Shown here: positions 1-39,727 of the stretch, in pieces
How the letters are laid out: every line of letters begins with the position of its first letter
Position numbering within the stretch: the first letter of the stretch is position 1
IMG/VR virus record: IMGVR_UViG_2778261268_000004
Length of the DNA: 39,727 nucleotides
DNA from: a virus
Taxonomy: Duplodnaviria; Heunggongvirae; Uroviricota; Caudoviricetes
Direction: 5' to 3' (one strand)
Position numbers and translations under genes: made by a program
The notes under the pieces: generated by a model
Told to the model about the DNA's origin: nothing
The model's database searches: none
Seen by the model: the letters and a program-made list of their open reading frames with translations, nothing else

Positions 1-1257
1 GTGCTTACCGATACAAAATTAAAAAACCTCAAGCCGCAGGACAAACTGTACAAGGTCTCCGATCGTGACGGGCTGTATGTAGCTGTGCTTACGTCAGGCA
101 CGGTCTCGTTTCGCTATGACTACCGTATCAACGGTCGCCGCGAAACACTGGTAATCGGGCAGTATGGGCGTGACGGTATCAGCCTGGCAGAAGCGCGAGA
201 AGAACTGATTGCTGCAAAGAAGCTGCTTAAAGCAGGCCAGTCACCGGCTGCGGCTAAACGTGACGGTATCAAAAAGATTCGTGGTGCCGAGACGTTTGCG
301 GTACATACCGACAGTTATATGAAACACGTCATCCTGGCTGACAGTACCCGCGCAATGAAGCAGGCGGTGATCGACCGTGACATACTTCCAGTTCTTGGCA
401 ACAAAATGATGACTGAAATTACCACATCGATGGTTCGTGATTTGTGTGACCGGATTGTCGAACGCGGTGGTCGGGCAACAGCAGTACAGGCAAGGGAGAT
501 CATCAGCAGCGTATACCGTCACGCCAATGACCGTGGTCATGGTTTGTTTAATCCTGCGGCTGACATTAAACCTTCGTCTATCGCCATATTTAAACCACGA
601 GAGCGAACACTGACACCAGAAGAAATTGGCCTGTTCTTCCGCACGCTGGATGCCATTGGTGCTATGGGCACTATGAAAATGGCTTTAAAGCTGGTGCTTA
701 TCACTATGGTTCGTAAAGGCGAGTTCACCAATGCAACGTGGGATGAAATAGATTTTAAAAAATGGACATGGACAATTCCTTCAGACCGCATGAAGGGAAG
801 CCGGGCGCACGTTATTTACCTGCCTAAACAGGCACAGGATATATTGGTCGGGTTACAGATGTGCGCTGGTGGAAGTGAATATCTGGCTCCTGGTCGTTAC
901 AATTTCCGGAAGCCATTATCTAATGCCGCGCTGAACTCTCTGATCGACAGAACGGTGAAAATAATAAATGAAGATGGTGAGCATATTCAGGATTTCACCG
1001 TACACGATATGCGCCGTACAGCCAGTACGTTGTTGCATGAGGCTGGTTATCCTTCAGACTGGATTGAAAAGGCTCTGGCACATGAGCAGAAAGGTGTGCG
1101 CGCCGTATATAACAAAGCGGAATACGCAAGACAGCGCGCCTACATGTTGCAGCAGTGGGCCGATATGATTGATTCCTGGATTGACGGGGAGCATACGGAT
1201 CTGATTCCGTTCTCCCCGTCGAAGTTTGAGAAGTGGATGGAAGACAGTAATAAATAA
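1..1257 (+). CDS. int: Tyrosine integrase, P4/CP4-57 type (5' end cut by window edge)
   Basis: ORF runs from window edge; N-terminus LTDTKLKNLKP resembles P4-family integrases a few residues in; C-terminal catalytic region HDMRRTAST...VYNKAEY. Confidence 0.9.
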   Translation: MLTDTKLKNLKPQDKLYKVSDRDGLYVAVLTSGTVSFRYDYRINGRRETLVIGQYGRDGISLAEAREELIAAKKLLKAGQSPAAAKRDGIKKIRGAETFAVHTDSYMKHVILADSTRAMKQAVIDRDILPVLGNKMMTEITTSMVRDLCDRIVERGGRATAVQAREIISSVYRHANDRGHGLFNPAADIKPSSIAIFKPRERTLTPEEIGLFFRTLDAIGAMGTMKMALKLVLITMVRKGEFTNATWDEIDFKKWTWTIPSDRMKGSRAHVIYLPKQAQDILVGLQMCAGGSEYLAPGRYNFRKPLSNAALNSLIDRTVKIINEDGEHIQDFTVHDMRRTASTLLHEAGYPSDWIEKALAHEQKGVRAVYNKAEYARQRAYMLQQWADMIDSWIDGEHTDLIPFSPSKFEKWMEDSNK

Positions 1258-1259
1258 TT

Positions 1260-1919
1260 CTATCCTTCCTGGACTTTGGTAAGCGTCAGATTTCCGCAGA
1301 ACACTGCGCCGGTGTCGATGTACATCTGGTTTGCATACACCAGTGGGTGATGTGCTGGCGTATGACCGAAGATGAACAAATCGGCACCGGTTATCTCCGA
1401 GACAATACCGTCCTGCGCGTCGCTAACCCGCTCACGATTCCATATCACCATTTCTTCTGGTACTGGCTTATCGAATGCGTATTCGTTGTGCGGGTAGTCT
1501 GCGTGACAGATGACGACCTTCTTATTGCCGGTAACCAGTTCGATAATCATCGGGAGGTTGGTAATCTTTGGCAGAAGGTATTTGAGTTGCACATCCTGCT
1601 CAGAATCAAGTTGGTGCCACCATCCACCGCCGTTTGACATCCAATGTCCGAAACTTCCGCCGTTGACCAGTGCATCCAGCATCATCTGCTCATGGTTGCC
1701 ACGAACAGCTCGGAACCACGGCATAGTAATCAAATCCAGGCATTCGACGTTTTCAGCGCCGCGGTCAACAAGGTCACCAACGGAAATAAGTAAATCGCGC
1801 GCCGGGTCGAATGAAACTTTGTCGAGTTCGTTCATCAGCAGCGTGTAGCACCCATGCAGATCGCCGACGACGAAGATATTGCACCAGTCAGCGCCATTGA
1901 TGCGTTGATATAGGTTCAT
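1260..1919 (-). CDS. Ser/Thr protein phosphatase, lambda-PPase-like metallophosphoesterase
   Basis: Motifs GDLHG, GDLVDRG, GNHE in MNLYQRING... protein; start at internal ATG 1919 chosen because the track ORF start lies inside the upstream gene. Confidence 0.85.
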
Positions 1920-2566
1920 GCTGCACGCTCCCGCCCCTGGTTGTCTATTGGTGACACCGGAGCATTGCTGAATGCATTTGTTAATCCGCCAATATCCAAC
2001 GCGTATCCAGGGTGTAGTTGCACTGCCGGGTCTTCGCACTGATTACCCCAAACATCGAAGCCATGAGACGACTGGCGGGCGAACAGTTCAATGCGAGAAA
2101 CATCGCCTAACAATTGCACAAGTTTTTCACGAACGACATCTGGTTTTCTTGAATGCTCAAGCCGCGGTGCGGTAAATGACTGAACGATCCCTGCATTAAT
2201 GCGCGTAGGTAGTTTTCCCTTAACTGCAAACAGGCAATCTTCACTATTGGCGCGAGTCATGTGCCCCATACCCATAACCAGTTTATCTGGTTGTCGACTA
2301 CCACATTTTATCCACGTGAAGCCCTTCATGGTCATCAGACGGAATCCCCAGGCTTCAACAACTTTTAGTGCTTCGAGTGGTTGTGTTGGCACCCACCACA
2401 TGGCCAACAGACAGTTTTCACCGGCCAAATCCCACACAGGAAGGCGGCAGATATCCAGCACACTCATAACAGGATATTTAAAGCCGGCACCGCGATTACC
2501 ATCTGCGGCTTTGTCCCGGTATACCCAGGGTGGATCTGCATAGATTAGTGTGTATTTCTTAGTCAT
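1916..2566 (-). CDS. MT-A70 family N6-adenine DNA methyltransferase (orphan)
   Basis: DPPW catalytic motif ([14 protein letters not shown]); stop overlaps phosphatase start by 4 nt; no restriction partner nearby. Confidence 0.8.
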
Positions 2567-2810
2567 AAACCACCCCACAACATCCTATGCCGCTATAGTC
2601 GCCACGGCGAAGGCCGTTACCTTTTGTGATACATTGGTCCCTGCGAACCGCGATCCTTGCACGCTCAACATCACCAGAAGCAACATCCATACACTGAAGC
2701 CAAAGGTGGGCGGCAATGCGGAACTGCCCTTTTTTCTCTCTTTCAATCGCGCGTTTTTCGATCTCTATCGCCGCAGGAGTAACGGCAACAACCTTTGAAT
2801 GGCTGCGCAT
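2559..2810 (-). CDS. Hypothetical small protein (start uncertain)
   Basis: Open frame in operon context between AlpA-like gene and methyltransferase; weak AAGG before ATG 2810; no recognisable motif. Confidence 0.3.
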   Translation of the reverse strand: MRSHSKVVAVTPAAIEIEKRAIEREKKGQFRIAAHLWLQCMDVASGDVERARIAVRRDQCITKGNGLRRGDYSGIGCCGVVYD

Positions 2811-2967
2811 TGAAACCTTGTTCATGTGATATTTTTCAAGTCGGCTTAACTTTCTCACTTAATCCAACCCTCTCTGAAAATTAATGCCAGCAGATAAAGC
2901 CATGCTGAAACAGAGGCCAGGAATAAGTACCATCCTGACCATTTGCTCCAGTGCCTTAGCAGCGCAC

Positions 2968-3216
2968 TCATGCAGCGTTGCTCACAGGACGATATACACG
3001 TTGCTGAACAGGAGGCTTTTTACCCTGGAACTCTGCCGGGCTTGCTGCCTGACGTTCATCAAGCCAACGCTCAACTTCATCACGGTTCCATGCGCAGCGT
3101 TTATCGGTGATATACCAGCGTTTAGGAAATTCCCCTGCGCGCTCCATACGGTCGATAGTGCTCCATGACAGTGGCACCACCGCCAGGAGTTCCTTCTTAC
3201 CTAATGCACCTTTCAT
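2968..3216 (-). CDS. AlpA-family DNA-binding protein (probable excisionase/regulator)
   Basis: LSWSTIDRMERAGEFPKRWYITDKRCAWNRDEVERWL matches the AlpA/Vis-type HTH pattern; GAGAGG RBS. Confidence 0.7.
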   Translation of the reverse strand: MKGALGKKELLAVVPLSWSTIDRMERAGEFPKRWYITDKRCAWNRDEVERWLDERQAASPAEFQGKKPPVQQRVYRPVSNAA

Positions 3217-3265
3217 AAATACCTCTCTTGGTTGCAGTGCGGCGCGCGTGGCGCCGCGGTGGTGG

Positions 3266-4147
3266 TTACATAGATGTTTCGTTTAATTCTTCCCGACGAA
3301 CGCTGTAAACGTCGGTGGCTTTTGCCAGCAGTTCGTCATCATCTGAAAGTTTTTGTGCAATGTATTTGTAAGCCTTATCCAGTTCGGAGACAGTGATGTA
3401 ATTCATCGCTGCGCTGGTAAAGGCCATCAGCATTTCTTCTGGATCACGGCTATCCGCTTTACGCGTTTGCTCATCAGGCTTTTTCGCTGGTTTAGCGTTG
3501 ATCAGACTGTTCATTCCCGCAGCAGTGGTCGTTTGCGGAGTAATGTCTCGCTCAACGCGCGGTGCCGTTTCCTGTAATTCGTCAGGGGTGTAAACACCGA
3601 GAAGTACATCAGGAGCGTGCAGGCGAGCCCATCGTTTCGTGCAAAGATAGGCAAGCTGCTGGCGCGGATCCTGTTCCCACAATGGAGAGTTACGCACTCC
3701 GGCTTGCGCCATACTGATGGTAAGCTCACGGGGTTCTGCTTCTCCTTTAAGAACTGCTGACACAGTTACCGTCAGATTCGGTGATTTATCTGTTTTGCCG
3801 TTAACATTCGACCAGTCACCGCTCCAGCGATAATTCAGGCGTGTCGCTAGCAGGCTGGAAGAGGATACGACCGCGTTTACCAACTGTGCTTCGTAGCCTA
3901 ACGTTCCGTTTACCACATGCGTTTTCTGCGCCACGGCGAAAGGATTCATTCCCCACTGTGCCGCCTGCATGGTCACCGCCAGACAATCGGCAGGTTCGCC
4001 TTTAAGATGTTTCGGTACAGTCGCTTTGCTTTGTGACATCAACTCCGCGAAACGCACCAGTTGATTCATGCCCTCCGGGCTGAAGATTGCCGCAGCAGTA
4101 CCTACAGTTGCGCCTGGTTGTGATGTGATTGCGATATCATTGCTCAT
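3266..4147 (-). CDS. Single-strand annealing protein, Red-beta/Bet-like
   Basis: C-terminal LCTKRWARLHAPDVLLGVYTPDE...ERDITP resembles lambda Bet; paired with an upstream exonuclease. Confidence 0.8.
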   Translation of the reverse strand: MSNDIAITSQPGATVGTAAAIFSPEGMNQLVRFAELMSQSKATVPKHLKGEPADCLAVTMQAAQWGMNPFAVAQKTHVVNGTLGYEAQLVNAVVSSSSLLATRLNYRWSGDWSNVNGKTDKSPNLTVTVSAVLKGEAEPRELTISMAQAGVRNSPLWEQDPRQQLAYLCTKRWARLHAPDVLLGVYTPDELQETAPRVERDITPQTTTAAGMNSLINAKPAKKPDEQTRKADSRDPEEMLMAFTSAAMNYITVSELDKAYKYIAQKLSDDDELLAKATDVYSVRREELNETSM

Positions 4148-4965
4148 ACGTACATATCCTGTTTACGTGCCCAGTCAGGGCGTTTAATAATTTCCACTCC
4201 GCCCCACTCATCGTTGATGCGGCATTCGTGATAGGTATTCAGATCCCGGTGGAACAGAGCGTGCCCGGCATCGACATCCGGCGCATCCAGCTCGAACACG
4301 CGTACCGGATACCGACCACAATCAATGCTTTCGCTCACGGCAAGAAAGAAAAAACCATGCGGCTGACCAGTAACCCTCATTGCGCCTTCGCGGTACATTG
4401 CGTCCTGCACGTGGTAGCGGAATTCCTCGATGTGGCGTGCAAAACGGTCCATATCTGCAACCTTTTTCACGTCGACGATCACGTTGTGCTCGTTCAGCCA
4501 TTTGTCTGGACGAATTCGGCACAACTCACCCGTATCTTCATCGTTCCAGTACATTGATGCTTCGCAGTAACCAGGTGCTTCCAACATCCAGCGTGCCGCC
4601 GGGTGAGCCATTGCGCTAGCACGCATCAGCTCCAGTTTTCGCCACTGCTCTGCATCAAGTACCGAAATCCCCATATCCGCTACATCACGAATAAATGCCT
4701 CTTCGTCAGCTTTACCTTGTTTTGTCCGACGATCGAATTTCGGTGAAACGATGAAGCGTTTGTCAAACTCTCCAGGTTCCAGAAGCAGACAGTGCAGAGC
4801 AGTACCCATGTCCAGTGCAGACTTCTTCTCTTCGTCTTCCGGAGCAGCCTTCACCCATTTCAGAAGGGCAGGGTTCTTAGCCACCATATCTAGCTGCGAC
4901 TTACTCACGCCGTCACCGGCGTGGTAGTCCTCGTTGCTGATATCGAAATAAATTCCCGGATTCAT
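4144..4965 (-). CDS. PD-(D/E)XK 5'-3' exonuclease (RecE/exonuclease VIII-like)
   Basis: N-terminal GIYFDISNEDYH and D...E.K (DVKKV) nuclease signature; translationally coupled to the Bet-like gene. Confidence 0.75.
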   Translation of the reverse strand: MNPGIYFDISNEDYHAGDGVSKSQLDMVAKNPALLKWVKAAPEDEEKKSALDMGTALHCLLLEPGEFDKRFIVSPKFDRRTKQGKADEEAFIRDVADMGISVLDAEQWRKLELMRASAMAHPAARWMLEAPGYCEASMYWNDEDTGELCRIRPDKWLNEHNVIVDVKKVADMDRFARHIEEFRYHVQDAMYREGAMRVTGQPHGFFFLAVSESIDCGRYPVRVFELDAPDVDAGHALFHRDLNTYHECRINDEWGGVEIIKRPDWARKQDMYV

Positions 4966-5261
4966 GCCGCGTCCCTCTGCCCATCAATCTGATCAGCCAG
5001 ATCCCAGCGGGCGATAATTGCCATTGCCTCGCGCCGGTAGGCATCCATTAGTTCTTCGAACTCAGGGCTGTCTTTAGCGGCCTCTAGTACTTCCTGGCGA
5101 ACGCCTTTAACTGTTACAACGTCGAAAGTTGATGCCAGTTGATGAAGCCGGATACTCTCAATCAGTTCAACTTGTCGGTCATATAGCTGTTCTGACAGGC
5201 GGTAGTCCTTGTCGAATGCCAGCATGATTTTTTGAAGATTTTTCTGCTGATTAACGTTCAT
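4962..5261 (-). CDS. Hypothetical phage protein
   Basis: ATG 5261 preceded by GAGGTGG; overlaps neighbours in operon fashion. Confidence 0.5.
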   Translation of the reverse strand: MNVNQQKNLQKIMLAFDKDYRLSEQLYDRQVELIESIRLHQLASTFDVVTVKGVRQEVLEAAKDSPEFEELMDAYRREAMAIIARWDLADQIDGQRDAA

Positions 5262-5268
5262 ACCCACC

Positions 5269-6303
5269 TCAATATTTGATATACGCGTCCTGCACTTTGC
5301 CGCCAGCGATAGCCAACATTGCTTTCTGCGCGAATTCTTCGGGAATGCCTTGGGCTATCAGATCTGCGATTACTCTGCGGTTAACGGTACGGCGATGCTC
5401 TTTATCTGCAGCTCGGCGCGCTTCTTCGTCGGCGATACGCTTCTGTTCGTCAAGGCGGGCTTTTTCTGCCGCCTCTTGGCGTCGGCGTTCCTCGGCAACG
5501 GCTTCTTCTTTTTCGCGTCGTGCACGCTGCTCTGCTTCAATTCGCTGACGTTCTGCTACTTCAGCACGTGCTTTTTCTTCCACCGCCAGGCGTGCCGCAG
5601 CCTCAATTTCAGCTTTCGCTTTTTGTTCAGCTTCGAGCCTGGCCTGTTCAGCAGCTTCCCGGCGGATATTCTCTTCTCGCTCAATGCGCGCTTTTTCCTC
5701 CGCTTCTTTGCGAAGTCGCTCCAGCTCAGCGGCTTCATGCTCGCGTTTTTGAGCTACTGCGAGTGATTCTTCCAGTTTCTGGATGGTTGAATCCTTGGCT
5801 ACTCCAGCTTCTGCTGCGTACTCCTGCCAACTTTCATCAAGTGCTACTGATTTAGCCTCTTGAATTCGTTCCTGAATATCAGATGATGGCAAGTAGTTTC
5901 CGGAGAGATCGATCACGTCAGCTAGTGCTCGCAAATTTGTCAGGCGTTGTTGCAGTGCTTCAGTGCGTAATTTCTCAGCATTTTCCCACTCGGTGAGTGG
6001 GCGGCGTACTTCATCACGAAGCCGATCGCATTCGGTTACGAAGCGTCGTAACTCTGCTTCAACTACTTTCGGCTGTTCTTTCAGGCGTTTCAGATAATCA
6101 CGTCCTGGTTTTTCTACCGCTGTTTTACTTCTTGAAACCTTCGCAGCCAGAGATGCAATGCGCTTTCTGCCTTTGTCTGTGCTAATGTCAGGCACTTCAT
6201 TAACACCTTCACGGATCTGCTCGAGAAACTTTTCCAGCCCTTTTTCAACGTAAATTCTTGGTGCCATGTCTGGTGTGATTTCGATGATTGATAATTCACT
6301 CAT
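5269..6303 (-). CDS. Hypothetical protein with Ala/Glu/Arg-rich coiled-coil repeat region
   Basis: 344-aa ORF with GGAGTAGG RBS; central EAAEQARLEAEQKAKAE-type low-complexity tract. Confidence 0.6.
   Translation of the reverse strand: MSELSIIEITPDMAPRIYVEKGLEKFLEQIREGVNEVPDISTDKGRKRIASLAAKVSRSKTAVEKPGRDYLKRLKEQPKVVEAELRRFVTECDRLRDEVRRPLTEWENAEKLRTEALQQRLTNLRALADVIDLSGNYLPSSDIQERIQEAKSVALDESWQEYAAEAGVAKDSTIQKLEESLAVAQKREHEAAELERLRKEAEEKARIEREENIRREAAEQARLEAEQKAKAEIEAAARLAVEEKARAEVAERQRIEAEQRARREKEEAVAEERRRQEAAEKARLDEQKRIADEEARRAADKEHRRTVNRRVIADLIAQGIPEEFAQKAMLAIAGGKVQDAYIKY
5400..5800 (-). repeat. Low-complexity coding repeat (Ala/Glu/Arg/Lys heptad-like tract)
   Basis: Compositionally biased GC-rich tract within the 5269-6303 gene; produces spurious antisense ORFs. 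Confidence 0.6.
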
Positions 6304-6311
6304 TTGCTAAC

Positions 6312-6461
6312 CTACTCCCATATCTCGTTATCGTTTGCCACATCGCGAGCTTCTTTGCTGACGAAAGCCCACTTAATGCCTTCCTGTAAGGTGCGGAACT
6401 TCCAGCTCATGAATCCGCATGCAGTAACGCAGTACCAACCGTTGATGATTTTCCACTGCAT
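6312..6461 (-). CDS. Small hypothetical protein (49 aa, Trp/Cys-rich), first gene of leftward early operon
   Basis: Not in ORF track (<60 aa); ATG 6461 preceded by GAGGTAA SD; stop 8 nt before the next gene start; downstream of a TTGACA promoter. Confidence 0.35.
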   Translation of the reverse strand: MQWKIINGWYCVTACGFMSWKFRTLQEGIKWAFVSKEARDVANDNEIWE

Positions 6462-6480
6462 AATTTGTTACCTCGGTCTG

Positions 6481-6495
6481 TTACCGTTGAGGTAA
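6481..6495. promoter_or_regulatory. Operator-like palindrome TTACC-gttga-GGTAA (OL-like, site 1)
   Basis: Perfect 5-bp inverted half-sites; between leftward promoter and first leftward gene. Confidence 0.6.
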
Positions 6496-6523
6496 TGATT
6501 ATGCGTATCTGGTTTGATGTCAA
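6494..6523 (-). promoter_or_regulatory. Candidate leftward early promoter (PL-like)
   Basis: TTGACA (revcomp at 6518-6523) with CATAAT/ATAATC-like -10 about 14-16 bp downstream; flanked by the two operators. Confidence 0.45.
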
Positions 6524-6542
6524 TAGATATGAGTTAAAAAAA

Positions 6543-6557
6543 TTACCCATAAGGTAA
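6543..6557. promoter_or_regulatory. Operator-like palindrome TTACC-cataa-GGTAA (OL-like, site 2)
   Basis: Perfect half-sites, just upstream of the leftward promoter. Confidence 0.6.
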
Positions 6558-6570
6558 TCCTGCTGGCAAT

Positions 6571-6593
6571 AAAAAAGCCGCCATGAGGCGGCT
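6571..6593 (-). terminator. Rho-independent terminator after the repressor gene
   Basis: Stem AGCCGCC/GGCGGCT with T-run on the minus strand. Confidence 0.7.
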
Positions 6594-6614
6594 TACTTAC
6601 TGAAAAATATGATT

Positions 6615-7199
6615 TTATTGTTTGTTTTTTTCGTTCTGGCTGATGACAAATTCAATGTAACTTTCGATCTTTGCCTTCTCTGTTTCGGGTAACAATGCGT
6701 AGCGCGAGCGGTCATAGTTGATAGTCGCAGGGTCGTGCGGGTGAATCAGTAATTCATAGCCGTGACGCCCGAATGCGGATGCAACATTCTCCAGGGTGGA
6801 AATGGAAACGCTGACCTCATTGTTTAACAGGCGGCTGATTGTCACCTGGGCGACGCCGGATGCGCGGTGAAGTTTTCCCTGTGTTGAAAGGTCGCGGCTT
6901 TCGCTCATCCAGCGTTCCAGGTTGTGAGCCGCCAGCTGACCAATGTCGCTTGGGCCGACAGGCTGAAAACCTTCCTGAGAAAGCGAGCGATCGATATCAA
7001 GCCAGTTACGGGGTTTATTGGCGGCAGCTTCAATTTTTCGCGCAACCTGGTCGCCGATAACCTTCTTGCCAAGAGCCCAGCGGTTTACCAGATTTGCCTG
7101 AGTTCCAAGTTTTTCTGCCATCCGCGTCTGAACACCATTGAATTCACGGTCGATCAAGTCGTTGAGATTTTGCCTGCGGACGTCCTGGATACTTTTCAT
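6615..7199 (-). CDS. CI-like prophage repressor with two HTH (XRE-type) domains, no S24 peptidase domain
   Basis: Two HTH-like segments (QTRMAEKLGTQANLVNRW and GVAQVTISRLLNNEVSVS); divergent from a Cro-like gene; flanked by palindromic operators; terminator downstream. Confidence 0.7.
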   Translation of the reverse strand: MKSIQDVRRQNLNDLIDREFNGVQTRMAEKLGTQANLVNRWALGKKVIGDQVARKIEAAANKPRNWLDIDRSLSQEGFQPVGPSDIGQLAAHNLERWMSESRDLSTQGKLHRASGVAQVTISRLLNNEVSVSISTLENVASAFGRHGYELLIHPHDPATINYDRSRYALLPETEKAKIESYIEFVISQNEKNKQ

Positions 7200-7254
7200 T
7201 TTCTGGAAAATCGCCTCATATATGAATCAGTAGATGATTCAATTTAAAGCAATA

Positions 7255-7269
7255 TTACCCAACAGGTAA
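7255..7269. promoter_or_regulatory. Operator-like palindrome TTACC-caaca-GGTAA (OR-like)
   Basis: In the 154-bp divergent region between repressor and Cro-like genes. Confidence 0.6.
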
Positions 7270-7302
7270 ATGCACCCCATAGGTAACTATCCTTGATTTT
7301 TG

Positions 7303-7317
7303 TTACCTTATGGGTGA
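7303..7317. promoter_or_regulatory. Operator-like imperfect palindrome TTACC-ttatg-GGTGA (OR-like)
   Basis: Same divergent region; an isolated GGTAA half-site lies at 7282-7286. Confidence 0.5.
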
Positions 7318-7353
7318 ATATTTATTATCTGAAATAAATATCAGGCAATAGCT

Positions 7354-7584
7354 ATGAGCGATAACGGACATTTCGATTTCAAAAAGCACTGGCTTGCACT
7401 TACTCCGGATGAGCGTGAAGCCTTCGCACAGGAAGCCGGAACGACGAGTCACTATATCCAGACTCACTTAACAGGTAAGCGCAAAATGCCAGGTAAGGTA
7501 TTGATGAATGGGCTTTTTAAAGCCTGTAAAACAAGACAATGGCTGCGCTCAAAAGCAGAACTGGCATACTTCTTCTACTCATGA
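7354..7584 (+). CDS. Cro/YdaS-like small DNA-binding regulator
   Basis: 76-aa protein divergent from the repressor; HTH-like QEAGTTSHYIQTHLTGKRKM; terminator follows. Confidence 0.7.
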   Translation: MSDNGHFDFKKHWLALTPDEREAFAQEAGTTSHYIQTHLTGKRKMPGKVLMNGLFKACKTRQWLRSKAELAYFFYS

Positions 7585-7606
7585 TATCCAGCCACAACCC
7601 TCTGTA

Positions 7607-7628
7607 GACCGCCATCCGGCGGTCTTTT
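7607..7628 (+). terminator. Rho-independent terminator after the Cro-like gene
   Basis: GACCGCC-atcc-GGCGGTC followed by TTTT. Confidence 0.7.
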
Positions 7629-7734
7629 CATATCTATTCGCACCTCAAAGGTAATAAAAAACCAAATGTGGTTGATCTTTTTTTTGTGTCAGCACAAAAT
7701 GACCGTAATCCCAATACTAATAACAGGGCTTACC

Positions 7735-7935
7735 ATGGAAATCATTACACGTATTGATGCCGCAAAGCGCGGACTTAAACGCTATTACACCGGAAAACAA
7801 TGTAAGCACGGACATGACAGTGAACGCTGGGTTTACAACGGACACTGTGTTGAGTGCACCATGGAATCAAACCGTCGCATCAGGGCAGAGATTAAGCAGA
7901 TCATGATTAATTCCTCCCCACAACACTCAAGCTGA
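7735..7935 (+). CDS. Hypothetical small zinc-finger-like protein (start uncertain)
   Basis: CKHGH...CVEC pattern; track start ATG 7666 is part of the ATGTGGTT motif and lacks an RBS, so an internal ATG is preferred. Confidence 0.4.
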   Translation: MEIITRIDAAKRGLKRYYTGKQCKHGHDSERWVYNGHCVECTMESNRRIRAEIKQIMINSSPQHSS

Positions 7936-7950
7936 TAGCGGAGATTAATC

Positions 7951-8766
7951 ATGAGCAGACATGCAACAGATTGGGCCTGGGAGACAGATCCAGGCAGCTC
8001 ATCATTAAAGCTCATACTGCTCTCGATGGCTGACAGAGCCGATGAATATAACCTCTGCTACCCCAGCATAGAACGCCTAGTTAAAGACACTTGCCTGAAT
8101 AAAAAAACCGTGCAGGCCGGACTTATATCGCTCATGAAAATGGGGCTTATTTCAGATACCGGAGAGAGAAAGGGAGCGACGAAAAGAGTGCGGGTTTTCT
8201 CTCTTAATATAACCAAAAACGGGAACATTAAAGGCAACCGGGAAGGGGGTAATGAACCCAAAAACGGTAATGTTACCGAAAACGGGAATATACCCAAAAA
8301 CGGGATGTTGAATGATCCCAAAAACGGGATGTTGAATGATCCCAAAAACGGGATCCAGAACCAGTCATATAACCAGTCATTTAACCAAGAGAGGGAGAGC
8401 AGGACAAAAACCGGGGATTCTGTGCCTCATGACCCCGGCGCAAACAACGCTGTGATGAATAACTTTGTTCCTCCAGGTGGGCCAGGGCAATTAGGCAAAT
8501 TTGTCATGCATGAACAATGGCAGCCATCAGATGACTTTCTTCGGAAAAGCTCATTGCAGGGGATCTACCTGGACAGTCTGCCAACGGCACAGGAACTTGC
8601 AGAGTTCAGAATTTACTGGATGGCTGAGGGTAAGGCATACCATCAGGCACAGTGGGAGCAGAAGCTGGCAAGGCGGCTGCAGATTAGCAGACAGAAGCAA
8701 TCAACATTACCTGATAACAACGTTCCGCACTGGAACAGCCCTGAAGCGTGGGAGGATTTCTTGTGA
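7951..8766 (+). CDS. Replication initiator (O-like; N-terminal HTH, DnaT-like C-terminus) containing iterons
   Basis: N-terminal DWAWETDPGSSSLKLILLSMADRADEYNLCYPSIERL HTH pattern; internal direct repeats; followed by a P-like gene. Confidence 0.75.
   Translation: MSRHATDWAWETDPGSSSLKLILLSMADRADEYNLCYPSIERLVKDTCLNKKTVQAGLISLMKMGLISDTGERKGATKRVRVFSLNITKNGNIKGNREGGNEPKNGNVTENGNIPKNGMLNDPKNGMLNDPKNGIQNQSYNQSFNQERESRTKTGDSVPHDPGANNAVMNNFVPPGGPGQLGKFVMHEQWQPSDDFLRKSSLQGIYLDSLPTAQELAEFRIYWMAEGKAYHQAQWEQKLARRLQISRQKQSTLPDNNVPHWNSPEAWEDFL
8213..8382 (+). repeat. Iteron-like direct repeats inside the replication-initiator gene (candidate origin)
   Basis: CCAAAAACGG(G/T)A at 8213, 8258, 8294, 8318, 8342 including two exact 24-bp tandem units (8293-8316, 8317-8340); AACCAGTCAT x2 at 8361-8382. 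Confidence 0.6.
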
Positions 8767-9548
8767 ACAACGTTTTTACCGCGATACAAAACCGTGACGG
8801 AGAAGCCCTTTCTCGCATGTCAGGTTATGAGCATCAGTACGTCAACAATGACAATGTGGTGAACATGTCAGCAGAGAGGCTTGTTGATGCCCTTTTCAAA
8901 CAGCTGAAACAACTGTTTCCGGCGGCAGTGGTAACCAACCTGAAGACGCCAGAGCAGGAAGTTGCTGCAAAACAGCAGTGGATTGCTGCGTTTGCCGAAG
9001 GGGGGATCCGAACCCGTGAACAGGTTTCTGCTGGTATGCGCCACGCCCGCGCCAGTGAATCTCCGTTCTGGCCGTCGCCAGGGCAATTTATCAAGTGGTG
9101 CAAAGACAGCAAGATGGTTCTTGGCGTCACCATTGACGATGTGATGGCGGAGTTTCACCGGTACAGCAAGGAAAAAAGTTTATATCCTGGTGGTCCCGAA
9201 AGATTCCCGTGGCGGCATCCGGTTATGTACTGGGTCGTATGTGATACCCGCCGTGCAATGTATCAGCGCCAGCTTAGCGAGATTGAGGTTGAGAAACACG
9301 CGCGCCGGCTGCTCGATGATTGGGCGAAAAAGGTGGCTTCCGGACAGCAGATACCCGATCCGGTGATCAGCATACAGGCAAAGTCAGAGCCCATGAGTAC
9401 ACCTCCGGACACAGGGAGAGACGTTTACCATCCACCGGGGCGAAGTTTCGGGTGCATGCCTAACGCCGCCACCCTTGGGGGAATAACACCGGCGCAGTGG
9501 CTGATGGAGGAATACAGGCGGGGAAAGGCGGCAGGATTTATCAAGTAA
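8763..9548 (+). CDS. Replication protein P-like (helicase loader)
   Basis: QQWIAAFAEGGIRTREQVSAGMRHARASESPFWPSPGQFIKWC resembles lambda P; GTG start with GGAGG RBS overlapping the upstream stop. Confidence 0.7.
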   Translation: MNNVFTAIQNRDGEALSRMSGYEHQYVNNDNVVNMSAERLVDALFKQLKQLFPAAVVTNLKTPEQEVAAKQQWIAAFAEGGIRTREQVSAGMRHARASESPFWPSPGQFIKWCKDSKMVLGVTIDDVMAEFHRYSKEKSLYPGGPERFPWRHPVMYWVVCDTRRAMYQRQLSEIEVEKHARRLLDDWAKKVASGQQIPDPVISIQAKSEPMSTPPDTGRDVYHPPGRSFGCMPNAATLGGITPAQWLMEEYRRGKAAGFIK

Positions 9549-9585
9549 TACCAGCGCGATAGCGCATTTTTTTACGCCTCAACAA

Positions 9586-9600
9586 TTACCTATGAGGTAA
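9586..9600. promoter_or_regulatory. Operator-like palindrome TTACC-tatga-GGTAA
   Basis: Upstream of DUF1064-like gene. Confidence 0.5.
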
Positions 9601-9620
9601 CAAAATATTCTAAACTCTAT

Positions 9621-9662
9621 TGATTTCGTGTCTTATGTGGTTTTTAATTACCTTAGAGGTAA
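9621..9662 (+). promoter_or_regulatory. Candidate promoter (TTGATT-17 bp-TTTAAT) with ATGTGGTT in the spacer, overlapping operator TTACC-ttaga-GGTAA (9648-9662)
   Basis: -35/-10-like hexamers at 17-bp spacing; operator overlaps the -10/+1 region; ATG at 9666. Confidence 0.5.
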
Positions 9663-9665
9663 ATC

Positions 9666-10010
9666 ATGAGAAAACAGATACAGGCTCTTGGTCGACTCAA
9701 AACAGGCCAGATGAACAAAACAGAATCTGCGTATTGCCAGCACCTTGAGCTGCGTAAACGTGCAGGGGAAATCGCCTGGTATCGATTCGAGGGTATCAAG
9801 CTGCGGTTAGCTGACAACACGTTCTATACGCCAGATTTCGCTGTGATGCTCGCCACCGGAGAGATGGAACTGCACGAAGTGAAAGGTTTCTGGACCGACG
9901 ACGCCAGGGTGAAAACCAAAGTCGCCGCAGATCAGTATCCGTTCCGAATCATCGGGGTAACGGTTAAGCCAAAGAAAGCAGGTGGTGGCTGGAACATCGA
10001 AGAGTTCTGA
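9666..10010 (+). CDS. DUF1064-like protein (putative PD-(D/E)XK nuclease)
   Basis: YTPDFAV...ELHEVKG nuclease-like motif; promoter plus two operators upstream. Confidence 0.6.
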   Translation: MRKQIQALGRLKTGQMNKTESAYCQHLELRKRAGEIAWYRFEGIKLRLADNTFYTPDFAVMLATGEMELHEVKGFWTDDARVKTKVAADQYPFRIIGVTVKPKKAGGGWNIEEF

Positions 10011-10071
10011 ATCGACGATCTTTTTAGTTATCAATGTAATCAATAAGTTATGTGGATAAGCGAGGGTAAAG

Positions 10072-10533
10072 ATGGAAAGTAATATCAAAGGGTTAGTTGC
10101 CGCCGGGCATGAGATGGCTTCGGAACTGAAAGCAGAATGTGGTGCCGTTGATATGCGTAGTGTGGCAAAGCTGATCAGCGATTTGGCAACGCAACTGGAA
10201 GTGCAACTGGTGCGTGCTAATGCGCTGGCGGCGGAGAATGCAAAGCTGAAGAAGTTCTGCAAAGACGCTGCATTCGATGCCGATTACGAAGCAGAGCTAG
10301 GTATGGAGCGTGGTGGATTCAGTGATGCGCTTAACGAAATCAAAACCCCAGCCACCGATGCTTTTCTGGCTGAAGTACGGGCGCAGGGGGTGGAGATGTA
10401 CGCAGATAACCTCGACAACGGAGCAGACGACGCAGAACGAGGTGGTTTTGATTATGCCGTTAAGTTTCTACGCAGTGAAGCGTCTAGTGTACGTTTGTTC
10501 TCCGACCAGCTTCGCAAAGGAGGCAACCAGTGA
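10072..10533 (+). CDS. Ea22-like protein
   Basis: N-terminal ...ELKAECGAVDMRSVAKLI pattern typical of lambdoid Ea22-like proteins. Confidence 0.5.
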   Translation: MESNIKGLVAAGHEMASELKAECGAVDMRSVAKLISDLATQLEVQLVRANALAAENAKLKKFCKDAAFDADYEAELGMERGGFSDALNEIKTPATDAFLAEVRAQGVEMYADNLDNGADDAERGGFDYAVKFLRSEASSVRLFSDQLRKGGNQ

Positions 10534-10784
10534 GTAATTCAGCACGACTACAGCTTGGTTTTTCACCGCTATCAAAAACTATCATGCTGGCAAAAATGCG
10601 CGATGTTGAAGGTGGACGTATGCGCGTTGGCAATGATCCAGGTCGTGATGTTACCAATGAGGCTGCTCAATTGGTGTGGCGACTGGTCATGGCTGAAGGT
10701 GGTGAGATCGCGTGGGAGCTGGATGATGGTTCTCGCATGGTGTTGAAGGCAGAAAAACAGGAGGCAACCAGTGAGCAAGATTGA
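10530..10784 (+). CDS. Hypothetical phage protein
   Basis: Coupled ORF in nin-like block. Confidence 0.4.
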   Translation: MSNSARLQLGFSPLSKTIMLAKMRDVEGGRMRVGNDPGRDVTNEAAQLVWRLVMAEGGEIAWELDDGSRMVLKAEKQEATSEQD

Positions 10785-11301
10785 CTATCAGGTACTGCGT
10801 GAGGCAGCAGTAGCAATTGAAACAGTAGCAACGCCTCAAAAATTGCTGGCATTTCGTATGAAAGTCACACCTCAGGTTGTGCTGGCTCTACTGGATGAAC
10901 TGGAAGCCAAAGACAAAGCATGGTCCGCACAGGACAACCATATCAACCAGCAGGCTTACCGAATTGAATCGCTGGAAAAGAAGAATGGCGAGCTGGGAAG
11001 ATCGCTGGAAGCCGCAGAGAAGCGCATAGCAGAACTGGAAGCCGAACCTGTAAGCCAAACTTGCAAGTTGAACGAGCCATCGGGCAACTCTCCGGTAACT
11101 CCGGGTGGTTGGATAAGCTGTAGTGATCGAATGCCGAAAGGGTATGCTGATGTGTTAGTGACCGACGGCGAGCATGTCGAGGTTAAATGGTGGGATGAAT
11201 CTGGGTATTGGAATAGTTGGACGGAACTTAGCTCAGATATCCTTGCCCATGAAATAACTCACTGGATGCCGCTACCGGAGCCGCCGCAGGAGGCAAAATG
11301 A
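10771..11301 (+). CDS. DUF551-like protein with coiled-coil N-terminus
   Basis: C-terminal ...THWMPLPEPP signature. Confidence 0.55.
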   Translation: MSKIDYQVLREAAVAIETVATPQKLLAFRMKVTPQVVLALLDELEAKDKAWSAQDNHINQQAYRIESLEKKNGELGRSLEAAEKRIAELEAEPVSQTCKLNEPSGNSPVTPGGWISCSDRMPKGYADVLVTDGEHVEVKWWDESGYWNSWTELSSDILAHEITHWMPLPEPPQEAK

Positions 11302-11651
11302 TGGACTATTCACAGTTAAGTGATTTTGAAATTAACAGAATGGTAGGAGACATAATTTTTAAAGGCCTTTGGGCGTGTAAACCGGAAACATCAGGGAATA
11401 ACACCAACAAATGGTATTACGGAAATACTGATACAACTTTTGAGCCATTAAACCCTTTACCTGACTACTGCAATAATCCATCGGATGCATGGCCTATTAT
11501 TGTTGATAATAAAATCAGTCTAACCTGCCACCAATCTCGCGGTGAGTGGTCAGCTGTTTTTAATGCCGAGAACATTTGCTTTCATGCGAATAATCCACTC
11601 CGAGCCGCCATGATTGTATTTCTCATGATGCAGGAAAATCAGAATGGCTAA
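11298..11651 (+). CDS. NinX/DUF2591-like protein
   Basis: MDYSQLSDFEIN N-terminus typical of NinX-like proteins. Confidence 0.5.
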   Translation: MMDYSQLSDFEINRMVGDIIFKGLWACKPETSGNNTNKWYYGNTDTTFEPLNPLPDYCNNPSDAWPIIVDNKISLTCHQSRGEWSAVFNAENICFHANNPLRAAMIVFLMMQENQNG

Positions 11652-11982
11652 ATCAGCAGCAGAGCGCAAAGCCGCTCAGAGAGCCAGACAAGCTGCATCT
11701 GGTGTGCGTAAGCTGGAAATTGTGCTTGATGCTCAGGAAATTGAAATGCTGGAGCGTAACTGTGCCGCGCGTCGCCCAGGGCGTGCGCCTTACGAATTTG
11801 GTGAGTATATAGCGTTACTGATCCGCCAGGATGATGCACGCGTGCGCGGGCGTATAAAATCGATCAGTAGAAAACGTTGCGGTAAGTGCGGCGAGAGAGT
11901 TCCAGTTAATTCATGTCCGTGTAATGGTGACTCACAATGCTGGGTGACTAAAGGCTGGCATGAAACGAAATTAATAGTGTGA
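11644..11982 (+). CDS. Hypothetical protein with C-terminal zinc ribbon (possible regulator)
   Basis: CGKCG...CPC cysteine cluster; last gene before the terminase; stop lies inside a GTGACATGTCAC palindrome. Confidence 0.5.
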   Translation: MAKSAAERKAAQRARQAASGVRKLEIVLDAQEIEMLERNCAARRPGRAPYEFGEYIALLIRQDDARVRGRIKSISRKRCGKCGERVPVNSCPCNGDSQCWVTKGWHETKLIV

Positions 11983-11990
11983 CATGTCAC
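11979..11990. repeat. Perfect 12-bp palindrome GTGACATGTCAC (copy 1)
   Basis: Exact string; overlaps stop codon of the 11644-11982 gene; terminator 40 bp downstream. Confidence 0.9.
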
Positions 11991-12031
11991 GAGTAGATTA
12001 TGCATGATGAATTTGACGGGTTTTGAATACT

Positions 12032-12058
12032 GCCGCCAACTATGGCGGCTTTATTTTG
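12032..12058 (+). terminator. Rho-independent terminator before the terminase genes
   Basis: GCCGCC-aacta-tGGCGGC followed by TTTATTTT. Confidence 0.65.
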
Positions 12059-12068
12059 CATGGTACTA

Positions 12069-12101
12069 TTACCACAACGGTAACTATTACCACGGTGGTT
12101 A
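12069..12101. promoter_or_regulatory. Tandem operator-like sites TTACC-acaac-GGTAA and TTACC-acggt-GGTTA upstream of terminase small subunit
   Basis: Direct repeat CTATTACCAC x2 forming one perfect and one imperfect palindrome. Confidence 0.45.
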
Positions 12102-12103
12102 TG

Positions 12104-12697
12104 ATGTCTGCTGAACCTAAAACCTATAAACGCAAATCAACGCAATTTAAGCCACTAACAGCAATGCAGGAGGCTTATTGCCAGTCATACATCAAAACGC
12201 CTGAAAACCAGACTCAGGCAGCGATTAACGCAGGATTCTCCCCAAATACAGCGGCAGTTAAAGCCAGTGTCATGATGCGCGATGAACGCATTCAAAAACG
12301 GATTGCCGAGTTGATGGAGGAGCGCAACAAACGAATGCGCGTCAGTGCTGATTACGTTCTCATGCGCCTGGTGGAGATCGACCAGATGGACGTGATCGAC
12401 ATCCTCAACGACGATGGGAGCCTTAAACCAATCCGTGAGTGGCCGAAAATCTGGCGCACTACGCTTAGTGGCTTTGATCTGTCATCGACCATCATGAACA
12501 TGAACGAGGATTCGATAGAGACAATCCTCAAAAAAATTAAATGGCCTGACAAGGTGAAGAACCTTGAGCTGATTGGTAAGCATGTTGATGTCAACGCGTT
12601 CAAAGAACGTCTGGATGTTAATGTGAATGTGACAATTGCTGATCGCATAGCAGCAGCCAGGAAGAGACTGAAAGAACGTCAGGATGGCAATCAGTGA
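12104..12697 (+). CDS. Terminase small subunit
   Basis: SPNTAAVKASVMMRDERIQKRIAELMEE pattern; ATG 12104 after GGTGG RBS; overlaps large subunit. Confidence 0.7.
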   Translation: MSAEPKTYKRKSTQFKPLTAMQEAYCQSYIKTPENQTQAAINAGFSPNTAAVKASVMMRDERIQKRIAELMEERNKRMRVSADYVLMRLVEIDQMDVIDILNDDGSLKPIREWPKIWRTTLSGFDLSSTIMNMNEDSIETILKKIKWPDKVKNLELIGKHVDVNAFKERLDVNVNVTIADRIAAARKRLKERQDGNQ

Positions 12698-14169
12698 CAG
12701 ATACAGCGTTATCTCCTGAAGAGCAGTTAATCGAGGATATTGCAGGGTTCACTCACGATCCGCTTGGCTATGCCCTCTATGCGTTCCCGTGGGGGGAAGA
12801 GGGTACTGAACTGGCACATGCCACCGGTCCACGTCAGTGGCAGGCCGATGCGTTCCGAGAGATACGTGATCACCTGCAGAATCCAGAGACGCGCTATCAG
12901 CCGCTTATGCTGGCACGCGCTTCTGGTCACGGTATTGGTAAATCCGCATTCATCTCAATGCTGATCAACTGGGGCATGTCCACTTGCGAGGATTGTAAGG
13001 TCGTGGTGACCGCCAACACCGACAACCAGCTACGAACGAAGACCTGGCCGGAAATTATCAAGTGGTCGAACCTTGCTATCACGAAAGAGTGGTTTACCTG
13101 TACCGCTACCGCGATGTACAGCAATGACCCTGGGCACGACAAGCGGTGGCGAGCTGACGCAATCCCCTGGTCTGAGCACAACACTGAGGCATTCGCCGGA
13201 CTACACAACGAGCGAAAACGCATCATCGTGGTATTCGATGAAGCGTCGAACATTGCGGATCTGGTGTGGGAAGTTGCTGAGGGTGCGCTTACGGACGAAG
13301 ACACTGAGATTATCTGGGTGGCGTTCGGAAACCCTACACGTAACACCGGACGTTTCCGCGAATGTTTCCGCAAATATAAACACCGCTGGAAAACTGCGCA
13401 GATTGACAGCCGAACGGTGGAAGGCACTAACAAACAGCAGTTGCAGAAATGGGTTGATGACTACGGGGAAGACAGCGACTTCGTTAAAATCCGTGTGCGC
13501 GGCATATTCCCTGATGCATCTGAATTGCAGTTTATCCCTACCGGTCTTACTGATGAGGCAATGAAACGGGTGGTAACCGCTGCGCAGGTGGCGCATGCTC
13601 CGGTGATAATCGGTGTTGACCCGGCATATTCAGGCGTTGATGACGCGGTGATATACCTGCGGCAGGGGCTACACAGTAAGGTGCTGTGGACTGGCAACAA
13701 GACTACCGACGATCTGATTATGGCGAAGCGTATCGCTGACTTTGAAGACCAGTATCAGGCTGACGCGGTGTTCATCGACTTCGGTTACGGAACCGGTCTG
13801 AAGTCAATCGGTGACGGATGGGGTCGTACATGGCAACTTGTTCCGTTCGGTGGCGCGTCTACTGACCCGCAGATGCTCAACAAGCGTGGGGAGATGTTCA
13901 ATTCATGCAAGACATGGCTGAGGCTGGGCGGCATGCTGGATGACCAGGAAACAGCAGACGACCTGTCGGCGGCAGAGTACAAAGTTCGAGTGGATGGTAA
14001 AATCGTTATCGAACCGAAGGAAGATATCAAGGAGCGGCTTGGGCGTTCGCCGGGTAAAGGCGATGCGCTACTGCTGACGTTTGCGTTCCCTGTGTCTAAG
14101 CGTCTGCGAATTCCCGGGCAGCAGAACCAGCAAGGCAAGGCCATCACAGATTACGATCCCTATGCTTAA
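12694..14169 (+). CDS. Terminase large subunit
   Basis: Walker A-like GHGIGKS, ATPase and nuclease regions (VFDEASN, GVDPA); 491 aa. Confidence 0.9.
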   Translation: MTDTALSPEEQLIEDIAGFTHDPLGYALYAFPWGEEGTELAHATGPRQWQADAFREIRDHLQNPETRYQPLMLARASGHGIGKSAFISMLINWGMSTCEDCKVVVTANTDNQLRTKTWPEIIKWSNLAITKEWFTCTATAMYSNDPGHDKRWRADAIPWSEHNTEAFAGLHNERKRIIVVFDEASNIADLVWEVAEGALTDEDTEIIWVAFGNPTRNTGRFRECFRKYKHRWKTAQIDSRTVEGTNKQQLQKWVDDYGEDSDFVKIRVRGIFPDASELQFIPTGLTDEAMKRVVTAAQVAHAPVIIGVDPAYSGVDDAVIYLRQGLHSKVLWTGNKTTDDLIMAKRIADFEDQYQADAVFIDFGYGTGLKSIGDGWGRTWQLVPFGGASTDPQMLNKRGEMFNSCKTWLRLGGMLDDQETADDLSAAEYKVRVDGKIVIEPKEDIKERLGRSPGKGDALLLTFAFPVSKRLRIPGQQNQQGKAITDYDPYA

Positions 14170-14199
14170 TCCGCTGGTTGGGATAATGTCGTTGATATC

Positions 14200-14243
14200 C
14201 TCTGATGAGGATAAAACAAAGCCAGCTCATCGGCTGGCTGTTT
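14200..14243 (-). terminator. Terminator hairpin after gp49-like gene
   Basis: GCCAGC-tcatcg-GCTGGC with T-rich run on the minus strand. Confidence 0.5.
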
Positions 14244-14255
14244 GTGACATGTCAC
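14244..14255. repeat. Perfect 12-bp palindrome GTGACATGTCAC (copy 2)
   Basis: Exact string; adjacent to hairpin 14221-14238. Confidence 0.9.
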
Positions 14256-14259
14256 GGTG

Positions 14260-14631
14260 TTATTGCTCGCTTAGCTTCTGCTTCAGCAAGTAACCTTCGA
14301 GCATCCAGATTTTGTTTACAGCATTCTGCCGGGCAATCTTCCGACCAATTTCTGCATCAAAGTTTTCCGGGCTTGCACAGGCGCTCTCTCCGGTGACGGT
14401 GAAGCCGTTGCGCAGCACCAGGACGCAGAACGTCAGCAGAGAAAGTGATTCGTGCGGCTGGTAGTTTACCTCTCCGCCAGTATGTTTCGCTTTTATGGCT
14501 TTGCCAAAGGCACCATCTTCTGCTGTGAAATATGCCTCCTGAGCAATAATGCCTTCGATATGGTCTGGCGTAACGCGCGGTGCCGTTTTGCCTTTCTCAA
14601 CGATTTCTTTTTCGATTTGCTGGTCGTTCAT
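14260..14631 (-). CDS. N4 gp49/Sf6 gp66-family protein (moron)
   Basis: 123-aa minus-strand ORF downstream of the tRNA with its own terminator; family call from remembered pattern. Confidence 0.6.
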   Translation of the reverse strand: MNDQQIEKEIVEKGKTAPRVTPDHIEGIIAQEAYFTAEDGAFGKAIKAKHTGGEVNYQPHESLSLLTFCVLVLRNGFTVTGESACASPENFDAEIGRKIARQNAVNKIWMLEGYLLKQKLSEQ

Positions 14632-14830
14632 AATCTCACCTTAAAAAAAATGCCCGGCGAACCAGGCGAACTGGAAGCAATGAGTTATGCCTTCCGTGGC
14701 TGTACTGGTTTACAGCATGAAGTCATCGCAATGGCGTCCTGCTGTAAAAAGGGCGGTGGTAGTCCTTCAAGGGAAACCATCACCGCCAAGCCTCTGGAAC
14801 TTCTGGCATCACGGTCCTTAGGCGTGATTC

Positions 14831-14907
14831 TGGCGTGGCATGCAGGATTCGAACCTGCGACCAACCGCTTAGAAGGCGGTTGCTCTGTCCAACTGAGCTA
14901 ATGCCAC
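14831..14907 (-). tRNA. tRNA-Arg (anticodon UCU)
   Basis: Cloverleaf folds by hand: acceptor GTGGCAT/ATGCCAC, D-stem GCTC/GAGC, anticodon stem ACCGC/GCGGT with loop CTTCTAA, T-arm GCAGG-TTCGAAT-CCTGC, discriminator G, encoded CCA. Confidence 0.85.
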
Positions 14908-15229
14908 AACGCTGAGAGCACTTAGCCTGTTAAGGCGCCACACTTTGTCGCGGCTCCATAAATGCTCTCATCGTTGTACCCTCGTCTCTTCCGAGGCGTC
15001 ACACCGAATCGCCGGGATGGTGAATCCCCGTGCGCGGAATAAAACCGCTCGACTTGCACATTCCGGCTACCTGGTTCGTTTGCCCGAGCAAGGGAGGGTG
15101 CCCCTTAAACGTATCCAGACCGCTATCGGCGCATGTGCCATACGCCGTACTGCTCAAAATAAAAGCTCACTCCACCTGTTCAATTTAACGACAAGCCAGT
15201 CAGGTTAATAACCGGAATGAACTCTTTGG

Positions 15230-15244
15230 TTACCTGAAAGGTAA
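15230..15244. promoter_or_regulatory. Operator-like palindrome TTACC-tgaaa-GGTAA upstream of the virion module
   Basis: Perfect half-sites; ATGTGGTT at 15289-15296 and GGTAAT at 15302-15307 nearby. Confidence 0.5.
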
Positions 15245-15334
15245 TAATTCGTGCGTTAAATGTCAACTATCTACGATAAATAAATCATATGTGGTTAAAT
15301 TGGTAATAATTTAATTGCGTACGGAGTCATTGAT

Positions 15335-15541
15335 ATGTGCATGGGTAGCTCACCGTCAGTGCCTGCAACACCAGAAGTTCAGGCAGCACCACAGGAGCAG
15401 GATGCCGCCGTTGTTGATGCCCGCGACGAAGAAACTCGTCGCCGTCGCGCTGCTGCTGGTCGTAGTTCTACGCTGCTTACCGGTTCTCAGGGTGACACAT
15501 CAACCGCTAATACCAGCGGTAAAACGCTGCTTGGTCAGTAA
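15335..15541 (+). CDS. Small virion-associated protein (T7 gp7.3-like composition)
   Basis: GGAG RBS 8 nt upstream; Ala/Arg/Gly-rich 68 aa; directly precedes portal. Confidence 0.45.
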   Translation: MCMGSSPSVPATPEVQAAPQEQDAAVVDARDEETRRRRAAAGRSSTLLTGSQGDTSTANTSGKTLLGQ

Positions 15542-15555
15542 CCGGAGTCATTGAA

Positions 15556-17235
15556 ATGGCGGAAACAACTAAAGAGCGATTGAACAAACAGTTCGCACAA
15601 CTTGAAAGCGAGCGTCAGTCGTTCGAGCCGCACTGGCGCGAGTTGAGTGATTACATCAACCCGCGTGGTTCCCGCTTTCTGACTTCTGAGGTCAACCGTA
15701 ACGATCGACGCAATACACGAATTATTGATTCGACCGGGACTATGGCAGCGCGCACTCTCGCCAGCGGCATGATGTCAGGCATCACAAGCCCCGCGCGTCC
15801 GTGGTTTCGCCTGGCTACGCCAGATCCTGAAATGATGGATTATGGCCCTGTTAAGTTGTGGCTTGAGGCGGTGCAGAACCGCATGAACGATATGTTCAAT
15901 AAGTCGAATCTCTATCAGTCGCTGCCGCAGTTATACGGAAGCCTCGGCACATACAGCACTGGTGCAATGGCAGTGCTGGAAGATGACGAGGACATTATTC
16001 GCACAATGCCATTCCCGATAGGCAGTTACTACCTGGCTAACTCACCTCGTGGAAGTGTGGACACCTGTTTTCGCAAGTTCTCTATGACTGTTCGTCAGCT
16101 TGTTCAGGAGTTCGGGCTAAATAACGTCAGCGAATCCGTAAAAAGCATGTGGGAAAGCGGCACCTACGAGAAGTGGATCGAAGTGATGCATTCGGTTTAC
16201 CCGAACATTGACCGCGATACATCGAAGCTGGATAGCAAGAACAAGCCATTCAAATCGGTTTATTACGAGGTTGGTGGCGATAACGACAAGTTGTTGCGTG
16301 AGTCCGGATTCGATGAGTTTCCAATTATGGCTCCGCGCTGGGAAGTTAACGGCGAAGATGTTTATGGATCATCATGCCCGGGTATGCTGGCGCTTGGACC
16401 TGTTAAGGCATTGCAGCTTCTCCAGAAGCGCAAGTCGCAGTTGATTGATAAAGCCACCAATCCGCCGATGGTTGCTCCGACTTCCCTCAAGAATCAGCGC
16501 GCCTCCCTTCTTCCTGGCGACATCACGTATATCGATCAGATTACTGGTCAGGATGGCTTCAGGCCTGCTTATCTGGTTAACCCCAGTACAGCAGATTTGG
16601 TGGCAGATATTCAGGACACTCGTCAAATCATTAACAGCGCCTACTTTGTCGATCTGTTCATGATGTTGCAGAACATCAATACCCGCTCGATGCCTGTTGA
16701 AGCGGTGATCGAAATGAAAGAAGAAAAACTTCTGATGTTGGGGCCGGTTCTGGAGCGTCTGAACGACGAATGTCTTAATCCTCTCATTGACCGCGCTTTC
16801 TCGATGATGGTGCGTAAAAACATGTTGCCGCCACCGCCTGACGCGATGGAAGGCATGCCCCTGAAGGTCGAATACATTTCCGTCATGGCTCAGGCGCAGA
16901 AGTCTATCGGCCTGTCCAGTCTGGCGTCCACGGTTAACTTCATTGGTCAACTTGCGCAAGCGAAACCAGAAGCTCTCGACAAACTCAACGTTGATCAGGC
17001 GATCGATGCATTCGCTGATATGTCTGGAGTGTCTCCAACCGTCATTGTTCCGCAGGAACAGGTTGAGCAGGCTCGCCAGCAACGGGCACAGCAGCAACAG
17101 CAGCAACAAATGATGGCGATGGGGATGGCGGCGGCACAGGGTGCCAAGACGCTAAGCGAAGCTAAAACTTCGGATCCGAGTGTTTTGTCAGCTATGGCGA
17201 ATGCAGTTAGTGGTCAGGGTGGGCAATCACAATGA
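15556..17235 (+). CDS. Portal / head-tail connector protein, T7 gp8-like
   Basis: 559 aa with C-terminal QQQQQMMAMGMAAAQG tail reminiscent of T7 gp8; position after terminase. Confidence 0.85.
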   Translation: MAETTKERLNKQFAQLESERQSFEPHWRELSDYINPRGSRFLTSEVNRNDRRNTRIIDSTGTMAARTLASGMMSGITSPARPWFRLATPDPEMMDYGPVKLWLEAVQNRMNDMFNKSNLYQSLPQLYGSLGTYSTGAMAVLEDDEDIIRTMPFPIGSYYLANSPRGSVDTCFRKFSMTVRQLVQEFGLNNVSESVKSMWESGTYEKWIEVMHSVYPNIDRDTSKLDSKNKPFKSVYYEVGGDNDKLLRESGFDEFPIMAPRWEVNGEDVYGSSCPGMLALGPVKALQLLQKRKSQLIDKATNPPMVAPTSLKNQRASLLPGDITYIDQITGQDGFRPAYLVNPSTADLVADIQDTRQIINSAYFVDLFMMLQNINTRSMPVEAVIEMKEEKLLMLGPVLERLNDECLNPLIDRAFSMMVRKNMLPPPPDAMEGMPLKVEYISVMAQAQKSIGLSSLASTVNFIGQLAQAKPEALDKLNVDQAIDAFADMSGVSPTVIVPQEQVEQARQQRAQQQQQQQMMAMGMAAAQGAKTLSEAKTSDPSVLSAMANAVSGQGGQSQ

Positions 17236-17528
17236 CAGATTACGAAGACGATCAACTGAAAGAAGAAAACGCCCGTAAGCAACGTGACATGGCGCAGCGT
17301 GAAATTGATGACATTCGCTTTGTCATGAGCAGTGAACAGGGGCGTCGCGTTGTCTGGTCGGTGCTGGAGAAAGGCCGTGTGTTTTCCGCTATCTCACCGA
17401 TGGACGCTATGGCAATGGCATTTAATGAGGGGCAACGCAATCTGGCGCTGGAACTGTTTCAGCGCGTTATGTCGCATTGCCCTGAACAGTATTTGAAGAT
17501 GGCCAAAGAGGCCAGTGAACAGGAGTGA
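17232..17528 (+). CDS. Hypothetical protein
   Basis: Coupled ORF between portal and scaffold. Confidence 0.5.
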   Translation: MTDYEDDQLKEENARKQRDMAQREIDDIRFVMSSEQGRRVVWSVLEKGRVFSAISPMDAMAMAFNEGQRNLALELFQRVMSHCPEQYLKMAKEASEQE

Positions 17529-17530
17529 TC

Positions 17531-18226
17531 ATGAATTTATTTGAGCGTTTGCTGTATCGCTGTCTTTGCAATGAGCAACCAGTCGATGGTGGAGCAGCTC
17601 CGGCTGCGTCAGAACCGTCAGCGCCTGCAGGTGATAACCCTGCTCCAGTTGGTGATCCATCACAACAGGAAGGTGATAAGCCACAACCTGTTGCTGATGG
17701 CGATAAACCTGCTGATGACAAAAAGCCTGAAAACGATAAGCAGGATGAAAAAAAGGACGGCGATAAACCAGAGGGGGCGCCTGAGAAGTACGAGTTTCAG
17801 GCTGCCGAAGGCGTAGAGCTGGATACAGAAGCGTTGAAGGAATTCGAGCCGGTGGCGCGAGAACTTAACCTGACCAACGAACAAGCGCAAAAGCTGGTTG
17901 ATGCTTATCCGAAGATTCTGGCAGGTGTTCAGCAGCGCCAGGCAGAAGCCTGGCAGAAAACAACAGAGCAGTGGGCTGCGGATGTAAAAGCTGACAAAGA
18001 AATCGGTGGCGACAAGTTGATTTCTAACCTTAGCGCCGCACAGCGTGCGCTTGACCAGTTCGGGACACCCGAGCTCAAAGAATATCTGAACACCACCGGA
18101 CTGGGTAATCACCCTGATCTGGTCAAAACGTTCGTGAAAATCGGAAAGGCGATGTCTGAAGATGGCATGGTCACCGGTGGTAATGAAGGCCAGCGTAGTG
18201 CGGCCGAAGTGCTCTATGGCAAATAA
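17531..18226 (+). CDS. Scaffolding protein (acidic)
   Basis: AGGAG RBS; acidic Pro/Asp/Lys-rich N-terminal half; precedes capsid gene. Confidence 0.55.
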   Translation: MNLFERLLYRCLCNEQPVDGGAAPAASEPSAPAGDNPAPVGDPSQQEGDKPQPVADGDKPADDKKPENDKQDEKKDGDKPEGAPEKYEFQAAEGVELDTEALKEFEPVARELNLTNEQAQKLVDAYPKILAGVQQRQAEAWQKTTEQWAADVKADKEIGGDKLISNLSAAQRALDQFGTPELKEYLNTTGLGNHPDLVKTFVKIGKAMSEDGMVTGGNEGQRSAAEVLYGK

Positions 18227-18240
18227 GAGAGGAAATAACA

Positions 18241-19227
18241 ATGGCTGTTAAAGGCTTAACTGCGCTAACGCTGGCTGACTGGGGTAAGCGCGTCGATCCA
18301 AACGGGAAAGTCGATAAGATTATCGAGCTTCTCGGTCAAACTAACCCGATCCTTCAGGATATGCCTTTTGTCGAAGGGAACCTTCCTACCGGACACCGAA
18401 CCACCATTCGTTCTGGTTTACCTTCAGCTACCTGGCGTTTGCTGAACTATGGCGTACAGCCAAGCAAATCAACCACAGTGCAGGTAACCGATTCCGTGGG
18501 CATGCTGGAAACCTATGCTGAAGTCGATAAGTCACTGGCTGATCTGAACGGCAATACCGCCGAATTCCGCCTGTCTGAAGACCGCGCATTTATTGAAGCG
18601 ATGAATCAGCAGATGGCGCAGACGCTGTTTTATGGTGATTCCAGCGTTAACCCTCAGCAGTTTATGGGACTTTCCTCCCGCTATTCCAGCCTGTCTGCGG
18701 GTAATGCTCAGAACATCATTGATGCTGGTGGCACGGGTACAGATAACACCTCAATCTGGTTAGTGGTGTGGGGCGAAAACACCGTGCATGGCATCTTCCC
18801 GAAAGGGCAGAAGGCTGGCATCCAGATGGAAGATAAAGGCCAGGTGACACTGGAAGATGCTAATGGCGGCAAGTACGAAGGCTATCGCACCCATTACAAA
18901 TGGGATAACGGACTTGCTCTGCGTGACTGGCGTTATGTTGTTCGCATTGCAAACATCGATGTCAGCAATCTTTCAGAACCTTCCTCTGCCGCAAATATTG
19001 CGAAGTTGATGGTTAAAGCACTGCATCGCATTCCAAACCGTGGCATGGGTCGCCCGGTGTTCTACATGAACCGCACTGTAGGCCAGGCTCTTGATCTGCA
19101 ATCTCTGGAGAAAACATCTCTGGCGATCAGCGTAAAAGAGACAGAAGGCGAGTGGTGGACGTCATTCCGTGGTGTACCAATCCGTGAAACTGATGCGCTT
19201 CTGGAAACAGAAGCCCGCGTGGTGTAA
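18241..19227 (+). CDS. Major capsid protein
   Basis: 328 aa at the canonical position; followed by a stem-loop. Confidence 0.7.
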   Translation: MAVKGLTALTLADWGKRVDPNGKVDKIIELLGQTNPILQDMPFVEGNLPTGHRTTIRSGLPSATWRLLNYGVQPSKSTTVQVTDSVGMLETYAEVDKSLADLNGNTAEFRLSEDRAFIEAMNQQMAQTLFYGDSSVNPQQFMGLSSRYSSLSAGNAQNIIDAGGTGTDNTSIWLVVWGENTVHGIFPKGQKAGIQMEDKGQVTLEDANGGKYEGYRTHYKWDNGLALRDWRYVVRIANIDVSNLSEPSSAANIAKLMVKALHRIPNRGMGRPVFYMNRTVGQALDLQSLEKTSLAISVKETEGEWWTSFRGVPIRETDALLETEARVV

Positions 19228-19243
19228 CGCCTGTTATTAACCT

Positions 19244-19263
19244 GTGGGTCGTAACAGACCCAC
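19244..19263 (+). other. Stem-loop without U-tract after the capsid gene (possible processing/stability element)
   Basis: GTGGGTC-gtaaca-GACCCAC. Confidence 0.35.
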
Positions 19264-19278
19264 TAATGGAGAAAGAAG

Positions 19279-19716
19279 ATGATCACCGACAAACTGTTGA
19301 TGTTCTCCGAAGCTCAGGCGGTTACGAATACCGCGGCTTCTACTGACGTAATCGATCTCGGTCCAATTGACGGAAAACGTCGTGATATCGGCGTGGGTTA
19401 CCCGCTTGAGTTTTGGGCGCTGGTTAACACAGCCGCCGCAGCAAGCGGTGATGCAACTGTAAACATCCAGTTGCAGACGAGTGAGGATAACAGCTCATGG
19501 ACCACTATTTATGATAGTGGTGCACTGGCAAAGACCGCCCTGACAGCAGGTAAACGAGTTGTTTCTGCAAAGGTGCCTGCCGGTGTTCAGCGATATCTGC
19601 GTGTTAACTACTCCGTCGCAACTGGCCCACTAACGGCTGGCGAATTCACTGCTGGTATCAGTCTTGATGTTGATGCCAATACGCCGTATCCGATCCGCTC
19701 AAAAGTAACTGGTTAA
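19279..19716 (+). CDS. Putative capsid decoration/structural protein
   Basis: 145-aa ORF immediately after the capsid gene. Confidence 0.5.
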   Translation: MITDKLLMFSEAQAVTNTAASTDVIDLGPIDGKRRDIGVGYPLEFWALVNTAAAASGDATVNIQLQTSEDNSSWTTIYDSGALAKTALTAGKRVVSAKVPAGVQRYLRVNYSVATGPLTAGEFTAGISLDVDANTPYPIRSKVTG

Positions 19717-19726
19717 GGTGATATCG

Positions 19727-20062
19727 ATGTCAGGTGAGAAACCAAGATACCGCGTTCTGCGCCTCTCTCATATCCATAACACACTGTGGCCGGAGGGGGC
19801 AGAAATCGAATACGAAGGTGAGCCTGGTAGCGCACTGGAACCTGTTAACGATGCAGCCAGACAGGCAAAAGCAAAAGTTGCAGGAAAGGTGTCAATGGCA
19901 GCAACCAGCACCAAAATCATCAACGATGTGTCAGATGATGGTGAACTGGATAAGCTCCGTGAAGAGTACGAATTGCTCTTTAACGAGAAGCCACACCATA
20001 ACGCTAAAGCCGAAACGCTCCGCGAGAAGATCGCAGATAAGCGTAAAGAACTGGGCGTGTAA
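19727..20062 (+). CDS. Hypothetical structural-module protein
   Basis: ATG after GGTG; followed by strong terminator. Confidence 0.45.
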   Translation: MSGEKPRYRVLRLSHIHNTLWPEGAEIEYEGEPGSALEPVNDAARQAKAKVAGKVSMAATSTKIINDVSDDGELDKLREEYELLFNEKPHHNAKAETLREKIADKRKELGV

Positions 20063-20079
20063 GCCTCGCGAATCCGACA

Positions 20080-20100
20080 AGGGGCTTCGGCCCCTTTATT
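20080..20100 (+). terminator. Rho-independent terminator after the capsid-proximal block
   Basis: AGGGGC-ttcg-GCCCCT followed by TTATT. Confidence 0.7.
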
Positions 20101-20112
20101 ACAGGAGTGTAT

Positions 20113-20436
20113 ATGGAACTCGTAAACCTCAAAACCGGCACTGACAGCTACCAGGATGAGAGCGGAGAAACCAGAACTCGCGATGAATACCCGTGGGGGC
20201 TGTGCATCACTCTTAATAACGACACATTGAATAAGCTGAAGGCGCAACCTCAGGGCGTCGGAGCAGAAGTGATGATAACTGCAAAGGCTGTTATTCGAGG
20301 CCTGTCTGCCAGAGAAACTGACGATGGTGTTAATCGCATCGCCGATCTGCAGATCACTGATATGGCGATCGCTCCTGTTTCCGGGGATGTAGAAAAATCA
20401 GCGGCTGAAACCCTGTACGGCAATGGGGGTGAGTAA
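20113..20436 (+). CDS. Hypothetical structural-module protein
   Basis: AGGAG RBS 5 nt upstream of ATG 20113. Confidence 0.5.
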   Translation: MELVNLKTGTDSYQDESGETRTRDEYPWGLCITLNNDTLNKLKAQPQGVGAEVMITAKAVIRGLSARETDDGVNRIADLQITDMAIAPVSGDVEKSAAETLYGNGGE

Positions 20437-21041
20437 TGGCCTCTGTGGTAGAGATCTGCAATCGTGCGCTGTCCAATATTGGCAACAGCCGCAGCATTAA
20501 CAGCCTGACGGAAGCCAGCAAGGAAGCGGGGGAATGTTCGCTGCACTTTGAGGCCTGCCGTGATGCTGTGCTTTCTGATTTTGACTGGAACTTTGCTACC
20601 AAACGCGTGGCGCTTGCAGATACGAGCAATCCACCGCCTGACTGGGAATATGCGTACCAGTACCCGTCCGATTGTCTGCGCATTACTGAAATTATGCTTC
20701 CTGGTGTACGCAATCCAACAGCAGCAATGCGCGTTCAGCACGAAGTTGGTGCAGACACCAACGGAACAGGAAAGTTGATCTACACAGACCAGCCTCAGGC
20801 ATGGCTCAAGTATGTCTCTCGCGTTACAGATGTGAACATGTTTGATGCCATTTTTATGGAGGCGTTGGCCTGGCGTCTTGCGGCAGCTATTAACATGGCG
20901 CTGACTGGGAATGCAGACCTCGGTACGTTTGCCCTCAATATGTACAATCGCGTGATTCTTAGTGCTGGCTCGCATAGCCAGAATGAATCACAGGAACCAC
21001 AGCCACCGGTTGACGAGTTTACCATTGCGAGGTTGTCCTGA
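20436..21041 (+). CDS. Tail tubular protein A / adaptor, T7 gp11-like
   Basis: N-terminus ICNRALSNIG...DFDWNF parallels T7 gp11; precedes gp12-like gene. Confidence 0.6.
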   Translation: MASVVEICNRALSNIGNSRSINSLTEASKEAGECSLHFEACRDAVLSDFDWNFATKRVALADTSNPPPDWEYAYQYPSDCLRITEIMLPGVRNPTAAMRVQHEVGADTNGTGKLIYTDQPQAWLKYVSRVTDVNMFDAIFMEALAWRLAAAINMALTGNADLGTFALNMYNRVILSAGSHSQNESQEPQPPVDEFTIARLS

Positions 21042-23494
21042 TGGCTATCAGTTGGATCCAGCCAAGCTTTGCTGGTGGTGAGATTGGACCGTCGTTGTAC
21101 GGGCGTATCGACATGGCGAAGTACCAGGTGGCATTGCGCAAGTGCGATAACTTTATCGTGCGGCAGTATGGCGGCGTTGAGAATCGACCTGGTACGCGTT
21201 TTGTCGGTGCCGCCAAATACCCAAATCGGAAATGCCGCCTGATCCCGTTCCAGTTCTCGACGGTTCAGACTTATGCTCTGGAGTTCGGACACCAGTACAT
21301 GCGCGTTATCAAAGATGGTGCGTTGGTGCTGAACAGCAGCAATGTTATTTATGAAATTGCCACGCCATATACTGAAGCCGATCTGTTCAGAATTAAATTC
21401 ACGCAAAGCGCAGACGTGCTTACGCTGGTTCATCCGGCATACCCGCCGAAAGAGTTGCGCCGCTATGCGCATGACAACTGGCAACTGGTTGATGTGGTAA
21501 CGAAGAACGGGCCATTTGAAGATATCAATATTGACGAGTCAGTGACGGTTTATGCCAGCGCCAGCACCGGGACAATTACGTTAACGGCAAGCGCCTCTAT
21601 TTTTGGCGCGGAGCAGGTAGGCAAATTGTTCTATCTGGAACAGCCAGCAGTGGATTCAGTACCGGTATGGGAAACCAGTAAGAGTACGTCGATTGGCGAT
21701 ATTCGCCGTGCAGACAGTAACTACTATCGCGCCGTTACAGCAGGCAAAACAGGCACTTTGCGCCCTTCGCATACAGAAGGCACATCATGGGATGGCTGGG
21801 GCGGCTCCGGTGATGATGATACTGGCATTGAGTGGGAGTATCTGCACAGTGGTTTTGGCATTGCCCGTATAACTGCTGTAAATGGCACTACTGCAACTGC
21901 TGAGGTGATTTCCTATATCCCTTCGCAGGTAGTTGGCGAGGATAATGCCAGCTATAAATGGGCTAAATATGCCTGGAACAGTGTTAATGGTTATCCTGGC
22001 ACTGTTGTTTATTATCAACAACGTCTTTACTTCGCCGCATCGACTGCGTTCCCTCAGACTATCTGGGCCAGCCGTACCGGGGATTATAAGGATTTTGGCA
22101 AAAGCAATCCTACGCAGGATGACGACAGAATTATCTACACCTATGCCGGGCGTCAGGTTAATGAGATCCGCCACCTGATTGATGTCGGTTCGCTGGTGGC
22201 ACTGACTTCTGGAGGTGAGTACGTCATCACCGGCGACCAGAACAAAGTGTTAACCCCATCATCATTTGCATTCAGCTCTCAGGGATCAAATGGCTCGAGC
22301 AATGTCCCACCAATTGCCGTGGCGAATATTGCTCTGTTCGTCCAGGAGAAAGGCAGTGTTGTACGCGATCTGGCCTACTCATTCGATGTTGACGGATATC
22401 AGGGGAACGACCTTACTATCCTTGCCAATCATCTTTTTCAGAAGCACAGCATTGTTGACTGGTGCTTCTCGATTGTCCCTTACTCCAGCGCCTTCTGCAT
22501 TCGTGATGATGGTAAATTACTGGTGATGACCTACTTGCGTGATCAGCAGGTTTTTGCATGGGCACCACAATCCAGTACCGGAAAATATGAAAGCACATGC
22601 AGTATCAGCGAAGGCAATGAAGATGCGGTGTATTTCGTCGTTAACCGAACCGTTAACGGGCAAACAGTGAGATACATCGAGAGACTGTCCAGCCGTTTAT
22701 TTACCAGCGATGAAGATGCTTTCTTTGTTGATTCTGGCCTTAGCTATGATGGAAGAAATACGTCTGACAGAACGATGACAATCACTGGTGGTTCTGGCGA
22801 ATGGGATTACCGCGCGGAATATACAATCAGTGTTTCTGGTGGTGCGTACTTCACCAGTAGTGATGTTGGTGCGCAACTACAGTTCCCTTATACCGGCGAT
22901 GAAGTGTCAAAAAAATTACGTTGCGACATTATTTCTGTAACCAGCACTACTGCTGTAGTGGTTCGTGCTAACAGGAACGTCCCGACATCCCTCAGGGATG
23001 TGGGCACCACGAACTGGCAAATGGCGCGCCGGACATTTGGAGGCCTGTCTCATCTTGAAGGACAGACCGTAAACATTCTCTCTGATGCTAATGTGGAGCC
23101 ACAGAAAGTGGTTTCCGGAGGTGCCGTCACGCTGGAATCACCTGGGGCTGTAGTGCACATCGGCCTGCCAATAACTGCTGAATTCGAAACACTGGATATC
23201 AACATTAACGGACAGGAAACGCTGCTGGACAAAAAACAGGTGATCCCGTCCGTTACTCTGGTTGTGAATGCCAGCCGCGGCATCTGGGCGACTACGCCAG
23301 GCGGTAAATGGTACGAATATCCACAGCGTGAATTCGAGTTCTACGATGATCCTGTTGATGACGCTACCGGAAAAGTAGAAGTGAAACTGGACAGTAACTG
23401 GGGCAAAAACGGACGTGTAAGAATCCGTCAGCTTGACCCGTTGCCGCTGTCTGTTCTTGCCGTTATTCCTCGCCTTACTGTTGGGGGATTCTGA
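21041..23494 (+). CDS. Tail tubular protein B / nozzle, T7 gp12-like
   Basis: 817 aa following the gp11-like gene. Confidence 0.7.
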   Translation: MAISWIQPSFAGGEIGPSLYGRIDMAKYQVALRKCDNFIVRQYGGVENRPGTRFVGAAKYPNRKCRLIPFQFSTVQTYALEFGHQYMRVIKDGALVLNSSNVIYEIATPYTEADLFRIKFTQSADVLTLVHPAYPPKELRRYAHDNWQLVDVVTKNGPFEDINIDESVTVYASASTGTITLTASASIFGAEQVGKLFYLEQPAVDSVPVWETSKSTSIGDIRRADSNYYRAVTAGKTGTLRPSHTEGTSWDGWGGSGDDDTGIEWEYLHSGFGIARITAVNGTTATAEVISYIPSQVVGEDNASYKWAKYAWNSVNGYPGTVVYYQQRLYFAASTAFPQTIWASRTGDYKDFGKSNPTQDDDRIIYTYAGRQVNEIRHLIDVGSLVALTSGGEYVITGDQNKVLTPSSFAFSSQGSNGSSNVPPIAVANIALFVQEKGSVVRDLAYSFDVDGYQGNDLTILANHLFQKHSIVDWCFSIVPYSSAFCIRDDGKLLVMTYLRDQQVFAWAPQSSTGKYESTCSISEGNEDAVYFVVNRTVNGQTVRYIERLSSRLFTSDEDAFFVDSGLSYDGRNTSDRTMTITGGSGEWDYRAEYTISVSGGAYFTSSDVGAQLQFPYTGDEVSKKLRCDIISVTSTTAVVVRANRNVPTSLRDVGTTNWQMARRTFGGLSHLEGQTVNILSDANVEPQKVVSGGAVTLESPGAVVHIGLPITAEFETLDININGQETLLDKKQVIPSVTLVVNASRGIWATTPGGKWYEYPQREFEFYDDPVDDATGKVEVKLDSNWGKNGRVRIRQLDPLPLSVLAVIPRLTVGGF

Positions 23495-23958
23495 TGATCG
23501 ATGTTCGAATTATTCCCGCTACCGAAGAGCATCTTCAGATGATTTTGCCGGATGTTCGTCAGGCTGATATTGACGAACTGTATGCGGTATCACTGATGAC
23601 TACCGAAGATGCGCTGCGTGTTGGTCTGCGTACTGCGACTATGGCCTGGTCAGGATTTGCGAACGGAGAACCGGTAACCATGTTTGGCGTATCTCCGGCG
23701 TCAATGATCGGTGGCAATGGTACGCCCTGGCTGGTCGGAACCAGCCGTATCGAAAAATATCAGAAGACATTTCTTCGCCACTGCCGCCTTGTATTGCAGC
23801 AGATGCTGGCAGTTTATCCGCGCCTGGAAAACTATGTCGACGAGCGAAACCATGTTGCCAAAGCATGGCTGCACTGGCTTGGATTCAGGCTTGAAGAAGC
23901 CGCGCCTTATGGTGCTCTTGGTCTTAATTTCCACAGATTTCACATGGAGAGAAAATAA
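23494..23958 (+). CDS. Virion assembly/internal protein (gp13-like position)
   Basis: 154 aa, translationally coupled. Confidence 0.45.
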   Translation: MIDVRIIPATEEHLQMILPDVRQADIDELYAVSLMTTEDALRVGLRTATMAWSGFANGEPVTMFGVSPASMIGGNGTPWLVGTSRIEKYQKTFLRHCRLVLQQMLAVYPRLENYVDERNHVAKAWLHWLGFRLEEAAPYGALGLNFHRFHMERK

Positions 23959-24503
23959 TGTGCGATCCGGTTATTGCTGGTGGCGCAATGCTCGCCATGA
24001 GTGGCATTCAGGCATACACCCAGTACCAACAGGGAAAGTATGCCTCGAAGGTTGCAGAAGCGAACGCAGATATAGCCACAGCTCAGGCAAATGATGCAAT
24101 AAACAGAGGTAACGCTGAAGCTGAGCAACGGCGCAGAGAGACCCGACAGCGGCTTGGTACACAGGCGGCGACAATGGGGGCTACCGGCGCTGATTTATCT
24201 ACAGGTAACGCGCTGGATATATTTGGCGACACTGCCCAGTTTGGCGCTCTTGATTCTCTGACGACGGTGAATAACGCGCAACGCGAGGCTTACGGTTATC
24301 AGGTTCAGGCTGCCAACTATAAAGCAGAAGCCAGTTCAGCCCGTAAACAGGGGAATGTGGGAGCAGCAACAACATTGCTCACTGCGCCTCTGAAGGCATA
24401 CGGTGCGTACCAGATGTTTGGTGGGACGTGGAGTCCGTTTACTCAAAGCACTCCTGCACCAATCGGGGCAGCAGCAGGAACCAGATTACCCGGAGGATTA
24501 TAA
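23958..24503 (+). CDS. Internal virion protein, gp14-like
   Basis: 181 aa Ala/Gln-rich. Confidence 0.5.
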   Translation: MCDPVIAGGAMLAMSGIQAYTQYQQGKYASKVAEANADIATAQANDAINRGNAEAEQRRRETRQRLGTQAATMGATGADLSTGNALDIFGDTAQFGALDSLTTVNNAQREAYGYQVQAANYKAEASSARKQGNVGAATTLLTAPLKAYGAYQMFGGTWSPFTQSTPAPIGAAAGTRLPGGL

Positions 24504-27016
24504 TGCCAGTCGTACCAACAGTATCCGGACGTCAGGTTGAGAGCCGTGGAGTTCAGTCAGCAGGCTTGCAGACGTTTTCTCAGCCAGGTATTGGTGATGC
24601 TTTTGTTCGGGCAGGGGCAGAGGCAATTGATGTTTTTGGTCAGGCAAAACAGCGTGCCAATATCGCTCTGGCTCAGGAGGCATCTCTTAACCTCAGTCAG
24701 ATAAGCAGCGATCTGTTGAATAACCCTGAAACAGGTTTGCTTAACCTGAAAGGGAAAAATGCTATTGGAAAAGGTCAGGAGTATACGCAGCAGTTTGATG
24801 CTCAGATCGAACAACTGGCTATGTCGCTGCCGGATGAACAGGCTCGTAATGCTTTCATGCAGCAGGCGCAGCAGCAGCGTATTCAGTTCACTACGCAGGC
24901 TGGGCGGCACGAGATAGGGCAAATAAATGCCTACGAAGAAGGCCAGTTTCAGGCGACGCTGCTGAACAATGGTAAAAATGCCGCAGCATTGTATGGCGAC
25001 AACGCCGCATACGTATTGGCTAATAAGCAAACTTTCCAGCAAATTGAGGATTACGGCATTGCGCATGGCTGGAGCGACGAGCAAATACAGGCCAAGAAAA
25101 TCGAGTTTAAAGAGAAGGTTGCTGATGCCGCATTGTCCCAGTGGTCGGCAAACAATGCGACCGCATTCATCCAAAGTAATGGCGAGTTAAGTGATACTGC
25201 TGCTGGAGCTCGCCGTGCTGTAGCAGATAGTGACTCTTCCGAGCGTGCCCGTGGCATACGCAACAATAACCCAGGAAATCTCGAATACAGCAAAACTAAT
25301 CCGTGGGTAGGCCAGACCGGTGATGATGGTCGATTTGCGAAATTCGAAACACCTGAACACGGGATTCGTGCATTAGGGCGGAACCTGATGTCGTATCAGA
25401 GGCAGGGTATTGATACCGTCAGTGAGATAATTAATCGCTGGGCACCGCCTACTGATAAAAATGACACTATGTCGTATATCAAAGCAGTGTGCGAACAACT
25501 TGGCGTTTCTGCTGATGAGCCTCTCGATGCATCTAATCCTGATACCCTGAAGGCGCTTTGTGCAGCCATTATCCATCATGAGAACGGTAGCCAGCCATAC
25601 AGTGATCAGCAGTTAACTGCTGGTGTCAGTGCAGCACTTGGTTTATCAACAATTCCAACCAACACCAAACGCTATACCGGTAATGCAGCATTCGATGCGG
25701 CATCTCCTGAGGCGCAGGCAAGTTTTATGCGACAGGCGGATCAACTGCGTCGGCAGCAGCAGGCTGAATATAAAACGATGATTGACAGCCAGGTTCGCGA
25801 TGCGACAGCTGCGTATATGCGTGGCGTTGAATTTCCTAACCCACCTGGTGAGGATGATTTTATTGCAGCTTATGGTGTCAGAGAAGGAAACCTGCGATAT
25901 ACCGAGTTTAAGAATACGCAGATCGCCGGACAGTATATAGGTTCTTTCCGCAACATGCCGACAAGCAGCATTACAGCATATGTTGAGCAATTACGCCCGG
26001 ATACTGGTGAGACAGGGGAGGGGTATGCGGCACGCGCAGCTCTTTATGACAACGTTGTTTCGGCTGCAAATCAGGTGATAAAGCAGCGGCAATCGGATCC
26101 TGTGCAGTTCTCTCTTGCCGCCGGACAGGCTAAGCCTATCGACATGAGCAATAAGGATAACTTTGGACAGAGCGTTGCCTTGCGTGCCGCTCAGGTCAGT
26201 GACCTTGCCAAGTCATATGGCACTCCACTGACGTTCTTTTCCAAAGACGAGGCCAATCAGATCGGTGTTTTCTTTCGTGATGCGCCCGTTTCCCAACAGG
26301 CAGCATATCTCGATACCATCAGGCAAAGCACTGGCGGTGGGCAGGTGTATATGTCAGCACTACAGCAGATCAGTGCCAACGCTCCATCTGCTGCCGTTGC
26401 CGGGATACTGATGGATAAGCCTGGTGTTATTTTGGCAGAAAAAAACTGGTTTAATCCGGATGTTTCCGTGTCTCCTGAAACCGCTGCGCAGACAATTCTT
26501 GCTGGCGCGGCGGCTCGTAAAGGTACTGATGATTCGAAAGGTATTCCGATGCCTAAAGATGCTGATCTTCGCCTTGAGTTTTCTGACATGGTGAAGGATG
26601 CATTTGCTGGTGATGCTCAGGGGGCATCAATGGCATACGAGATCGCAAAGGACTATTACGCTGGTGTGATGGCGAAAAAAGGCGTGGTATCAGGCGAAAT
26701 TGACAATGATATCTGGAAACAGGCTGTTAACGTAGCTACAGGTGGCGTGCATGACTATAACGGAATGGGGAATGTTCTTTTGCCGTGGGGAATGTCTGCA
26801 GAGCAATTCGATAAGCAGGTTAATCAGGCTTGGAATGAACAAGTTGTCGGCACAGGGATAAAAACACCGCCTGGTCAGTATGGTTTGCAAAGTTACGGCG
26901 ATAGTCAGTACCTAGTAAAACTTGGGACTGGATATCTGCTGAAGGATGATGGTTCTCCTGTTGTTCTTGATCTGACACAGAAGCGTCAGAGATTCTCCGG
27001 AGATATTCCGCAATGA
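24503..27016 (+). CDS. Internal virion protein, gp15-like, with NNPGN-motif domain (possible peptidoglycan hydrolase)
   Basis: ATG 24503 after GGAGG; conserved-looking segment GIRNNNPGNLEY...GRFAKF. Confidence 0.6.
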   Translation: MPVVPTVSGRQVESRGVQSAGLQTFSQPGIGDAFVRAGAEAIDVFGQAKQRANIALAQEASLNLSQISSDLLNNPETGLLNLKGKNAIGKGQEYTQQFDAQIEQLAMSLPDEQARNAFMQQAQQQRIQFTTQAGRHEIGQINAYEEGQFQATLLNNGKNAAALYGDNAAYVLANKQTFQQIEDYGIAHGWSDEQIQAKKIEFKEKVADAALSQWSANNATAFIQSNGELSDTAAGARRAVADSDSSERARGIRNNNPGNLEYSKTNPWVGQTGDDGRFAKFETPEHGIRALGRNLMSYQRQGIDTVSEIINRWAPPTDKNDTMSYIKAVCEQLGVSADEPLDASNPDTLKALCAAIIHHENGSQPYSDQQLTAGVSAALGLSTIPTNTKRYTGNAAFDAASPEAQASFMRQADQLRRQQQAEYKTMIDSQVRDATAAYMRGVEFPNPPGEDDFIAAYGVREGNLRYTEFKNTQIAGQYIGSFRNMPTSSITAYVEQLRPDTGETGEGYAARAALYDNVVSAANQVIKQRQSDPVQFSLAAGQAKPIDMSNKDNFGQSVALRAAQVSDLAKSYGTPLTFFSKDEANQIGVFFRDAPVSQQAAYLDTIRQSTGGGQVYMSALQQISANAPSAAVAGILMDKPGVILAEKNWFNPDVSVSPETAAQTILAGAAARKGTDDSKGIPMPKDADLRLEFSDMVKDAFAGDAQGASMAYEIAKDYYAGVMAKKGVVSGEIDNDIWKQAVNVATGGVHDYNGMGNVLLPWGMSAEQFDKQVNQAWNEQVVGTGIKTPPGQYGLQSYGDSQYLVKLGTGYLLKDDGSPVVLDLTQKRQRFSGDIPQ

Positions 27017-28815
27017 GTTACTTTGGCCTTAATCCAGTAAACCAGAATCAGCAGCTTGACGAAGCAGCATCAAATCCAGCTGGCTTTAACAGCGATGTTG
27101 GTTTTTTCGACAATGCTGTAGGAGCGGCATTGTCTGGTTTGTACTCCGGGCTGGTGGCAAAGCCAGATCAGTTGCTATGGGCAGGGATGGATAAAATCGT
27201 ATCCCCGATTGCTCAGTTTGTTAACGAAAACACCTCGCTCAATGACACTTCAGTTTCATACATTGCCGAGCAGAGAAAACTAGCAGAGCAGCAGGTTAAG
27301 CGGCTGACGCCTGATGCCGCGACAACCGGAACCGCCGGGCAGGTTCTTTATGGGTTGTTCGATATGGGCGGGCAGGCTGTTGTCGGTACAACGCTCGGTG
27401 GTCCGGTCGGAGGTGCTGCGGCGGTAACTTCGCTACAGGGTTTTTCTGAGTTTGAACGACTGACAGCGCAGGGGGTTGATTTCAGGACGGCGCAGGAAGC
27501 GGGATTAGTGCAGGGTATTACTGCTGGTGCCGGAACACTGATCCCTATGAGTCTCGGGTTACGTGCTGGTGGTGCGCTAGCGGAAGGTGTGGCGGCTCAG
27601 CTTGCGCGGACGGGTGAAAGTTCAGTGCGACGCGCCGCGGCAACAGCAGTACGTGCAACGCCAGATATTGCCTATGCCGCAGGTACAAATATTGCGTTCG
27701 GTATGGCACAGCGCGGGCTTACTGCAAAAACGCTTCGTGATGGTGGCTATAGCGAAATGGCTAACCAGTATGATGTGTTGGATCGACAGGCAATTGCTAT
27801 TGATGCTGTTCTTGGGGTGGCTTTTGGTGGTGTCGGCAGATTTATTAACTCTCGCGGCGAGTCTACAAACGCACCAAACTTTTCACCAGTTGATATCGAT
27901 GCTGCACTGGCGGCGAATGCCGCTCATCATGCTGAAATTGATATTGCTCCCGGCGTGCCGATCAATGTGCTTTCGCGCAATTCTCACATTCAGGCTCTGC
28001 GAAAAGCTATGTCTGATGTTAGCCAAGGGAGACCTGTAGACGTTGCCAGCATTGTTGAGTCTGCATCTTTCAGTGAAATTCCTGGGCGCAAGAATCTGCT
28101 GTCTCAGGCAGTTAATGAGGCTCTGTCATCTGTAGATGATGGAGTAACGGCGCGCGCTATCGAAAATCGGTTGCTTGAAGAACAGGCTGCGCAGCTTTTG
28201 CCGCGTGGCGATAGACAGGTTTACCAGTCTGAAATCGCTAATAGCCAACGAATTATCGACAATCTCACTGAACAGCGCGCACAAATTCTTGCAGAAGAGC
28301 CAACTGGTAGCGGTAAAGCTTTGTCTCGTGCTCGATCAGATAAACAGGCCAGAATTCGCGATATTGACCAACGAATCCGGCAGGCACAAGAACGCCTGGA
28401 ATTTTCCCGTAACGCGTTGGCGCCGCACGAGCCTGGAGGTCAGTTTTTTGAAGCTCGAGCAGAACTGGCACGGCGACAGCAGGCAGAAAGTGAACTTAAT
28501 GCTCAGGCTGTTTCATTCTATAAAACAGCAGAGGTCAGGACGCCAGACGAAGTAGCTCCTTTTGAGCCCGGTAAGATATTGCAACAGACAGAACAAAAAA
28601 TGATGGCAGATCCGGCAGGAGATATTGATCTGCGTATAGCTGAAGACTCGCTGCTTGAATCTCCGGACATGATAATCACCGTGCTGGATGATGATGGTAA
28701 TCCACAATCGCGCAGTGCGCGTGAAGTACTGGATGAAGCGAACAGGGAAAGTGAGCAGGCAATACAGGATTCCAGCCTGTTTGATGTTGCTGTGGCGTGT
28801 TTCTTGAGAGGTTAA
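27013..28815 (+). CDS. Internal virion protein
   Basis: 600 aa Gly/Ala-rich, coupled to neighbours. Confidence 0.55.
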   Translation: MSYFGLNPVNQNQQLDEAASNPAGFNSDVGFFDNAVGAALSGLYSGLVAKPDQLLWAGMDKIVSPIAQFVNENTSLNDTSVSYIAEQRKLAEQQVKRLTPDAATTGTAGQVLYGLFDMGGQAVVGTTLGGPVGGAAAVTSLQGFSEFERLTAQGVDFRTAQEAGLVQGITAGAGTLIPMSLGLRAGGALAEGVAAQLARTGESSVRRAAATAVRATPDIAYAAGTNIAFGMAQRGLTAKTLRDGGYSEMANQYDVLDRQAIAIDAVLGVAFGGVGRFINSRGESTNAPNFSPVDIDAALAANAAHHAEIDIAPGVPINVLSRNSHIQALRKAMSDVSQGRPVDVASIVESASFSEIPGRKNLLSQAVNEALSSVDDGVTARAIENRLLEEQAAQLLPRGDRQVYQSEIANSQRIIDNLTEQRAQILAEEPTGSGKALSRARSDKQARIRDIDQRIRQAQERLEFSRNALAPHEPGGQFFEARAELARRQQAESELNAQAVSFYKTAEVRTPDEVAPFEPGKILQQTEQKMMADPAGDIDLRIAEDSLLESPDMIITVLDDDGNPQSRSAREVLDEANRESEQAIQDSSLFDVAVACFLRG

Positions 28816-28820
28816 ATTAA

Positions 28821-31295
28821 ATGAGACAGGAATGTATACAAGCGGTCCAGCAGGTGGCGCAGCGCGCGTTAACGGCGCGAGAAATACAGAACATTGAAGA
28901 CCGCATTTATCGAAATATGCGCTCCATTGCTCGTGATGACCCGATGTCGTGGCGACAACTTTCCGAATCAGAACGGTTGTATCGTGCAGCACAATTGGCA
29001 TCTGAAGAATTACAGCGAGAAGCGGCATTAAAGAAACGTCGTGTGGCCCTCGCTATAGCCGCACGTCAGAGATTGGATAAATTTATCAATAGCTATCAAG
29101 GGGCTGATGGGAAACTTGGCGCTCTTAACCGTACTATTGCTTTTAATGCAGACGGTAAATCGAATTTCCTCTCTGTTGAATCCAGAACAAAAGCCACTCG
29201 TGATTATGCATTGAGTCAATTGCAGGAGGCATTTGAAGCAGTTGATCCTCGCTTTTTTGGCCTGTTTGAAGATGAAGCGGGCGTGCGTGACCTGGTATAT
29301 GAAATGCGAGGGCAAAATACTGGCAATGCTAAAGCAAGAAAAGGTGCTAAGGCGTGGAGAGAAGTGACAGATCTACTTCGCCGCCGGTTTAATGATGCTG
29401 GTGGGGACATTGGCTATCTCGAAAACTGGGGGATCCCTCAACATCATTCTATGGAAAAGGTTGGGGCGGTATCAAAGGATAAGTGGGTTAGCGATGTTAT
29501 AGGTAAGCTGGATCGCAAATATTATACCCGAGCCGATGGACAACTGATGAACGATGCCGAGTTGTCTGCATTTCTTGGAGAGGCTTATAACACGATCGCT
29601 ACTGGTGGGCTGAATAAGCTTACTGATACCGGAATGCGAATTTCCGGCGCACGTGCTAACCGTGGTAATGCATCACGACAGATACATTTCAAAGATGCAG
29701 ATTCCTATCTCCAATATCAACAACTTTATGGCGATCGCTCTCTATGGGAAATCATGGTCGGTCACCTGGAAGGTATCAGTAAAGATATTGCTCTGGTGGA
29801 AACATATGGTCCAAACCCCGATCATGTTTTCCGCTCTCTTCTTGATCAGGTGAAGGCAGAAACGGCAACAGCTAACCCGAGTAAAACCGGTAAAGTCGAG
29901 CGGCTGGCGAACAACACAGAGAATCTGTACAACTTTATTTCCGGAAAGACACAGCCTGTAGCGAATCCGCACATCGCGCGATGGTCTGACAATATCCGCA
30001 ACTGGCTGGTTGCCAGCAGACTCGGTTCCGCGTTGCTGTCATCGTTCTCTGATCTTGGGACCATGTATCTGTCTGCGAAGGTGACCAACCTTCCAATGAA
30101 CCAGTTATTCCGCAACCAGCTTGAAGCTATGGACCCAACGAACCGTACAGAACTTGCGCGGGCGCGCCGCGCTGGTCTGGCGATGGAATCTCTACTTGGC
30201 AGCGTTAACCGCTGGGCGATGGATAATATGGGGCCGTCAGTGTCTCGTTGGGCGGCAACGGCGGTAATGCGTGCCAGTGGGCTTACAGCATGGTCAGATG
30301 CGCACAAGCGCGCCTATGGCGTAACCATGATGGGAAGCCTGGGAGAAGTAGTGTCACGGACACCAGACCTTCGTAGCCTCGATGATTCTGATTTTCGCAT
30401 CCTGAAAAGCAAAGGGATTACTGACACAGACTGGAGCGTATGGAAGCTGGCGCAACAGGAGGACTGGGGGAACGGCAATAATACGATGCTGACACCGGAA
30501 AGCATTATGCGTATCCCTGATTCAGCAGTTAAACATCTTGGTGAGCCTGAACGCGTGAAATTTGAGGCAATGCGTAAACTGCTCGGTGCCGTAACTGAAG
30601 AAGTTGATATGGCTGTTATTACACCTGGAGCACGTGAGCAGCTGATAACCGGTTCTGGTATTCAGCGTGGAACATGGAAAGGTGAATTAACGAGAAGTGT
30701 TTTCCTGTTTAAATCGTTCCCTATCTCGGTTGTTATGCGTCACTGGTCACGCGCTATGGGTATGCCGTCTGCTGGTGGTCGTGCGGCATATATTGCGACG
30801 TTTATTGTCAGTACGACCATTCTTGGCGCTTTGTCGCAGCAACTTAACGACCTTGCGTCTGGTCGTAATCCTCGAGAGATGACAGGAGAAGATGCCGCAA
30901 AATTCTGGCTTGGTGCTCTACTGAAAGGTGGTGGTCTTGGCCTTTACGGTGACTTTTTATTGTCAGATCACACTAGGTACGGAAGCGGCGCGCTGGCGTC
31001 GATGCTTGGCCCGGTAGCTGGTCTGGTTGATGACGTAGTGAAGATTGCTCAGGGCATACCGTTAAATGCTGTGGAAGGGAAGAGTGAGCAGACTGGTGGT
31101 GATCTGGTGAAGCTGGGGAAAGGTTTGATGCCAGGTGCGAATCTCTGGTACTTAAAGGCGGCTCTCGATCATATGATCTTTAACCAGATGCAGGAGTATT
31201 TTTCACCAGGCTATTTGCGTAAAATGGAGCAACGTTCGAAGAAAGAGTTTAATCAGACATACTGGTGGCGACCTCAGGATGTCACTCCGCAATAA
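28821..31295 (+). CDS. Internal virion / ejection protein, gp16-like
   Basis: 824 aa, last large gene of the core block. Confidence 0.6.
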   Translation: MRQECIQAVQQVAQRALTAREIQNIEDRIYRNMRSIARDDPMSWRQLSESERLYRAAQLASEELQREAALKKRRVALAIAARQRLDKFINSYQGADGKLGALNRTIAFNADGKSNFLSVESRTKATRDYALSQLQEAFEAVDPRFFGLFEDEAGVRDLVYEMRGQNTGNAKARKGAKAWREVTDLLRRRFNDAGGDIGYLENWGIPQHHSMEKVGAVSKDKWVSDVIGKLDRKYYTRADGQLMNDAELSAFLGEAYNTIATGGLNKLTDTGMRISGARANRGNASRQIHFKDADSYLQYQQLYGDRSLWEIMVGHLEGISKDIALVETYGPNPDHVFRSLLDQVKAETATANPSKTGKVERLANNTENLYNFISGKTQPVANPHIARWSDNIRNWLVASRLGSALLSSFSDLGTMYLSAKVTNLPMNQLFRNQLEAMDPTNRTELARARRAGLAMESLLGSVNRWAMDNMGPSVSRWAATAVMRASGLTAWSDAHKRAYGVTMMGSLGEVVSRTPDLRSLDDSDFRILKSKGITDTDWSVWKLAQQEDWGNGNNTMLTPESIMRIPDSAVKHLGEPERVKFEAMRKLLGAVTEEVDMAVITPGAREQLITGSGIQRGTWKGELTRSVFLFKSFPISVVMRHWSRAMGMPSAGGRAAYIATFIVSTTILGALSQQLNDLASGRNPREMTGEDAAKFWLGALLKGGGLGLYGDFLLSDHTRYGSGALASMLGPVAGLVDDVVKIAQGIPLNAVEGKSEQTGGDLVKLGKGLMPGANLWYLKAALDHMIFNQMQEYFSPGYLRKMEQRSKKEFNQTYWWRPQDVTPQ

Positions 31296-31304
31296 GGATG
31301 AGAA

Positions 31305-31406
31305 ATGATTGCTTTTATTCTTGTTGTGTTTGCGCTTGTTGCACTTGGCGTTATGAACCGTAATGTATCATTGACGATGGCGAATTTGCTGTTGCAGTTA
31401 TTTTGA
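31305..31406 (+). CDS. Small hydrophobic peptide (33 aa)
   Basis: AAGGATGAG RBS; MIAFILVVFALVALGV hydrophobic N-terminus; not in ORF track (<60 aa). Confidence 0.3.
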   Translation: MIAFILVVFALVALGVMNRNVSLTMANLLLQLF

Positions 31407-31451
31407 TATTATCTGGTGTAGCAGGGTACATAGGCTTGTCATAACGTGAGC

Positions 31452-31463
31452 GTGACATGTCAC
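31452..31463. repeat. Perfect 12-bp palindrome GTGACATGTCAC (copy 3)
   Basis: Exact string; immediately upstream of terminator hairpin 31464-31482. Confidence 0.9.
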
Positions 31464-31488
31464 AGGCCGCTTTCGCGGCCTTGTTTTT
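31464..31488 (+). terminator. Rho-independent terminator ending the internal-virion-protein operon
   Basis: AGGCCGC-tttc-GCGGCCT followed by TGTTTTT. Confidence 0.75.
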
Positions 31489-31648
31489 AACGAATACCAC
31501 CGCCGCCAGGGCGGGAATCCGCAGAACGCCCACCGCAGCGGGAGCCGTCAGCGGCAGTATCGCTGTCGTGCTGACAACGACCGGCAAAGGCCTGAGTTGA
31601 AGCTACCAGAGACAACAAAACGAACAGTGCAGCAAATGCTTTTTTCAT
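31487..31648 (-). CDS. Small secreted peptide (signal peptide plus about 31-aa Gly/Arg-rich mature part with 2 Cys)
   Basis: MKKAFAALFVLLSLVASTQAFA signal-like N-terminus; weak RBS. Confidence 0.35.
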   Translation of the reverse strand: MKKAFAALFVLLSLVASTQAFAGRCQHDSDTAADGSRCGGRSADSRPGGGGIR

Positions 31649-31720
31649 TGTGAAATTTCCATCTATAAGCCACCTCAATGTGGCGTCAATGAGTGTAGCA
31701 CTGACTTTTGTTTCGTCCAC

Positions 31721-31746
31721 AAAAAAGCCCGCGCTGCGGGCTTCTA
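31721..31746 (-). terminator. Rho-independent terminator after the unknown 210-aa gene
   Basis: GAAGCCCGC-agc-GCGGGCTTC followed by TTTTTT on the minus strand. Confidence 0.75.
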
Positions 31747-32379
31747 TTAATGCAGTTTATCTTTGCTTATAACCAGTAGTCTGTGGGTATGCACATCTTT
31801 ATCACTGCCCCAACAGAAATCAGCCCACTGGCTATAGAAATCATCCCATGATGTCATGAAGCTAAGAGGTCTATCTTCTTCAGAGCCATCTGAAACGTAT
31901 ACATTATATCCCGGGGTGTTTATAGCCCAAGAAATCATTCTTTCCCAGAATCTTCTCCCATCGATTGTTTGTTGCTCATCAGATACAACAATCGCATATT
32001 GCTCTAGGAAGAACTGAAAAAAAATCTGAGGCAAACCATGAACAGCACGGTCATGAATAACATTAGGCGTACGCCATACCATGATCTGCGTACATGTTCT
32101 TTTGGCTTCGACGATATCTTCCCGAAAGATTAACTTAACCGCATACACCGTTTCTGGAGTATCGCTGGTAGTAATCATTCTGTAATGATCGCCATTACAA
32201 GATTTTACAAGGCGATAACCATAAGGTGTTGTGAATCCCGGAAGAACGAAATCAACCACACCTTTCGCTAAGTAGCTTTCGGTGTGACTAGTGTTCTTCT
32301 CAGACATGTTCAGTTTTCTATCGAAATCTGCTTCTGGGATAATGTATGGCATCGCTTTTCTTGTTGTATTTGTTCTCAT
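31747..32379 (-). CDS. Unknown 210-aa accessory protein (moron)
   Basis: Strong GGGAGGA RBS 5 nt from ATG; own terminator (31721-31746); TTACC-N5-GGTAA operator upstream; no recognisable motif. Confidence 0.6.
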   Translation of the reverse strand: MRTNTTRKAMPYIIPEADFDRKLNMSEKNTSHTESYLAKGVVDFVLPGFTTPYGYRLVKSCNGDHYRMITTSDTPETVYAVKLIFREDIVEAKRTCTQIMVWRTPNVIHDRAVHGLPQIFFQFFLEQYAIVVSDEQQTIDGRRFWERMISWAINTPGYNVYVSDGSEEDRPLSFMTSWDDFYSQWADFCWGSDKDVHTHRLLVISKDKLH

Positions 32380-32438
32380 TTCGTCCTCCCATGTTTGGCT
32401 ACAGGACGCGTTTTGAAGGGAAGATTAAAAATGCTTTC

Positions 32439-32453
32439 TTACCCTTGAGGTAA
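32439..32453. promoter_or_regulatory. Operator-like palindrome TTACC-cttga-GGTAA upstream of the unknown 210-aa gene
   Basis: Perfect half-sites about 60 bp upstream of ATG 32379 (minus strand). Confidence 0.5.
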
Positions 32454-32525
32454 TAGTACGCTATTCACCCCCAGTCTGCAATCTGTACAGAATTATTTAA
32501 AGGCACATCCCTGTGCCGCCGCCCG

Positions 32526-33236
32526 TCAGAAGAACCCTGCCTTGTCGTTGATGTACTCCGCGTGCGTCTGGATATCACGCAGGCATTTGCTCACACCGAC
32601 GATGTAGCAGAACATGGTGGTCAGTTCCGCCGCCGCGCCCGATACGTCGTGCCCGTCTTCCTGTAACTGGTTTAGCAGATTCATCAGCAGTGAGCTCTCC
32701 GTCAGGCCGAGAACACCAGACGGCGAATGAATCAGGCTACGGTAGCCTGGCTTCAGTGGGGCACTGTAGGTTTTGTTCTCTATCTTCATTGCCTGCATCA
32801 CTGCTGATGCTGTGGCGTTGGCTACCTGGTCGGCAACCATCTTTATGCGTTCTTCCTGCGGGAGCGAGTTTTTAATGTAACTTCCGGTGCGGCGGATCTG
32901 AGGAAGAACCTCACCTGTAACCCATTTACGAAAGCGGTAGGGGATAGTGCCTGGTGTCACCGCATCGCGGCAGCGGAGGATCAGTGTGTAGAGGCCTGAC
33001 TCGGAGATGATGTTGATCTCTTTTACTCGGCTATCAAAAATTGCACGATGTTCATGCCCTATGTTGAACATAGACCTTTCATCATCATCCAGTTTTTCAA
33101 GTGATTGGGTGACGTTTTGGATACGCAGCGCACTACAAACGTCTTGGGCTACAAACCATGGTTGGCCATCGATAATGATGGAACGGATAGGGTTAACAGA
33201 TTCAAATTTGAAGATGGCAGTTTGAGCATTAGCCAT
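32526..33236 (-). CDS. Bro-N domain antirepressor-like protein
   Basis: N-terminal FKFESVNPIRSIIIDGQPWFVAQDVCSAL...ESGLYTLILR Bro-N pattern; GGAGAT RBS. Confidence 0.75.
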   Translation of the reverse strand: MANAQTAIFKFESVNPIRSIIIDGQPWFVAQDVCSALRIQNVTQSLEKLDDDERSMFNIGHEHRAIFDSRVKEINIISESGLYTLILRCRDAVTPGTIPYRFRKWVTGEVLPQIRRTGSYIKNSLPQEERIKMVADQVANATASAVMQAMKIENKTYSAPLKPGYRSLIHSPSGVLGLTESSLLMNLLNQLQEDGHDVSGAAAELTTMFCYIVGVSKCLRDIQTHAEYINDKAGFF

Positions 33237-33253
33237 GGTGGTTATCTCCACTT

Positions 33254-33268
33254 AGTGATTTTAATCAC
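33254..33268. promoter_or_regulatory. Palindrome GTGATT-TTA-ATCAC immediately upstream of the Bro-N gene RBS
   Basis: Inverted repeat located -15 to -35 from ATG 33236 on the minus strand. Confidence 0.35.
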
Positions 33269-33391
33269 CACCGCAACGCCAATTACTGGTGGTGAACTGG
33301 ACAAGGTTGGCGTACCGGCCTAAGTGGTACCGGCGTCCTTTCGGACCCCTGCCCAGCCCACCATAATTCGGATATGGCTGTGCTTAACGCA

Positions 33392-33414
33392 TAAAAAAAC
33401 CACGTCTGGCGTGG
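33392..33414 (-). terminator. Rho-independent terminator inside the antirepressor intergenic region
   Basis: CCACG-ccaga-CGTGG followed by TTTTTTT on the minus strand. Confidence 0.65.
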
Positions 33415-33505
33415 TATGCGCCACTTAGTAACTCGGGACGCCAATCCCGGCACTGGATTTTGCCAGTGCCCGATTACTATGGCACAAGAGGAGTGCGATG
33501 TAAAT

Positions 33506-33520
33506 TTACCGCAAAGGTAA
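33506..33520. promoter_or_regulatory. Operator-like palindrome TTACC-gcaaa-GGTAA
   Basis: Perfect half-sites in the antirepressor intergenic region. Confidence 0.45.
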
Positions 33521-33551
33521 ATATAAGCACTCATCTTGGTAATTTCAAATC

Positions 33552-33809
33552 TTATCTGGTTTGTTTTCGTAATTGTTCGGCACAATAGTCGAGATGTGTT
33601 TGCAGATCCCGCATAGACATCTGTGAGCTGGTGACGTAGTTAATCAGTGCAGTCAGTTCGGCAAGTGGGCCATCGACATTAAATCCATCCTTATCGAGAT
33701 CCCGGAGTAATTTCATCAAGTGCGATCCCTCCACCAGTGATCTGACGCCTCCCGGCGTGTGAATCCTTTCGGTAAATCCGTCTTCCAGTGGATAGTGATA
33801 CTGCTGCAT
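33552..33809 (-). CDS. Small protein paralogous to the C-terminal domain of the Bro-N protein
   Basis: RSLVEGSHLMKLLRDLDKDGFNVDGPLAELTALINYVTSSQMSMRDLQTHLDYC aligns with the C-terminus of the 32526-33236 product; GGAGAAG RBS. Confidence 0.55.
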   Translation of the reverse strand: MQQYHYPLEDGFTERIHTPGGVRSLVEGSHLMKLLRDLDKDGFNVDGPLAELTALINYVTSSQMSMRDLQTHLDYCAEQLRKQTR

Positions 33810-33885
33810 CTTATCTTCTCCATGCAATAACTGTATATTTATACAGTATCAAATAATTTGTTTGCTATCCAGCACGTTTTGTAAA

Positions 33886-33900
33886 TTACCCGAAAGGTAA
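33886..33900. promoter_or_regulatory. Operator-like palindrome TTACC-cgaaa-GGTAA
   Basis: Perfect half-sites in the divergent region between the antirepressor-like gene and the tailspike; ATGTGGTT at 33933-33940 and GGTAAT at 33946-33951. Confidence 0.5.
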
Positions 33901-34004
33901 TATCTATTCGTATTTACAGTCTTTCTATCCATATGTGGTTTTTCAGGTAATAGAATAACCAGATATGCGGCGCAACGGGTGCTGCGACTATCTGGAGATT
34001 TAAC

Positions 34005-36296
34005 ATGACGGTCTCAACCGAAGTTGACCACAACGAATACACAGGCAATGGCGTTACGACATCGTTTCCGTATACCTTCCGCATTTTCAAAAAATCCGAC
34101 CTGGTTGTTCAGGTGGTTGACCTTGATGAAAATATCGCTGTGCTGGCTCTTGATACTGATTACACTGTCACTGGGGCTGGTGGATACAACGGTGGCAATG
34201 TAATTTTGTCGAAGGCATTGGCCAGCGGTCATCATATTTCTATATCTCGAGAGCTACCAGTTACGCAGGAAACCGATCTGCGCAATCAAGGTAAGTTCTT
34301 TGCTGAAGTGCATGAGGATGCTTTTGATAAGCTCACTATGCTTATACAGCGGGCATATAGCGTTTTTCGCTTAGCTCTGCGTAAACCATCAAGCATTGCG
34401 AACTGGTACGACGCGCTGAACAACTGCATCCGCAATTTGCGCGATCCCTGCAACCCGCAGGATGCCGCCACCAAAAATTATGTCGATACGCTCGCAAACA
34501 GCAACTTAATCCGCACGCTGCGAGTTCCAGAAGTTATTATATCCTTGCCTGATGCTGAAACCAGAGCTAATAAGATGGTTGCATTTGATAGTATCGGCAA
34601 TCCTTTAGTGGTTTTGCCTCCTTCAGGTTCTGCTTCTGATGTTCTTATTCAGTTGGCTGCCTCAGATGGAGCAAAATTATCGTTAAGTCAAGTAGCCACC
34701 GCATATGGCCTTGATTTCTCGTTAGGCGGTGTATGGCGGGAGGGGGCGTTATCTAATGTTGATAACTGGTGGTGGTATAATAATAAAATCTACACTGGTG
34801 GTAGTGGCACTCTTCCGTCATCTCCTGCTTTGCCATGGTACGAAGTGACGGTAGCAGATTATATTTCTGTTGCTCAATTTTTCCCCATTACTGGTGATCC
34901 AGCGGCAGATAACTCAGCTAGCTTTAATGCTGCTGCAGCAGTTGCTTTATCGGCAGGAAAGAGGCTGTTTGTCCCTGCAGGAACTTACTATGTTAAGTCA
35001 CCAGTTGATTTAACAATAGGCACTGTTGACCTATTCGGGGATGGCGTTGAGAAGTCATTCATTATTGCGGGGAGTGGGTTCACTGGAGAGGCAGTTGTCA
35101 ACATGTACTACGAAACTGACTCTATAAGACGTAGCACATCTATCTATCACGTTACAGTTGATGGGAACAACATCGCCAACTATCCTTGCCGAATTCAATA
35201 TGTTCACCTAGGAAGAACCCATAATTGTCGTTTCATCAATGGCGCGGTGGCGAACTTATATACTATAAACGACTGGCTTAATACCTATGATTGCTGTTCT
35301 TTTGTTCCTGCGCCAAATCGCGGAGTTCACCTTGCTGGGGCTAACAACCGCGTAACGTTCAATAACTGTGGATTTGCATCAAATAAGGTCGGTGAATATG
35401 CCTTTTATGCTTCTGGTACTTCCCCTATTGAAGGTTTAAGCTTAATTGGATGTGACCTTGAGTTCGGCATTGGGCATGGCATGTACTTAAATACCCGAGT
35501 GACCAATATTGTTGGCGGGTACTATGGCGAAGCGATACAAGGCGATATTTTTACGGTTCCAGATGGAGTAGTAAAAATAAGCGGTGTAAATGCTTTTGTA
35601 GGATATTACAATGAGGGAGGAAGGTTTGTTGTTCTTGACAATGATGCTGTAGTTAAGGTTGATAGTTGCTGGATTGCAGATCAGGGCAACTTTAAACTTT
35701 CATTACTTGCATCAAGCGCTAACAACATGGCTCATGCTGTATTTACTAAATGTTATATTGGTGCAACTGTGTCTGGCCCACAAGTTATGGAAGGAGATTG
35801 TTTAGGCAAGATCAATATGAGGACGTTTGCAGAAAGCAGGGCAATCCTTTATACAATGAACAATACTGGTAATACAGTAACCAGAAGCAGATACAACTCA
35901 ATAGGAGCAAAAATAACCATTAATACCGTAACGAGCCCTAGTTCTAACAAGCTATCACTTAATACTAAGATAAAAGACAGAGGGTGGAAGGTTAACGACC
36001 GGGTGTACTTAATTGTTACTTATGAGAGTAATGTTGATATAAATATTTATTTAAGCAGTTCGATATATGCTGCATCGGATGCAACGCTATTTGGAACTTT
36101 ACCATCAACAAATGGTTCTTTATCTACGTGTTATATTGCTAATAATATTATTCCGGAAAATACATCTGAGATATTCGAGTTTTATGTAAATGGCGCTGGT
36201 GTTGGCGATTACTTTGCTATTCAGGATGTTACTCTTACAGACAGGTCATTCACTTTCAGTGGAACAACTATGACCACTTTTGCTAAGGCTGAATAA
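34005..36296 (+). CDS. Tail fibre/tailspike: T7 gp17-like N-terminal anchor plus beta-helix-like C-terminal domain (probable depolymerase)
   Basis: N-terminal pattern ending NKNYVDTL as in T7-type fibres; C-terminal repetitive Asn/Gly-rich region suggestive of a right-handed beta-helix. Confidence 0.85.
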   Translation: MTVSTEVDHNEYTGNGVTTSFPYTFRIFKKSDLVVQVVDLDENIAVLALDTDYTVTGAGGYNGGNVILSKALASGHHISISRELPVTQETDLRNQGKFFAEVHEDAFDKLTMLIQRAYSVFRLALRKPSSIANWYDALNNCIRNLRDPCNPQDAATKNYVDTLANSNLIRTLRVPEVIISLPDAETRANKMVAFDSIGNPLVVLPPSGSASDVLIQLAASDGAKLSLSQVATAYGLDFSLGGVWREGALSNVDNWWWYNNKIYTGGSGTLPSSPALPWYEVTVADYISVAQFFPITGDPAADNSASFNAAAAVALSAGKRLFVPAGTYYVKSPVDLTIGTVDLFGDGVEKSFIIAGSGFTGEAVVNMYYETDSIRRSTSIYHVTVDGNNIANYPCRIQYVHLGRTHNCRFINGAVANLYTINDWLNTYDCCSFVPAPNRGVHLAGANNRVTFNNCGFASNKVGEYAFYASGTSPIEGLSLIGCDLEFGIGHGMYLNTRVTNIVGGYYGEAIQGDIFTVPDGVVKISGVNAFVGYYNEGGRFVVLDNDAVVKVDSCWIADQGNFKLSLLASSANNMAHAVFTKCYIGATVSGPQVMEGDCLGKINMRTFAESRAILYTMNNTGNTVTRSRYNSIGAKITINTVTSPSSNKLSLNTKIKDRGWKVNDRVYLIVTYESNVDINIYLSSSIYAASDATLFGTLPSTNGSLSTCYIANNIIPENTSEIFEFYVNGAGVGDYFAIQDVTLTDRSFTFSGTTMTTFAKAE

Positions 36297-36302
36297 TTAA
36301 CA

Positions 36303-36328
36303 GAAAAGGTGGATCACTCCACCTTTTC
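36303..36328. terminator. Bidirectional terminator after the tailspike
   Basis: AAAAGGTGGA-tcac-TCCACCTTTT, A-run and T-run on both sides. Confidence 0.75.
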
Positions 36329-36475
36329 ATCAAGCCAGTCCGCCCACCACTGCATCATTTCTCTGCGCTTATCGAGATACTGAGCATGGTTGTAAATCCC
36401 GCGCATAGATCCTCCGTTAGCATGTGTCAGTTGCACCGCATTGACATCCTCCACGCCCTGAAGTACTGGGTTTTA
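36314..36475 (-). pseudogene. 3'-terminal remnant of a second P4-type integrase gene
   Basis: Open frame PVLQGVEDVNAVQLTHANGGSMRGIYNHAQYLDKRREMMQWWADWLDEKVE aligns with the C-terminus of the intact integrase (KALAHEQKGVRAVYNKAEYARQRAYMLQQWADMID) but is divergent; no upstream gene body. Confidence 0.6.
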
Positions 36476-36530
36476 CGGCGCACTGGATAAATTTACGATC
36501 TCATCCGTAAAATACAAAAAAACCACTTTA

Positions 36531-36580
36531 TTACCTTTATGGTGATTTATGTAAGGTGTTTTATTTAACCATATATGGTT
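36531..36580. promoter_or_regulatory. Operator-like imperfect palindrome TTACC-tttat-GGTGA plus palindrome AACCATATATGGTT upstream of the lysis cassette
   Basis: Same half-site variant as 7303-7317; AACCATATATGGTT at 36567-36580. Confidence 0.4.
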
Positions 36581-36641
36581 TATTATGTATGATGAACTCA
36601 CCAACTAAGGGGGACTTTATGCATATTAAACGGTGGTCACT

Positions 36642-37046
36642 ATGTCAACCACGCTGACAACGGACTCACTTAATCAGGGGCTTAGCCTTGGCGCGCTGGC
36701 TTCAGTTGTTGTCGGTGTCCCTCCCGAGGTGGCGTTAGGTGCGCTGGCCGGTGCGGTAATTTTTGTTACCTCGGCTGTAGAGTATCCGATCAAGCGTCGG
36801 TTATTACTTGCGTTTCTCAGCTACCTATGCGGAGTTCTCTTCTATAAAGCAACAGCAACACTGCTTATCGGAATAGCGAGCTGGATACCGAAAATCACAC
36901 CTGACTCATTCGAGAATGGGGTTGCGTTCTCTGCCGGGGCATTCGTGTCAGCTATCGTCGCTGTCCGCATTGGCATATGGCTGTATCACCGTTCTGAAAA
37001 TCCGCGCGACTTGATCCCGGGGAGAAAAGACGATGGTAACGCATGA
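36642..37046 (+). CDS. Membrane protein, putative holin/antiholin
   Basis: Several hydrophobic segments; GGTGG RBS; first gene of the lysis cassette. Confidence 0.5.
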   Translation: MSTTLTTDSLNQGLSLGALASVVVGVPPEVALGALAGAVIFVTSAVEYPIKRRLLLAFLSYLCGVLFYKATATLLIGIASWIPKITPDSFENGVAFSAGAFVSAIVAVRIGIWLYHRSENPRDLIPGRKDDGNA

Positions 37047-37341
37047 GCTTTTTTTACTTATCACCAATGCAGTTATTTGTACTGGCATAGCAATTCGCGT
37101 TGTTACATTCCAGCGTAACGGATCTCAACACCGAAGATGGGGTGGGTGGATTGCTTATTTCCTGATTGTTGCTGCTGCCAGTATTCCAGTTCGTGTCGCT
37201 TATGCAATCTGGTTACATACGCCAATGGCTGTGGATTTATCTGAGGTCATTATCAACGCTGTCATGCTTGCTGCGGTTATTAAAACTCGCGGTAACGTCG
37301 TTCAGATTTTCAAAATAACGAGGTCTAAACATGGAGATTAA
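37033..37341 (+). CDS. Putative holin (3 predicted TM segments)
   Basis: 102-aa hydrophobic protein directly upstream of the endolysin. Confidence 0.5.
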
Positions 37342-37960
37342 ACAATTCCAGCGAGCTGCTGGTATCAGCGAGGCGCTGGCCGCACGCTGGTTCTTGCATA
37401 TAACTTCTGCGATGAAAGAGTTTGGTATCAGTAAACCCGAAGATCAGGCAATGTTTATTGCTCAGGTCGGGCATGAGTCTGGTGGCCTCACCCGGTTACA
37501 GGAAAATTTCAATTACAGCGTCACCGGACTGGCTAACTTTGTTCGGGCTGGGCGTCTCACCCAGGGACAGGCTAATGCACTGGGGCGCCGTGCTGGTGAA
37601 CCACCATTGCCACTTGAGCGCCAGCGCGCGATCGCAAATCTGGTATACAGCAAACGCATGGGTAACAATGCTCCCGGCGATGGCTGGAATTACCGTGGGC
37701 GCGGGCTTATCCAGATTACCGGCTTGAATAACTATCGTGACTGCGGAAACGGTCTGAAAGTTGACCTGCTGGAGAATCCTGAACTGCTGGCACAGGACGA
37801 ATACGCGGCTCGTAGCGCGGCCTGGTTCTTCTCCAGTAAAGGCTGCATGAAGTATACCGGAGATATTGTACGTGTAACTCTGATTATCAATGGTGGCAGG
37901 AACGGCATCGACGACCGGCGCGCGCGGTACATTACTGCCAGTAAGGTGCTGGTGGTATGA
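37331..37960 (+). CDS. Endolysin, glycoside hydrolase family 19-like
   Basis: AQVGHESGG ... GRGLIQITG ... NY motif series characteristic of GH19-type phage lysins. Confidence 0.85.
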
Positions 37961-38439
37961 TCTGGGCATTCGTCAAAGCGTACTGGAAACAGTTACTTAT
38001 CGTGGCGATGCTTGCTGCTCTGGTAATCGGCGGCAGGGTTGCCTGGAATGTACACGGCAGCCACCAGTACGATGCCGGGTATGCGCAGGCAAAGGCAGAT
38101 CAGAAACAGGCTGATGATAAAGCTCGTCAGCATGACGAACAGGAAAAAGCGACCAATGAACGTGAAGCGCAGCAGAGGATCGACCAGGCGCGCAATGATG
38201 CTCTTGATGCTGCCGCTCGCGCTGGCCGGTTGCAGCAACAGCTCGTTGCCATCCGTGAGCAGCTCAGGCAGTATAACGCCACTATCGGCACTGGGGCGTC
38301 AGCCGCAGACACCGGAGTTTTGCTTGCCGACGTGCTCAGCAAATCTCTCGAGCGAAACCGACAACTGGCAGAGTACGCTGACCGGGCCGCCGAAGCCGGA
38401 CGAGTCTGTGAAAAGCAGTACGATTCGCTGACACGGTGA
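37957..38439 (+). CDS. i-spanin (Rz-like)
   Basis: N-terminal TM ([14 protein letters not shown]) followed by charged coiled-coil; after the endolysin. Confidence 0.65.
38156..38431 (+). CDS. o-spanin (Rz1-like lipoprotein) embedded in +1 frame of the i-spanin gene
   Basis: Lipobox LALAGC after a basic n-region, Pro-rich mature part; AGGAAAAAG RBS. Confidence 0.55.
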   Translation: MNVKRSRGSTRRAMMLLMLPLALAGCSNSSLPSVSSSGSITPLSALGRQPQTPEFCLPTCSANLSSETDNWQSTLTGPPKPDESVKSSTIR

Positions 38440-38592
38440 CATGGCATTTTTCATGGCACTGATTTCCGGTGACGGTATATAAAACGGTACGGTGAAAATC
38501 AGATTGCATAAAATTGTTACCAGTCAATTGGTTATGTGTGTCGTAAATAATTGAGTGGGAATGATTTGACCCTGCACTATGAATGAACAAAA

Positions 38593-38618
38593 CCCTCTGT
38601 TACTACAGAGGGTTTTTT
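38593..38618. terminator. Bidirectional terminator at the probable prophage right boundary
   Basis: CCCTCTG-ttacta-CAGAGGG followed by TTTTTT. Confidence 0.75.
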
Positions 38619-38656
38619 ATCTTCAAGAATTATAGGATTGAAGTTACTAACATCGA

Positions 38657-39196
38657 TTAATTAAACCAGCTGTCCGATTTGTTCTCTTCTGCTTTGCCCA
38701 CGCTTTTCATCAGATCGCGACCGCCTTCAGTCATATTTCTGTTGGCGTCAGCTTCAGATTGCACCACATCGGTTTGCGCAGCTTTGTGCTTCAGTTCCTG
38801 ATCGATAAATTCGTTTTCTCGCTTAACGCGGGCTTCTTCTTTCGCCAGCGCCAGTTTTTGTTTCTGAATCTCTAAGCTGCGTAGCTCATCTTCATAACTT
38901 TGATCGCGTTTTTTGTCCGCAGAGGCTTCGGCGTCCAGTTTATCCTGACGAGCTTTCTTATTTGCCGCTGCCGTTGCCGCTCTTTTGTTAGCGGCGGCCT
39001 GGGCATTTGCGCGACGTTGCTTCTCTTGCTGGATTTCCCTGTTGCGCTCCGCGACCCATTCGTCATGCTGCCTTTGCTCTTCATTTTTACCTTGCTGTTC
39101 CGCTTCTGCGACAGCAGAGAGTTGATCCTGCAATGATGAGGCGATAGCCGGATAGCTTAAGGAGGCTAAGATGGCGCAAAGAAAAACTTTCTTCAT
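38657..39196 (-). CDS. Periplasmic coiled-coil protein with signal peptide (probably host or cargo)
   Basis: MKKVFLCAILASLSYPAIASS signal; Lys/Glu/Ala-rich body. Confidence 0.55.
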   Translation of the reverse strand: MKKVFLCAILASLSYPAIASSLQDQLSAVAEAEQQGKNEEQRQHDEWVAERNREIQQEKQRRANAQAAANKRAATAAANKKARQDKLDAEASADKKRDQSYEDELRSLEIQKQKLALAKEEARVKRENEFIDQELKHKAAQTDVVQSEADANRNMTEGGRDLMKSVGKAEENKSDSWFN

Positions 39197-39211
39197 GACT
39201 CCTCCTGATTA

Positions 39212-39727
39212 TTAGCTCTTTTCAGGACATTTGGTATTTGGCTGAATACGCGTTTCGTTATACGTCGTGGTAATAACAACGGCTAAACCTGTCGTAAACT
39301 GGCACTCTTTACCCACCTGGGTAGAGGTATACACTTTGGTGCCTTCCTTATAGGTTAAAGAAACACCTTCCACTAAGGTTTTATCATTCACCATAGAACC
39401 CGCTGCCGCGCCTACAGCTCCGCCGCCAACTGCACCTGCCGTCGTTCCGGAATTGCTGCCAGACCCGACGTTGTGGCCGATAACACCGCCAGCGACTGCG
39501 CCAATAAGCGCGCCGAAGGCTTGTGCGTTCCGTTTATTTTGGGAGTTGTCTACGGCAACTTTTGCGGGAAGAATGGAAATAATATTAACGGTTTTAGTTT
39601 CTTGTTTGGTATTCAGTTGATCGGTTTGATAAACATCGGCAGCATGATCGTCAGCATTTGACTGGCATCCTGCCAGAGTGAATGACGCTAACATTGCCAC
39701 AGGCAGAAGACATTTTTTAAATTTCAT
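39212..39727 (-). CDS. Glycine-zipper outer-membrane lipoprotein, YcfJ/SlyB-like (probably host)
   Basis: Lipobox LAGC; GALIGAVAGGVIGHNVGSG glycine-zipper; start codon at the window edge. Confidence 0.65.
   Translation of the reverse strand: MKFKKCLLPVAMLASFTLAGCQSNADDHAADVYQTDQLNTKQETKTVNIISILPAKVAVDNSQNKRNAQAFGALIGAVAGGVIGHNVGSGSNSGTTAGAVGGGAVGAAAGSMVNDKTLVEGVSLTYKEGTKVYTSTQVGKECQFTTGLAVVITTTYNETRIQPNTKCPEKS

Follow-up and report, generated by a model that had tools for sequence, protein, structure and literature searches.

The stretch analysed here, referred to as the window, comprises 39,727 nucleotides of a Caudoviricetes virus (IMG/VR record IMGVR_UViG_2778261268_000004). Between the large terminase gene (12694-14169, plus strand) and the portal gene (PF12236; 15556-17235, plus strand) lies an island carried on the minus strand. 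Its tRNA-Arg(UCU), with an encoded CCA (14831..14907, minus strand), is the sole tRNA call of ARAGORN in the window, and its score of 73.3 bits with the Rfam tRNA model (RF00005; gathering score, 29) places it in that family. The cargo gene at the far end of the island (14260..14631, minus strand) matches PF13876, Phage_gp49_66 (N4 gp49/Sf6 gp66), over profile positions 1-82 of 82 with 119.5 bits against a cutoff of 27, and is a member of that family. A preliminary description had placed an intact tRNA-Arg(UCU), a terminator behind it and a gp49/gp66-family gene on the minus strand between terminase and portal, with a tract devoid of real ORFs upstream of the tRNA; all of these elements are borne out by the present analysis.

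Read in the direction of transcription, the island consists of an operator-overlapped promoter, a leader of ~80 nt, a structured core, a helix named P6, the tRNA-Arg(UCU), a conserved hairpin, two terminators (T1 and T2) and the Acb4-family gene. The stretch from core to terminator is part of a single non-coding transcription unit with the cargo gene behind it. The inferred promoter (15238..15266, minus strand), read from the sequence, is of the sigma-70 type, with a -35 TTGACA (15266-15261), a 17-nt spacer and a -10 TACCTT (15243-15238). This weak -10 scores under the threshold of the promoter scanner; the -35, the spacing and the -10 are kept in the Salmonella, Klebsiella and epsilon15 relatives. 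The operator palindrome TTACCTGAAAGGTAA (15230..15244) overlaps the -10 and the transcription start. The window contains 13 copies of the motif TTACC-N5-GGTAA, where 0.69 would be expected, mostly in the gaps separating long ORFs, and the epsilon15 counterpart of the operator site carries the annotation 'repressor; lysogeny'. Additionally, the promoter of a lambdoid locus (L130; TTGACA-16-CATAAT) has an operator motif identical to that of its OR. The 5′ leader, from the inferred start to the first core hairpin, P1 (15151..15231, minus strand), includes a hairpin (15215-15196) and the motif AGUGAGCUUU. The sequence upstream of P1 differs among phage groups, and some lambdoids start transcription right at P1 or within a few nucleotides of it.

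Directly 3′ of the tRNA, a hairpin of the form AUCACG-CCUAAGGAC-CGUGAU (14808..14828, minus strand) is absent from the single-sequence fold of the region; in other phages it is found behind the tRNA and the tRNA-like versions of the unit alike. It is followed by T1 (14746..14787, minus strand), a terminator-like hairpin identified by folding, GGCGGUGAUGG...CUACCACCGCC with five U behind it, which is homologous to GGCGGUACCAG...CUGGUACCGC-UCUUUUU of lambdoid loci. T2 (14644..14667, minus strand) is a strong intrinsic terminator, GCCUGG UUCG CCGGGC (stem, 14667-14652) plus U8, and homology to relatives with other cargo genes starts about there. The cargo RBS comes directly after T2, which lies 15 nt from the gp49 start codon, leaving no room for a promoter of the cargo gene's own. 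Between the convergent terminase and cargo genes, a terminator hairpin, AGCCAGCCGATGAGCTGGCT (14220..14239), is predicted on the minus strand and recorded as a plus-strand terminator in phiV10; apparently, it terminates in both directions. The untranslated RNA of the island unit is more than 500 nt long.

The tract upstream of the tRNA (14908-15230) holds only short ORFs according to the ORF listing, and no coding frame is conserved: each is open in at most 9 of 26 homologues, whose lengths lack 3-nt periodicity. Instead, positions 15150-14908 of the minus strand encode a structured RNA of ~243 nt, in which a pseudoknotted core of 174 nt is followed by the P6 helix. Based on our alignment (A2) and its covariation, the core (14977..15150, minus strand) comprises the P1 hairpin, a long P2 hairpin, the invariant GGUAGCCGGAAUGUGCAAG, a variable P3, P4 and P5. 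The P4 hairpin loop, UUCACCA, pairs with a downstream GGUG to form the pseudoknot, and P5 has the form CCUCG-GAAGAGA-CGAGG; since P3 is not a consistently stable hairpin, it was treated as a variable linker. P6 (14908..14976, minus strand) is a long-range helix, CAACGAUGAGAGCAUU / AGUGCUCUCAGCGUUG, with a variable insert inside it, and it extends to the first base of the tRNA.

Among 26 diverse sequences, 96.4% of the cells in the core were paired, compared with 27-46% in slid controls; 11 pairs showed compensatory changes, and none of 500 shuffles reached the observed covariation score. The core structure was repeated in an independent genome set (A4). For P6, 90.4% of the cells were paired, against 40-61% in slid controls, with four compensatory pairs. 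The G-U pairs identify the sense strand as the minus strand of the window. Two further candidate pairings, GCACAU/AUGUGC from RNAalifold and a putative closing helix GCC/GGC, show no sequence variation. Phages of Escherichia, Salmonella, Klebsiella, Citrobacter, Kosakonia and Erwinia retain the pseudoknot, the conserved loops and a 19-nt segment that is unpaired and invariant. The tract is 72-99% identical to other phages, and together with the covarying fold this conservation is far beyond chance; that the family and its structure exist is, in our judgement, practically certain. The covariance model of the new family (R1) gave 137.7 bits (E=1e-44) for the window, whose sequence belonged to the R1 seed, while independent members score 105-158 bits; the window sequence is a member of the family, and R1 detected no second core copy in the window. 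The core has a GC content of 0.60 in the window and a length of about 148-180 nt across the family.

Searches of Rfam 15 with the window tract at E up to 10 returned for core and P6 only a chance-level match to ceN46 (14.4 bits, E=9.2), and the lambdoid version gave no relevant match under the same limit. At the gathering score, 15 related loci yielded just tRNA, C4 and isrK, all located elsewhere. Full-text literature queries with the invariant sequences and relevant keywords found no description of the RNA, nor any stable RNA species reported, and it is annotated in none of the GenBank/RefSeq records inspected. The CDS calls that cover the RNA (mEp460 gp37) or the tRNA region (phiV10p04) are probably spurious. 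For this tract, the preliminary description had suggested a leader, an sRNA or a degenerate tRNA. The first two pointed in the right direction and understated the finding, and the third is wrong: neither ARAGORN nor Rfam gives a tRNA-like signal in the tract. The tract represents a large, unannotated, pseudoknotted RNA family common to P1 and lambdoid phages.

Homologues were present in 1840 of 5426 complete E. coli genomes, about a third, and the RNA appears never to have been annotated before, in these genomes or in P1. The tract is 83% identical to unannotated lambdoid phage DNA and ~80% identical to P1 DNA. Three contexts were found, namely epsilon15-like phages, lambdoids lacking N, where the RNA immediately follows OL/PL, and the ban operon of P1; its positions in these three phage types are unrelated. 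In P1, the core lies directly after a tRNA-Ile and before ban, ~2.3 kb from Pban. In one lambdoid locus (L090), the order is cI, PL, core-P6-tRNA-like, a terminator with an 11-bp stem (-24 kcal/mol) and U5, xis (PF07825) and int. Epsilon15 itself keeps T2 and the gene, with most of the core and tRNA gone. The CPS-53 prophage of K-12 contains no homologue. Carriers of the RNA include P1, epsilon15/phiV10, lambdoids of the SfV/e14 type and some Stx2 phages.

A true tRNA is missing in most homologues of the structured RNA. In relatives, the tRNA slot is filled by a tRNA-like module whose acceptor-, D- and T-like arms show compensatory variation. Either element, tRNA or tRNA-like, would act as a built-in RNase P site that parts the RNA from the downstream message, and the shared slot suggests that some phage tRNAs double as RNA-processing punctuation. 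In the present phage, the tRNA-Arg may additionally provide a decoder of AGA. AGA usage is moderately enriched in the phage (6.6 per 1000 codons); since it is higher in the non-structural genes (8.3 per 1000) than in the terminase-to-tail block (4.6 per 1000), a role of the tRNA in serving the late genes is unsupported.

PF13876 has been equated with the Acb4 anti-CBASS nucleotide-sponge family (bioRxiv 10.1101/2024.12.30.630793). The cargo protein shows a weak direct match of low identity to SPO1 Acb4 (PDB 9e4w; E=0.006), and a Klebsiella phage relative carries a Tad2-like gene (PF11195) in the cargo slot. The likeness of the island to the Acb4 and Tad2 sponges concerns the cargo gene only, whose product is a putative binder of cyclic nucleotides. 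An early anti-defence gene is more likely here than a lysogenic-conversion gene, based on the operator over the promoter -10, the position of T2 ahead of the RBS with no promoter between them, and the membership of PF13876 in the Acb4 family. The gene had earlier been called a moron. As the operator palindrome covers part of the sole upstream promoter and T2 directly precedes the RBS, the unit is better read as an early repressed module.

With regard to the function of the RNA, we tentatively favour a cis-acting antitermination leader, put-like in function and outside the put family, a proposal drawn wholly from genome architecture. The core would act in cis on the RNA polymerase transcribing it, which would become resistant to T1, T2 and terminators farther downstream, so that only transcripts from the derepressed early promoter would reach the cargo, i.e., Acb4 here and xis-int or the early-left genes in lambdoids. 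Host Nus factors may assist through the boxA-like UGCUCU in the 3′ strand of P6. In favour of this proposal, the RNA heads repressor-controlled early transcripts in a promoter-proximal position, T1 and T2 are part of the conserved module, behind which the cargo is swapped (Acb4 or Tad2-like), the position of T2 leaves the cargo gene no space for a promoter, and a terminator precedes xis-int in L090. The first ORFs behind the core that were inspected include no arginine-rich N-like protein. In a locus that lacks P6 (L087), an exact rrn boxA, TGCTCTTTAACAA, occurs after the core, behind a hairpin at the same place, and the related GCTCTTTAA occurs in L044.

Several observations count against antitermination. 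Generic enrichment of boxA is absent (3 of 103 loci). The RNA occurs as one copy per phage, with none on the PR side. In the P1 ban operon, the sole strong terminator lies upstream of the core, and the core-to-ban interval has no strong terminator. The tRNA or tRNA-like punctuation and the occurrence of tandem units fit a released stable RNA at least as well, and the epsilon15 arrangement, with T2 and the gene retained after the loss of most of the core and tRNA, also counts against the proposal. Terminators downstream of the core (1.14 per kb) do not clearly exceed the background (0.84 per kb); they were scored with our own crude detector, which is not discriminating, and were not used as support.

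The closest known parallel to an antitermination leader of this kind is put of phage HK022 (putL and putR), an RNA-only element located just downstream of repressor-controlled early promoters in lambdoids without N, with terminators ahead of the early genes. The put RNA stays active when untethered from its transcript (PMC9378689), which is compatible with an RNase P cut at the tRNA in the present unit. Nevertheless, put has two stem-loops in about 70 nt and is found at PL as well as PR, whereas the core measures about 148-180 nt, contains at least four helices and a pseudoknot, is joined by P6 and a tRNA or tRNA-like module, and is present as one copy per phage. As for placement, the core closely follows PL or an operator-controlled promoter, in a single copy per locus, and in P1 it is ~2.3 kb from Pban. 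Positions 27600-36000 of HK022, between IS903 and the region past gene O, which we take to be where putL and putR are located, contain no homologue according to R1 (best score, 2.2 bits). We therefore reject membership of the put family, given the size, helices and pseudoknot of the core and the result for the HK022 segment, and the resemblance would be one of function. Similarly, the position directly after PL recalls that of nutL in lambda, the UGCUCU(C/U) in the 3′ strand of P6 resembles boxA, and, as in rrn operons, the unit is untranslated and contains a tRNA. In contrast to lambda nut, no boxB-N pair is recognised, and the boxA-like segment of the window, just UGCUCUC, is base-paired within helix P6, while the boxA consensus is single-stranded and of the GCUCUUUA type.

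The main rival to antitermination is a stable, separate non-coding RNA that acts in trans and consists of the core, possibly together with P6. Enzymes of tRNA maturation would free it from the early transcript, e.g., RNase P by cutting where the tRNA or tRNA-like module begins. It would then act on a conserved host or defence component, for example as a decoy or sponge serving anti-defence or host takeover, and T1 and T2 would simply be its terminators. We consider this rather unlikely, despite several features that agree with it. P6 and the tRNA adjoin exactly, and the compensatory variation of the replacement module in relatives agrees with an excision signal. P1 and L140 have a tRNA or tRNA-like module immediately upstream of the core, two cores are arranged in tandem in L025, and a terminator immediately follows the core in L087, L031 and L044. 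The adjacent cargo genes encode putative anti-defence sponges, and the long invariant unpaired stretches suggest a conserved binding partner. On the other hand, the RNA is nearly always located at the very start of an operon whose later genes need read-through, the literature queries yielded no report of the stable species, and a search of the window for complements of the invariant loops gave no convincing antisense target, just the other strand of the element and weak duplexes of chance level.

C4 of P1 and P7, CI of P4 and isrK are likewise RNAs encoded by phages, which RNase P releases in mature form from longer early transcripts. Homologues of isrK and C4 also occur in the same three phage types, at 33285-33469 in the window and in lambdoid loci too. 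The tract differs from C4 and isrK in its larger size and other fold, and it has neither an Rfam match to them nor, in the window, a convincing antisense target. The 3′ end of MALAT1 is processed at the tRNA-like mascRNA, and stable RNAs are co-transcribed with the T4 tRNAs. As in these systems, a structured RNA right before a tRNA or tRNA-like element could present a possible RNase P signal, and RNAs are embedded in phage tRNA operons; the analogy is purely conceptual, with no kinship in sequence or structure.

It is improbable that the RNA is a processing or stability leader without other activity, whose 5′ structure would keep RNase E or Rho away from a long untranslated, tRNA-containing early transcript (in P1, from what remains of the ban message once the tRNA has been excised) and aid tRNA maturation. 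This role would agree with its position at the 5′ end of the transcript and next to a tRNA or tRNA-like module, with the tRNA-Ile before it and ban after it in P1, and with the exposure to Rho expected for an untranslated RNA of the length found here. Mere protection, however, leaves unexplained why the 19-nt unpaired segment is invariant and why the loops and the pseudoknot are conserved, and it fits poorly with the scarcity of true tRNAs among the homologues.

A ligand-sensing riboswitch or a new self-cleaving ribozyme is quite improbable. The compact pseudoknotted fold and its invariant junctions recall such RNAs, and ribozymes linked to phage tRNAs are known, namely the HDV-like 'theta' ribozymes. 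Nevertheless, the Rfam searches at E up to 10 matched no riboswitch or ribozyme family. No terminator lies within 150 nt, the nearest ones being past P6 and the tRNA, so no expression platform adjoins the core, and the helix order, in our reading of the structure, seems incompatible with the HDV topology. Finally, a coding sequence, a degenerate tRNA or a site acting at the DNA level (pac or att, for instance) is a very improbable reading of the tract: the two CDS calls mentioned above favour coding, against which stand the interrupted frames and indels that are not multiples of three; the compensatory changes and the numerous G-U pairs point to a single-stranded RNA whose polarity is defined; the tRNA searches of the tract were negative; and a pac or att site is at odds with the unrelated genome positions in three phage types.

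More broadly, it is a possibility just short of an even chance that large phage RNAs with the core as their founder form a new class, which binds and reprogrammes a conserved host machine, either RNA polymerase, as a second, structurally unrelated class of RNA-only processive antiterminators, or a defence or RNA-processing component, within a modular array punctuated by tRNA or tRNA-like RNase P sites. If confirmed, a widespread and highly conserved structured RNA would be added to some of the best-studied temperate phages, and a testable candidate would be available for how lambdoids without N carry early-left transcription, including xis-int, past terminators. A portable early cassette of promoter-operator, RNA, tRNA and terminators in front of swappable sponge genes would also help to find new anti-defence genes.

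Among the confirmed homologues, the structured RNA is confined to phages of Enterobacterales. Pattern matches in six contigs (Pirellulaceae, Clostridia, Steroidobacteraceae, Bacteroidota, Clostridiales and Acidovorax) were discarded as chance, as the covariance model did not confirm them. A 1.7-kb contig labelled Bacillota does match the covariance model, and it has probably been mis-binned.

The phage is a phiV10/epsilon15-like podophage (Uetakevirus), with 96-99% identity to phiV10 across the region of the minus-strand island. The island has the plus-strand large and small terminase genes (12023-14169) on one side; on the other come a small gp3-like ORF and the portal gene (15335-17235, plus strand). 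A predicted promoter (TTGACA-17 nt-TACCTT, 15266-15238, minus strand) starts the unit, and the palindrome TTACCTGAAAGGTAA lies across its -10. The preliminary description placed in it an intact tRNA, followed by a terminator and a gp49/gp66-family gene, and all three were recovered: tRNA-Arg(UCU) (14831-14907, minus strand, CCA encoded) is the sole ARAGORN tRNA in the window and scores 73.3 bits with the Rfam tRNA model; two hairpins come after it, first the terminator-like T1 (14787-14746, minus strand), which has five U, and then the canonical terminator T2 (eight U after a stem at 14667-14652, minus strand), which directly precedes the gp49 ribosome-binding site; and the cargo ORF (14260-14631, minus strand) encodes a full-length PF13876 (N4 gp49/Sf6 gp66) protein.

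The tract upstream of the tRNA (14908-15230), left unexplained until now, holds a structured RNA of 174 nt (the core, 15150-14977). Since G-U pairs are frequent, the minus strand is the sense strand. In the alignments, invariant blocks alternate with hairpins variable in sequence and length. Helix P1 (CGGCG-UAUGGCACAUG-CGCCG) can lengthen to 9 bp, which leaves a GCA loop; the long hairpin P2 is closed by AGCGGUC...GGUAGCC; then come the invariant single-stranded junction GGUAGCCGGAAUGUGCAAG, the variable region P3, the 4-bp hairpin P4, whose loop (UUCACCA or CUAACCA) forms a pseudoknot with a downstream GGUG or GGUU, and P5 (CCUCG-GAAGAGA-CGAGG). When 26 diverse members were aligned with MAFFT, blind to structure, 96.4% of cells were in standard pairs versus 27-46% in slid controls, eleven pairs (64 cells) had changed on both sides, and the observed covariation score was reached by 0 of 500 shuffles; invariant tertiary pairings are beyond what covariation can probe. 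An independent set, drawn from species-representative genomes with a different sequence pattern, agreed (96.6% paired, 10 compensatory pairs). No reading frame was open in more than 9 of the 26 members and length variation had no 3-nt periodicity, which essentially excludes a coding tract, in line with the earlier finding of no plausible ORF. The degenerate tRNA once suggested for the tract is essentially excluded, as is a DNA site.

Sensitive BLAST with the tract returned two kinds of match: epsilon15-like phages of E. coli, Salmonella, Klebsiella and Enterobacter (72-99% identity), and many lambdoid phages (cdtI, mEp460, Stx2c and some Stx2a phages), where a ~245-bp unannotated segment matched at 83% identity. 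Matches were present in 1840 of 5426 complete E. coli genomes, at up to 4 copies per genome; 554 of the places were plasmid-borne, the sole one inspected being P1-like, and phage P1 itself bears the core (71021-71200 of NC_005856, unannotated). R1, our covariance model of the core, found a single copy in the window (15150-14977, 137.7 bits), 101 matches in 100 loci (mostly IMG/VR contigs), and 27 matches in 34 further loci comprising genome-contig pattern matches and P1, E. coli and Stx2a-phage loci. Save for one 1.7-kb contig, which is probably mis-binned, these 27 belong to Enterobacterales or their phages. R1 had no match in K-12 CPS-53, and no Rfam 15 family matched the window or lambdoid version of the core above chance level, even at E up to 10.

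At the core, RefSeq/GenBank records hold no annotation, or dubious CDSs only. The phiV10 RefSeq record (NC_007804) lacks the tRNA-Arg, and its phiV10p04 CDS (2672-2923, plus strand) lies opposite the tRNA/RNA region; in the mEp460 gp36/gp37 region, the gp37 CDS is annotated opposite the RNA strand. Both CDSs are probably spurious. In epsilon15 (NC_004775), R1 matched a 5′ remnant only (1583-1673, minus strand, 91 nt, 32.9 bits): the rest of the core, the following helix and the tRNA are gone, T2 and the gp49-like gene are kept, and an extra upstream insert is annotated as an RNase III site.

The operator motif TTACC-N5-GGTAA occurs 13 times in the window (6481, 6543, 7255, 7303, 9586, 9648, 12069, 12087, 15230, 32439, 33506, 33886 and 36531) versus 0.69 expected, mostly in gaps between long ORFs; the beginning of the small terminase ORF contains two copies. 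The equivalent epsilon15 site is annotated as a repressor site. These dispersed palindromes resemble the dispersed C1 operators of P1, and suggest that a single repressor may govern many scattered promoters. Lambdoid prophages carrying a wide range of cI alleles share the arrangement cI, terminator, OL/PL, core, further RNA modules and early-left genes; in one locus (L130), the promoter TTGACA-16-CATAAT bears the operator motif of OR, and in several the predicted start site lies no more than a few nucleotides from helix P1. Phage P1 has, in sequence, Pban (Op72), a dicF-like region, trnA, trnT and, further on, tciABC, trnI, core and ban; the 286-bp trnI-ban gap that holds the core (71009-71294) has no feature in this heavily annotated genome. 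In each of the three contexts, the RNA is part of a repressor-controlled early transcript.

After P5, the long-range helix P6 (14976-14908, minus strand; CAACGAUGAGAGCAUU ... AGUGCUCUCAGCGUUG) ends at tRNA base 1. Its insert measures 38-172 nt across phages, and it is 90.4% paired versus 40-61% in slid controls, with four compensatory pairs. Many relatives, including an epsilon15-like one (L042), carry in place of tRNA-Arg a tRNA-like module without an ARAGORN call, with an acceptor-like stem (GUGGUGA/UCACCAC, then A-A-CC(A/C)), a D-like arm (GCGC-AGGCUGAU-GCGC; variants include GCCC/GGGC, GGCG/CGCC and GCAC/GUGC), a long variable insert at the anticodon-arm position and a T-like arm (GCCGG-AGAUCAGCA-CCGGY; variants include GCUGG/CCAGC and GUCGG/CCGAC). 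The hairpin AUCACG-CCUAAGGAC-CGUGAU (14828-14808, minus strand) and T1 are kept after both versions; a T2-like terminator is also present in some lambdoid versions, e.g., L040. Units may be arrayed: L025 has two tandem cores, L140 a tRNA-like module directly 5′ of the core, and P1, whose core lacks P6, a tRNA-Ile in that position.

PF13876 has been equated with Acb4, a family of nucleotide sponges that act against CBASS (bioRxiv 10.1101/2024.12.30.630793). The direct match of the cargo protein to the solved SPO1 Acb4 (9e4w) is weak (E=0.006). Because homology between the window and relatives with another cargo gene begins at about T2, and a Tad2-like (PF11195) protein is found behind T2 in a Klebsiella epsilon15-like phage, we read this slot as one in which anti-defence genes are exchanged, with a conserved cassette of promoter, RNA, tRNA and terminators serving it. 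The island promoter is overlapped by an operator and there is no space for one belonging to the gene itself, so that the gene would not be a moron of the classical kind, contrary to the first proposal.

AGA usage in E. coli is ~2 per 1000 codons. The window ORFs reach 6.6 overall, so that tRNA-Arg plausibly also serves decoding, though with no preference for late genes: the terminase-to-tail block has 4.6 versus 8.3 in non-structural genes. A potential strongest client is the ORF at 31747-32379 (minus strand, 210 codons, no Pfam match), with 10 AGA (47.6 per 1000).

The function that we infer for the core stems entirely from sequence architecture, with promoter, start site, processing and termination all predicted. 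Our leading reading, held tentatively and short of an even chance, is a cis-acting, put-like antitermination leader. It is favoured because the core would be the first structured element of early transcripts, and because the cassette conserves both T1 and T2 at places where read-through would be the only route to a sponge presumably needed early and abundantly. In L090, PL would likewise reach xis (PF07825) and int solely via a terminator hairpin (11-bp, -24 kcal/mol, U5), and the first ORFs inspected downstream of the core in lambdoid prophages include no N-like protein, a further point in its favour. Another is the likeness of the P6 3′ strand to boxA; some 30-45 nt past the core, moreover, the P6-less L087 has, behind a hairpin, the exact E. 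coli rrn boxA TGCTCTTTAACAA, L044 the related GCTCTTTAA, and L031 what appears to be a similar AGCTCTTTAA. Against antitermination count the one copy per phage, the absence of a strong terminator 3′ of the P1 core, our own terminator statistics, which do not discriminate, and the tRNA or tRNA-like punctuation and tandem units, which look built for the release of a discrete stable RNA. Because of this evidence, the main rival, somewhat unlikely in our estimate, is a stable RNA that RNase P would mature and that would act in trans, possibly for anti-defence or host takeover; such use of RNase P would presumably be like that of C4/CI RNAs and MALAT1-mascRNA. We regard a purely protective or processing leader as improbable, and a riboswitch or ribozyme as more improbable still.

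As an antitermination leader, the core would be like put and nutL in position and plausible role. It differs from HK022 put in size, fold and copy pattern, and R1 found nothing in HK022 27600-36000, which we take to be the place of putL and putR; put membership was thus rejected, as were C4/isrK and every other Rfam family, and a nut or rrn site is unlikely. Known families cover the tRNA and the Acb4-family gene, and the core is a new one, although, the literature searched being partial, an earlier description in a subscription journal is possible. The family is probably of the phage early-leader or antitermination kind, with a substantial chance of something more unusual.

Several loci depart from the common layout. 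The second core of L025 (oriented 2500-4060) is diverged (113 bits), and behind each core lies a convergent ORF (166 and 163 aa) that, judged by its N-terminal sequence, looks hydrophobic and like a membrane protein; the arrangement resembles repeated moron insertion behind the PL leader. About 120 nt after P6, L096 has a 120-nt sequence (GGTTTAGCTTAATCGGGTAGAGCG ... GTGGGTTCGAATCCCAC) whose D-arm and T-arm features are those of a genuine tRNA but which has no ARAGORN call; perhaps it is an interrupted tRNA, or a form midway from tRNA to tRNA-like module. An alternative conserved 3′ module (AUCAGCCAUUCACG.UAAGCAUC...GUGCUUAGCGGGACUGGAAGAGUUACCACUUGGAGACGGUCC) follows P5 in L034, L035, L063, L073 and L096, with a second P5-like hairpin and P6 behind it in L063 and L073. 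A convergent gene replaces P6 and the tRNA-like module in L087, L044 and possibly L031.

Elsewhere in the window, Rfam matched isrK (67.2 bits) and C4 antisense RNA (66 bits) at 33285-33469 (minus strand), just downstream of the operator palindrome at 33506 and followed by a Bro-N domain ORF (32526-33251, minus strand). Together they make up, in an epsilon15-like podophage, an antirepressor module under RNA control that is like immI of P1; lambdoid loci with the core also hold isrK and C4.

Follow-up and report, generated by a model that had tools for sequence, protein, structure and literature searches.

A phiV10/epsilon15-type prophage locus read as an immunity-I antirepressor module with a cargo slot, and a GNAT-like protein as its candidate lytic-phase cargo

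Introduction

What is the 210-aa protein encoded in the minus-strand accessory locus between the virion genes and the tailspike gene of this prophage, and in which phase of the phage life cycle is it made? The locus lies in a viral DNA of 39,727 nucleotides (IMGVR_UViG_2778261268_000004), the whole of which we call the window. The original prediction had singled out this protein as a possible defence factor. Based on our analysis, we propose with moderate confidence that the segment is the antirepressor (immunity-I) module of a Uetakevirus prophage of the phiV10/epsilon15 type and that its 3' end is a cargo slot, and that the cargo here is a repressor-gated lytic-phase enzyme.

Results

An immunity-I module with C4/IsrK RNAs and an SOS end

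The minus-strand module runs from a LexA box and orf85 through an operator-abutted promoter, an IsrK-like leader with candidate a1/b1 sites and an attenuator, and C4 to a BRO-N Ant gene. Downstream of ant come a conserved promoter-like element, an operator copy, a cargo that differs between prophages and the terminator that all variants share; the gene for a 53-aa secreted peptide follows separately. The features of the module and its flanks are as follows.

Upstream flank: gene for an 824-aa virion protein
34005-36296, downstream flank: tail fibre/tailspike gene
33886..33900, unstranded: operator copy TTACCCGAAAGGTAA, where orf85 and the tailspike gene diverge
33829..33848, minus: LexA (SOS) box AACTGTATATTTATACAGTA, 18/20 against the consensus TACTGTATATATATACAGTA
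33552..33809, minus: orf85, stand-alone homologue of the Ant C-terminal domain (phrog_450, 3.8e-48; phrog_1760 'anti-repressor', 6.3e-07)
33520..33548, minus: sigma-70-like promoter TTGAAA-17-TATATT, PisrK/Pc4 analogue (10/12 in the promoter scan)
33506..33520, unstranded: phage operator copy TTACCTTTGCGGTAA, abutting the -10 of the PisrK/Pc4-like promoter
33393..33482, minus: IsrK-like leader with candidate a1/b1 decoy sites for C4 and, at 33415..33399, an intrinsic terminator/attenuator
33285..33368, minus: C4 antisense RNA (Rfam RF01695, 66 bits against a gathering score of 45, full length 1-87)
33248..33282, minus: a2/b2-type C4 target sites in the ant leader (UUGGCGU, 33282..33276; CUAAGUGG, 33255..33248)
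32526..33236, minus: Ant, BRO-N antirepressor (AnrP/Ant homologue), 236 aa from ATG 33236 (Pfam Bro-N, 3.6e-19; phrog_130 Ant, 1.4e-56)
32502..32517, minus: hairpin GGCACA-GGGA-TGTGCC after the ant stop, then 3 U only, read from the sequence

The two antirepressor-like genes expected from the original prediction are both present, as Ant and as orf85, which is called as 85 aa in related genomes and would be 91 aa from an alternative TTG start at 33827. The original prediction had mentioned neither the three Rfam matches (C4, isrK and c4-a1b1, 33285-33482) nor the LexA box (33831-33846); judged from these RNAs and this box, the module is of the P1/Gifsy-1 immI type. The isrK family (RF01394) scored 67.2 bits against a gathering score of 50, and c4-a1b1 (RF03163), which overlaps the isrK match, fell slightly short of its gathering score of 46.7 with 44.3 bits. 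On the candidate decoy side, UUGGCGU lies at 33444..33438. In the ant leader, UUGGCGU (33282..33276) is the exact complement of C4 positions 56-62 (ACGCCAA), and CUAAGUGG (33255..33248) is the exact complement of positions 42-49 (CCACUUAG) and overlaps the ant Shine-Dalgarno GGAG. By this complementarity, C4 can pair with the ribosome-binding site of ant. The ant ORF opens at GTG 33251; the 33 nt between C4 and the ant start region hold no ORF, and no icd ORF coupled to ant was found. The position of the TTGAAA-17-TATATT promoter matches that of PisrK in Gifsy-1 isrK-orf45-anrP, whose layout is the same as that of the immI part here (PMC4825925). In the related phage ZX5, overexpression of the BRO-N Ant promotes the lytic cycle (PMC9782041). 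The hairpin after ant is kept in all slot variants and was unflagged by the terminator scan; it would be a weak terminator at best.

At the SOS end, of three CTGT-N8-ACAG matches in the window, the one at 33831-33846 alone has a spacer of A/T throughout. The box is kept at -37/-38 from the orf85 ATG in 29 of 34 related loci and overlaps the candidate orf85 promoter TTGATA-17-TATTGC. With about 41% identity to Ant C-termini (tblastn), orf85 is a candidate SOS-controlled mini-antirepressor.

The suggested likeness to the immI/sieA position of P22 stood as to place: an immunity-I-type accessory region does lie between virion (ejection-like) genes and the tailspike gene, but the module is not of the P22 type. 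A P22-type immI, with mnt, arc and sar beside ant, was considered and ruled out: no ORF of the locus had a Pfam Arc match, and Rfam gave C4, isrK and c4-a1b1 only.

A cargo slot behind ant

32438..32481, minus: slot promoter/operator (-35-like TTGCAG, 32481..32476; -10-like TACTAT, 32458..32453; operator ATTACCTCAAGGGTAAG, 32454..32438)
31747..32379, minus: cargo gene, 210 aa, PHROG 1349, predicted GNAT-like fold (RBS GGGAGGA, 32390..32384)
31722..31745, minus: intrinsic slot terminator, 10-bp GC-rich stem and U-run (-17 kcal/mol, z = -2.79)
31487..31689, minus: 53-aa signal-peptide gene with its own promoter-like TTGACG (31689..31684) -16- TATAGA (31667..31662)
31464..31481, plus: hairpin and T-run ending the plus-strand virion operon
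31305..31406, plus: hydrophobic ORF of 33 aa where the plus-strand virion operon ends (phrog_7892, residues 1-20 of the 46-position profile only)

The 210-aa ORF was found as predicted, and direct reading confirmed its GGGAGGA ribosome-binding site 4 nt before the ATG. Its upstream region does bear an operator, as had been claimed, but neither this nor the terminator described as dedicated is the gene's own: the operator is the phage's multi-copy one, the promoter/operator is common to other cargos, and the terminator, whose stem and U-run are real, belongs to the slot because it is common to prophages with other cargo, homology to TL-2011b resuming at 31742, inside it. The operator core before the gene, TTACCTCAAGGGTAA at 32453..32439, abuts the -10-like hexamer of a promoter that matches the consensus at 7/12 positions and was unflagged by the promoter scan. 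The geometry of TTGnnn-17/18-TAnTAT with TTACC-N5-GGTAA is kept before three different cargos, with sequences diverging directly after GGTAA, and it also precedes the homologue in phage LLS. Between identical flanks, related prophages carry three cargo variants and one empty variant: besides the 210-aa gene, a YafO-family toxin pair (TL-2011b and S1-THA-01-A) and another small-plus-large gene pair (ECSC054). The 210-aa gene is present in 93 of 5426 complete E. coli genomes, and at least a partial match to an 831-bp query spanning the slot flanks in 446 of 5426. Its GC content is 40.8% (window, 49.4%). These features support the view that the gene is low-GC, horizontally acquired cargo with a promoter-like element, an operator and a terminator.

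The small secreted Cys-containing peptide of the original prediction is there as well: the 53-aa protein (31648..31487, minus) has a signal peptide and a mature part with two Cys, matches phrog_14503 'membrane associated protein' (7.5e-40) and also phrog_3117, is called as 53 aa (WP_000708858.1) and adjoins every cargo variant. The small hydrophobic peptide exists as the 33-aa ORF, but on the plus strand and outside the minus-strand locus; it seems to be a shortened relative of gp21, the membrane peptide of phiV10, phiV10p21 being annotated as an integral membrane protein.

Proposed control by the prophage repressor

6615..7199, minus: prophage repressor (193 aa) with two HTH regions (HTH_3, 1.2e-09), outside the locus
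7255 and 7303: operator copies between the repressor and the Cro-like gene (7354-7584)

The phage's multi-copy operator is the 17-bp palindrome ATTACC-N5-GGTAAT. When TTACC-N5-GGTAA was counted over the whole window with at most 1 mismatch, 13 copies were found against 0.69 expected, the largest count in 100 shuffles being 3. Some copies separate the repressor from the cro-like gene, and others precede the terminase, holin, C4 and cargo units; from these positions, the repressor presumably binds them. It is 99.5% identical to the phiV10/ZX5 repressor, overexpression of which lowers holin and endolysin transcripts by more than 99.9% (PMC9782041). We found no S24 peptidase domain in the repressor, and induction through an antirepressor fits for this reason. 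The 13-site map provides a concrete model of genome-wide control by the phiV10/ZX5 repressor, a question left open by the ZX5 paper (PMC9782041).

The 210-aa protein is probably made only when the phage goes lytic. Because the operator before its gene is the phage's own, repression in the lysogen is predicted, the opposite of what a superinfection-exclusion moron needs. A single operator might, on the other hand, repress poorly and allow lysogenic expression.

This bears on a reading that follows the original proposal: the 210-aa gene would be a prophage-expressed moron that shields the lysogen, either through superinfection exclusion or as an abortive-infection toxin acting as a single protein. 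In P22 and P1, sieA and sim adjoin immI, as the 210-aa gene does; the slot elsewhere holds the YafO-family pair or the small-plus-large pair, and in many prophages the homologue stands alone behind an upstream gap of its own. Two relatives also have toxin-antitoxin contexts: P0135, an SRA domain joined to the family domain, takes the place of the toxin and overlaps the gene of a PhdYeFM antitoxin, and P0153 carries the N-domain of an MqsA antitoxin as a fusion (3.4e-20). Each of these contexts, however, is a single contig (metagenomic for P0135), and the 210-aa gene has no antitoxin-like partner in the window: no ORF of at least 25 aa lies wholly in the 146-bp upstream gap, the one reaching in overlaps the ant 3' end, and none is coupled downstream. 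PADLOC 2.0 matched none of the locus proteins and, for 61 family members, gave only two chance-level hits (E 0.0015 and 0.006). Nor does the protein have the signal peptide or membrane helix of a SieA or Sim; its model is globular and soluble. Jumbo-sized phages, if virulent, have no lysogen to protect. With the operator abutting the -10-like hexamer, we consider protection of the lysogen unlikely; what stands of the moron proposal is that a defence or toxin role would be compatible with the YafO cargo and the Phd-linked relative.

YafO as an alternative cargo and the Phd-linked SRA fusion also fit an abortive-infection reading.

A predicted GNAT-like fold for the 210-aa protein

The protein matches phrog_1349 (3e-113), a family with 911 representatives at 50% identity (E <= 1e-3), and the exact sequence is listed in 7637 blocks of indexed public assemblies. 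No sequence motif had been recognised in it, and none emerged here from Pfam, NCBIfam, PADLOC or the PDB; it has no name and no Pfam family, and the library searched gave no matching paper. The structure-based comparison that had been recommended did give matches. The AF2 model (pLDDT 90.5, pTM 0.83) has the GNAT alpha/beta fold and resembled only GNAT acyl-CoA N-acyltransferases; Foldseek on BFVD also gave NAT_SF/acyl-CoA N-acyltransferase proteins with E values of 6e-5 to 1e-3. In the family alignment and model, conserved polar residues (N29, Y79, D134; SDxxQTxxGxxFW) sit at a strand-helix junction like GNAT motif A; the canonical Q/RxxGxG/A spacing is absent, and a conserved Q137-T-x-x-G141-x-R-F-W lies between strand 129-131 and helix 139-153. 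No Pfam match was found for the protein or 61 relatives, and none in the PDB by profile. Against a RimI alignment, hhalign gave 0.24%, in a comparison without power, since the control of RimI against Mom, a true GNAT, failed too. Reading of the sequence and model revealed no hydrophobic segment or signal peptide in a compact, soluble fold. The model supports a soluble GNAT-like protein, not a membrane or periplasmic exclusion protein. The protein is very common yet unstudied, and this fold opens direct tests of acyl-CoA or aminoacyl-tRNA binding, active site and targets.

Such a fold recalls nucleic-acid-directed GNATs. Mu Mom is a precedent: crystallography has confirmed it as a GNAT, and it draws on Gly-tRNA to modify adenine in dsDNA (PMC13219725). 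A Mom-like or TacT-like enzyme could modify phage or host DNA or tRNA in lytic growth, for restriction evasion or host shutdown. The predicted lytic-phase expression would suit this, as would the fusion of a relative to an SRA domain, a base-flipping DNA reader, and a possible SD-sequestering hairpin recalls mom translational control. The hairpin signal is weak, however (combined p = 0.014 on non-independent sequences), and the SRA fusion is one metagenomic contig. The protein has no sequence relation to Mom (phrog_1384; hhalign probability 0.2%) and no evident counterpart of the HTH-like insertion essential for Mom (PMC13219725). We judge this specific assignment quite unlikely.

Genomic contexts of the family

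Family members are also encoded by phage genomes of jumbo size, namely Atu_ph07, Burkholderia phage BCSR5 (227 kb) and contigs of 142-235 kb in IMG/VR, and the homologue is co-oriented with late genes in Serratia prophages and phage LLS. Gene-neighbourhood conservation had been suggested as a check with the original prediction. When 84 neighbour clusters were dereplicated, antirepressor and Arc types were the commonest families (Arc 3, P22_AR_N 2, pRha 2, KilA-N, ORF6N, plus Bro-N). Three backbones show the association: a podovirus-type prophage of E. coli, a siphovirus-type prophage of Serratia and a P1-like element of Citrobacter, where a C4-like match directly follows the homologue. Many homologues, on the other hand, have no antirepressor nearby: those of LLS (after spanins), L005, L008 and the jumbo-sized contigs. 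The recurrence could mean that the protein is a non-catalytic GNAT-like scaffold in the lysis-lysogeny switch that binds or modulates, for example, Ant, the repressor or Arc-type regulators. The homologues without an antirepressor speak against this, as do phiV10 and ZX5, which switch normally without the 210-aa gene (ZX5: PMC9782041), and the many conserved polar residues, which suggest catalysis. Accessory genes, moreover, gather in common hot spots anyway. A switch scaffold appears very unlikely to us.

Apart from this, the recurrence of antirepressor/Arc genes as neighbours in unrelated phage backbones is unexplained by a model of an enzyme for counter-defence.

Discussion

We propose the following scheme. 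In the lysogen, the non-cleavable HTH repressor would bind the operator and silence the cargo gene along with the C4/ant promoter. Either the SOS response, by way of LexA and orf85/Ant, or a fresh infection would lift the repression, and the 210-aa protein would be made early in lytic growth. It would most likely be an enzyme that moves an acyl or aminoacyl group to a nucleic-acid or host target, and this transfer may serve counter-defence or host takeover rather than lysogen protection. We prefer this lytic-phase enzyme to a lysogen-expressed exclusion factor because of the operator upstream and the relatives in jumbo-sized phage genomes.

A broader extension, which we find doubtful as a whole, is that PHROG 1349 may be a new, very divergent GNAT-fold branch deployed by temperate and jumbo-sized phages at lytic onset, modifying nucleic acid or a host immune or translation component like Mom or AcrVA5; it may be so toxic that repressor control and, in some lineages, also an antitoxin are required, and in Uetakeviruses it may be one of several interchangeable weapons in the repressor-gated slot behind the antirepressor. 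The locus suggests that not all prophage accessory slots are expressed in the lysogen, and slot cargos including the YafO toxin may be lytic-phase weapons.

Among GNAT superfamily members (NatD/Naa40, HAT1, AAC(2'), TacT/AtaT, Mu Mom), the 210-aa protein would stand apart: no Pfam GNAT family resembles it in sequence or profile, about 115 of its 210 residues superpose in the model, a two-helix stretch (107-127) is extra, and Mu Mom itself is outside the top structural matches. As in moron/cargo hot spots (lambda bor/lom, P2/P4 defence), conserved flanks enclose swappable low-GC cargo, some of it toxins, with its own promoter-like element and terminator; unlike those, the slot here carries the phage lytic operator, so that the cargo looks repressor-controlled, not lysogen-expressed. 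P22 immI/sieA shares the site between virion (ejection-type) genes and tailspike, the antirepressor inside and the adjoining accessory genes, whereas our locus is without an Arc match, another Rfam family or a membrane SieA-like protein.

With the LexA-controlled antirepressors of the 186 Tum and Gifsy GfoA/GfhA type, the locus has in common a non-cleavable repressor and, in orf85, a candidate for the LexA-boxed small antirepressor gene outside the immunity region, but here a second, RNA-controlled BRO-N Ant is added in the same transcription unit. The closest layouts are P1/P7 immI (c4-icd-ant) and Gifsy-1 isrK-orf45-anrP. As in both, a C4 in the leader is followed by a2/b2 sites where the controlled gene has its RBS, an attenuator terminator might release a short IsrK-like RNA, and the antirepressor lies downstream; upstream of C4, the candidate a1/b1 sites would correspond to the decoys of those systems. 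As in P1, the promoter bears the phage's own operator (Op51 in P1). In contrast, there is no icd-like ORF here and C4 appears aimed straight at the ant RBS; Ant is of the BRO-N type, a LexA-boxed promoter with an 85-aa Ant-C-domain gene is added upstream, and a cargo slot follows ant.

Organization of the locus

The window is an E. coli prophage of the phiV10/epsilon15 type (Uetakevirus-like), and its 31200-34100 region is 92-98% identical, in a piecewise manner, to phiV10, TL-2011b, ZX5 and related phages. Here a minus-strand locus lies between two plus-strand genes, with the following features:

28821-31295, plus strand: gene for an 824-aa virion protein, one flank
31305-31406, plus strand: 33-aa hydrophobic ORF, matching the phiV10 gp21-type membrane peptide family in no more than that family's first 20 residues
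31648..31487, minus strand: 53-aa signal-peptide protein, fourth in order of transcription
32379..31747, minus strand: 210-aa ORF, third
33236/33251..32526, minus strand: BRO-N antirepressor Ant (Pfam Bro-N, 3.6e-19), second
33809/33827..33552, minus strand: orf85 (85/91 aa), first
34005-36296, plus strand: tail fibre/tailspike gene, pectate-lyase-like, the other flank

The original prediction had singled out the 210-aa ORF as a self-contained accessory gene, and its description of the surroundings holds. The GGGAGGA ribosome-binding site is real, as is the terminator behind the ORF (-17 kcal/mol, z = -2.8), and the two antirepressor-like genes are ant and orf85 (phrog_450, phrog_1760). As for the two small flanking peptides, the secreted one is the 53-aa protein, while the hydrophobic one is encoded on the plus strand. 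The 53-aa peptide (WP_000708858.1; MKKAF...AFA/GRC...RCGGR...) carries the PHROG label "membrane associated protein," and its gene region (31487-31689) has its own promoter-like TTGACG-16-TATAGA. A 100-aa ORF at 33283-33585 overlaps the C4/IsrK RNAs described below and was rejected as spurious.

An immI-type antirepressor module with SOS input

The upstream part of the locus is a P1/Gifsy-1-type immI module with SOS input, which the original prediction overlooked. Its RNA elements are as follows:

33548..33520, minus strand: sigma-70-type promoter TTGAAA-17-TATATT, rated good, upstream of the IsrK/C4 leader
33469..33393, minus strand: IsrK match (Rfam, 67.2 bits; gathering score 50), including an intrinsic terminator
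33368..33285, minus strand: C4 antisense RNA (Rfam, full-length, 66 bits; gathering score 45)
Minus strand: a1/b1 targets of C4 (Rfam, 44.3 bits, slightly below the gathering score of 46.7)

C4 has two single-stranded parts with exact complements in the ant leader: ACGCCAA pairs with UUGGCGU at 33282..33276, and CCACUUAG pairs with CUAAGUGG at 33255..33248, overlapping the ant Shine-Dalgarno (SD) sequence. By this complementarity, the two sites are the predicted a2/b2-type targets of C4. No icd-like ORF was found between C4 and ant. Upstream of orf85, AACTGTATATTTATACAGTA agrees with the LexA consensus at 18 of 20 positions, and this LexA box is kept at -37/-38 in 29 of the 34 related loci. 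Elsewhere, a CTGT-N8-ACAG match at 14700-14715, near a tRNA-Arg(TCT) gene (14831-14907, minus strand), is unlikely to be a LexA box because its spacer contains GC.

In the orf85 product, the C-terminal domain common to several Ant types stands alone. Four related E. coli prophages (L012, L014, L019 and L023) have an Arc-like gene and further antirepressor genes (P22_AR_N, AntA) in the interval from the 53-aa gene to the virion genes, and all of their products share the C-terminal domain of Ant and orf85. Since this domain is common to all of them, a system of modular N-domains on a common repressor-binding C-domain is suggested.

A candidate 13-copy operator and the prophage repressor

The 193-aa prophage repressor (6615-7199, minus strand) contains two HTH regions but lacks an S24 peptidase domain, which fits induction via antirepressors and not via self-cleavage. 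It is 99.5% identical to the repressor of phiV10 and ZX5. When the ZX5 repressor was overexpressed, holin and endolysin transcripts fell by more than 99.9%, and lytic growth was promoted by the ZX5 BRO-N anti-repressor; the operator was left undefined in that study (PMC9782041). The window contains 13 matches to TTACC-N5-GGTAA (at most 1 mismatch), where 0.69 are expected and 100 shuffles gave a maximum of 3; one of them, TTACCTCAAGGGTAA, is the operator that the original prediction noted ahead of the 210-aa gene. The copies are located as follows:

6481, 6543: past the repressor 3' end
7255, 7303: between the repressor and the Cro-like gene
9586, 9648: upstream of the DUF1064 gene
12069, 12087: upstream of the small terminase gene
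15230: single copy
32453..32439, minus strand: TTACCTCAAGGGTAA, in front of the 210-aa gene
33506: immediately after the -10 of the IsrK/C4 promoter
33886: divergent region between orf85 and tailspike
36531: upstream of the holin gene

With copies in the repressor/cro region and before most transcription units, this set looks like a genome-wide operator network with the fuller consensus ATTACC-N5-GGTAAT, a 17-bp palindrome, which would serve the non-cleavable phiV10/ZX5-type repressor. That the repressor binds all 13 candidate sites is what we infer from this distribution. No prior description of the palindrome was found in the ZX5 paper (PMC9782041) or in our literature searches.

A probable repressor-gated cargo slot

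Homology with TL-2011b runs through ant up to 32439 and returns at 31742, at the terminator, delimiting a slot 3' of ant whose contents vary. Three arrangements have a common upstream flank, consisting of the ant 3' end, a hairpin, a TTGnnn-17/18-TAnTAT element and the operator, and they part immediately after GGTAA:

Window: 210-aa gene
S1-THA-01-A and TL-2011b: 59-aa ORF and 181-aa protein (Pfam YafO_toxin, 8.1e-06)
ECSC054: 55-aa and 147-aa ORFs

phiV10 is without cargo, and the 53-aa gene is present beside or after the cargo in every cargo-bearing variant. An 831-bp query spanning the slot flanks matched, at least in part, 446 of 5426 complete E. coli genomes; 93 of the 5426 carry the 210-aa cargo, whose gene has a GC content of 40.8% compared with 49.4% for the window. 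The promoter-like element matches the consensus at only 7 of 12 positions and was unflagged in the promoter scan, so it is credible mainly because it is kept before different cargos. Just upstream of its -35-like hexamer, a perfect 10-bp palindrome, TCTGTACAGA (32482-32491), is kept in the window and YafO variants and is absent as a conserved element in ECSC054. A search immediately 5' of the 210-aa gene and of its homologues found no LexA boxes.

In the lambdoid phage LLS, a homologue with 84% identity lies after the lysis genes, downstream of the spanins, and retains TACTAT-TTACC-N5-GGTAA (42053-42067 in LLS; L003, 5914). LLS has no other perfect copy in its genome, so the operator is an orphan there, and the cassette evidently moved into LLS along with it.

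The SD of the 210-aa gene was also considered as part of a hairpin. In minimum-free-energy folds of 22 distinct 5' regions of the family, the SD is paired in 21, and pyrimidine-rich stretches 10-17 nt upstream (CGUCCU, UUGUCCU, GUACUCC, etc.) can pair with GGAGG in the window (32384-32425) and in L003, L004, L038, L048, L060 and other related loci, with some apparent compensatory changes. RNAalifold found no consensus structure in these 5' regions, and most shuffle tests did not reach significance (combined p = 0.014, on related sequences); we therefore make no claim for an SD-sequestering hairpin.

The 210-aa protein family and its fold

Over its full length, the 210-aa protein matches PHROG 1349 ("unknown function"; 3e-113). 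As the original prediction stated, it has no recognizable motif: searches of Pfam, NCBIfam, PADLOC and PDB sequences gave no match for the protein or its family profile. Its near relatives (37-85% identity, Enterobacterales) are all named "hypothetical" or "phage protein." An exhaustive profile search yielded 911 representatives (50% identity, E ≤ 1e-3); 61 relatives scanned against Pfam matched no family except through fused extra domains, and a second, word-indexed search with a deep alignment added almost no proteins and no names. Literature searches for the protein and its family, and for GNATs in an anti-phage role, found nothing relevant.

Structural comparison was proposed in the original prediction. 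With Foldseek against viral models, the top matches were uncharacterised family members, such as one from Agrobacterium jumbo phage Atu_ph07 (E 1e-10), followed by proteins annotated as NAT_SF/acyl-CoA N-acyltransferase (E 6e-5 to 1e-3). Residues N29, Y79, W102, D134, W145 and W190 are conserved in the family, and the element SDxxQTxxGxxFW sits where a short strand meets a long helix, the location of motif A in GNATs. Taking the structural matches together with this element, we describe the protein as GNAT-like in fold, although the canonical motif Q/RxxGxG/A is absent from the family; membership of the GNAT enzyme superfamily is plausible. An hhalign comparison with a RimI alignment was negative, as was its positive control.

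Relatives in other genomes and possible function

Unrelated backbones carry homologues as single accessory genes: in Serratia prophages the gene lies between those for the tail chaperone and the tape measure, and in Citrobacter P1-like elements it lies between the baseplate genes and sit. Distant members of the family are also present in phage genomes and contigs of jumbo size. Two metagenomic contigs (L020, 851-2148; L021, 4186-5480) carry tandem paralogues of 221 aa and 204/205 aa, 15 bp apart, the second matching the family profile at 100% hhalign probability. Among 84 dereplicated clusters, the commonest neighbour families are antirepressor and Arc types. In one Citrobacter P1-like element (L009), a C4-like region (6953-7194), 68% identical to window 33463..33230, directly follows a 228-aa homologue and precedes small ORFs and a KilA-N protein; this arrangement is a further link between the family and immI modules.

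The original prediction proposed superinfection exclusion or anti-phage defence for the 210-aa protein. Its observation of an accessory gene is confirmed and its interpretation partly supported: our results suggest that the protein acts in lytic growth rather than in lysogen protection, because the phage operator overlaps the cargo's promoter-like element, relatives are present in phages with jumbo-sized genomes, and the homologue has the same orientation as the late genes in the Serratia prophages and LLS. A toxin or abortive-infection factor is a serious rival, since the slot elsewhere holds YafO and one relative is Phd-linked: on a single contig (L073, 4823-6080), an SRA_ScoMcrA domain fused to the family domain is encoded directly behind, and overlapping, a PhdYeFM antitoxin gene. 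On another single contig (L072, 1519-2262), an MqsA antitoxin N-domain is fused to the family domain; with one contig each, these fusions are suggestive.

With a role in lytic growth as the favoured reading, the modelled fold suggests acyl or aminoacyl transfer as the activity, for which AcrVA5, TacT-type toxins and Mu Mom are precedents. Mom itself has no detectable relation to the 210-aa protein, and a Mom hypothesis was rejected, there being neither a sequence relation nor a top structural match. The 210-aa protein is real, common and unstudied, a GNAT-like phage protein whose cargo slot is probably gated by the repressor, within a locus mostly accounted for by known modules. The upstream two-thirds is of a known kind, a C4/IsrK-controlled antirepressor with added LexA control, and its layout is the same as that of PisrK-isrK-orf45-anrP in Gifsy-1 (PMC4825925).

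Follow-up and report, generated by a model that had tools for sequence, protein, structure and literature searches.

The locus described here is part of a phiV10/epsilon15-like prophage, and lies where the end of the rightward late operon, encoding virion and ejection proteins, meets the distal end of a leftward block of accessory genes. Two small ORFs converge at this junction, and both belong to genes that are already catalogued: the 33-aa ORF on the plus strand is a broken copy of a known membrane-protein gene, and the 53-aa ORF on the minus strand is, judged by its homologues and codon analysis, a genuine gene. Since both have been catalogued, the locus is an example of ordinary mosaic phage architecture. 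An earlier note on the same stretch of DNA (39,727 nucleotides, hereafter the window) had described two small convergent ORFs, a hairpin and a copy of GTGACATGTCAC, and all four are in place. Taken as a whole, the explanation that we favor, namely a junction of late operon and accessory block with a truncated 46-aa gene on one side and a 53-aa moron encoding an exported envelope peptide on the other, is in our judgment likely to be correct.

The region at 31.2-31.8 kb matches the Uetakevirus (phiV10/epsilon15-like) podophages of E. coli and Salmonella, and the window is identical (100%) to the deposited complete chromosome of E. coli VG48B2. In the virion/ejection-protein operon the final large gene (plus strand, 28821..31295) encodes 824 aa with a full-length match to PHROG 684, 'virion structural protein'. 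It is annotated likewise in phiV10, where its homologue is p20, a protein that the phiV10 record likens to BcepC6B gp17. In the leftward block the 53-aa gene is followed, in the order of the coordinates, by a 210-aa accessory gene (minus strand, 31747..32379; PHROG 1349, full length) and, beyond that, by a Bro-N gene (32526-33251; Pfam Bro-N, E = 4e-19). The corresponding order in phiV10 is p20 (824 aa, virion structural), p21 (46 aa), a terminator, and leftward accessory genes including Bro-N, after which come an epsilon15 gp19-like gene and the tail fiber gene. The holin/endolysin/spanin cassette of phiV10 (p27-p30a) is located beyond the tail fiber gene, about 5 kb from p21, and by homology with phiV10 its counterpart in the window is the group of ORFs at about 36.6-38.4 kb.

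Several observations identify the ATG ORF of 33 aa read at 31305-31406 (plus strand) as a 1-bp-deletion allele of the conserved 46-aa gene PhiV10p21, as far as alignment with its relatives can tell, and not as a conserved frame in its own right. Compared with phiV10 the window lacks one A, so that AAA is reduced to AA at 31362-31363 (CCGTAAATG in the relatives, CCGTAATG here). The frame is broken after codon 19; residues 1-19 are native, the next 14 are out of frame, and a stop after 33 codons replaces the intact two-helix frame of 46 codons, with loss of the second helix, in DNA that is otherwise homologous. When the A is put back, the ORF encodes a 46-aa product, MIAFILVVFALVALGVMNRKCIIDDGEFAVAVILILSGVAGYIGLS, which is identical to WP_000559990.1 (strain 2015C-4944). 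The phiV10 alignment and this one-base repair place the ancestral gene, a member of the PhiV10p21 family with two hydrophobic helices, at 31305..31444. The extra base is present in 57 of the 58 complete E. coli genomes that carry the stretch, and the sole exception is the window's own genome; in this count 202-203 nt were aligned to the 201-nt query, against 201 nt for the window's own genome.

The wider distribution of the two versions agrees with this reading. Among divergent pairs from E. coli and Salmonella phages the 46-codon frame has a dN/dS of 0.1-0.25, indicating purifying selection, and the PHROG 7892 profile (46 positions) matches the window peptide over residues 1-20 only. In a collection of 15 billion proteins the exact 33-aa sequence was not found, whereas the repaired 46-aa sequence occurred on at least 1,000 contigs, and the PGAP annotation of the source genome calls no gene at 31305..31406. 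The 46-aa product has two Kyte-Doolittle hydrophobicity peaks, and both it and the 33-aa version are strongly hydrophobic (GRAVY 1.8-1.9). A hydrophobic, membrane-like ORF thus exists, as had been proposed from the sequence, but conservation does not extend to the 33-aa peptide, which comes from a frameshift allele seen in one of 58 genomes, or from an assembly error.

The small plus-strand gene appears to be translationally coupled to the 824-aa virion gene. It starts 9 nt past the 824-aa stop, and its Shine-Dalgarno sequence, AAGGATGAG, overlaps that stop codon, which together suggest that the late operon ends with this gene as a translationally coupled cistron. The 33-aa frame ends 58 nt before the hairpin, and the intact frame would end at 31444, 20 nt before it.

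According to the mechanism that we propose, a 1-bp deletion in the A-run would shorten this last late gene to 33 aa, and the deletion could represent either a decayed allele or an error of assembly or sequencing. If it were an error, the real prophage would encode the intact 46-aa protein and the cell would contain no 33-aa peptide. We consider this possible but doubtful. It would fit with the base being missing in one genome only of the 58, with the change being a difference in homopolymer length (AAA to AA), and with the remainder of the gene being identical to the intact allele. However, a run of three bases is short for typical homopolymer errors, and the deposited complete genome agrees with the window at 100%. 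Moreover, a second allele, found in WP3-S18-ESBL-09 and two further genomes, bears an indel near the 3' end that alters the C-terminus, from which it follows that real indels do arise in the 46-aa gene. 

Between the two genes lies a unit of about 35 bp that consists of a palindrome and a hairpin. Its left part is the 12-bp perfect palindrome GTGACATGTCAC (31452-31463), of which the window contains three exact copies where chance would give 0.17; none of 100 shuffles reached three. At the junction it is invariant in phages of E. coli, Salmonella and Klebsiella with unrelated flanks. Readings of the palindrome as a CRP, LacI-type or sigma-54 site were considered, and neither spacing nor sequence gave them support. 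A terminator scan, RNA folds and the phiV10 annotation identify the right part, at 31464..31488 (plus strand), as an intrinsic terminator that serves the late virion operon. The hairpin AGGCCGC-TTTC-GCGGCCT (31464-31481) is followed by TGTTTTT; it has seven pairs, six of them GC, a loop of 4 nt and a plus-strand tail, TGTTTTTAAC / UGUUUUUAAC, and so has the canonical form of an intrinsic terminator. Folding of the plus-strand RNA gives a centroid energy of -13.8 kcal/mol, the stem does not vary in any of the aligned contexts (8/8 and 7/7), and the phiV10 record annotates the same hairpin as a terminator. A hairpin at 31464-31488 with its U-run would be expected to end transcription of the late operon.

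The situation on the minus strand is different, and the idea of a shared terminator holds in part. Both genes do converge on one hairpin, which by its sequence is common to the two, but only the transcript of the plus strand has the U-run, and the hairpin is a canonical terminator for that strand alone. In the minus-strand transcript the hairpin begins 5 nt past the 53-aa stop and is followed by UGUGACAUGUCAC / UGUGACAUGUCACG, with no U-run, and the terminator scan reported no minus-strand terminator at the hairpin. On the minus-strand side the tail is richer in T in the Enterobacter and Klebsiella homologues. The hairpin may stabilize the 3' end of the 53-aa transcript, or terminate it weakly. 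An Rfam scan of 30800-32400 gave nothing above noise.

The 53-aa ATG gene (minus strand, ORF 31648-31490, stop 31489-31487) was identified by PHROG 14503, homologues and codon analysis. Its stop codon overlaps the T-run of the plus strand. The match to PHROG 14503 is full-length (residues 1-53 on all 53 profile positions, E = 2.3e-40), and the product is identical to RefSeq WP_000708858.1, which NCBI and UniRef name 'transmembrane anchored protein'; the PHROG label is 'membrane associated protein', in the category 'moron, auxiliary metabolic gene and host takeover'. Of 5,426 complete E. coli genomes, 422 (7.8%) contain the gene together with its 5' region, with no indels in the sampled E. coli matches, and the exact 53-aa sequence occurs on at least 1,000 contigs. 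Two other readings of the same DNA were rejected. A 77-aa version with a GTG start (PHROG 3117) carries an extension that overlaps the upstream terminator and promoter and is not conserved, the MKK start being universal; and in the case of an antisense plus-strand ORF of 47 aa (31457-31600), selection acts on the minus-strand 53-aa frame.

Close homologues form 57 protein clusters in Enterobacterales, and occur in Shigella, Citrobacter, Klebsiella, Cronobacter, Pectobacterium, Dickeya and Salmonella. In a genome scan and two profile searches further members turned up in Rhizobiales, Methylobacterium, Devosia, cyanobacteria, Vibrio and Bacteriovorax, and the family amounts to at least 626 clusters at 90% identity, or 548 at 50% identity. 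In Rhizobium, Methylobacterium and Mesorhizobium the homologues reside in prophage-like regions beside tail-fiber, Ant/pRha and Phage_lysozyme2 genes. Among 126 neighboring ORFs of 44 distant homologues no partner gene recurred, and only scattered integrase/IS and housekeeping genes were seen. Given such heterogeneous neighbors, and no conserved partner outside prophages, a reading as 'phage effector' may fail for the family as a whole.

Conservation of the reading frames in related prophages, to which the earlier note had looked for a decision, is seen for one frame of the two: the 53-aa frame is conserved (homologues, dN/dS, PHROG 14503), and the 33-aa frame is not. As the 53-aa frame lies well beyond chance and is maintained under strong purifying selection, the proposal of a small-peptide gene on the minus strand stands. 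The codon analysis gave the mature part a dN/dS of about 0.07 (pN 0.14) and the signal peptide one of about 0.16 (pN 0.26), values to be read with dS saturated (pS about 0.7).

In its organization the 53-aa gene looks like a self-contained accessory 'moron', although the use of its promoter and its expression in the lysogen are deduced from sequence features. The layout would comprise an upstream terminator, a sigma-70-type promoter of its own, a short structured leader, the ORF and the hairpin. The upstream element is the predicted intrinsic terminator of the 210-aa gene (minus strand, 31719..31745; arms 31725-31732 and 31736-31743, then U6), recognized as an inverted repeat and by RNA folding (centroid -15.3 kcal/mol). 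It is kept in TL-2011b, phiv142-3 and EC.W1-9 despite differing upstream genes, and from its sequence it is a terminator that insulates the 53-aa gene from upstream transcription.

The predicted promoter and 5' UTR (minus strand, 31656..31719) are marked by a conserved -10 and a covarying leader hairpin. The putative elements, all on the minus strand, are a -35-like TGGACG (31719-31714), a 16-nt spacer, an extended -10 TGcTACACT (31700-31692), a 5'-UTR hairpin GCCAC/GTGGC (31684-31669) and a weak Shine-Dalgarno sequence, GGAAA (31660-31656). A TAnnnT is aligned with this -10 in 13 of the 15 homologous upstream regions compared, which come from several genera and diverge in the spacer sequence, and each of four pairs in the leader hairpin shows a compensatory change in at least one sequence. 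The promoter should nevertheless be regarded as a prediction, because a strict promoter scan gave no sigma-70 site for the gene; the proposed -35 and -10 each match the consensus at 4 of 6 positions.

The base composition of the cassette and its distribution in relatives also fit a moron. The GC content is 0.61 over the 53-aa gene and 0.41-0.43 in the flanks. The cassette from 31451 to about 31742 is found at 98-99% identity behind ant in TL-2011b and E. coli 07_3636 and, in E. coli 1446, after SLT-type ejection operons that are unrelated, and its upstream neighbor varies between a YafO-family toxin gene and the 210-aa gene. In Klebsiella Uetakeviruses a homologue occupies the same convergent position after the gp17 homologue. 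The simpler relatives E2348/69, JML285 and SPN1S are without the entire accessory insert, and hence without the 53-aa gene, and phiV10 has lost all of the gene but its last 21 nt (GGGGIR-stop), which are fused to the 3' end of the Bro-N gene. The gene is thus present or absent between otherwise collinear relatives, as is expected of a moron, and its reduction to a 21-nt remnant in phiV10 implies that it is dispensable for the phage.

The description of the minus-strand product as a peptide with a signal sequence and a Gly/Arg/Cys-rich remainder was borne out, both a Sec-type signal peptide and a Gly/Arg/Cys-rich mature part being visible in the sequence and in the alignment of homologues. The predicted signal peptide comprises residues 1-22 (31648-31583, ...AFA|G) and the mature peptide the 31 residues 23-53 (31582-31490), with Cys25 and Cys38. 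Following a variable hydrophobic N-terminal segment there is a nearly invariant core motif, C-x4-D-x-A-x-DGSRCG-x-R...GG, and the window protein has all of the invariant columns (C25, D30, A32, D34, G35, S36, R37, C38, G39, R41, G48 and G49). The hydrophobic core of the signal segment varies freely among 30 aligned homologues, nearly all of which have alanine in position -1 and a small amino acid in position -3, and by the -3/-1 rule signal peptidase I probably cleaves after AFA22, freeing a periplasmic peptide of about 31 aa. Among relatives the DGSRCG core can follow a lipoprotein lipobox, be repeated in tandem, lie C-terminally in a larger secreted protein, or form the N-terminal domain of a protein that continues with RNPDTDW, a transmembrane helix and about 150 aa of cytoplasmic domain. 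All of these arrangements are extracytoplasmic, which together with the AxA motif favors export and cleavage. The mature peptide is hydrophilic (GRAVY -1.2), and from the positions of its cysteines we infer a Cys25-Cys38 disulfide that would close a 12-residue loop, CQHDSDTAADGSRC, ahead of a Gly/Arg-rich tail.

Structure prediction and domain searches gave no informative result for the family. AlphaFold2 gave no confident fold: the precursor had a pLDDT of 71.5 with the signal-peptide helix alone defined, and the mature peptide one of 57. Pfam, NCBIfam and PADLOC gave, for both peptides and for 24 diverse homologues, nothing beyond signal-peptide matches at noise level, a PDB sequence profile search found no match for the 53-aa family at E up to 10, and the longer proteins with the DGSRCG domain had no informative Pfam partner domains. 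One candidate carrier of the domain, an 805-aa protein, was discarded as a false positive with a eukaryote-type chitin-binding repeat. Resemblances to Excalibur/EF-hand-like Ca-binding motifs (DxDxDG...C) and to DUF3761 were considered and set aside, as no profile match supported them. In the literature we found nothing on a phage 'transmembrane anchored protein', on WP_000708858 or on the motif DGSRCG, and the vB_EcoP_ZX5 paper does not mention the 53-aa gene.

We suggest that the 53-aa pre-peptide would be exported by Sec, cleaved after AFA22, and act as a periplasmic cysteine-loop peptide in the lysogen, where the envelope is its most likely place of action and a broadly conserved molecule its most likely target. 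That the core is so extremely conserved from phylum to phylum speaks for a very conserved target, or for a metal- or ligand-binding loop, and against a phage-specific lock-and-key factor. Superinfection exclusion or envelope protection is our leading guess as to its role.

In the specific form of an exclusion factor that would block envelope penetration or DNA delivery from the periplasm, by analogy with T4 Spackle or the HK97 gp15 moron, this guess is nonetheless unlikely to be right. The product is small, predicted to be exported, prophage-borne and autonomously organized; the gene adjoins ejection-protein, lysozyme or tailspike modules in prophages of Enterobacterales and Mesorhizobium; and the PHROG category includes host takeover alongside morons and auxiliary metabolic genes. 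All of this speaks for such a factor, though not in preference to other roles in the envelope. On the other hand, there is no sequence or profile similarity to known exclusion or defense proteins, PADLOC included, and the only Pfam match to T4_Spackle (E = 0.065) belongs to one distant homologue and not to the window peptide, and is noise. Furthermore, a mature core that is near-identical from enterics to cyanobacteria would be unusual for phage-specific exclusion factors, and some of the homologues are found among housekeeping genes.

An alternative view is that the product stays uncleaved as a bitopic membrane protein, whose periplasmic Cys-loop would modulate a membrane sensor or transporter in the manner of MgrB. 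This would be in keeping with the database name 'transmembrane anchored protein' and with a length of about 50 aa that includes two conserved periplasmic cysteines, and in related proteins the same domain is fused to a genuine transmembrane helix that leads into a cytoplasmic domain. We nevertheless hold it to be rather improbable, since AxA is retained at -3/-1 in nearly all of 30 homologues despite a freely varying hydrophobic core, versions with a lipobox or with the domain at the C-terminus show that it works without this anchor, and the protein has no similarity to MgrB.

The roles of toxin and lysis regulator that had been put forward for these peptides found no support, the former for want of any match to toxin-antitoxin or defense models, and the latter by position. 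That one or both are type I toxin-like membrane peptides or lysis regulators would be suggested by their small size and by the hydrophobicity of the 46/33-aa product, but is very improbable given that the hydrophobic gene is the last cistron of a late structural operon and does not form a free-standing toxin locus paired with an antisense RNA, that no Rfam RNA and no toxin, antitoxin or defense model (PADLOC, Pfam, NCBIfam) was matched, that the lysis cassette maps elsewhere, by homology to about 36.6-38.4 kb in the window and about 5 kb from p21 in phiV10, and that the mature peptide of the 53-aa gene is hydrophilic and stably carried by 7.8% of E. coli genomes.

Returning to the favored reading of an exported envelope peptide, both it and the adjoining palindrome-hairpin unit could be placed in a wider frame. 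The DGSRCG peptide might be the enterobacterial form of an uncatalogued extracytoplasmic mini-domain that occurs in several phyla and is spread by phages and mobile elements as a stand-alone periplasmic effector against a universal envelope target, and the 35-bp palindrome-plus-hairpin might be a terminator recognized by a protein, or a recombination linker for cassette exchange. This is speculation to which we give little credence at present.

In an otherwise ordinary locus, what remains of interest is the DGSRCG peptide family, which has no Pfam entry, and the conserved palindrome-hairpin unit beside the 53-aa gene. Small envelope peptides encoded by prophages can alter host physiology or phage susceptibility, and this gene, itself without a Pfam family, is present in about 8% of complete E. 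coli genomes, including STEC and ExPEC strains. If a ligand of the invariant 25-residue core were found, a function could be proposed for several hundred protein clusters in Proteobacteria and cyanobacteria.

 T4 Spackle, which mediates superinfection exclusion from the periplasm, is also small, phage-encoded and furnished with a Sec signal peptide, but the analogy would be functional only: there is no meaningful similarity, one distant homologue reaching E = 0.065 against PF25676, and the 53-aa peptide has about one third of the size of Spackle and is not confined to one phage group. MgrB, an inhibitor of PhoQ, is a membrane peptide of 47 aa and has a pair of periplasmic cysteines. The 53-aa product recalls it in size, in its N-terminal hydrophobic segment and in its two conserved periplasmic cysteines; the family differs from MgrB in having no sequence similarity to it, in its signal-peptidase motif and in its occurrence in phyla without PhoQ.

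Other parallels are found among phage morons, of which lambda bor and lom and HK97 gp15 are known examples. The 53-aa gene bears no sequence relationship to these, but like them it is a single accessory gene bracketed by terminators, with a putative promoter of its own and an atypical GC content. The plus-strand gene corresponds to PhiV10p21, 'putative integral membrane protein' (46 aa, PHROG 7892), at the same locus and with the same start and Shine-Dalgarno sequence, 139 of 140 nt being in common; PhiV10p21 has two predicted transmembrane helices, whereas the window copy is 33 aa long and without the second. The closest counterpart of the minus-strand gene is WP_000708858.1/PHROG 14503 (for example TL-2011b gp43), with all 53 residues identical. 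The name of that family implies an anchor, where the conserved AxA motif suggests cleavage, and genes of the TL-2011b gp43 type likewise close a leftward accessory block, with the same hairpin behind them.

Upstream of the 53-aa gene (minus strand, 31487-31648, encoding a predicted exported Cys-loop peptide), the predicted 5' UTR contains a small hairpin, GCCAC/GTGGC, on the minus strand at 31669-31684. Among homologues from several genera this hairpin is maintained by compensatory changes (CCAC/GTGG, CCGC/GCGG, CCGT/ATGG and CTGC/GCAG); conservation extends to a CTACACAT-like motif immediately 5' of the Shine-Dalgarno sequence. Relatives of the Cys-loop domain include a subfamily (P0158, P0160, P0161, P0175 and P0176) in which the domain leads, through RNPDTDW and a transmembrane helix, into a cytoplasmic domain of ~150 aa; the latter has a conserved N-x-YDAA motif and gave no Pfam match. 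Elsewhere among the relatives the Cys-loop domain is found in lipoproteins or as tandem repeats.

The 53-aa gene is accompanied in many E. coli prophages by the 210-aa gene, which in the window lies on the minus strand at 31747-32379 and has its own terminator. This neighbour belongs to PHROG 1349, a function-unknown family, and had no Pfam match; it carries a frameshift annotation in E. coli 1446, and in TL-2011b its place is taken by a YafO-family toxin gene. In phiV10 a remnant of the 53-aa gene, its final 21 nt (GGGGIR-stop), is kept immediately after the Bro-N stop codon (4284-4311, equivalent to window positions 31487-31510). This remnant is a deletion scar, the 53-aa and 210-aa genes both having been lost. 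The 29-aa product annotated as PhiV10p22 represents the C terminus of the Bro-N frame.

On the plus strand, the 46-aa gene, which encodes a PhiV10p21-family membrane protein, has a second indel allele in E. coli WP3-S18-ESBL-09 (1556-1702). Here GCAGGG is changed to GCCAGGG, by which the last 7 residues are altered and the ORF is lengthened to 48 aa. A length of 203 nt for the aligned stretch that holds the gene (201 nt in the window's own genome) occurs in three genomes.

The palindrome GTGACATGTCAC and the adjoining GGCCGC/GCGGCC hairpin form a unit of ~35 bp (window 31452-31488) that is invariant in seven contexts with unrelated flanks, in phages of E. coli, Salmonella and Klebsiella. Further copies of the palindrome are present at 11979-11990 and 14244-14255, and all three window copies are located at module junctions, each beside a terminator-like hairpin; the one at 14244 adjoins the terminator of a minus-strand PF13876 gene. 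PhiV10 has its copies in the same three places. Possible roles of the unit are protein binding, regulated transcription termination, or a function as a recombination linker.

TGTGACATGTCACG is present on at least 120 IMG/VR contigs, most commonly just upstream of terS. In the window, the palindrome copy at 11979 lies between a p55-like regulator gene and terS, and its half GTGACA forms the -35 element of a promoter-like site upstream of terS (within 11979-12049), followed by an 18-nt spacer and CATGAT. Approximately 24 nt past this site is a strong hairpin with a T-run (12032-12049), positioned right where the terS ORF begins. As a sequence arrangement, the putative promoter and the hairpin are reminiscent of a late promoter followed by an antitermination-dependent terminator.

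Follow-up and report, generated by a model that had tools for sequence, protein, structure and literature searches.

Organisation of the locus and its genes

The locus lies in a 39.7-kb stretch of DNA, the whole of which was analysed and is referred to as the window. All of its features are read from the minus strand in the order ant, a spacer of 315 bp and a Bro-N gene, and the spacer holds a palindrome, an IsrK-like RNA with its terminator and a C4-type RNA (Table 1). Both genes are real, with 236 codons at 33236-32526 and 85 at 33809-33552. The initial annotation had called the pair antirepressor-like, and membership of both products in antirepressor families is supported by matches to PHROG 130, PHROG 450 and PDB 5D50_E. 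Three minus-strand genes are the only substantial ORFs at 31.7-34.0 kb, and a PADLOC search returned no match for the 210-aa neighbour or for the Bro-N protein. The locus is situated between injection-protein genes and the tailspike gene, a placement resembling that of immI in P22.

Table 1. Features of the locus and the repressor gene; positions are those of the window.
Feature	Position	Strand	Basis or remark
rep, phage repressor	6615..7199	-	PDB 5D50_A 'Repressor', E 4e-42, residues 1-190
Hairpin GGCACA-GGGA-UGUGCC, then UUUAAAUAAUU	32502..32517	-	read by eye; 8 nt past stop codon
Large antirepressor, 236 aa	32526..33236	-	Bro-N and Ant-like C-terminal domain
Ant-like C-terminal domain	residues 155-231 (32544-32774)	-	sequence matches to small Ant, 5D50_E, PHROG 450
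Bro-N domain	residues 17-112 (32901-33188)	-	Pfam PF02498, E 3.4e-19
Target region in antirepressor mRNA leader	33248..33282	-	b2 and a2
a2, CUAAGUGG	33248-33255		overlaps Shine-Dalgarno GGAG (33246-33249); ATG 33236
b2, UUGGCGU	33276-33282		mRNA leader
C4-type antisense RNA	33285..33368	-	Rfam RF01695; 17-bp closing stem, two hairpins
b', ACGCCAA	+ strand 33307-33313		single strand after C4 hairpin 2
a', CCACUUAG	+ strand 33320-33327		loop of C4 hairpin 2
IsrK-like sRNA	33393..33469	-	Rfam RF01394; two 5' hairpins, spacer, intrinsic terminator
IsrK intrinsic terminator	33415-33399 and U-run	-	terminator scan
a1, CUAAGUGG	+ strand 33421-33428		inside IsrK
b1, UUGGCGU	+ strand 33438-33444		inside IsrK
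Candidate promoter TTTACA-17-CATAGT, upstream TG	33504-33476	-	consensus scan; predicted start about IsrK 5' end
Rep-operator-like palindrome TTACC-N5-GGTAA	33506..33520	.	promoter region of RNA/antirepressor unit
Candidate promoter TTGAAA-17-TATATT	33548-33520	-	consensus scan; abuts operator-like palindrome
ant, 85-aa small antirepressor	33552..33809	-	SPC32H Ant ortholog by homology
Candidate LexA (SOS) box CTGT-N8-ACAG	33831..33846	.	minus-strand reading tACTGTATAAATATACAGtt; 22 nt upstream of ant ATG
Rep-operator-like palindrome TTACC-N5-GGTAA	33886..33900	.	upstream of small ant; in most related loci

Judged by its full-length homology, the 85-aa protein is an ortholog of the solved SPC32H antirepressor Ant (phmmer against PDB 5D50_E, 'Anti-repressor protein', E 1.4e-46, residues 2-84 of 85; PHROG 450, E 7e-48), and Enterobacteriaceae yielded about 147 homologs that stand alone and are 85-86 aa long. 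The candidate LexA box upstream of the gene agrees at 18 of 20 positions, counted by hand, with the consensus TACTGTATATATATACAGTA, and CTGT-N8-ACAG precedes ant in 77 of 79 related loci, from which we infer LexA control of the ant promoter. According to the literature, an Ant of the SPC32H type is produced once LexA is cleaved (PMC7380047, citing Kim and Ryu 2013), and the orthologous Ant binds Rep and dissociates it from DNA (PMC7380047; bioRxiv 10.1101/2021.09.07.459249). The kinship of the small protein with a solved Ant and the LexA box upstream were both missing from the initial annotation.

The Bro-N protein matched PHROG 130 'anti-repressor Ant' (E 5.7e-56), PHROG 450 (E 6.5e-36, residues 153-234) and PDB 5D50_E (E 1.7e-13). 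The alignment of the 85-aa product with its C-terminal part, noticed before, was reproduced by pairwise BLASTP, in which residues 155-228 aligned ungapped with 43% identity (E 2e-20), and both proteins match PHROG 450 and 5D50_E. In related loci the Ant-like domain was present in 81 of the 86 distinct proteins encoded after isrK-C4, with a median identity of 98% to the copy in the window, and the N-termini were found to be swapped. ORF4 ('anti-repressor') of Escherichia phage vB_EcoP_ZX5 is 81% identical to the Bro-N protein overall and 99% in the last 82 aa, and its overexpression is reported to have shifted the phage towards lysis (PMC9782041). The hairpin behind the stop codon was not called by the terminator scan and is a possible weak terminator of the antirepressor unit.

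Both antirepressors presumably have Rep as their common target. A Pfam search with Rep (6615-7199) found HTH domains only and no peptidase S24 domain; with this autocleavage domain absent, Rep is predicted to be uncleavable. The palindrome TTACC-N5-GGTAA, listed for the spacer in the initial annotation and found there at 33506, has 10 exact copies in the window versus 0 in each of 100 shuffles, and copies at 6481, 6543 and 7255 flank the rep gene. It is from this distribution only that the palindrome is taken as the probable Rep operator. Its genome-wide occurrence, including the copies around the repressor gene, had gone unrecorded before. Among related leaders, conservation resumes exactly at the palindrome 33506..33520, even where foreign genes are inserted upstream.

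Two small RNAs and their recognition elements in the spacer

It had been proposed that the spacer is not plain promoter DNA, and this proved right, as small RNAs were found there together with the operator-like palindrome, and the region folded better than 200 of 200 shuffles (z = -4.65). Both RNAs were matched over the full length of their models, IsrK at 67.2 bits (gathering score 50, E 2e-12, model 1-77 of 77) and C4 at 66 bits (gathering score 45, E 8.5e-11, model 1-87 of 87). Both exceeded the Rfam gathering thresholds in the window as well as in 12 of 13 related loci to which the scan was applied; in the remaining one, that of Salmonella phage 65FD, the IsrK-C4 module is absent and the small ant gene occurs alone, without the large one. 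IsrK hairpins 1 and 2 were recovered by RNAalifold, and the closing stem of C4 was recovered with compensatory changes in relatives. On the same strand as the antirepressor gene, C4 has its 3' end 48 nt before the ATG, and the CCA that comes after the closing stem may be a hint of excision from a precursor, a step for which RNase P is responsible in P1 and P4. Promoter, RNA ends and RNA processing of the IsrK-C4 unit are given here as predictions. As the operator-like palindrome (33506-33520) sits just upstream of the -35 element of the IsrK-start promoter, Rep could activate this promoter and not repress it.

Most of the smaller elements listed in the initial annotation were found again, namely GTGATTTTAATCAC at 33255, the GC hairpin GGCACTGG...CCAGTGCC spanning 33449-33470, the terminator (33415-33399 with its T-run) and the direct repeat CCACTTAGT at 33248 and 33421, which occurs nowhere else in the window. 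The inverted copy of the latter exists as the 8-mer CTAAGTGG, again its only occurrence, at position 33320 instead of 33318, and for the direct repeat GTACCGGC the copy at 33312 was confirmed and the second had to be moved from 33326 to 33327.

The elements a' and b' of C4 are each complementary to one site in IsrK and to one site over the Shine-Dalgarno sequence of the Bro-N gene. Co-variation of these sites was assessed by core-based contingency tables in 72 distinct related leaders comprising 7 a-types and 4 b-types, observed in 16 a x b combinations. In the IsrK window, 72/72 leaders had the cognate complement of a and 72/72 that of b; in the RBS window the figures were 70/72 and 72/72. 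Complements of a non-cognate type were confined, for either element, to two off-diagonal cells, every one of them G-U-permitted. Since the length of the sites varies by type (8 or 9 nt, and b' may be preceded by an additional nucleotide), MAFFT columns shift register. In genomes with two modules the two types always differ, and a- and b-types vary among phages with nearly identical Ant and Ant-like domains.

Because the three copies co-vary, the repeats are to be regarded as the recognition loops of C4 and two copies of their target. Hence, of the earlier proposal of a small RNA or multi-operator control, the first part is met by IsrK (RF01394) and C4 (RF01695), whereas the listed repeats are not protein operators. 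The co-variation proves pairing, the outcome of which may be a block of translation, termination or processing.

Proposed control of the two antirepressors and competing explanations

All components are members of families already described, and what had been called a structured leader is two known small RNAs. Taken as a whole explanation, the locus is probably the anti-immunity region of a temperate Uetakevirus (epsilon15/phiV10-like) E. coli phage with two antirepressor genes, the products of which have one presumably repressor-binding domain in common, and with a separate gate for each gene. On the best reading of the gates, the large antirepressor is kept from being translated by C4, in the manner of P1 c4-ant and Gifsy-1 isrK-anrP, and the small Ant is under LexA control. 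In P1, synthesis of Ant is repressed by c4 RNA (PMC8546580), and in the isrK-orf45(STnc1160)-anrP region of Gifsy-1 the antirepressor is controlled through pairing of IsrK (PMC4825925). Constitutive expression of STnc1160, the C4-like RNA of Gifsy-1, gave no protective effect in that study, which speaks against a block by C4.

For the small gene, LexA would repress transcription via the upstream SOS box, and upon DNA damage small Ant would be made and the non-cleavable Rep inactivated. The large antirepressor would be the last gene of a unit consisting of promoter with Rep operator, IsrK, terminator, C4 and ant-L. Most transcripts would not extend beyond the terminator of IsrK and would yield the short sRNA, and C4 RNA would derive from read-through transcripts. 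The a' loop of C4 and the adjacent single-stranded b' may pair with b2/a2 of the mRNA, masking the Shine-Dalgarno sequence, by which synthesis of the large antirepressor would be blocked in the lysogen. With b1/a1, IsrK carries a second copy of the target, which might tune the block by pairing with C4, either in cis within the precursor or, as a decoy, in trans. The a- and b-types, which vary between otherwise near-identical phages, would then define RNA immunity specificity, comparable to P1 versus P7.

A different course, in which SOS-induced ant transcripts read into IsrK and titrate C4, was considered and largely set aside, because in many relatives genes of the opposite strand have been inserted between ant and the promoter of IsrK, with conservation resuming at the operator.

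A possible, though not the favoured, alternative is activation of the Gifsy-1 type as the main mechanism, where the read-through isrK-C4-ant-L mRNA would be translationally inactive, with IsrK b1/a1 paired in cis with the C4 region, and the excised C4-like RNA would mostly be a processing product. It can draw on experimental proof in the homologous isrK-orf45-anrP, in which short IsrK activates anrP translation via the upstream orf45 by translational coupling (PMC4825925); moreover, IsrK scores above the Rfam threshold in the window, and co-variation of a1/b1 with a'/b' fits a conserved helix between IsrK and the C4 region. However, this activation requires translation of orf45 coupled to the antirepressor, and the mechanism cannot be transferred unchanged because the equivalent frame is broken in the window by a TAG within the a' loop. 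No ORF was found between C4 and the antirepressor ATG, none ends at this ATG, and a stop codon closes the frame that runs across C4; coupling by way of orf45 was thus rejected for the window. It would also leave unexplained why b2/a2 over the Shine-Dalgarno sequence co-varies with a'/b' in 70-72 of 72 leaders. Activation of this kind and a block by C4 may both hold together.

It seems rather unlikely that C4 acts like P4 CI, pairing with the nascent transcript at two places, b1/a1 shortly before the IsrK terminator and b2/a2, so that transcription would end prematurely, by intrinsic termination at IsrK and with the help of Rho further downstream, and ribosome occlusion would not be primary. 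C4 and P4 CI do belong to one Rfam clan (CL00128), P4 CI terminates transcription via upstream and downstream complementary sites, and the authors of the Gifsy-1 study proposed likewise for STnc1160 (PMC4825925). The position of a1, which ends 5 nt before the terminator stem, is in favour of this as well. When c4 of P1 prevents translation of icd, Rho terminates transcription ahead of ant. Against it, a2 overlaps the Shine-Dalgarno sequence at 12 nt from the ATG, the geometry expected of translational occlusion, and an intervening ORF that could mediate polarity is absent.

For the 85-aa protein it could be argued that it is not an antirepressor at all, and instead a dominant-negative partner (anti-antirepressor) co-assembling with the Bro-N protein via the common domain, which is 43% identical; mixed oligomers are conceivable, given that SPC32H Ant is reported as a tetramer (bioRxiv 10.1101/2021.09.07.459249). 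This is very improbable in view of an ortholog structure solved in complex with Rep (5D50) and of an ortholog cited as SOS-induced antirepressor (PMC7380047), and because Salmonella relatives such as 65FD have the small gene only, small Ant must work alone there.

Least credible of all is a spacer that is protein-coding (the 100-aa ORF 33585-33283 or an 'ash family protein') or purely operator DNA, as in a P22-like multi-operator region bound by Arc/Mnt-type repressors, for which ORFs of 34-100 aa overlapping the spacer, the ZX5 annotation of a 37-aa 'ash family protein' there and the one Rep-operator-like palindrome might be adduced, as against two full-length Rfam matches above threshold, co-variation of stems together with indels breaking the reading frames among related leaders, a frame closed in the window, repeats that co-vary as RNA complements, unlike protein-binding repeats, and searches that gave neither an Arc/Mnt domain nor a sar RNA.

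Comparison with known systems and possible RNA heteroimmunity

The Rep-Ant pair of the epsilon15-like SPC32H (PDB 5D50/5D4Z) corresponds closely to that of the window: Ant and Rep are homologous over their full length, Rep lacks a self-cleavage domain, a LexA box lies upstream of ant, and the genome position adjoins the tailspike gene. Unlike SPC32H, the phage of the window adds a second antirepressor with the same Ant domain behind a Bro-N domain, together with the IsrK-C4 unit.

The immI region of P1/P7 (c4, icd, ant1/ant2) has likewise an RF01695 RNA upstream of an antirepressor gene and, as is predicted for the window, on one transcript with it. It possesses two short recognition elements (a1/b1/a2/b2), repeated once upstream and once downstream over the RBS. 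Upstream and RBS copies of two recognition elements are shared with the window, as are sequence types that vary from one related phage to another. In both, the operon promoter comes with an operator of the main repressor, for which many dispersed operators exist; in the present case these are putative Rep operators. In contrast to P1/P7, an icd-like ORF is absent between C4 and the antirepressor gene, so that the target in the window overlaps the antirepressor's own Shine-Dalgarno sequence; the intervening icd is a trait of the P1 operon and not of the C4 RNA family. Also different is the upstream copy of the target, which in the window is part of IsrK, a terminated sRNA. The antirepressors appear to differ too, those of the window, which were the ones searched, showing only Bro-N and SPC32H Ant-like domains.

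With the Gifsy-1 isrK-orf45(STnc1160)-anrP region of Salmonella the locus shares the succession of promoter, IsrK with leaky terminator, C4-like processed RNA (processing being predicted in the window) and antirepressor gene, the complementarity of IsrK to the C4-like region, and an Rfam isrK match over the full model. Apart from the interrupted orf45 frame, it differs in that isrJ was not found in the phage of the window, and the Gifsy-1 element belongs to a lambdoid prophage, whereas that of the window belongs to a podovirus of the genus Uetakevirus. The downstream outcome in Gifsy-1 is activation of the antQ operon; for IsrK there, and only there, Hfq binding and trans-activation of antirepressor translation were shown (PMC4825925). 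In the window IsrK would presumably tune the C4 block.

P4 immunity (CI RNA, seqA, seqC) is related through the common Rfam clan and through an RNA with upstream and downstream complementary sites, processed in P4 and presumably here, but P4 CI controls replication genes by transcription termination and an antirepressor is not involved. The immI region of P22 (mnt, arc, ant, sar) is a second immunity region with an antirepressor, between injection-protein genes and the tailspike gene. The likeness to the P22 ant region noted previously is therefore valid for position and function but not for mechanism: P22 has two ribbon-helix-helix repressors and the cis-antisense sar RNA, and an Arc/Mnt domain is absent from the three minus-strand genes at 31.7-34.0 kb, as is sar among the Rfam hits. 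Phage ZX5 agrees in locus layout including small ant, IsrK and C4, and differs in the a-type of C4, CCUUUUAG; in the passages of its description that were covered (PMC9782041), the small ant gene goes unmentioned, and so do the RNAs.

We tentatively suggest that the C4 elements constitute a two-site RNA lock of a combinatorial kind, for which 16 combinations of at least 7 a-types with at least 4 b-types were observed and the types of which might define RNA heteroimmunity groups in Uetakevirus-like prophages. If true, C4 of a resident prophage would keep an incoming relative's large antirepressor silent only when the types match, and a mismatched invader would make Bro-N-Ant and inactivate the resident Rep, for which the protein specificity is the same, with induction or escape from immunity as a result. 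Phages with two modules of different types would carry stacked locks in an arms race, and IsrK, with the same pair of targets, would be a built-in decoy opening the phage's own lock. Such a logic of RNA specificity is known from P1/P7; for this phage group, as far as we found, neither its extent, nor the recombination of a x b as modules, nor the Ant domain in common has been described. Prophages of this kind, including relatives in E. coli O157 and other STEC, would possess two independent inputs for induction, SOS and the RNA lock. With its clean three-way co-variation, the locus supplies orthogonal antisense/target pairs as a natural set ready for use, and a testable model of heteroimmunity among near-identical prophages.

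A Bro-N protein ending in the solved Rep-binding Ant domain, as judged by homology, furnishes a concrete hypothesis for the action of Bro-N 'antirepressors'. In phiV10-like phages several annotations could be amended: C4 currently appears in ZX5 as 'ash family protein' and in phiV10 as a misc_feature without a name, small ant as 'hypothetical', and the Bro-N protein is called antirepressor without a stated link to Rep.

The antirepressor gene pair and its setting

The window amounts to the whole genome of a temperate E. coli podovirus of the epsilon15/phiV10 type (Uetakevirus), and across 31700-34100 it shares 91-98% identity with Escherichia phages Phi05_2388 B, HEMP4, TL-2011b, vB_EcoP_ZX5 (ZX5) and phiV10. 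The antirepressor locus lies between the last injection/structural gene and the tailspike gene, an interval with three minus-strand genes. Just downstream of the antirepressor unit stands a gene for a 210-aa product, which aligned along its entire length with PHROG 1349 (unknown function) and had no match in Pfam or PADLOC; its slot holds other cargo in relatives, e.g., a YafO toxin in TL-2011b.

The gene pair with a common C-terminal domain described in the initial annotation was borne out by a significant alignment, in which the 85-aa product of ant matches residues 155-228 of the 236-aa product without gaps (43% identity, E 2e-20), and by separate matches of both proteins to PHROG 450. The Bro-N domain occupies residues 17-112 of the larger protein (E 3e-19). 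The 85-aa protein matches PDB 5D50_E (E 1.4e-46) and is, by its sequence, orthologous to Ant, the antirepressor of Salmonella phage SPC32H, whose structure is known in complex with its repressor. According to two reports, Ant of this type is made after LexA cleavage (PMC7380047) and, as a tetramer, binds two Rep dimers and disrupts their DNA-binding tetramer (bioRxiv 10.1101/2021.09.07.459249).

The Bro-N protein, too, matches 5D50_E through its C-terminal domain (E 1.7e-13), and an Ant-like domain with a median identity of 98% to the window's copy is present in 81 of the 86 distinct products of genes that follow isrK-C4 in related loci, where the part ahead of it varies, being a Bro-N variant or an unrelated domain. 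The domain initially called duplicated is thus homologous to the solved Rep-binding antirepressor, and it would form the Rep-binding module of the Bro-N protein. This protein is 81% identical to ORF4 of ZX5 overall and 99% over the last 82 residues; overexpression of ORF4 led to less lysogeny and less repressor transcription (PMC9782041). In phiV10, gp23 (194 aa; locus L001, 1607-2191) is shortened by a frameshift within the Ant-like domain.

Features of the antirepressor locus, the repressor region and other sites in the window
Feature	Position	Strand	Remark
rep, repressor gene	6615-7199	-	
tRNA-Arg gene (anticodon TCT)	14831-14907	-	ARAGORN; Rfam 73 bits
Last injection/structural gene	28821-31295	+	
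210-aa gene	31747-32379	-	
Bro-N gene (large antirepressor)	33236-32526	-	236 aa
Conserved helix	33237-33270	-	
a2	33255-33248		
b2	33282-33276		
C4 antisense RNA (RF01695)	33368-33285	-	Rfam full-length, 66 bits (threshold 45)
IsrK (RF01394)	33469-33393	-	Rfam full-length, 67.2 bits (threshold 50)
CCACTTAGT	33248, 33421		only sites in whole window
8-nt complement of CCACTTAGT	33320		only site in whole window
ant (small Ant)	33809-33552	-	85 aa
SOS box tACTGTATAAATATACAGtt	33846-33831		22 nt 5' of ant ATG
Tailspike gene	34005-36296	+	
TTACC-N5-GGTAA	6481, 6543, 7255		flanking rep
TTACC-N5-GGTAA	32439		upstream of 210-aa gene
TTACC-N5-GGTAA	33506		promoter region of RNA unit
TTACC-N5-GGTAA	33886		upstream of ant
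TTACC-N5-GGTAA	9586, 9648, 12069, 15230		

Repressor, SOS box and putative operators

Rep aligns along its entire length with 5D50_A (E 4e-42) and possesses HTH domains; an S24 peptidase domain was searched for in Rep and not found, and RecA-stimulated self-cleavage therefore cannot inactivate it. The SOS box upstream of ant is near-consensus, and a CTGT-N8-ACAG box was present at this place in 77 of 79 related loci.

Exact TTACC-N5-GGTAA palindromes were found ten times in the window and zero times in every shuffle. We infer that they are Rep operators, scattered genome-wide in the manner of the C1 operators of P1, which number 22 (PMC8546580). Two pairs, 6481/6543 and 9586/9648, have a spacing of exactly 62 bp, and half-partners with one mismatch occur at 7303 and 12087. 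Beside the palindrome of the RNA unit two promoter-like sites were detected, the first ending at the putative operator and the second, from which transcription would begin at the IsrK 5' end, having the palindrome immediately 5' of its -35. Where relatives have foreign genes inserted between ant and isrK, conservation resumes exactly at this operator-like palindrome, so that the RNA/antirepressor unit is autonomous. Cargo of 0.9-1.1 kb on the opposite strand lies between small ant and the IsrK promoter in many relatives (loci L056, 2781-3509; L042, 2783-3734; L003, 2622-3710), examples being a gene for a 242-aa membrane-anchored Cys-rich protein and a 203+151-aa gene pair.

IsrK and C4 RNAs in the spacer

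All elements initially reported from the spacer between both genes are present, with coordinates off by at most 2 nt, and the suggestion of a small RNA encoded there is upheld by two full-length Rfam matches above the gathering score, IsrK and C4. The fold of the 276-nt minus-strand RNA is more stable than that of 200 of 200 shuffles (z = -4.65). The 8-bp GC hairpin corresponds to IsrK hairpin 1 and the terminator to that of IsrK, while the GTACCGGC direct repeat constitutes both arms of C4 hairpin 2 and the inverted CCACTTAG copy its loop.

Read on the RNA strand, C4 exposes two recognition elements, a' (CCACUUAG), which forms part of the loop, and b' (ACGCCAA), which belongs to the single strand after it; their exact complements are present twice in the order UUGGCGU ... 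CUAAGUGG. In the IsrK copy, the hairpin 2 loop holds b1, and a1 immediately precedes the terminator; in the copy downstream of C4 (b2, a2), a2 overlaps the Shine-Dalgarno (SD) sequence GGAG, 12 nt 5' of the Bro-N gene ATG. RNAalifold also predicted a conserved helix of GGUGGU with ACCAC(C/U)AU (alignment columns 248-253 and 281-286), which encloses the SD and ATG of this gene and may add a structural block in cis to translation.

The data show the homology of all parts, their order and strand, that a'/b' are complementary to a1/b1 and a2/b2 and co-vary with them, and that a2 overlaps the SD. In the mechanism proposed, LexA would keep ant off until SOS, and in the lysogen the RNA unit would give mostly short IsrK and some read-through, from which C4 would be excised. 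C4 would then mask the SD ahead of the Bro-N gene, IsrK with the same target pair would compete for C4 in cis or trans and modulate the block, and either antirepressor would inactivate one common Rep.

Co-variation among relatives and known systems

The comparison comprised 80 IMG/VR loci obtained via the small protein, 120 more via an 18-nt IsrK motif, and annotated phages. IsrK and C4 were both above threshold in 12 of 13 loci scanned, among them Enterobacter phage Tyrion and a Klebsiella prophage; the module was absent only from Salmonella phage 65FD. Leaders displayed 16 combinations of seven a-types (CCUUUGUAG, CCACUUAG, CCUUUUAG, CCUACUAG, GCAGGUA, CCGAUAAC, CUGUGACG) and four b-types (ACGCCAA, AGACCAA, GUGCAAA, GUUCCAA). 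In contingency tables of 72 distinct leaders, the cognate complement lay within the IsrK window in all 72 for both a and b, and within the RBS window in 70 for a (both exceptions with one mismatch) and 72 for b; non-cognate complements filled two off-diagonal cells each for a and b, all G-U-permitted. An RNAalifold consensus of 34 representatives contained hairpins 1 and 2 of IsrK together with the closing stem and hairpin 2 of C4, with changes on both sides in eight base pairs. The three-way co-variation strongly supports pairing of C4 with both the IsrK region and the antirepressor RBS.

The C4 elements with paired complements have the anatomy of the P1/P7 immI c4 system; an icd-like ORF, as in P1, is lacking. 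The same anatomy is found in P4 CI with seqA and seqC (PMC4825925). In Gifsy-1 the orf45 frame is used for translational coupling, whereas in the window a TAG within the loop that holds a' closes it; the equivalent frame is open in ZX5. The initially suggested likeness to the regulated ant region of P22 does not extend to control, as Arc, Mnt and sar are all absent.

All components come from families already described, and sequences of near-identical phages are publicly available. Three points appear to be undescribed for this phage group: that a putatively SOS-gated Ant is combined with a putatively RNA-gated Bro-N::Ant fusion, that modular a x b types are so diverse among phages whose protein specificity is identical, and that some genomes hold two modules differing in type. 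Together they hint, rather tentatively, at RNA-based heteroimmunity.

Some related phages (IMG/VR contigs L115, L148, L151, L162) possess two isrK-C4-antirepressor modules in opposite orientation, and in all four the copies differ in a' or b' type and N-terminal domain and have the Ant-like C-terminus in common. A leader about 70% identical to the IsrK-terminator/C4 part occurs in more than 200 records of Stx1/Stx2-converting phages (listed among them H30-H53, e.g., VT2-Sakai 17183-17384), most of those listed having no annotation beneath the match. The C4 RNA is overlain by an 'ash family protein' CDS in ZX5 (locus L002, 1779-1892) and by a misc_feature 'similar to SF0880' in phiV10, both probably mis-annotations.

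Follow-up and report, generated by a model that had tools for sequence, protein, structure and literature searches.

The gene at positions 34005–36296 (+ strand) of the 39,727-nucleotide stretch of viral DNA analysed here (the window) encodes a tailspike whose two halves appeared to be of different ancestry, which raised the questions of where each half came from and which glycan on the host surface the protein recognises. The open reading frame was exactly where the first-pass annotation had placed it and specifies 763 aa from an ATG start; GGAG, a Shine–Dalgarno sequence, lies 7 nt 5′ of this codon (33994–33997, + strand), a strong bidirectional intrinsic terminator hairpin with an 11-bp stem follows the gene (36303–36328), and an identical sequence is deposited as WP_244565267.1. 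The gene has the virion genes on one side and the lysis cassette on the other, which is the placement found in Uetakevirus genomes, in an E. coli prophage integrated next to yfgI whose backbone is 97–98% identical to phiV10-type phages over ∼25 kb. Its product is the receptor-binding tailspike, and the sole one, of this phiV10/epsilon15-like temperate podovirus (Uetakevirus). The GC content steps down along the locus, being 50.5% for the backbone, 46.7% for the N-terminal anchor and 41.1% for the receptor module.

Residues 1–219 (34005–34661, + strand) form a genus-specific tail anchor, as judged from identity to Uetakevirus spikes, PDB sequence matches and fold matches. Over residues 1–225 the amino acid sequence is 76% identical to the phiV10 spike and 75% identical to the epsilon15-type spike, as befits a Uetakevirus anchor; past residue 225 no similarity to either was detectable, and many PHROG spike families align with residues 1–225 only. 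The ∼205 N-terminal residues of the phiV10 spike have been used as a genus marker (PMC10408124), and the phage-binding domain of epsilon15 gp20 (residues 1–247) is described as having two knobs, a shaft and a flexible hinge (bioRxiv 10.64898/2026.07.31.742079). Matches among PDB sequences were to residues 1–155 of the Dpo31/Carin-1 fibre and residues 135–223 of the KN1 depolymerase. No match to PF09008, the P22 head-binding domain, was found in the window tailspike by Pfam search at E≤1.

It had been proposed that the first ∼160 residues follow the anchor pattern of T7 gp17. In an AF2 monomer model of residues 1–240 (mean pLDDT 64.9, with ∼80 for the beta-sandwich) the anchor comprised a T7 gp17-type beta-sandwich (9–82), a long helix (99–124) and a second knob plus shaft (∼135–215). 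When this model was searched against the PDB with Foldseek, the top 23 matches were all N-terminal tail-attachment domains of podovirus fibres or spikes; the matches to T7 gp17 were 7ey9_a (E 3.4e-5), 7boz_a (7.4e-5), 9jz0_b (3.1e-4) and 7ey7_a (1.7e-3), with TM to target of 0.49–0.58. By model and fold search, then, the anchor has the gp17 N-terminal domain fold seen in T7 tail complexes. The score of Pfam PF03906 on residues 11–168 (profile positions 10–156/157, E 1.2e-3) was 18.9 bits against a gathering threshold of 25.2 bits, an hhalign comparison of the N-terminal alignment with T7 gp17 was not significant (E 0.065), and a profile search of PDB sequences with the N-terminal profile did not retrieve T7 gp17. 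The idea that homology to T7 gp17 is proven by sequence was consequently dropped, the support coming from the fold search. Thus, the proposal held as a clear match of fold accompanied by a weak match of sequence, but the conserved genus anchor extends to ∼220 residues and not to 160.

Beyond the anchor lies a connector (residues 220–285, GAKLSLSQVATAYGLDFSLGGVW..NWWWYNNKIYTG..; 34662–34859, + strand) that is common to P22-like and PF18668-anchored spikes, in which the same connector leads into unrelated beta-helices. Homology to the phiV10 backbone stops at 34660, identity of phiV10-type phages to the tailspike gene exceeds 90% in its first 119 nt only, and the first 48 nt of the connector (34662–34709) are just ∼78% identical to the P22-like copies. 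A domain junction near residue 160 had been suggested for comparison across relatives; it exists there as a minor mode (9/62), with breakpoints at residues 220–229 in 35 of the 62. For this gene it was rejected, as identity to phiV10/epsilon15-type spikes reaches residue 225 and the spike of a sibling prophage, described below, departs from the window spike at about residue 267–272, so that the junction falls at ∼220–285.

Residues ∼286–590 (34860–35774, + strand) fold as a right-handed parallel beta-helix that includes an N-terminal cap helix (304–317), in agreement with the beta-helix-like domain foreseen by the first-pass annotation. The pectin-lyase-like family PF12708 matched residues 293–378 above threshold (33.9 bits, cutoff 27), and the fold was obtained in a second AF2 monomer model of moderate confidence (mean pLDDT 66.9). 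A C-terminal beta-sandwich domain follows (residues ∼614–745; 35844–36239, + strand), delimited by AF2 strands and by Foldseek, in which it matched carbohydrate-binding modules of the CBM29 family (E ∼5e-5, TM to target 0.53). The description of this part of the protein as Asn/Gly/Val-rich and repetitive was half right: compared with other virion proteins, the post-anchor part is moderately enriched (N 8.3% vs 4.7%, G 9.7 vs 8.2, V 8.5 vs 6.5), but gene-wide searches found no tandem or direct repeats in the tailspike gene, and the word repetitive applies to the rungs of the beta-helix only.

The fold neighbours of the receptor module comprise hydrolases, lyases, epimerases and non-catalytic adhesins. 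The RefSeq name ‘GH28-related’ suggested membership of GH28, but this had no Pfam support, the GH28 catalytic-domain model giving no match to the tailspike. Conservation instead pointed to D484 and E486 (motif C-D-L-E) and E509 (motif YYGE), encoded within 35454–35531 (+ strand), as residues that may act in catalysis: all three are at least 90% conserved in a family alignment of 16 sequences with an overall identity of ∼30%. A profile search to enlarge the family added no members to the total of 33 clusters, and because the family is this small such conservation-based candidates are weak ones. Allele comparison also revealed clustered substitutions that only the window allele carries, at residues 572, 573, 575 and 582 (35718–35750, + strand).

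The closest counterparts of the module were found in P22-like prophages, which bear it between the immI (arc/ant) genes and intS at 97.9–98.3% identity over window positions 34663–36436; within the gene, nt 659–2292 are ∼98% identical to their tailspikes. Three such spikes, from UMNF18 (WP_000129900.1), P13-6 (WP_096937520.1) and VG48B2 (WP_289782411.1), share the connector, beta-helix, C-terminal domain and terminator with the window at ∼98% nucleotide identity, but they begin with a ∼120-residue PF09008 head-binding domain where the window has its ∼220-residue T7-type anchor, and a complete intS gene comes after them where the window has a remnant. Strain VG48B2 hosts both prophage types. 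Its Uetakevirus prophage is the sibling referred to above: the flanks are 99.5–100% identical to the window per 400-nt bin, mismatches numbering 3 over about 6 kb when the crossover zone is excluded, and the difference between the two is confined to a cassette at 34805–36312. The sibling's alternative cassette is likewise found in P22-like prophages (98.8% over 99% of its length), where this connector and the intS end again form its borders. In the ETEC1716 chimera, gene nt 706–2329 are 100% identical to the VG48B2 P22-like spike, and the sequence from nt 2309 on is 100% identical to the VG48B2 Uetakevirus sibling.

These comparisons delimited both crossovers. On the left, near-identity among the window, its Uetakevirus sibling prophage and the P22-like donors spans 34710–34804 (+ strand); on the right, 21 nt (36313–36333) are common to donor and resident prophage, and the high-identity tract shared with the donors stops at 36333. 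The right-hand homology arm is a remnant of a gene native to P22-like prophages, intS: translation and identity to intS 3′ ends identified 36314–36472 (− strand) as what is left of a P4-type IntS integrase gene, namely its last ∼52 codons. This remnant is annotated as an incomplete integrase in ETEC1716 and VG48B2, and its identity to the intS 3′ ends of ∼2450 genomes is 95–97%, as far as window position 36436. The remnant is identical to that of the sibling, whose sole mismatch in 36313–36700 is at 36572, but only ∼95% identical to those of the P22-like donors, and it is therefore older than this swap; with the donor tract ending at 36333, the notion that the integrase fragment was brought in with the receptor module was abandoned. 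A lineage-specific spacer (36437–36563) separates the end of integrase homology from the phiV10-type backbone, which resumes at 36564, and fills the slot of the O-antigen acetyltransferase gene in phiV10 and PAS61. The horizontal exchange of the C-terminal module that had been suspected is supported by the 97–98% identity of the backbone to the phiV10 type, the ∼98% identity of the module to P22-like prophages, the drop in GC and the cassette difference from the sibling, and it can be retraced from the sequences almost base by base.

A two-arm homologous exchange is symmetric in principle and both prophage types are co-resident in VG48B2, as would also suit an origin of the module and connector in the Uetakevirus lineage with later donation to P22-like prophages. 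We regard this reverse direction as very improbable, since the intS piece is a truncated, non-functional remnant in Uetakevirus but the 3′ end of an intact neighbour gene in the P22-like prophages, and since connector and remnant are absent from phiV10-type phages. In addition, the 64-member protein cluster is dominated by P22-anchored copies, with the chimera present there on 2 contigs, and in 2 of 5426 complete genomes. It is also improbable that the prophage is defective and the gene a relic that has lost its function in infection. Some related P22-like prophages have indeed decayed (truncated int in UMNF18, an internal stop in int in P13-6), but in the window the reading frame is intact with a good Shine–Dalgarno sequence and terminator, the lysis cassette is intact, and the backbone is 97–98% identical, at 83–91% coverage, to infectious isolates such as phiV10, HEMP4, PAS61 and ZX5.

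As to the receptor, 5426 genomes were searched directly with the O141 wzx-wzy region to assign O141 status. The O141 wzx/wzy cluster was present in 5 of the 7 genomes with the module, compared to 14/5426 overall (hypergeometric P = 1e-12, a value that ignores clonal relatedness). The serotypes of ETEC1716, ETEC4090, ETEC4073 and ETEC1706 are absent from the main text of PMC11267873, and there is no O141 subtype in the list of Pas et al. (2023; PMC10408124). This strong association indirectly supports the earlier suggestion that the C-terminal module sets host specificity, and the receptor target is probably the O141 O-antigen. An unlikely alternative is that the spike targets another surface glycan, such as a K-type capsule or an O-antigen variant common in porcine strains, and that the link to O141 reflects clonal inheritance of the prophage. 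Two carriers would fit it, UMNF18 being O147 with two copies of the module and ET245 lacking the O141 cluster; several carriers are porcine ETEC or edema-disease strains, and many structural neighbours of the module are capsule depolymerases. However, the module is found in prophages of two unrelated types and at no fewer than three integration sites (yfgI, bio/ybhB and argW-yfdC), the O141 hosts came from pigs, a human and a farm environment, and the Uetake- and Lederbergvirus spikes so far characterised are O-antigen specific (PMC10408124).

Cleavage of the glycan by the beta-helix is, by analogy with relatives, the most likely activity. We see little chance that it binds or modifies the glycan, for instance by deacetylation, without cutting the backbone: the acidic residues of the C-D-x-E and YYGE motifs are kept across relatives of ∼30% identity, and the characterised relatives in both parent genera are endoglycosidases, epsilon15 gp20 being an endorhamnosidase and the P22, HK620 and Sf6 tailspikes endoglycosidases.

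Taken as a whole, we put at about 0.8 the probability that this is a Uetakevirus tailspike which kept its own anchor, acquired a P22-like receptor module by a two-arm exchange, and most likely binds and cleaves O141 O-antigen. By analogy with epsilon15 gp20, the protein would be a homotrimer present as six trimers per tail. Residues 1–219 would dock it to the tail through the T7 gp17-type beta-sandwich and helix, the second knob and a flexible hinge, with residues 220–285 as connector to the beta-helix (∼286–590) and the beta-sandwich (∼614–745). The beta-helix would most likely bind the O141 O-antigen and most likely cleave it, with D484, E486 and E509 as candidate residues, allowing the virion to work its way down to the outer membrane. 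The receptor module would have come from a P22-like (Lederbergvirus-type) prophage through two homologous crossovers, one within 34710–34804 in the conserved connector and the other within 36313–36333 in the truncated intS 3′ remnant already carried by the Uetakevirus lineage. The cassette swapped out would have encoded a different receptor domain and a Wzy-like O-antigen polymerase.

A broader and more tentative possibility is that the connector and the intS remnant form a standing ‘docking site’, at which receptor cassettes, each a beta-helix with or without an O-antigen-converting gene, are exchanged whole and repeatedly, through ordinary homologous recombination, with co-resident P22-like prophages, which belong to an unrelated genus. 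Both alleles seen sit between identical arms and are tied to O141 hosts, and might represent solutions for native and for phage-converted O141; the epsilon15/epsilon34 pair in Salmonella offers a parallel for native versus phage-converted antigen.

O-antigen-specific phages change host mainly by exchanging the receptor domains of their tailspikes, and the engineering of phages and tailocins builds on such exchange. The locus is a clean example of this well-known modularity and leaves the current understanding of how tailspikes work unchanged; as a natural case it is unusually clean in that sequenced genomes contain the recombinant, its isogenic sibling and a prophage of the donor type, and the crossovers could be confined to 95 nt (left) and 21 nt (right). 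It also nominates a candidate receptor-binding domain, which could serve for typing or biocontrol, for O141, a serogroup that matters in edema disease and post-weaning diarrhoea of pigs and is without an assigned spike subtype.

Among known systems, the window spike resembles phiV10 gp25 (YP_512279.1, O157-specific) and epsilon15 gp20 in the location of its gene, flanked by the virion-protein/moron region and the lysis cassette, and in overall plan (anchor, hinge, beta-helix, beta-sandwich). It lacks the SGNH ‘petal’ esterase domain of epsilon15, and no O-antigen-modifying gene follows it as one does in phiV10, PAS61 and E15. It is like the T7 gp17 N-terminal domain (PF03906; 7boz, 7ey9) in predicted fold, extreme N-terminal position and full-profile Pfam alignment, but its sequence similarity is below the family threshold, and the Carin-1/Dpo31 fibre (44% identity) and the PhiM1 and Kp9 fibres are closer solved relatives. 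Solved beta-helix depolymerases (CBA120 TSP2/TSP4, HK620 TSP, the Klebsiella K2 spikes and Geobacillus virus E2 ORF18) are 10–20% identical to it. The general framework is that of Pas et al. (2023) for E. coli phage genera, in which members of a genus share a conserved anchor and receptor domains move between genera, tracking O-serogroup, with Uetake- and Lederbergviruses as exemplars (PMC10408124). For prophages of these two genera that survey found no conserved flanking DNA motifs around the receptor domain (PMC10408124), whereas here the conserved connector and the intS remnant provide flanking homology between the two.

The first-pass annotation had placed a tailspike gene on the + strand at 34005..36296, and the open reading frame lies exactly there, with an ATG start 7 nt downstream of a ribosome-binding site (GGAG), a product of 763 aa and a bidirectional terminator hairpin with an 11-bp stem (36303-36328) 3' of the reading frame. 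The protein has an exact match in public databases, WP_244565267.1, automatically named 'glycosyl hydrolase family 28-related protein', and no published study of it was found in the literature. The prophage adjoins the host genes yfgI and yfgH and between 9000 and 33900 shows 97-98% identity (83-91% coverage) to phiV10, HEMP4, PAS61, ZX5 and the O157 typing phages 9 and 10. These are all temperate podoviruses assigned to Uetakevirus, the genus typified by epsilon15. Like the related O157 typing phages, the prophage encodes a tRNA-Arg (anticodon TCT; 14831-14907, minus strand). The tailspike gene is flanked on one side by large virion-protein genes together with a small moron region on the minus strand, and on the other by a holin-endolysin-spanin cassette. 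The minus-strand block between virion genes and spike (31747-33827), encoding proteins of 210 aa, 241 aa (BRO-N-type) and 91 aa, looks like a variable moron region; phiV10 has a related block that is only ~82% identical. The tailspike slot holds a single spike gene, as does the corresponding slot of phiV10. The window lacks the O-antigen-modifying gene that phiV10, PAS61 and an epsilon15-type phage carry in the slot after the spike.

Over residues 1-225, identity to the phiV10 spike was 76% and to an epsilon15-type gp20 75%, with no similarity to either protein past residue 225. Twenty PHROG spike families were matched, many of them only over residues 1-225 or 1-~165. The N-terminus had been assigned to the T7 gp17 type, a claim that was weak by sequence: PF03906 aligned over its full length within the anchor (residues 1-219), yet its score of 18.9 bits fell short of the 25.2-bit cutoff, hhalign against T7 gp17 gave an E value of 0.065, and an N-terminal profile search of PDB sequences retrieved the Dpo31/Carin-1 fibre (E 6e-33), the KN1 depolymerase (residues 136-229) and PhiM1 gp47 but not T7 gp17. 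The predicted fold, however, supported it. The AF2 model of residues 1-240 contained a beta-sandwich (9-82, pLDDT ~80) and a long helix (99-124), with lower confidence beyond; each of its top 23 Foldseek matches was the N-terminal anchor of a podovirus fibre from a tail complex, with four T7 gp17 entries among them (E 3e-5 to 2e-3). The phage-binding domain of epsilon15 gp20 (residues 1-247) has recently been described as two knobs with a joining shaft and a flexible hinge to the beta-helix (bioRxiv 10.64898/2026.07.31.742079), a layout consistent with the ~220-residue anchor seen here. The database relatives of the anchor were mostly partial proteins of 160-400 aa ending near the anchor/receptor junction, which suggests that draft assemblies often break within these spike genes, probably because of modules repeated in co-resident prophages.

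The C-terminal module (residues 220-763) had been expected to form a beta-helix, and this was borne out. PF12708 matched above threshold, the core of the AF2 model had a pLDDT of 75-88, and its top Foldseek matches were only beta-helix spikes, namely CBA120 TSP4 (E 5e-12), Klebsiella K2 spikes and HK620 TSP, so that nothing pointed to a fold other than a beta-helix; the last domain gave CBM29-like matches. The module had also been described as Asn/Gly/Val-rich and repetitive: Asn was indeed enriched, Gly and Val more mildly, but no sequence repeats were found in it. The acidic residues D484 and E486 (C-D-L-E) and E509 (YYGE) are kept across ~30%-identical relatives and are candidates for the active site. 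The receptor-module family is small (33 clusters), and the connector (residues ~216-297/330) shares 45-67% protein identity with spikes in which it is combined with different beta-helices and anchors (PF09008 and PF18668). Against the other aligned copies, the receptor module of the window carries 11 private nucleotide changes, nine of them nonsynonymous; four private amino-acid changes fall within 11 residues (572, 573, 575 and 582; 35718-35750), a cluster that could mark either a surface loop subject to diversifying selection or a short conversion tract.

P22-like prophages in UMNF18, P13-6, VG48B2, ST12468 and ET245 have 'phage tailspike protein' genes that match nucleotides 659-2292 of the gene at ~98% identity. 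These genes encode a head-binding domain (PF09008) at the N-terminus and lie downstream of arc/ant immunity genes and upstream of intS. The full-length chimera of Uetakevirus anchor and P22-like receptor module was present in two of 5426 complete genomes, ETEC1716 and ETEC4090. Homology to the phiV10-type backbone ends at 34660 and starts again at 36564, and homology to the P22-like prophages covers 34663-36436, extending past the stop codon and terminator into the last intS codons on the opposite strand. GC content drops from 50.5% (backbone) through 46.7% (anchor) to 41.1% (receptor module, with GC3 at 33.6%). The ETEC1716 spike is 99.4% identical to that of the window; identity falls to 71-90% in the BRO-N moron gene and the holin/endolysin genes (32900-33700 and 36900-38100) and is ~100% everywhere else, and these patches are further mosaicism within the same prophage type.

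A sibling Uetakevirus prophage in VG48B2, integrated at the same yfgI site, was nearly identical to the window from at least as far upstream as 31982 to ~34804, and again from 36313 to the window end (99.5-100% per 400-nt bin; three mismatches in ~6 kb outside the crossover zone and two more, at 34738 and 34796, within it). The intervening segment of the sibling holds another receptor domain and a Wzy_C-like membrane-protein gene absent from the window, followed by the same integrase remnant. This cassette (2024-5813 of the sibling locus, corresponding to 34805-36312) encodes a 793-aa spike and a multi-pass membrane protein of 446 aa (a 447-codon reading frame, stop included) with a below-threshold match to Wzy_C (O-antigen polymerase/ligase), likely a seroconversion gene. 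The near-identical flanks around a different insert indicate that the window represents a natural allelic replacement of a ~1.5-kb cassette. The ETEC1716 copy was 100% identical to the P22-like spike of VG48B2 over gene nucleotides 706-2329 and to the VG48B2 sibling from nucleotide 2309 on, which places the crossovers within 34710-34804 (connector) and 36313-36333 (terminator/integrase stop). Both parental configurations are found together in one sequenced genome. P22-like prophages of 2018-01-1CC, ETEC4073 and ETEC1706 also contain the sibling cassette (98.8% identity, 99% of its length), again bordered by that connector start and that intS end. The Uetakevirus lineage has therefore exchanged cassettes with P22-like prophages on at least two occasions by way of these two arms.

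The remnant in the downstream arm is the truncated 3' end of a P4-type IntS gene (~52 codons; 36314-36472, minus strand), with the tailspike terminator on one side and the holin genes on the other, and is distinct from the prophage's own integrase gene. It is identical to that of the sibling and ~95% identical to those of the donors, and its junction with the holin genes was found in only three of 5426 complete E. coli genomes. The remnant is an older scar left by an initial, illegitimate acquisition of DNA from P22-like genomes; as spike and int are true neighbours in such genomes, it fixes the original direction of transfer.

Prophage spike domains are known to track host serogroup (Pas et al. 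2023, PMC10408124). The O141 O-antigen cluster, which encodes dTDP-rhamnose and GDP-mannose pathways and four glycosyltransferases, was located in P13-6, and its wzx-wzy segment was used as query against the 5426 complete genomes. The cluster was present in 14 of these, including five of the seven carriers of the receptor module (ETEC1716, ETEC4090, VG48B2, ST12468 and P13-6; hypergeometric P = 1e-12, clonality ignored), and all carriers of the sibling cassette were O141 (P = 5e-14, clonality likewise ignored). Since the receptor module occurs in two prophage types and at three or more integration sites, we predict with moderate confidence that the receptor is the O141 O-antigen. The carriers outside O141 were UMNF18 (O147) and ET245. 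UMNF18 has two P22-like prophages, each with a receptor-module copy (AEJ55443.1 and AEJ57574.1), copies at odds with the prediction; the prophage at the bio/ybhB site has lost its integrase gene almost entirely.

The protein is a modular tailspike in which a genus-specific anchor of T7 gp17-type fold is followed by a hinge and connector, a beta-helix receptor-binding domain that is probably a depolymerase, and a beta-sandwich, the receptor part having been installed through a homologous double crossover with a P22-like prophage. Such exchanges have been described for Uetake- and Lederbergviruses in an earlier survey, according to which neither genus has conserved motifs flanking the exchanged domain (PMC10408124). 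Beyond this known picture, the present case offers a near-base-pair reconstruction in which recombinant, sibling and donor type have all been sequenced, the use of the connector and an integrase remnant as flanking homology, and a candidate O141-specific receptor domain.

Follow-up and report, generated by a model that had tools for sequence, protein, structure and literature searches.

Why should the last codons of an integrase gene lie, without the rest of that gene, between the tailspike and the lysis genes of a prophage that has an integrase of its own? The stretch of 39,727 nucleotides analyzed here (hereafter, the window) raises this question with a minus-strand open frame just downstream of its tailspike gene. 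Tailspike receptor-binding domains (RBDs) set which O-antigen a podovirus attacks. It is well known that they are exchanged across phage genera, yet the path of such exchange at the DNA level can seldom be seen. Our reading, to which we assign a probability of roughly 80%, is that the frame descends from the 3' end of an intS gene imported as a passenger with a P22-like RBD, and that this stub, together with the stretch just behind the tailspike anchor, has since provided the homology arms for RBD swaps. The coordinates of the features are collected in Table 1.

Table 1. Features on which the argument draws (columns: feature, position in the window, strand, description)
RecT recombinase and PDDEXK-like nuclease	3266..4965	-	Pfam RecT, E = 2e-31; DUF3799 PDDEXK-like, E = 6e-22
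Tailspike codons 1-219, Uetakevirus (epsilon15-type) particle-binding anchor	34005..34662	+	Native to the prophage
Candidate left homology arm, first ~52 codons past the anchor/RBD seam (…LAASDGAKLSLSQVATAYGLDF…)	34663..34819	+	87-90% between different P22-like tailspikes
Putatively exchangeable RBD interior, pectate-lyase-like, of P22-like origin	34820..36296	+	Pfam Pect-lyase_RHGA_epim
Predicted bidirectional intrinsic-terminator hairpin	36303..36328	both	11-bp stem flanked by an A-run and a T-run (AAAA, TTTT)
intS 3' pseudogene stub	36314..36436	-	Last 40 codons and stop of an IntS-type tyrosine recombinase; candidate right homology arm
Fused-end scar of an IS200/IS605-family insertion sequence, 51 nt	36441..36491		Matches both ends of a full copy
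Native Uetakevirus intergenic region	36501..36632		In relatives, separates the lysis cassette from the minus-strand O-antigen-conversion genes
Native Uetakevirus lysis cassette	36633..38439	+	Phage_holin_8-like, 3TM holin, GH19 endolysin, Rz-like DUF2514 (Pfam)
attR core ATTGAGTGGGAATGATT	38550..38566		Exact 17-bp repeat of the guaA 3' end; right prophage boundary

The reading-frame listing of the window gives this frame 52 codons and a stop on the minus strand (36314-36472), with the translation NPVLQGVEDVNAVQLTHANGGSMRGIYNHAQYLDKRREMMQWWADWLDEKVE*. BLASTP aligned it with residues 342-385 of IntS of E. coli ET245 at 39 of 44 identities (89%, E = 3e-27), and over the last 40 residues the agreement rises to 38/40 (95%). 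At the nucleotide level, the stub has 95.4% identity to the 3' end of the HK620 int gene and 92-95% to int of IME10, CUS-3, Sf6, and several Stx phages, and in the comparison with ET245 it falls inside a match block of 98.3% identity. A tblastn search of the whole window with IntS returned only two matches, namely the stub and the distantly related resident integrase (1-1257). The resident enzyme and IntS are 29% identical as full-length proteins, and since the stub is closer to IntS (89%) than to the resident integrase (only 39% amino acid identity over 38 residues), it is not a duplicate of the latter. Neither tblastn with IntS over the whole window nor nucleotide alignment to intS found an intS gene body upstream of the stub in any frame, which excludes a longer gene broken by a sequencing frameshift. 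The earlier note had described a minus-strand 3'-end remnant of a P4-type integrase that diverges from the intact int, is not a simple duplication of it, and has no gene body upstream; all of this is borne out, and the term P4-type is acceptable for an enzyme of the IntS architecture (in Pfam terms, Arm-DNA-bind_3, Phage_int_M, and Phage_integrase, of which the last, catalytic one spans residues 199-365).

The remnant is shorter than the frame that holds it. Nucleotide homology to intS stops at 36436 (possibly 36440), leaving 41 integrase-derived codons, stop included, of the 386 in full IntS. The extent first proposed for the remnant, 36314-36475 and about 50 codons, was therefore integrase derived in its larger part but overstated, as 36437-36472 comprise 12 nonintegrase codons and 36473-36475 is the in-frame stop that closes the frame upstream. 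These 12 codons are considered nonintegrase because most of them lie inside the scar of an IS200/IS605-family end (36441-36491), in frame by chance. Origin of 36437-36475 from a second integrase allele, to which there is a weak in-frame resemblance, was rejected because 36441-36491 matches IS ends at 88-94% in places with unrelated flanks.

What is left of the enzyme is its extreme C terminus. The stub keeps the C-terminal tail as well as what we take to be, from the His-to-Tyr spacing of lambda Int, the last conserved His and the catalytic Tyr (...LTHANGGSMRGIY...). It begins at approximately IntS residue 345, and four of the six catalytic residues (the full set being Arg, Lys, His, Arg, His/Trp, and Tyr) are missing, as are the arm-binding (Arm-DNA-bind_3) and core-binding domains (Pfam; tblastn finds IntS 342-385 only). 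The 52-residue frame gave no Pfam match, as is expected at such a short length. None of the attP elements annotated in HK620 lies within the stub; they are located at or upstream of position 829 of the HK620 record, beyond the retained 123 nt. The tRNA-Arg (argW) target, which follows intS in ET245 and VG48B2, is not found beside the stub, and the lysis cassette adjoins instead. In sister genomes, PGAP labels the same stretch 'integrase, incomplete, missing N-terminus'. Judged by its content, the stub is a nonfunctional pseudogene fragment of IntS and not a functional member of the family; it probably encodes nothing useful, with the predicted terminator, which would end the tailspike transcript, as the sole functional element within it.

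A 46-codon ORF that starts at a GTG (36314-36454) might still be expressed as a small protein or a regulatory RNA with its own function, for example, from the former conversion-gene promoter, since the window keeps the divergent intergenic region from which relatives express their minus-strand cargo, and the terminator would end such a transcript. However, the first codons of this ORF are IS-scar sequence, direct reading of the sequence revealed no convincing ribosome-binding site upstream of the GTG, and a scan of 36150-36700 detected no minus-strand promoter-like site. The product would, moreover, be a 40-residue tail devoid of four of the six catalytic residues and of all DNA-binding domains. 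We consider its expression exceedingly improbable.

The DNA that surrounds the stub follows the order found in Uetakevirus: tailspike, slot, holin/holin/GH19 endolysin/Rz, attP, and int, with an epsilon15-type tailspike anchor. The lysis cassette has 81.7% nucleotide identity to, and the same gene order as, epsilon15 gp23-Rz. Farther to the right, the 17-bp att core holds the guaA stop codon, and its repeat partner is the guaA stop region next to int in the sister strain ETEC1716; the host genes yfgI and yfgH come after the core, and sister strains carry the prophage between guaA and yfgI. By these features, the window is a Uetakevirus (epsilon15-like) prophage of E. coli inserted at guaA, and its boundary lies ~2.1 kb to the right of the stub. 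Integrases often end at prophage borders, and the remnant had also been offered as a marker of an element boundary, in which case the stub would be the true prophage end and the lysis cassette would belong to a second, adjacent element. This is almost certainly incorrect, as the succession of tailspike, slot, lysis cassette, attP, and int is native to epsilon15 and BUCT554, the lysis genes share 82% identity with epsilon15, and the att-like repeat, a duplicate of the guaA 3' end, is found beside yfgI (38550-38566) and not at the stub.

The slot between tailspike and lysis cassette is occupied in epsilon15, BUCT554, and other E. coli relatives by minus-strand O-antigen-conversion genes, which encode a polymerase and its inhibitor, gtrABC, or an acyltransferase. 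In the window, the conversion genes are gone and the intergenic region that precedes them is retained, with only the int stub and the IS scar inside the slot. This intergenic region (36501-36632) is 79% identical at the nucleotide level to that of the Enterobacter phage BUCT554, the match starting 4 nt upstream of the BUCT554 gtrA start codon, and homology to epsilon15 begins at 36569; promoter-like matches within it are weak only.

The tailspike gene to the left of the stub is chimeric. Its anchor has 73% amino acid identity to residues 1-232 of epsilon15 gp20, a weak Phage_T7_tail N-terminal match in Pfam, 99.5% nucleotide identity to the sister prophage of VG48B2, and no similarity to P22-like anchors. 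From residue 220 onward the protein is P22-like, starting at residue ~121 of its P22-like counterpart, and the seam falls inside a linker motif, DxLxxLA..G..L, that is common to both genera. Against the ET245 tailspike, BLASTP gave 93% identity over 579 aligned residues, a value that includes the unrelated anchor end; from the seam on, the two proteins are near-identical. The RBD interior matches the tailspikes of four argW P22-like prophages (ET245, VG48B2, P13-6, and UMNF18) at 99%. When 5,426 complete E. coli genomes were searched with 34900-36700, these same four strains matched 34900-36436 at 98.7-99.0%, the matching segment being annotated as 'phage tailspike protein' followed by 'intS'. 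In ET245 and VG48B2, the matches are P22-like prophages with genes for Arc, Ant, and the DNA-transfer protein, and the P22-type neighbors found beside the RBD cassette (Arc, Ant, gp16, and SieA) are those of a Lederbergvirus tailspike cassette. There, the tailspike gene and a full-length intS are convergent and 17 nt apart, and tRNA-Arg and yfdC come next.

The segment from the seam to the inner end of the stub (34663-36436) forms a single unbroken match block to ET245 at 98.3% and is 98-99% identical to P22-like argW prophages; measured from 34663 to either 36374 or 36436, the identity to ET245, VG48B2, and ST12468 is 98.3-98.5%. It includes a G+C-rich hairpin with a T-run on each strand, as in a predicted Rho-independent terminator, which is shared by the convergent tailspike and intS genes and overlaps the int stop codon. 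As DNA, the hairpin folds at -11.3 and -11.5 kcal/mol on the two strands (z = -8.2 and -7.6), and the terminator scan called it on the minus strand. An Rfam scan of 36200-36700 found no known RNA family, the sub-threshold miRNA match on this hairpin being meaningless. ET245 has the identical terminator sequence and the identical 17-nt stop-to-stop spacing, and this predicted terminator evidently came in with the block.

Since the homology is unbroken over RBD, spacer, terminator, and int, the stub arrived together with the RBD. An intact intS next to its att site is found in the P22-like setting alone, so the block must have been acquired by the Uetakevirus from a P22-like phage. These alignments show the stub to be passenger DNA, and they reveal both its origin and the polarity of the transfer, in which the incoming block apparently displaced the O-antigen-conversion genes usual in this slot. 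Of the possibilities raised in the earlier note, it is the recombination junction between two modules that fits, with the stub as the right end of a P22-like block (RBD, terminator, and intS 3' end) in an epsilon15-like prophage. An independent case is provided by a P22-like prophage at dacD in strain ST12468, where a 62-nt piece of intS, broken off at another inner point, comes after the same tailspike.

At the right-hand joint, the IS scar lies exactly between the end of the intS homology and the start of the epsilon15-type (Uetakevirus) DNA. It reads TTGACATCCTCCACGCCCTGAAGTACTGGGTTTTACGGCGCACTGGATAAA, that is, a tnpB-side end joined to a tnpA-side end via a common hairpin loop. A search with 36437-36640 matched 2,210 E. 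coli records, plasmids included, at no more than nine places per genome, and nearly all of the matches fell on 36441-36491. A full IS200/IS605-family copy, which interrupts a TetR gene, has a tnpA gene (Y1_Tnp in Pfam) and, in divergent orientation, tnpB/insQ (OrfB_IS605 in Pfam); its tnpB-side end is TTGACATCCTCCACGCCCTGAAGGACGTGG… and its tnpA-side end …CCCCGCCCTGAAGGACGGGGTTTTACGGCGCACTGGATAAA, with the stems CCCCG…CGGGG and CCACG…CGTGG around the common loop. The 51-nt unit also occurs solo with unrelated flanks, as seen in an O145:H28 chromosome and in an 8.9-kb plasmid. In the window, the stems have substitutions and the hairpin is degenerate; it folds no better than shuffled sequence, and because folding gave no significant structure, we do not claim it as an active IS end. 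A tblastn search with TnpA and TnpB detected no tnpA or tnpB remnant in the window, and the element, for which we found no described name in the literature, is assigned to the family only.

The position of the scar suggests that an IS copy was probably involved in the founding joint. It could have arisen by IS-IS recombination, by an IS-associated or IS-flanked deletion, or from a mini-element that inserted after the joint had formed. Among the 5,426 complete E. coli genomes, we found no P22-like donor in which an IS interrupts intS and no Uetakevirus with an IS in the tailspike-lysis slot.

A truncated integrase beside an IS scar does resemble a decayed element, and the earlier note had proposed the scar of an integrative element once inserted here. 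On that account, such an element integrated between the tailspike and lysis genes and was later deleted save for the last 41 integrase codons. We regard this as very unlikely. The P22-like homology continues unbroken through RBD, spacer, terminator, and int at the identical 17-nt spacing; the stub contains none of the attP elements annotated in HK620, and its tRNA-Arg target is missing from this site; and no other fragments of IntS, tnpA, or tnpB are present in the window. Furthermore, none of the 5,426 genomes contains a relative in which a native, non-P22-like RBD is accompanied by a longer intS or a whole element at this position.

Comparison with sister prophages suggests a later role for this passenger DNA. 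The hybrid arrangement occurs in 3 of the 5,426 complete E. coli genomes. In the sister Uetakevirus prophage of VG48B2, the flanks agree with those of the window at 99.96% (36313-38700) and 99.5% (33106-34819), but the 3.2-kb cassette between them is a different one with two ORFs. This cassette matches P22-like/IntS prophages from other strains at 99%, and its outer homology end points are those of the window cassette. The VG48B2 cell harbors both kinds of prophage, the Uetakevirus hybrid and an argW P22-like one.

The outer edges of the cassettes are diverged, whereas their interiors are not. On the left, an edge of 47 nt (34663-34709) is common to all hybrids, and within it, 34667-34709 shows 10-12 mismatches to every P22-like prophage and none between hybrids. 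On the right, 36398-36427 differs from every P22-like prophage by 4-7 mismatches, and the hybrids are again mutually identical. Among the 5,426 genomes, a perfect match (100%) to the inner 51 nt of the stub was confined to the three hybrid prophages, and no intact intS exceeded 90.2%. The interiors, in contrast, are 99-100% identical to P22-like cassettes. For example, not a single mismatch separates the ETEC1716 hybrid from the argW P22-like prophage of VG48B2 over 34710-36333 (1,624 nt), the mismatches being confined to the edges. The stub of the window is itself divided in this manner: against ET245, it has no mismatch over 36297-36400 and then five in 36401-36427, so that its outer part is identical to modern intS alleles and its inner part (36398-36436) is the diverged edge.

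These mosaic patterns, seen in four prophages, suggest that the stub most likely serves as the right homology arm for repeated tailspike swaps. We propose, as the simplest history, a founding import in which a block extending from the anchor/RBD seam to 123 nt inside intS would have replaced the native RBD and the O-antigen-conversion genes, fixing the outer joints and the IS scar, probably with an IS copy involved at the right joint. The interior would later have been replaced, once at the least and probably several times, by homologous double crossover within the arms (~157 nt of the post-anchor stretch on the left and ~124 nt of the stub on the right). The partners would be coresident P22-like prophages, with whole RBD cassettes exchanged either from the hybrid to the P22-like prophage or in the reverse direction. 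If the ETEC1716-type swap had a VG48B2-like recipient and the argW intS of VG48B2 as its donor, the right crossover must have fallen within ~21 nt (36313-36333); a donor with another intS allele would relax this limit. Red/RecET-type proteins recombine via homologies of such arm length, and the RecT/nuclease pair of the prophage itself, which is also annotated in ETEC1716, may plausibly catalyze the exchange.

The same observations bear on whether the stub is instead passive junk left by one illegitimate import, with no part in later exchange, the different cassette types having come in through independent imports or stub-free exchanges. Such a history shares the hitchhiker origin with the arm model, and it would suit a rare arrangement. 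Independent imports, however, would not give outer junctions, an IS scar, and edge SNPs that coincide around two different interiors, each of them ~99-100% identical to a different P22-like donor, and we judge passive junk to be distinctly unlikely. At the other extreme, the stub and the post-anchor stretch might be a maintained docking cassette that captures RBD cassettes, two-gene ones included, from any coresident IntS-type P22-like prophage by means of the RecT/nuclease pair. If so, a pseudogene would have given rise to a device for shuffling host range across genera, at the price of the lost serotype-conversion genes. We offer this only tentatively and think it rather doubtful. Beyond the three complete E. 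coli genomes, an exact search for the 25-mer spanning the intS/IS-scar junction found it absent from viral, metagenome, and one-genome-per-species collections, and any swapping system built on the stub, whether maintained or not, would thus be confined to one small lineage.

The stub reveals that the founding transfer ran from a P22-like phage to an epsilon15-like one, with joints that can be pinned to the nucleotide at the anchor/RBD linker motif and at the IS200/IS605 scar. The contrast between edges and interiors in turn implicates an accidental pseudogene as portable homology for what appear to be later host-range swaps. The stub also explains the PGAP label of a partial integrase, which could mislead prophage-boundary callers, and it points to natural arms for engineered tailspike swaps. 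PGAP had already flagged the partial integrase, and our literature search found no earlier description of an int stub beside a Uetakevirus tailspike; what is new here is an account of where the stub came from, the polarity it confers on the transfer, the presence of an IS scar at the joint, and the mosaic of edges and interiors. The case is a small, lineage-specific instance of ordinary phage mosaicism traced in unusual detail, and not a new mechanism.

Several known systems offer a comparison. One is IntS itself, the argW-specific P4-like tyrosine integrase of HK620, Sf6, CUS-3, and the CPS-53 prophage of E. coli K-12, with which the stub shares the stop codon, the terminator hairpin, and the 17-nt spacing to a convergent tailspike gene; unlike these genes, the stub resides in a phage of another genus that has its own integrase (29% identical) and uses another att site, guaA. 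The tailspike-to-lysis slot of epsilon15, phiV10, and BUCT554 corresponds to that of the window in position, in convergent orientation to the tailspike, and in its flanking intergenic region and lysis cassette, but the slot of the window holds the int stub and the IS scar only, with no conversion gene. As for IS200/IS605 elements and their miniature derivatives, the 51-nt unit reproduces the ~25 terminal nucleotides at both ends of a full tnpA-tnpB copy and occurs solo at many unrelated chromosomal and plasmid sites, whereas the copy in the window, with no transposase and a single, chimeric, degenerate hairpin, is a scar and not an active element.

Short conserved boundary or 'linker' sequences were reportedly proposed as recombination sites in lambdoid phage mosaicism in the HK620 genome paper and in later work. 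The arms described here resemble such linkers in that short shared flanks would allow homologous replacement of modules between otherwise unrelated genomes. They differ in that the right 'linker' is no conserved motif between genes but an accidental pseudogene fragment from an earlier import, its homology being historical and not ancestral. The linker idea is also mentioned in the discussion of a study describing how Lederbergvirus and Uetakevirus prophages of E. coli exchange RBDs behind conserved, genus-specific N-terminal anchors (Virol J 2023, PMC10408124). The anchor lengths published there, 205 amino acids for phiV10 and 124 for HK620, agree with a seam at residue ~220 on the Uetakevirus side and ~121 on the P22-like side. 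That study reported conserved DNA motifs flanking the RBD, one of which doubles as a terminator, in lytic genera only, stating that they are absent from Uetakevirus and Lederbergvirus prophages, and it nowhere mentions an integrase (PMC10408124). In the prophage studied here, by contrast, the downstream flank of the exchanged RBD is a fragment of the donor integrase gene, and it is this fragment that fixes the direction of the original transfer.

A second and independent intS stub, comprising 62 nt from the 3' end of the integrase gene, follows the same tailspike as that of the window in a P22-like prophage of E. coli ST12468. The integration site of this prophage (dacD) differs, and a HumD fragment comes after its stub. 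Given that this stub arose independently behind the same tailspike, we suggest that tailspike cassettes often drag along pieces of the neighboring intS.

The P22-like prophage of E. coli ET245, which bears the donor-type tailspike, is itself defective. In its locus (L004 3065-3762), a truncated ninX is linked by IS1 to a truncated DNA-transfer gene, and the lysis and head genes are deleted. Since this prophage is defective yet retains the donor-type tailspike, a prophage need not be intact to act as a reservoir of tailspike cassettes. Two podovirus prophages were also found together in a single strain, E. coli VG48B2 (loci L010 and L014), i.e., a Uetakevirus hybrid, which carries the two-ORF cassette, and a P22-like prophage at argW. 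The tailspike of the argW prophage is of the window type, and therefore receptor-binding domains differ within one host.

The solo 51-nt unit consists of the joined ends of an IS200/IS605-family element (tnpA plus tnpB/insQ). It occurs in ~2,200 E. coli records, including plasmids, at up to 9 sites per genome; it carries no annotation, and its flanks are unrelated between copies. The unit looks as though it either was generated when the two end hairpins recombined or represents a minimal miniature element. A different hairpin, AACCCTCTGT…ACAGAGGGTTTTT, lies directly outside the att core at both prophage ends, with differing loop bases; this pair presumably represents the guaA terminator and a phage-borne copy of it.

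Coordinates of the features described in this section
Feature	Location	Strand	Remark
intS stub region, ST12468	L006 7398-7475		P22-like prophage adjoining dacD
Fused-end 51-nt IS200/IS605 unit	window 36441-36491; L007 2501-2551; L009 (plasmid) 2501-2551		
Corresponding IS200/IS605 sequences, full copy	L008 790-815 and 2501-2542		
Hairpin AACCCTCTGT…ACAGAGGGTTTTT	window 38591-38617; L012 4414-4440		
Ser/Thr phosphatase, MT-A70-family methyltransferase, PerC-family regulator	window 1260-2858	minus	ETEC1716 annotation
Weak promoter-like matches	window 36484-36513 and 36565-36593	plus	

According to the annotation of the sister strain ETEC1716, int is neighbored by genes for a Ser/Thr phosphatase, an MT-A70-family methyltransferase, and a PerC-family transcriptional regulator. 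Prophage-borne PerC-like regulators in pig ETEC strains may be of interest with respect to virulence regulation. Some 300 nt of intergenic DNA (window 33252-33551) separate the BRO-N gene from the following minus-strand ORF, and the sister genomes have no annotated genes there.

The window slot at 36297-36632 retains a divergent intergenic region, where promoter-like matches are weak and confined to the plus strand. The host O-antigen is probably left unmodified by the window prophage: this slot is empty, whereas O-antigen-conversion genes occupy it in epsilon15 and BUCT554 as well as in further Uetakevirus prophages of E. coli.
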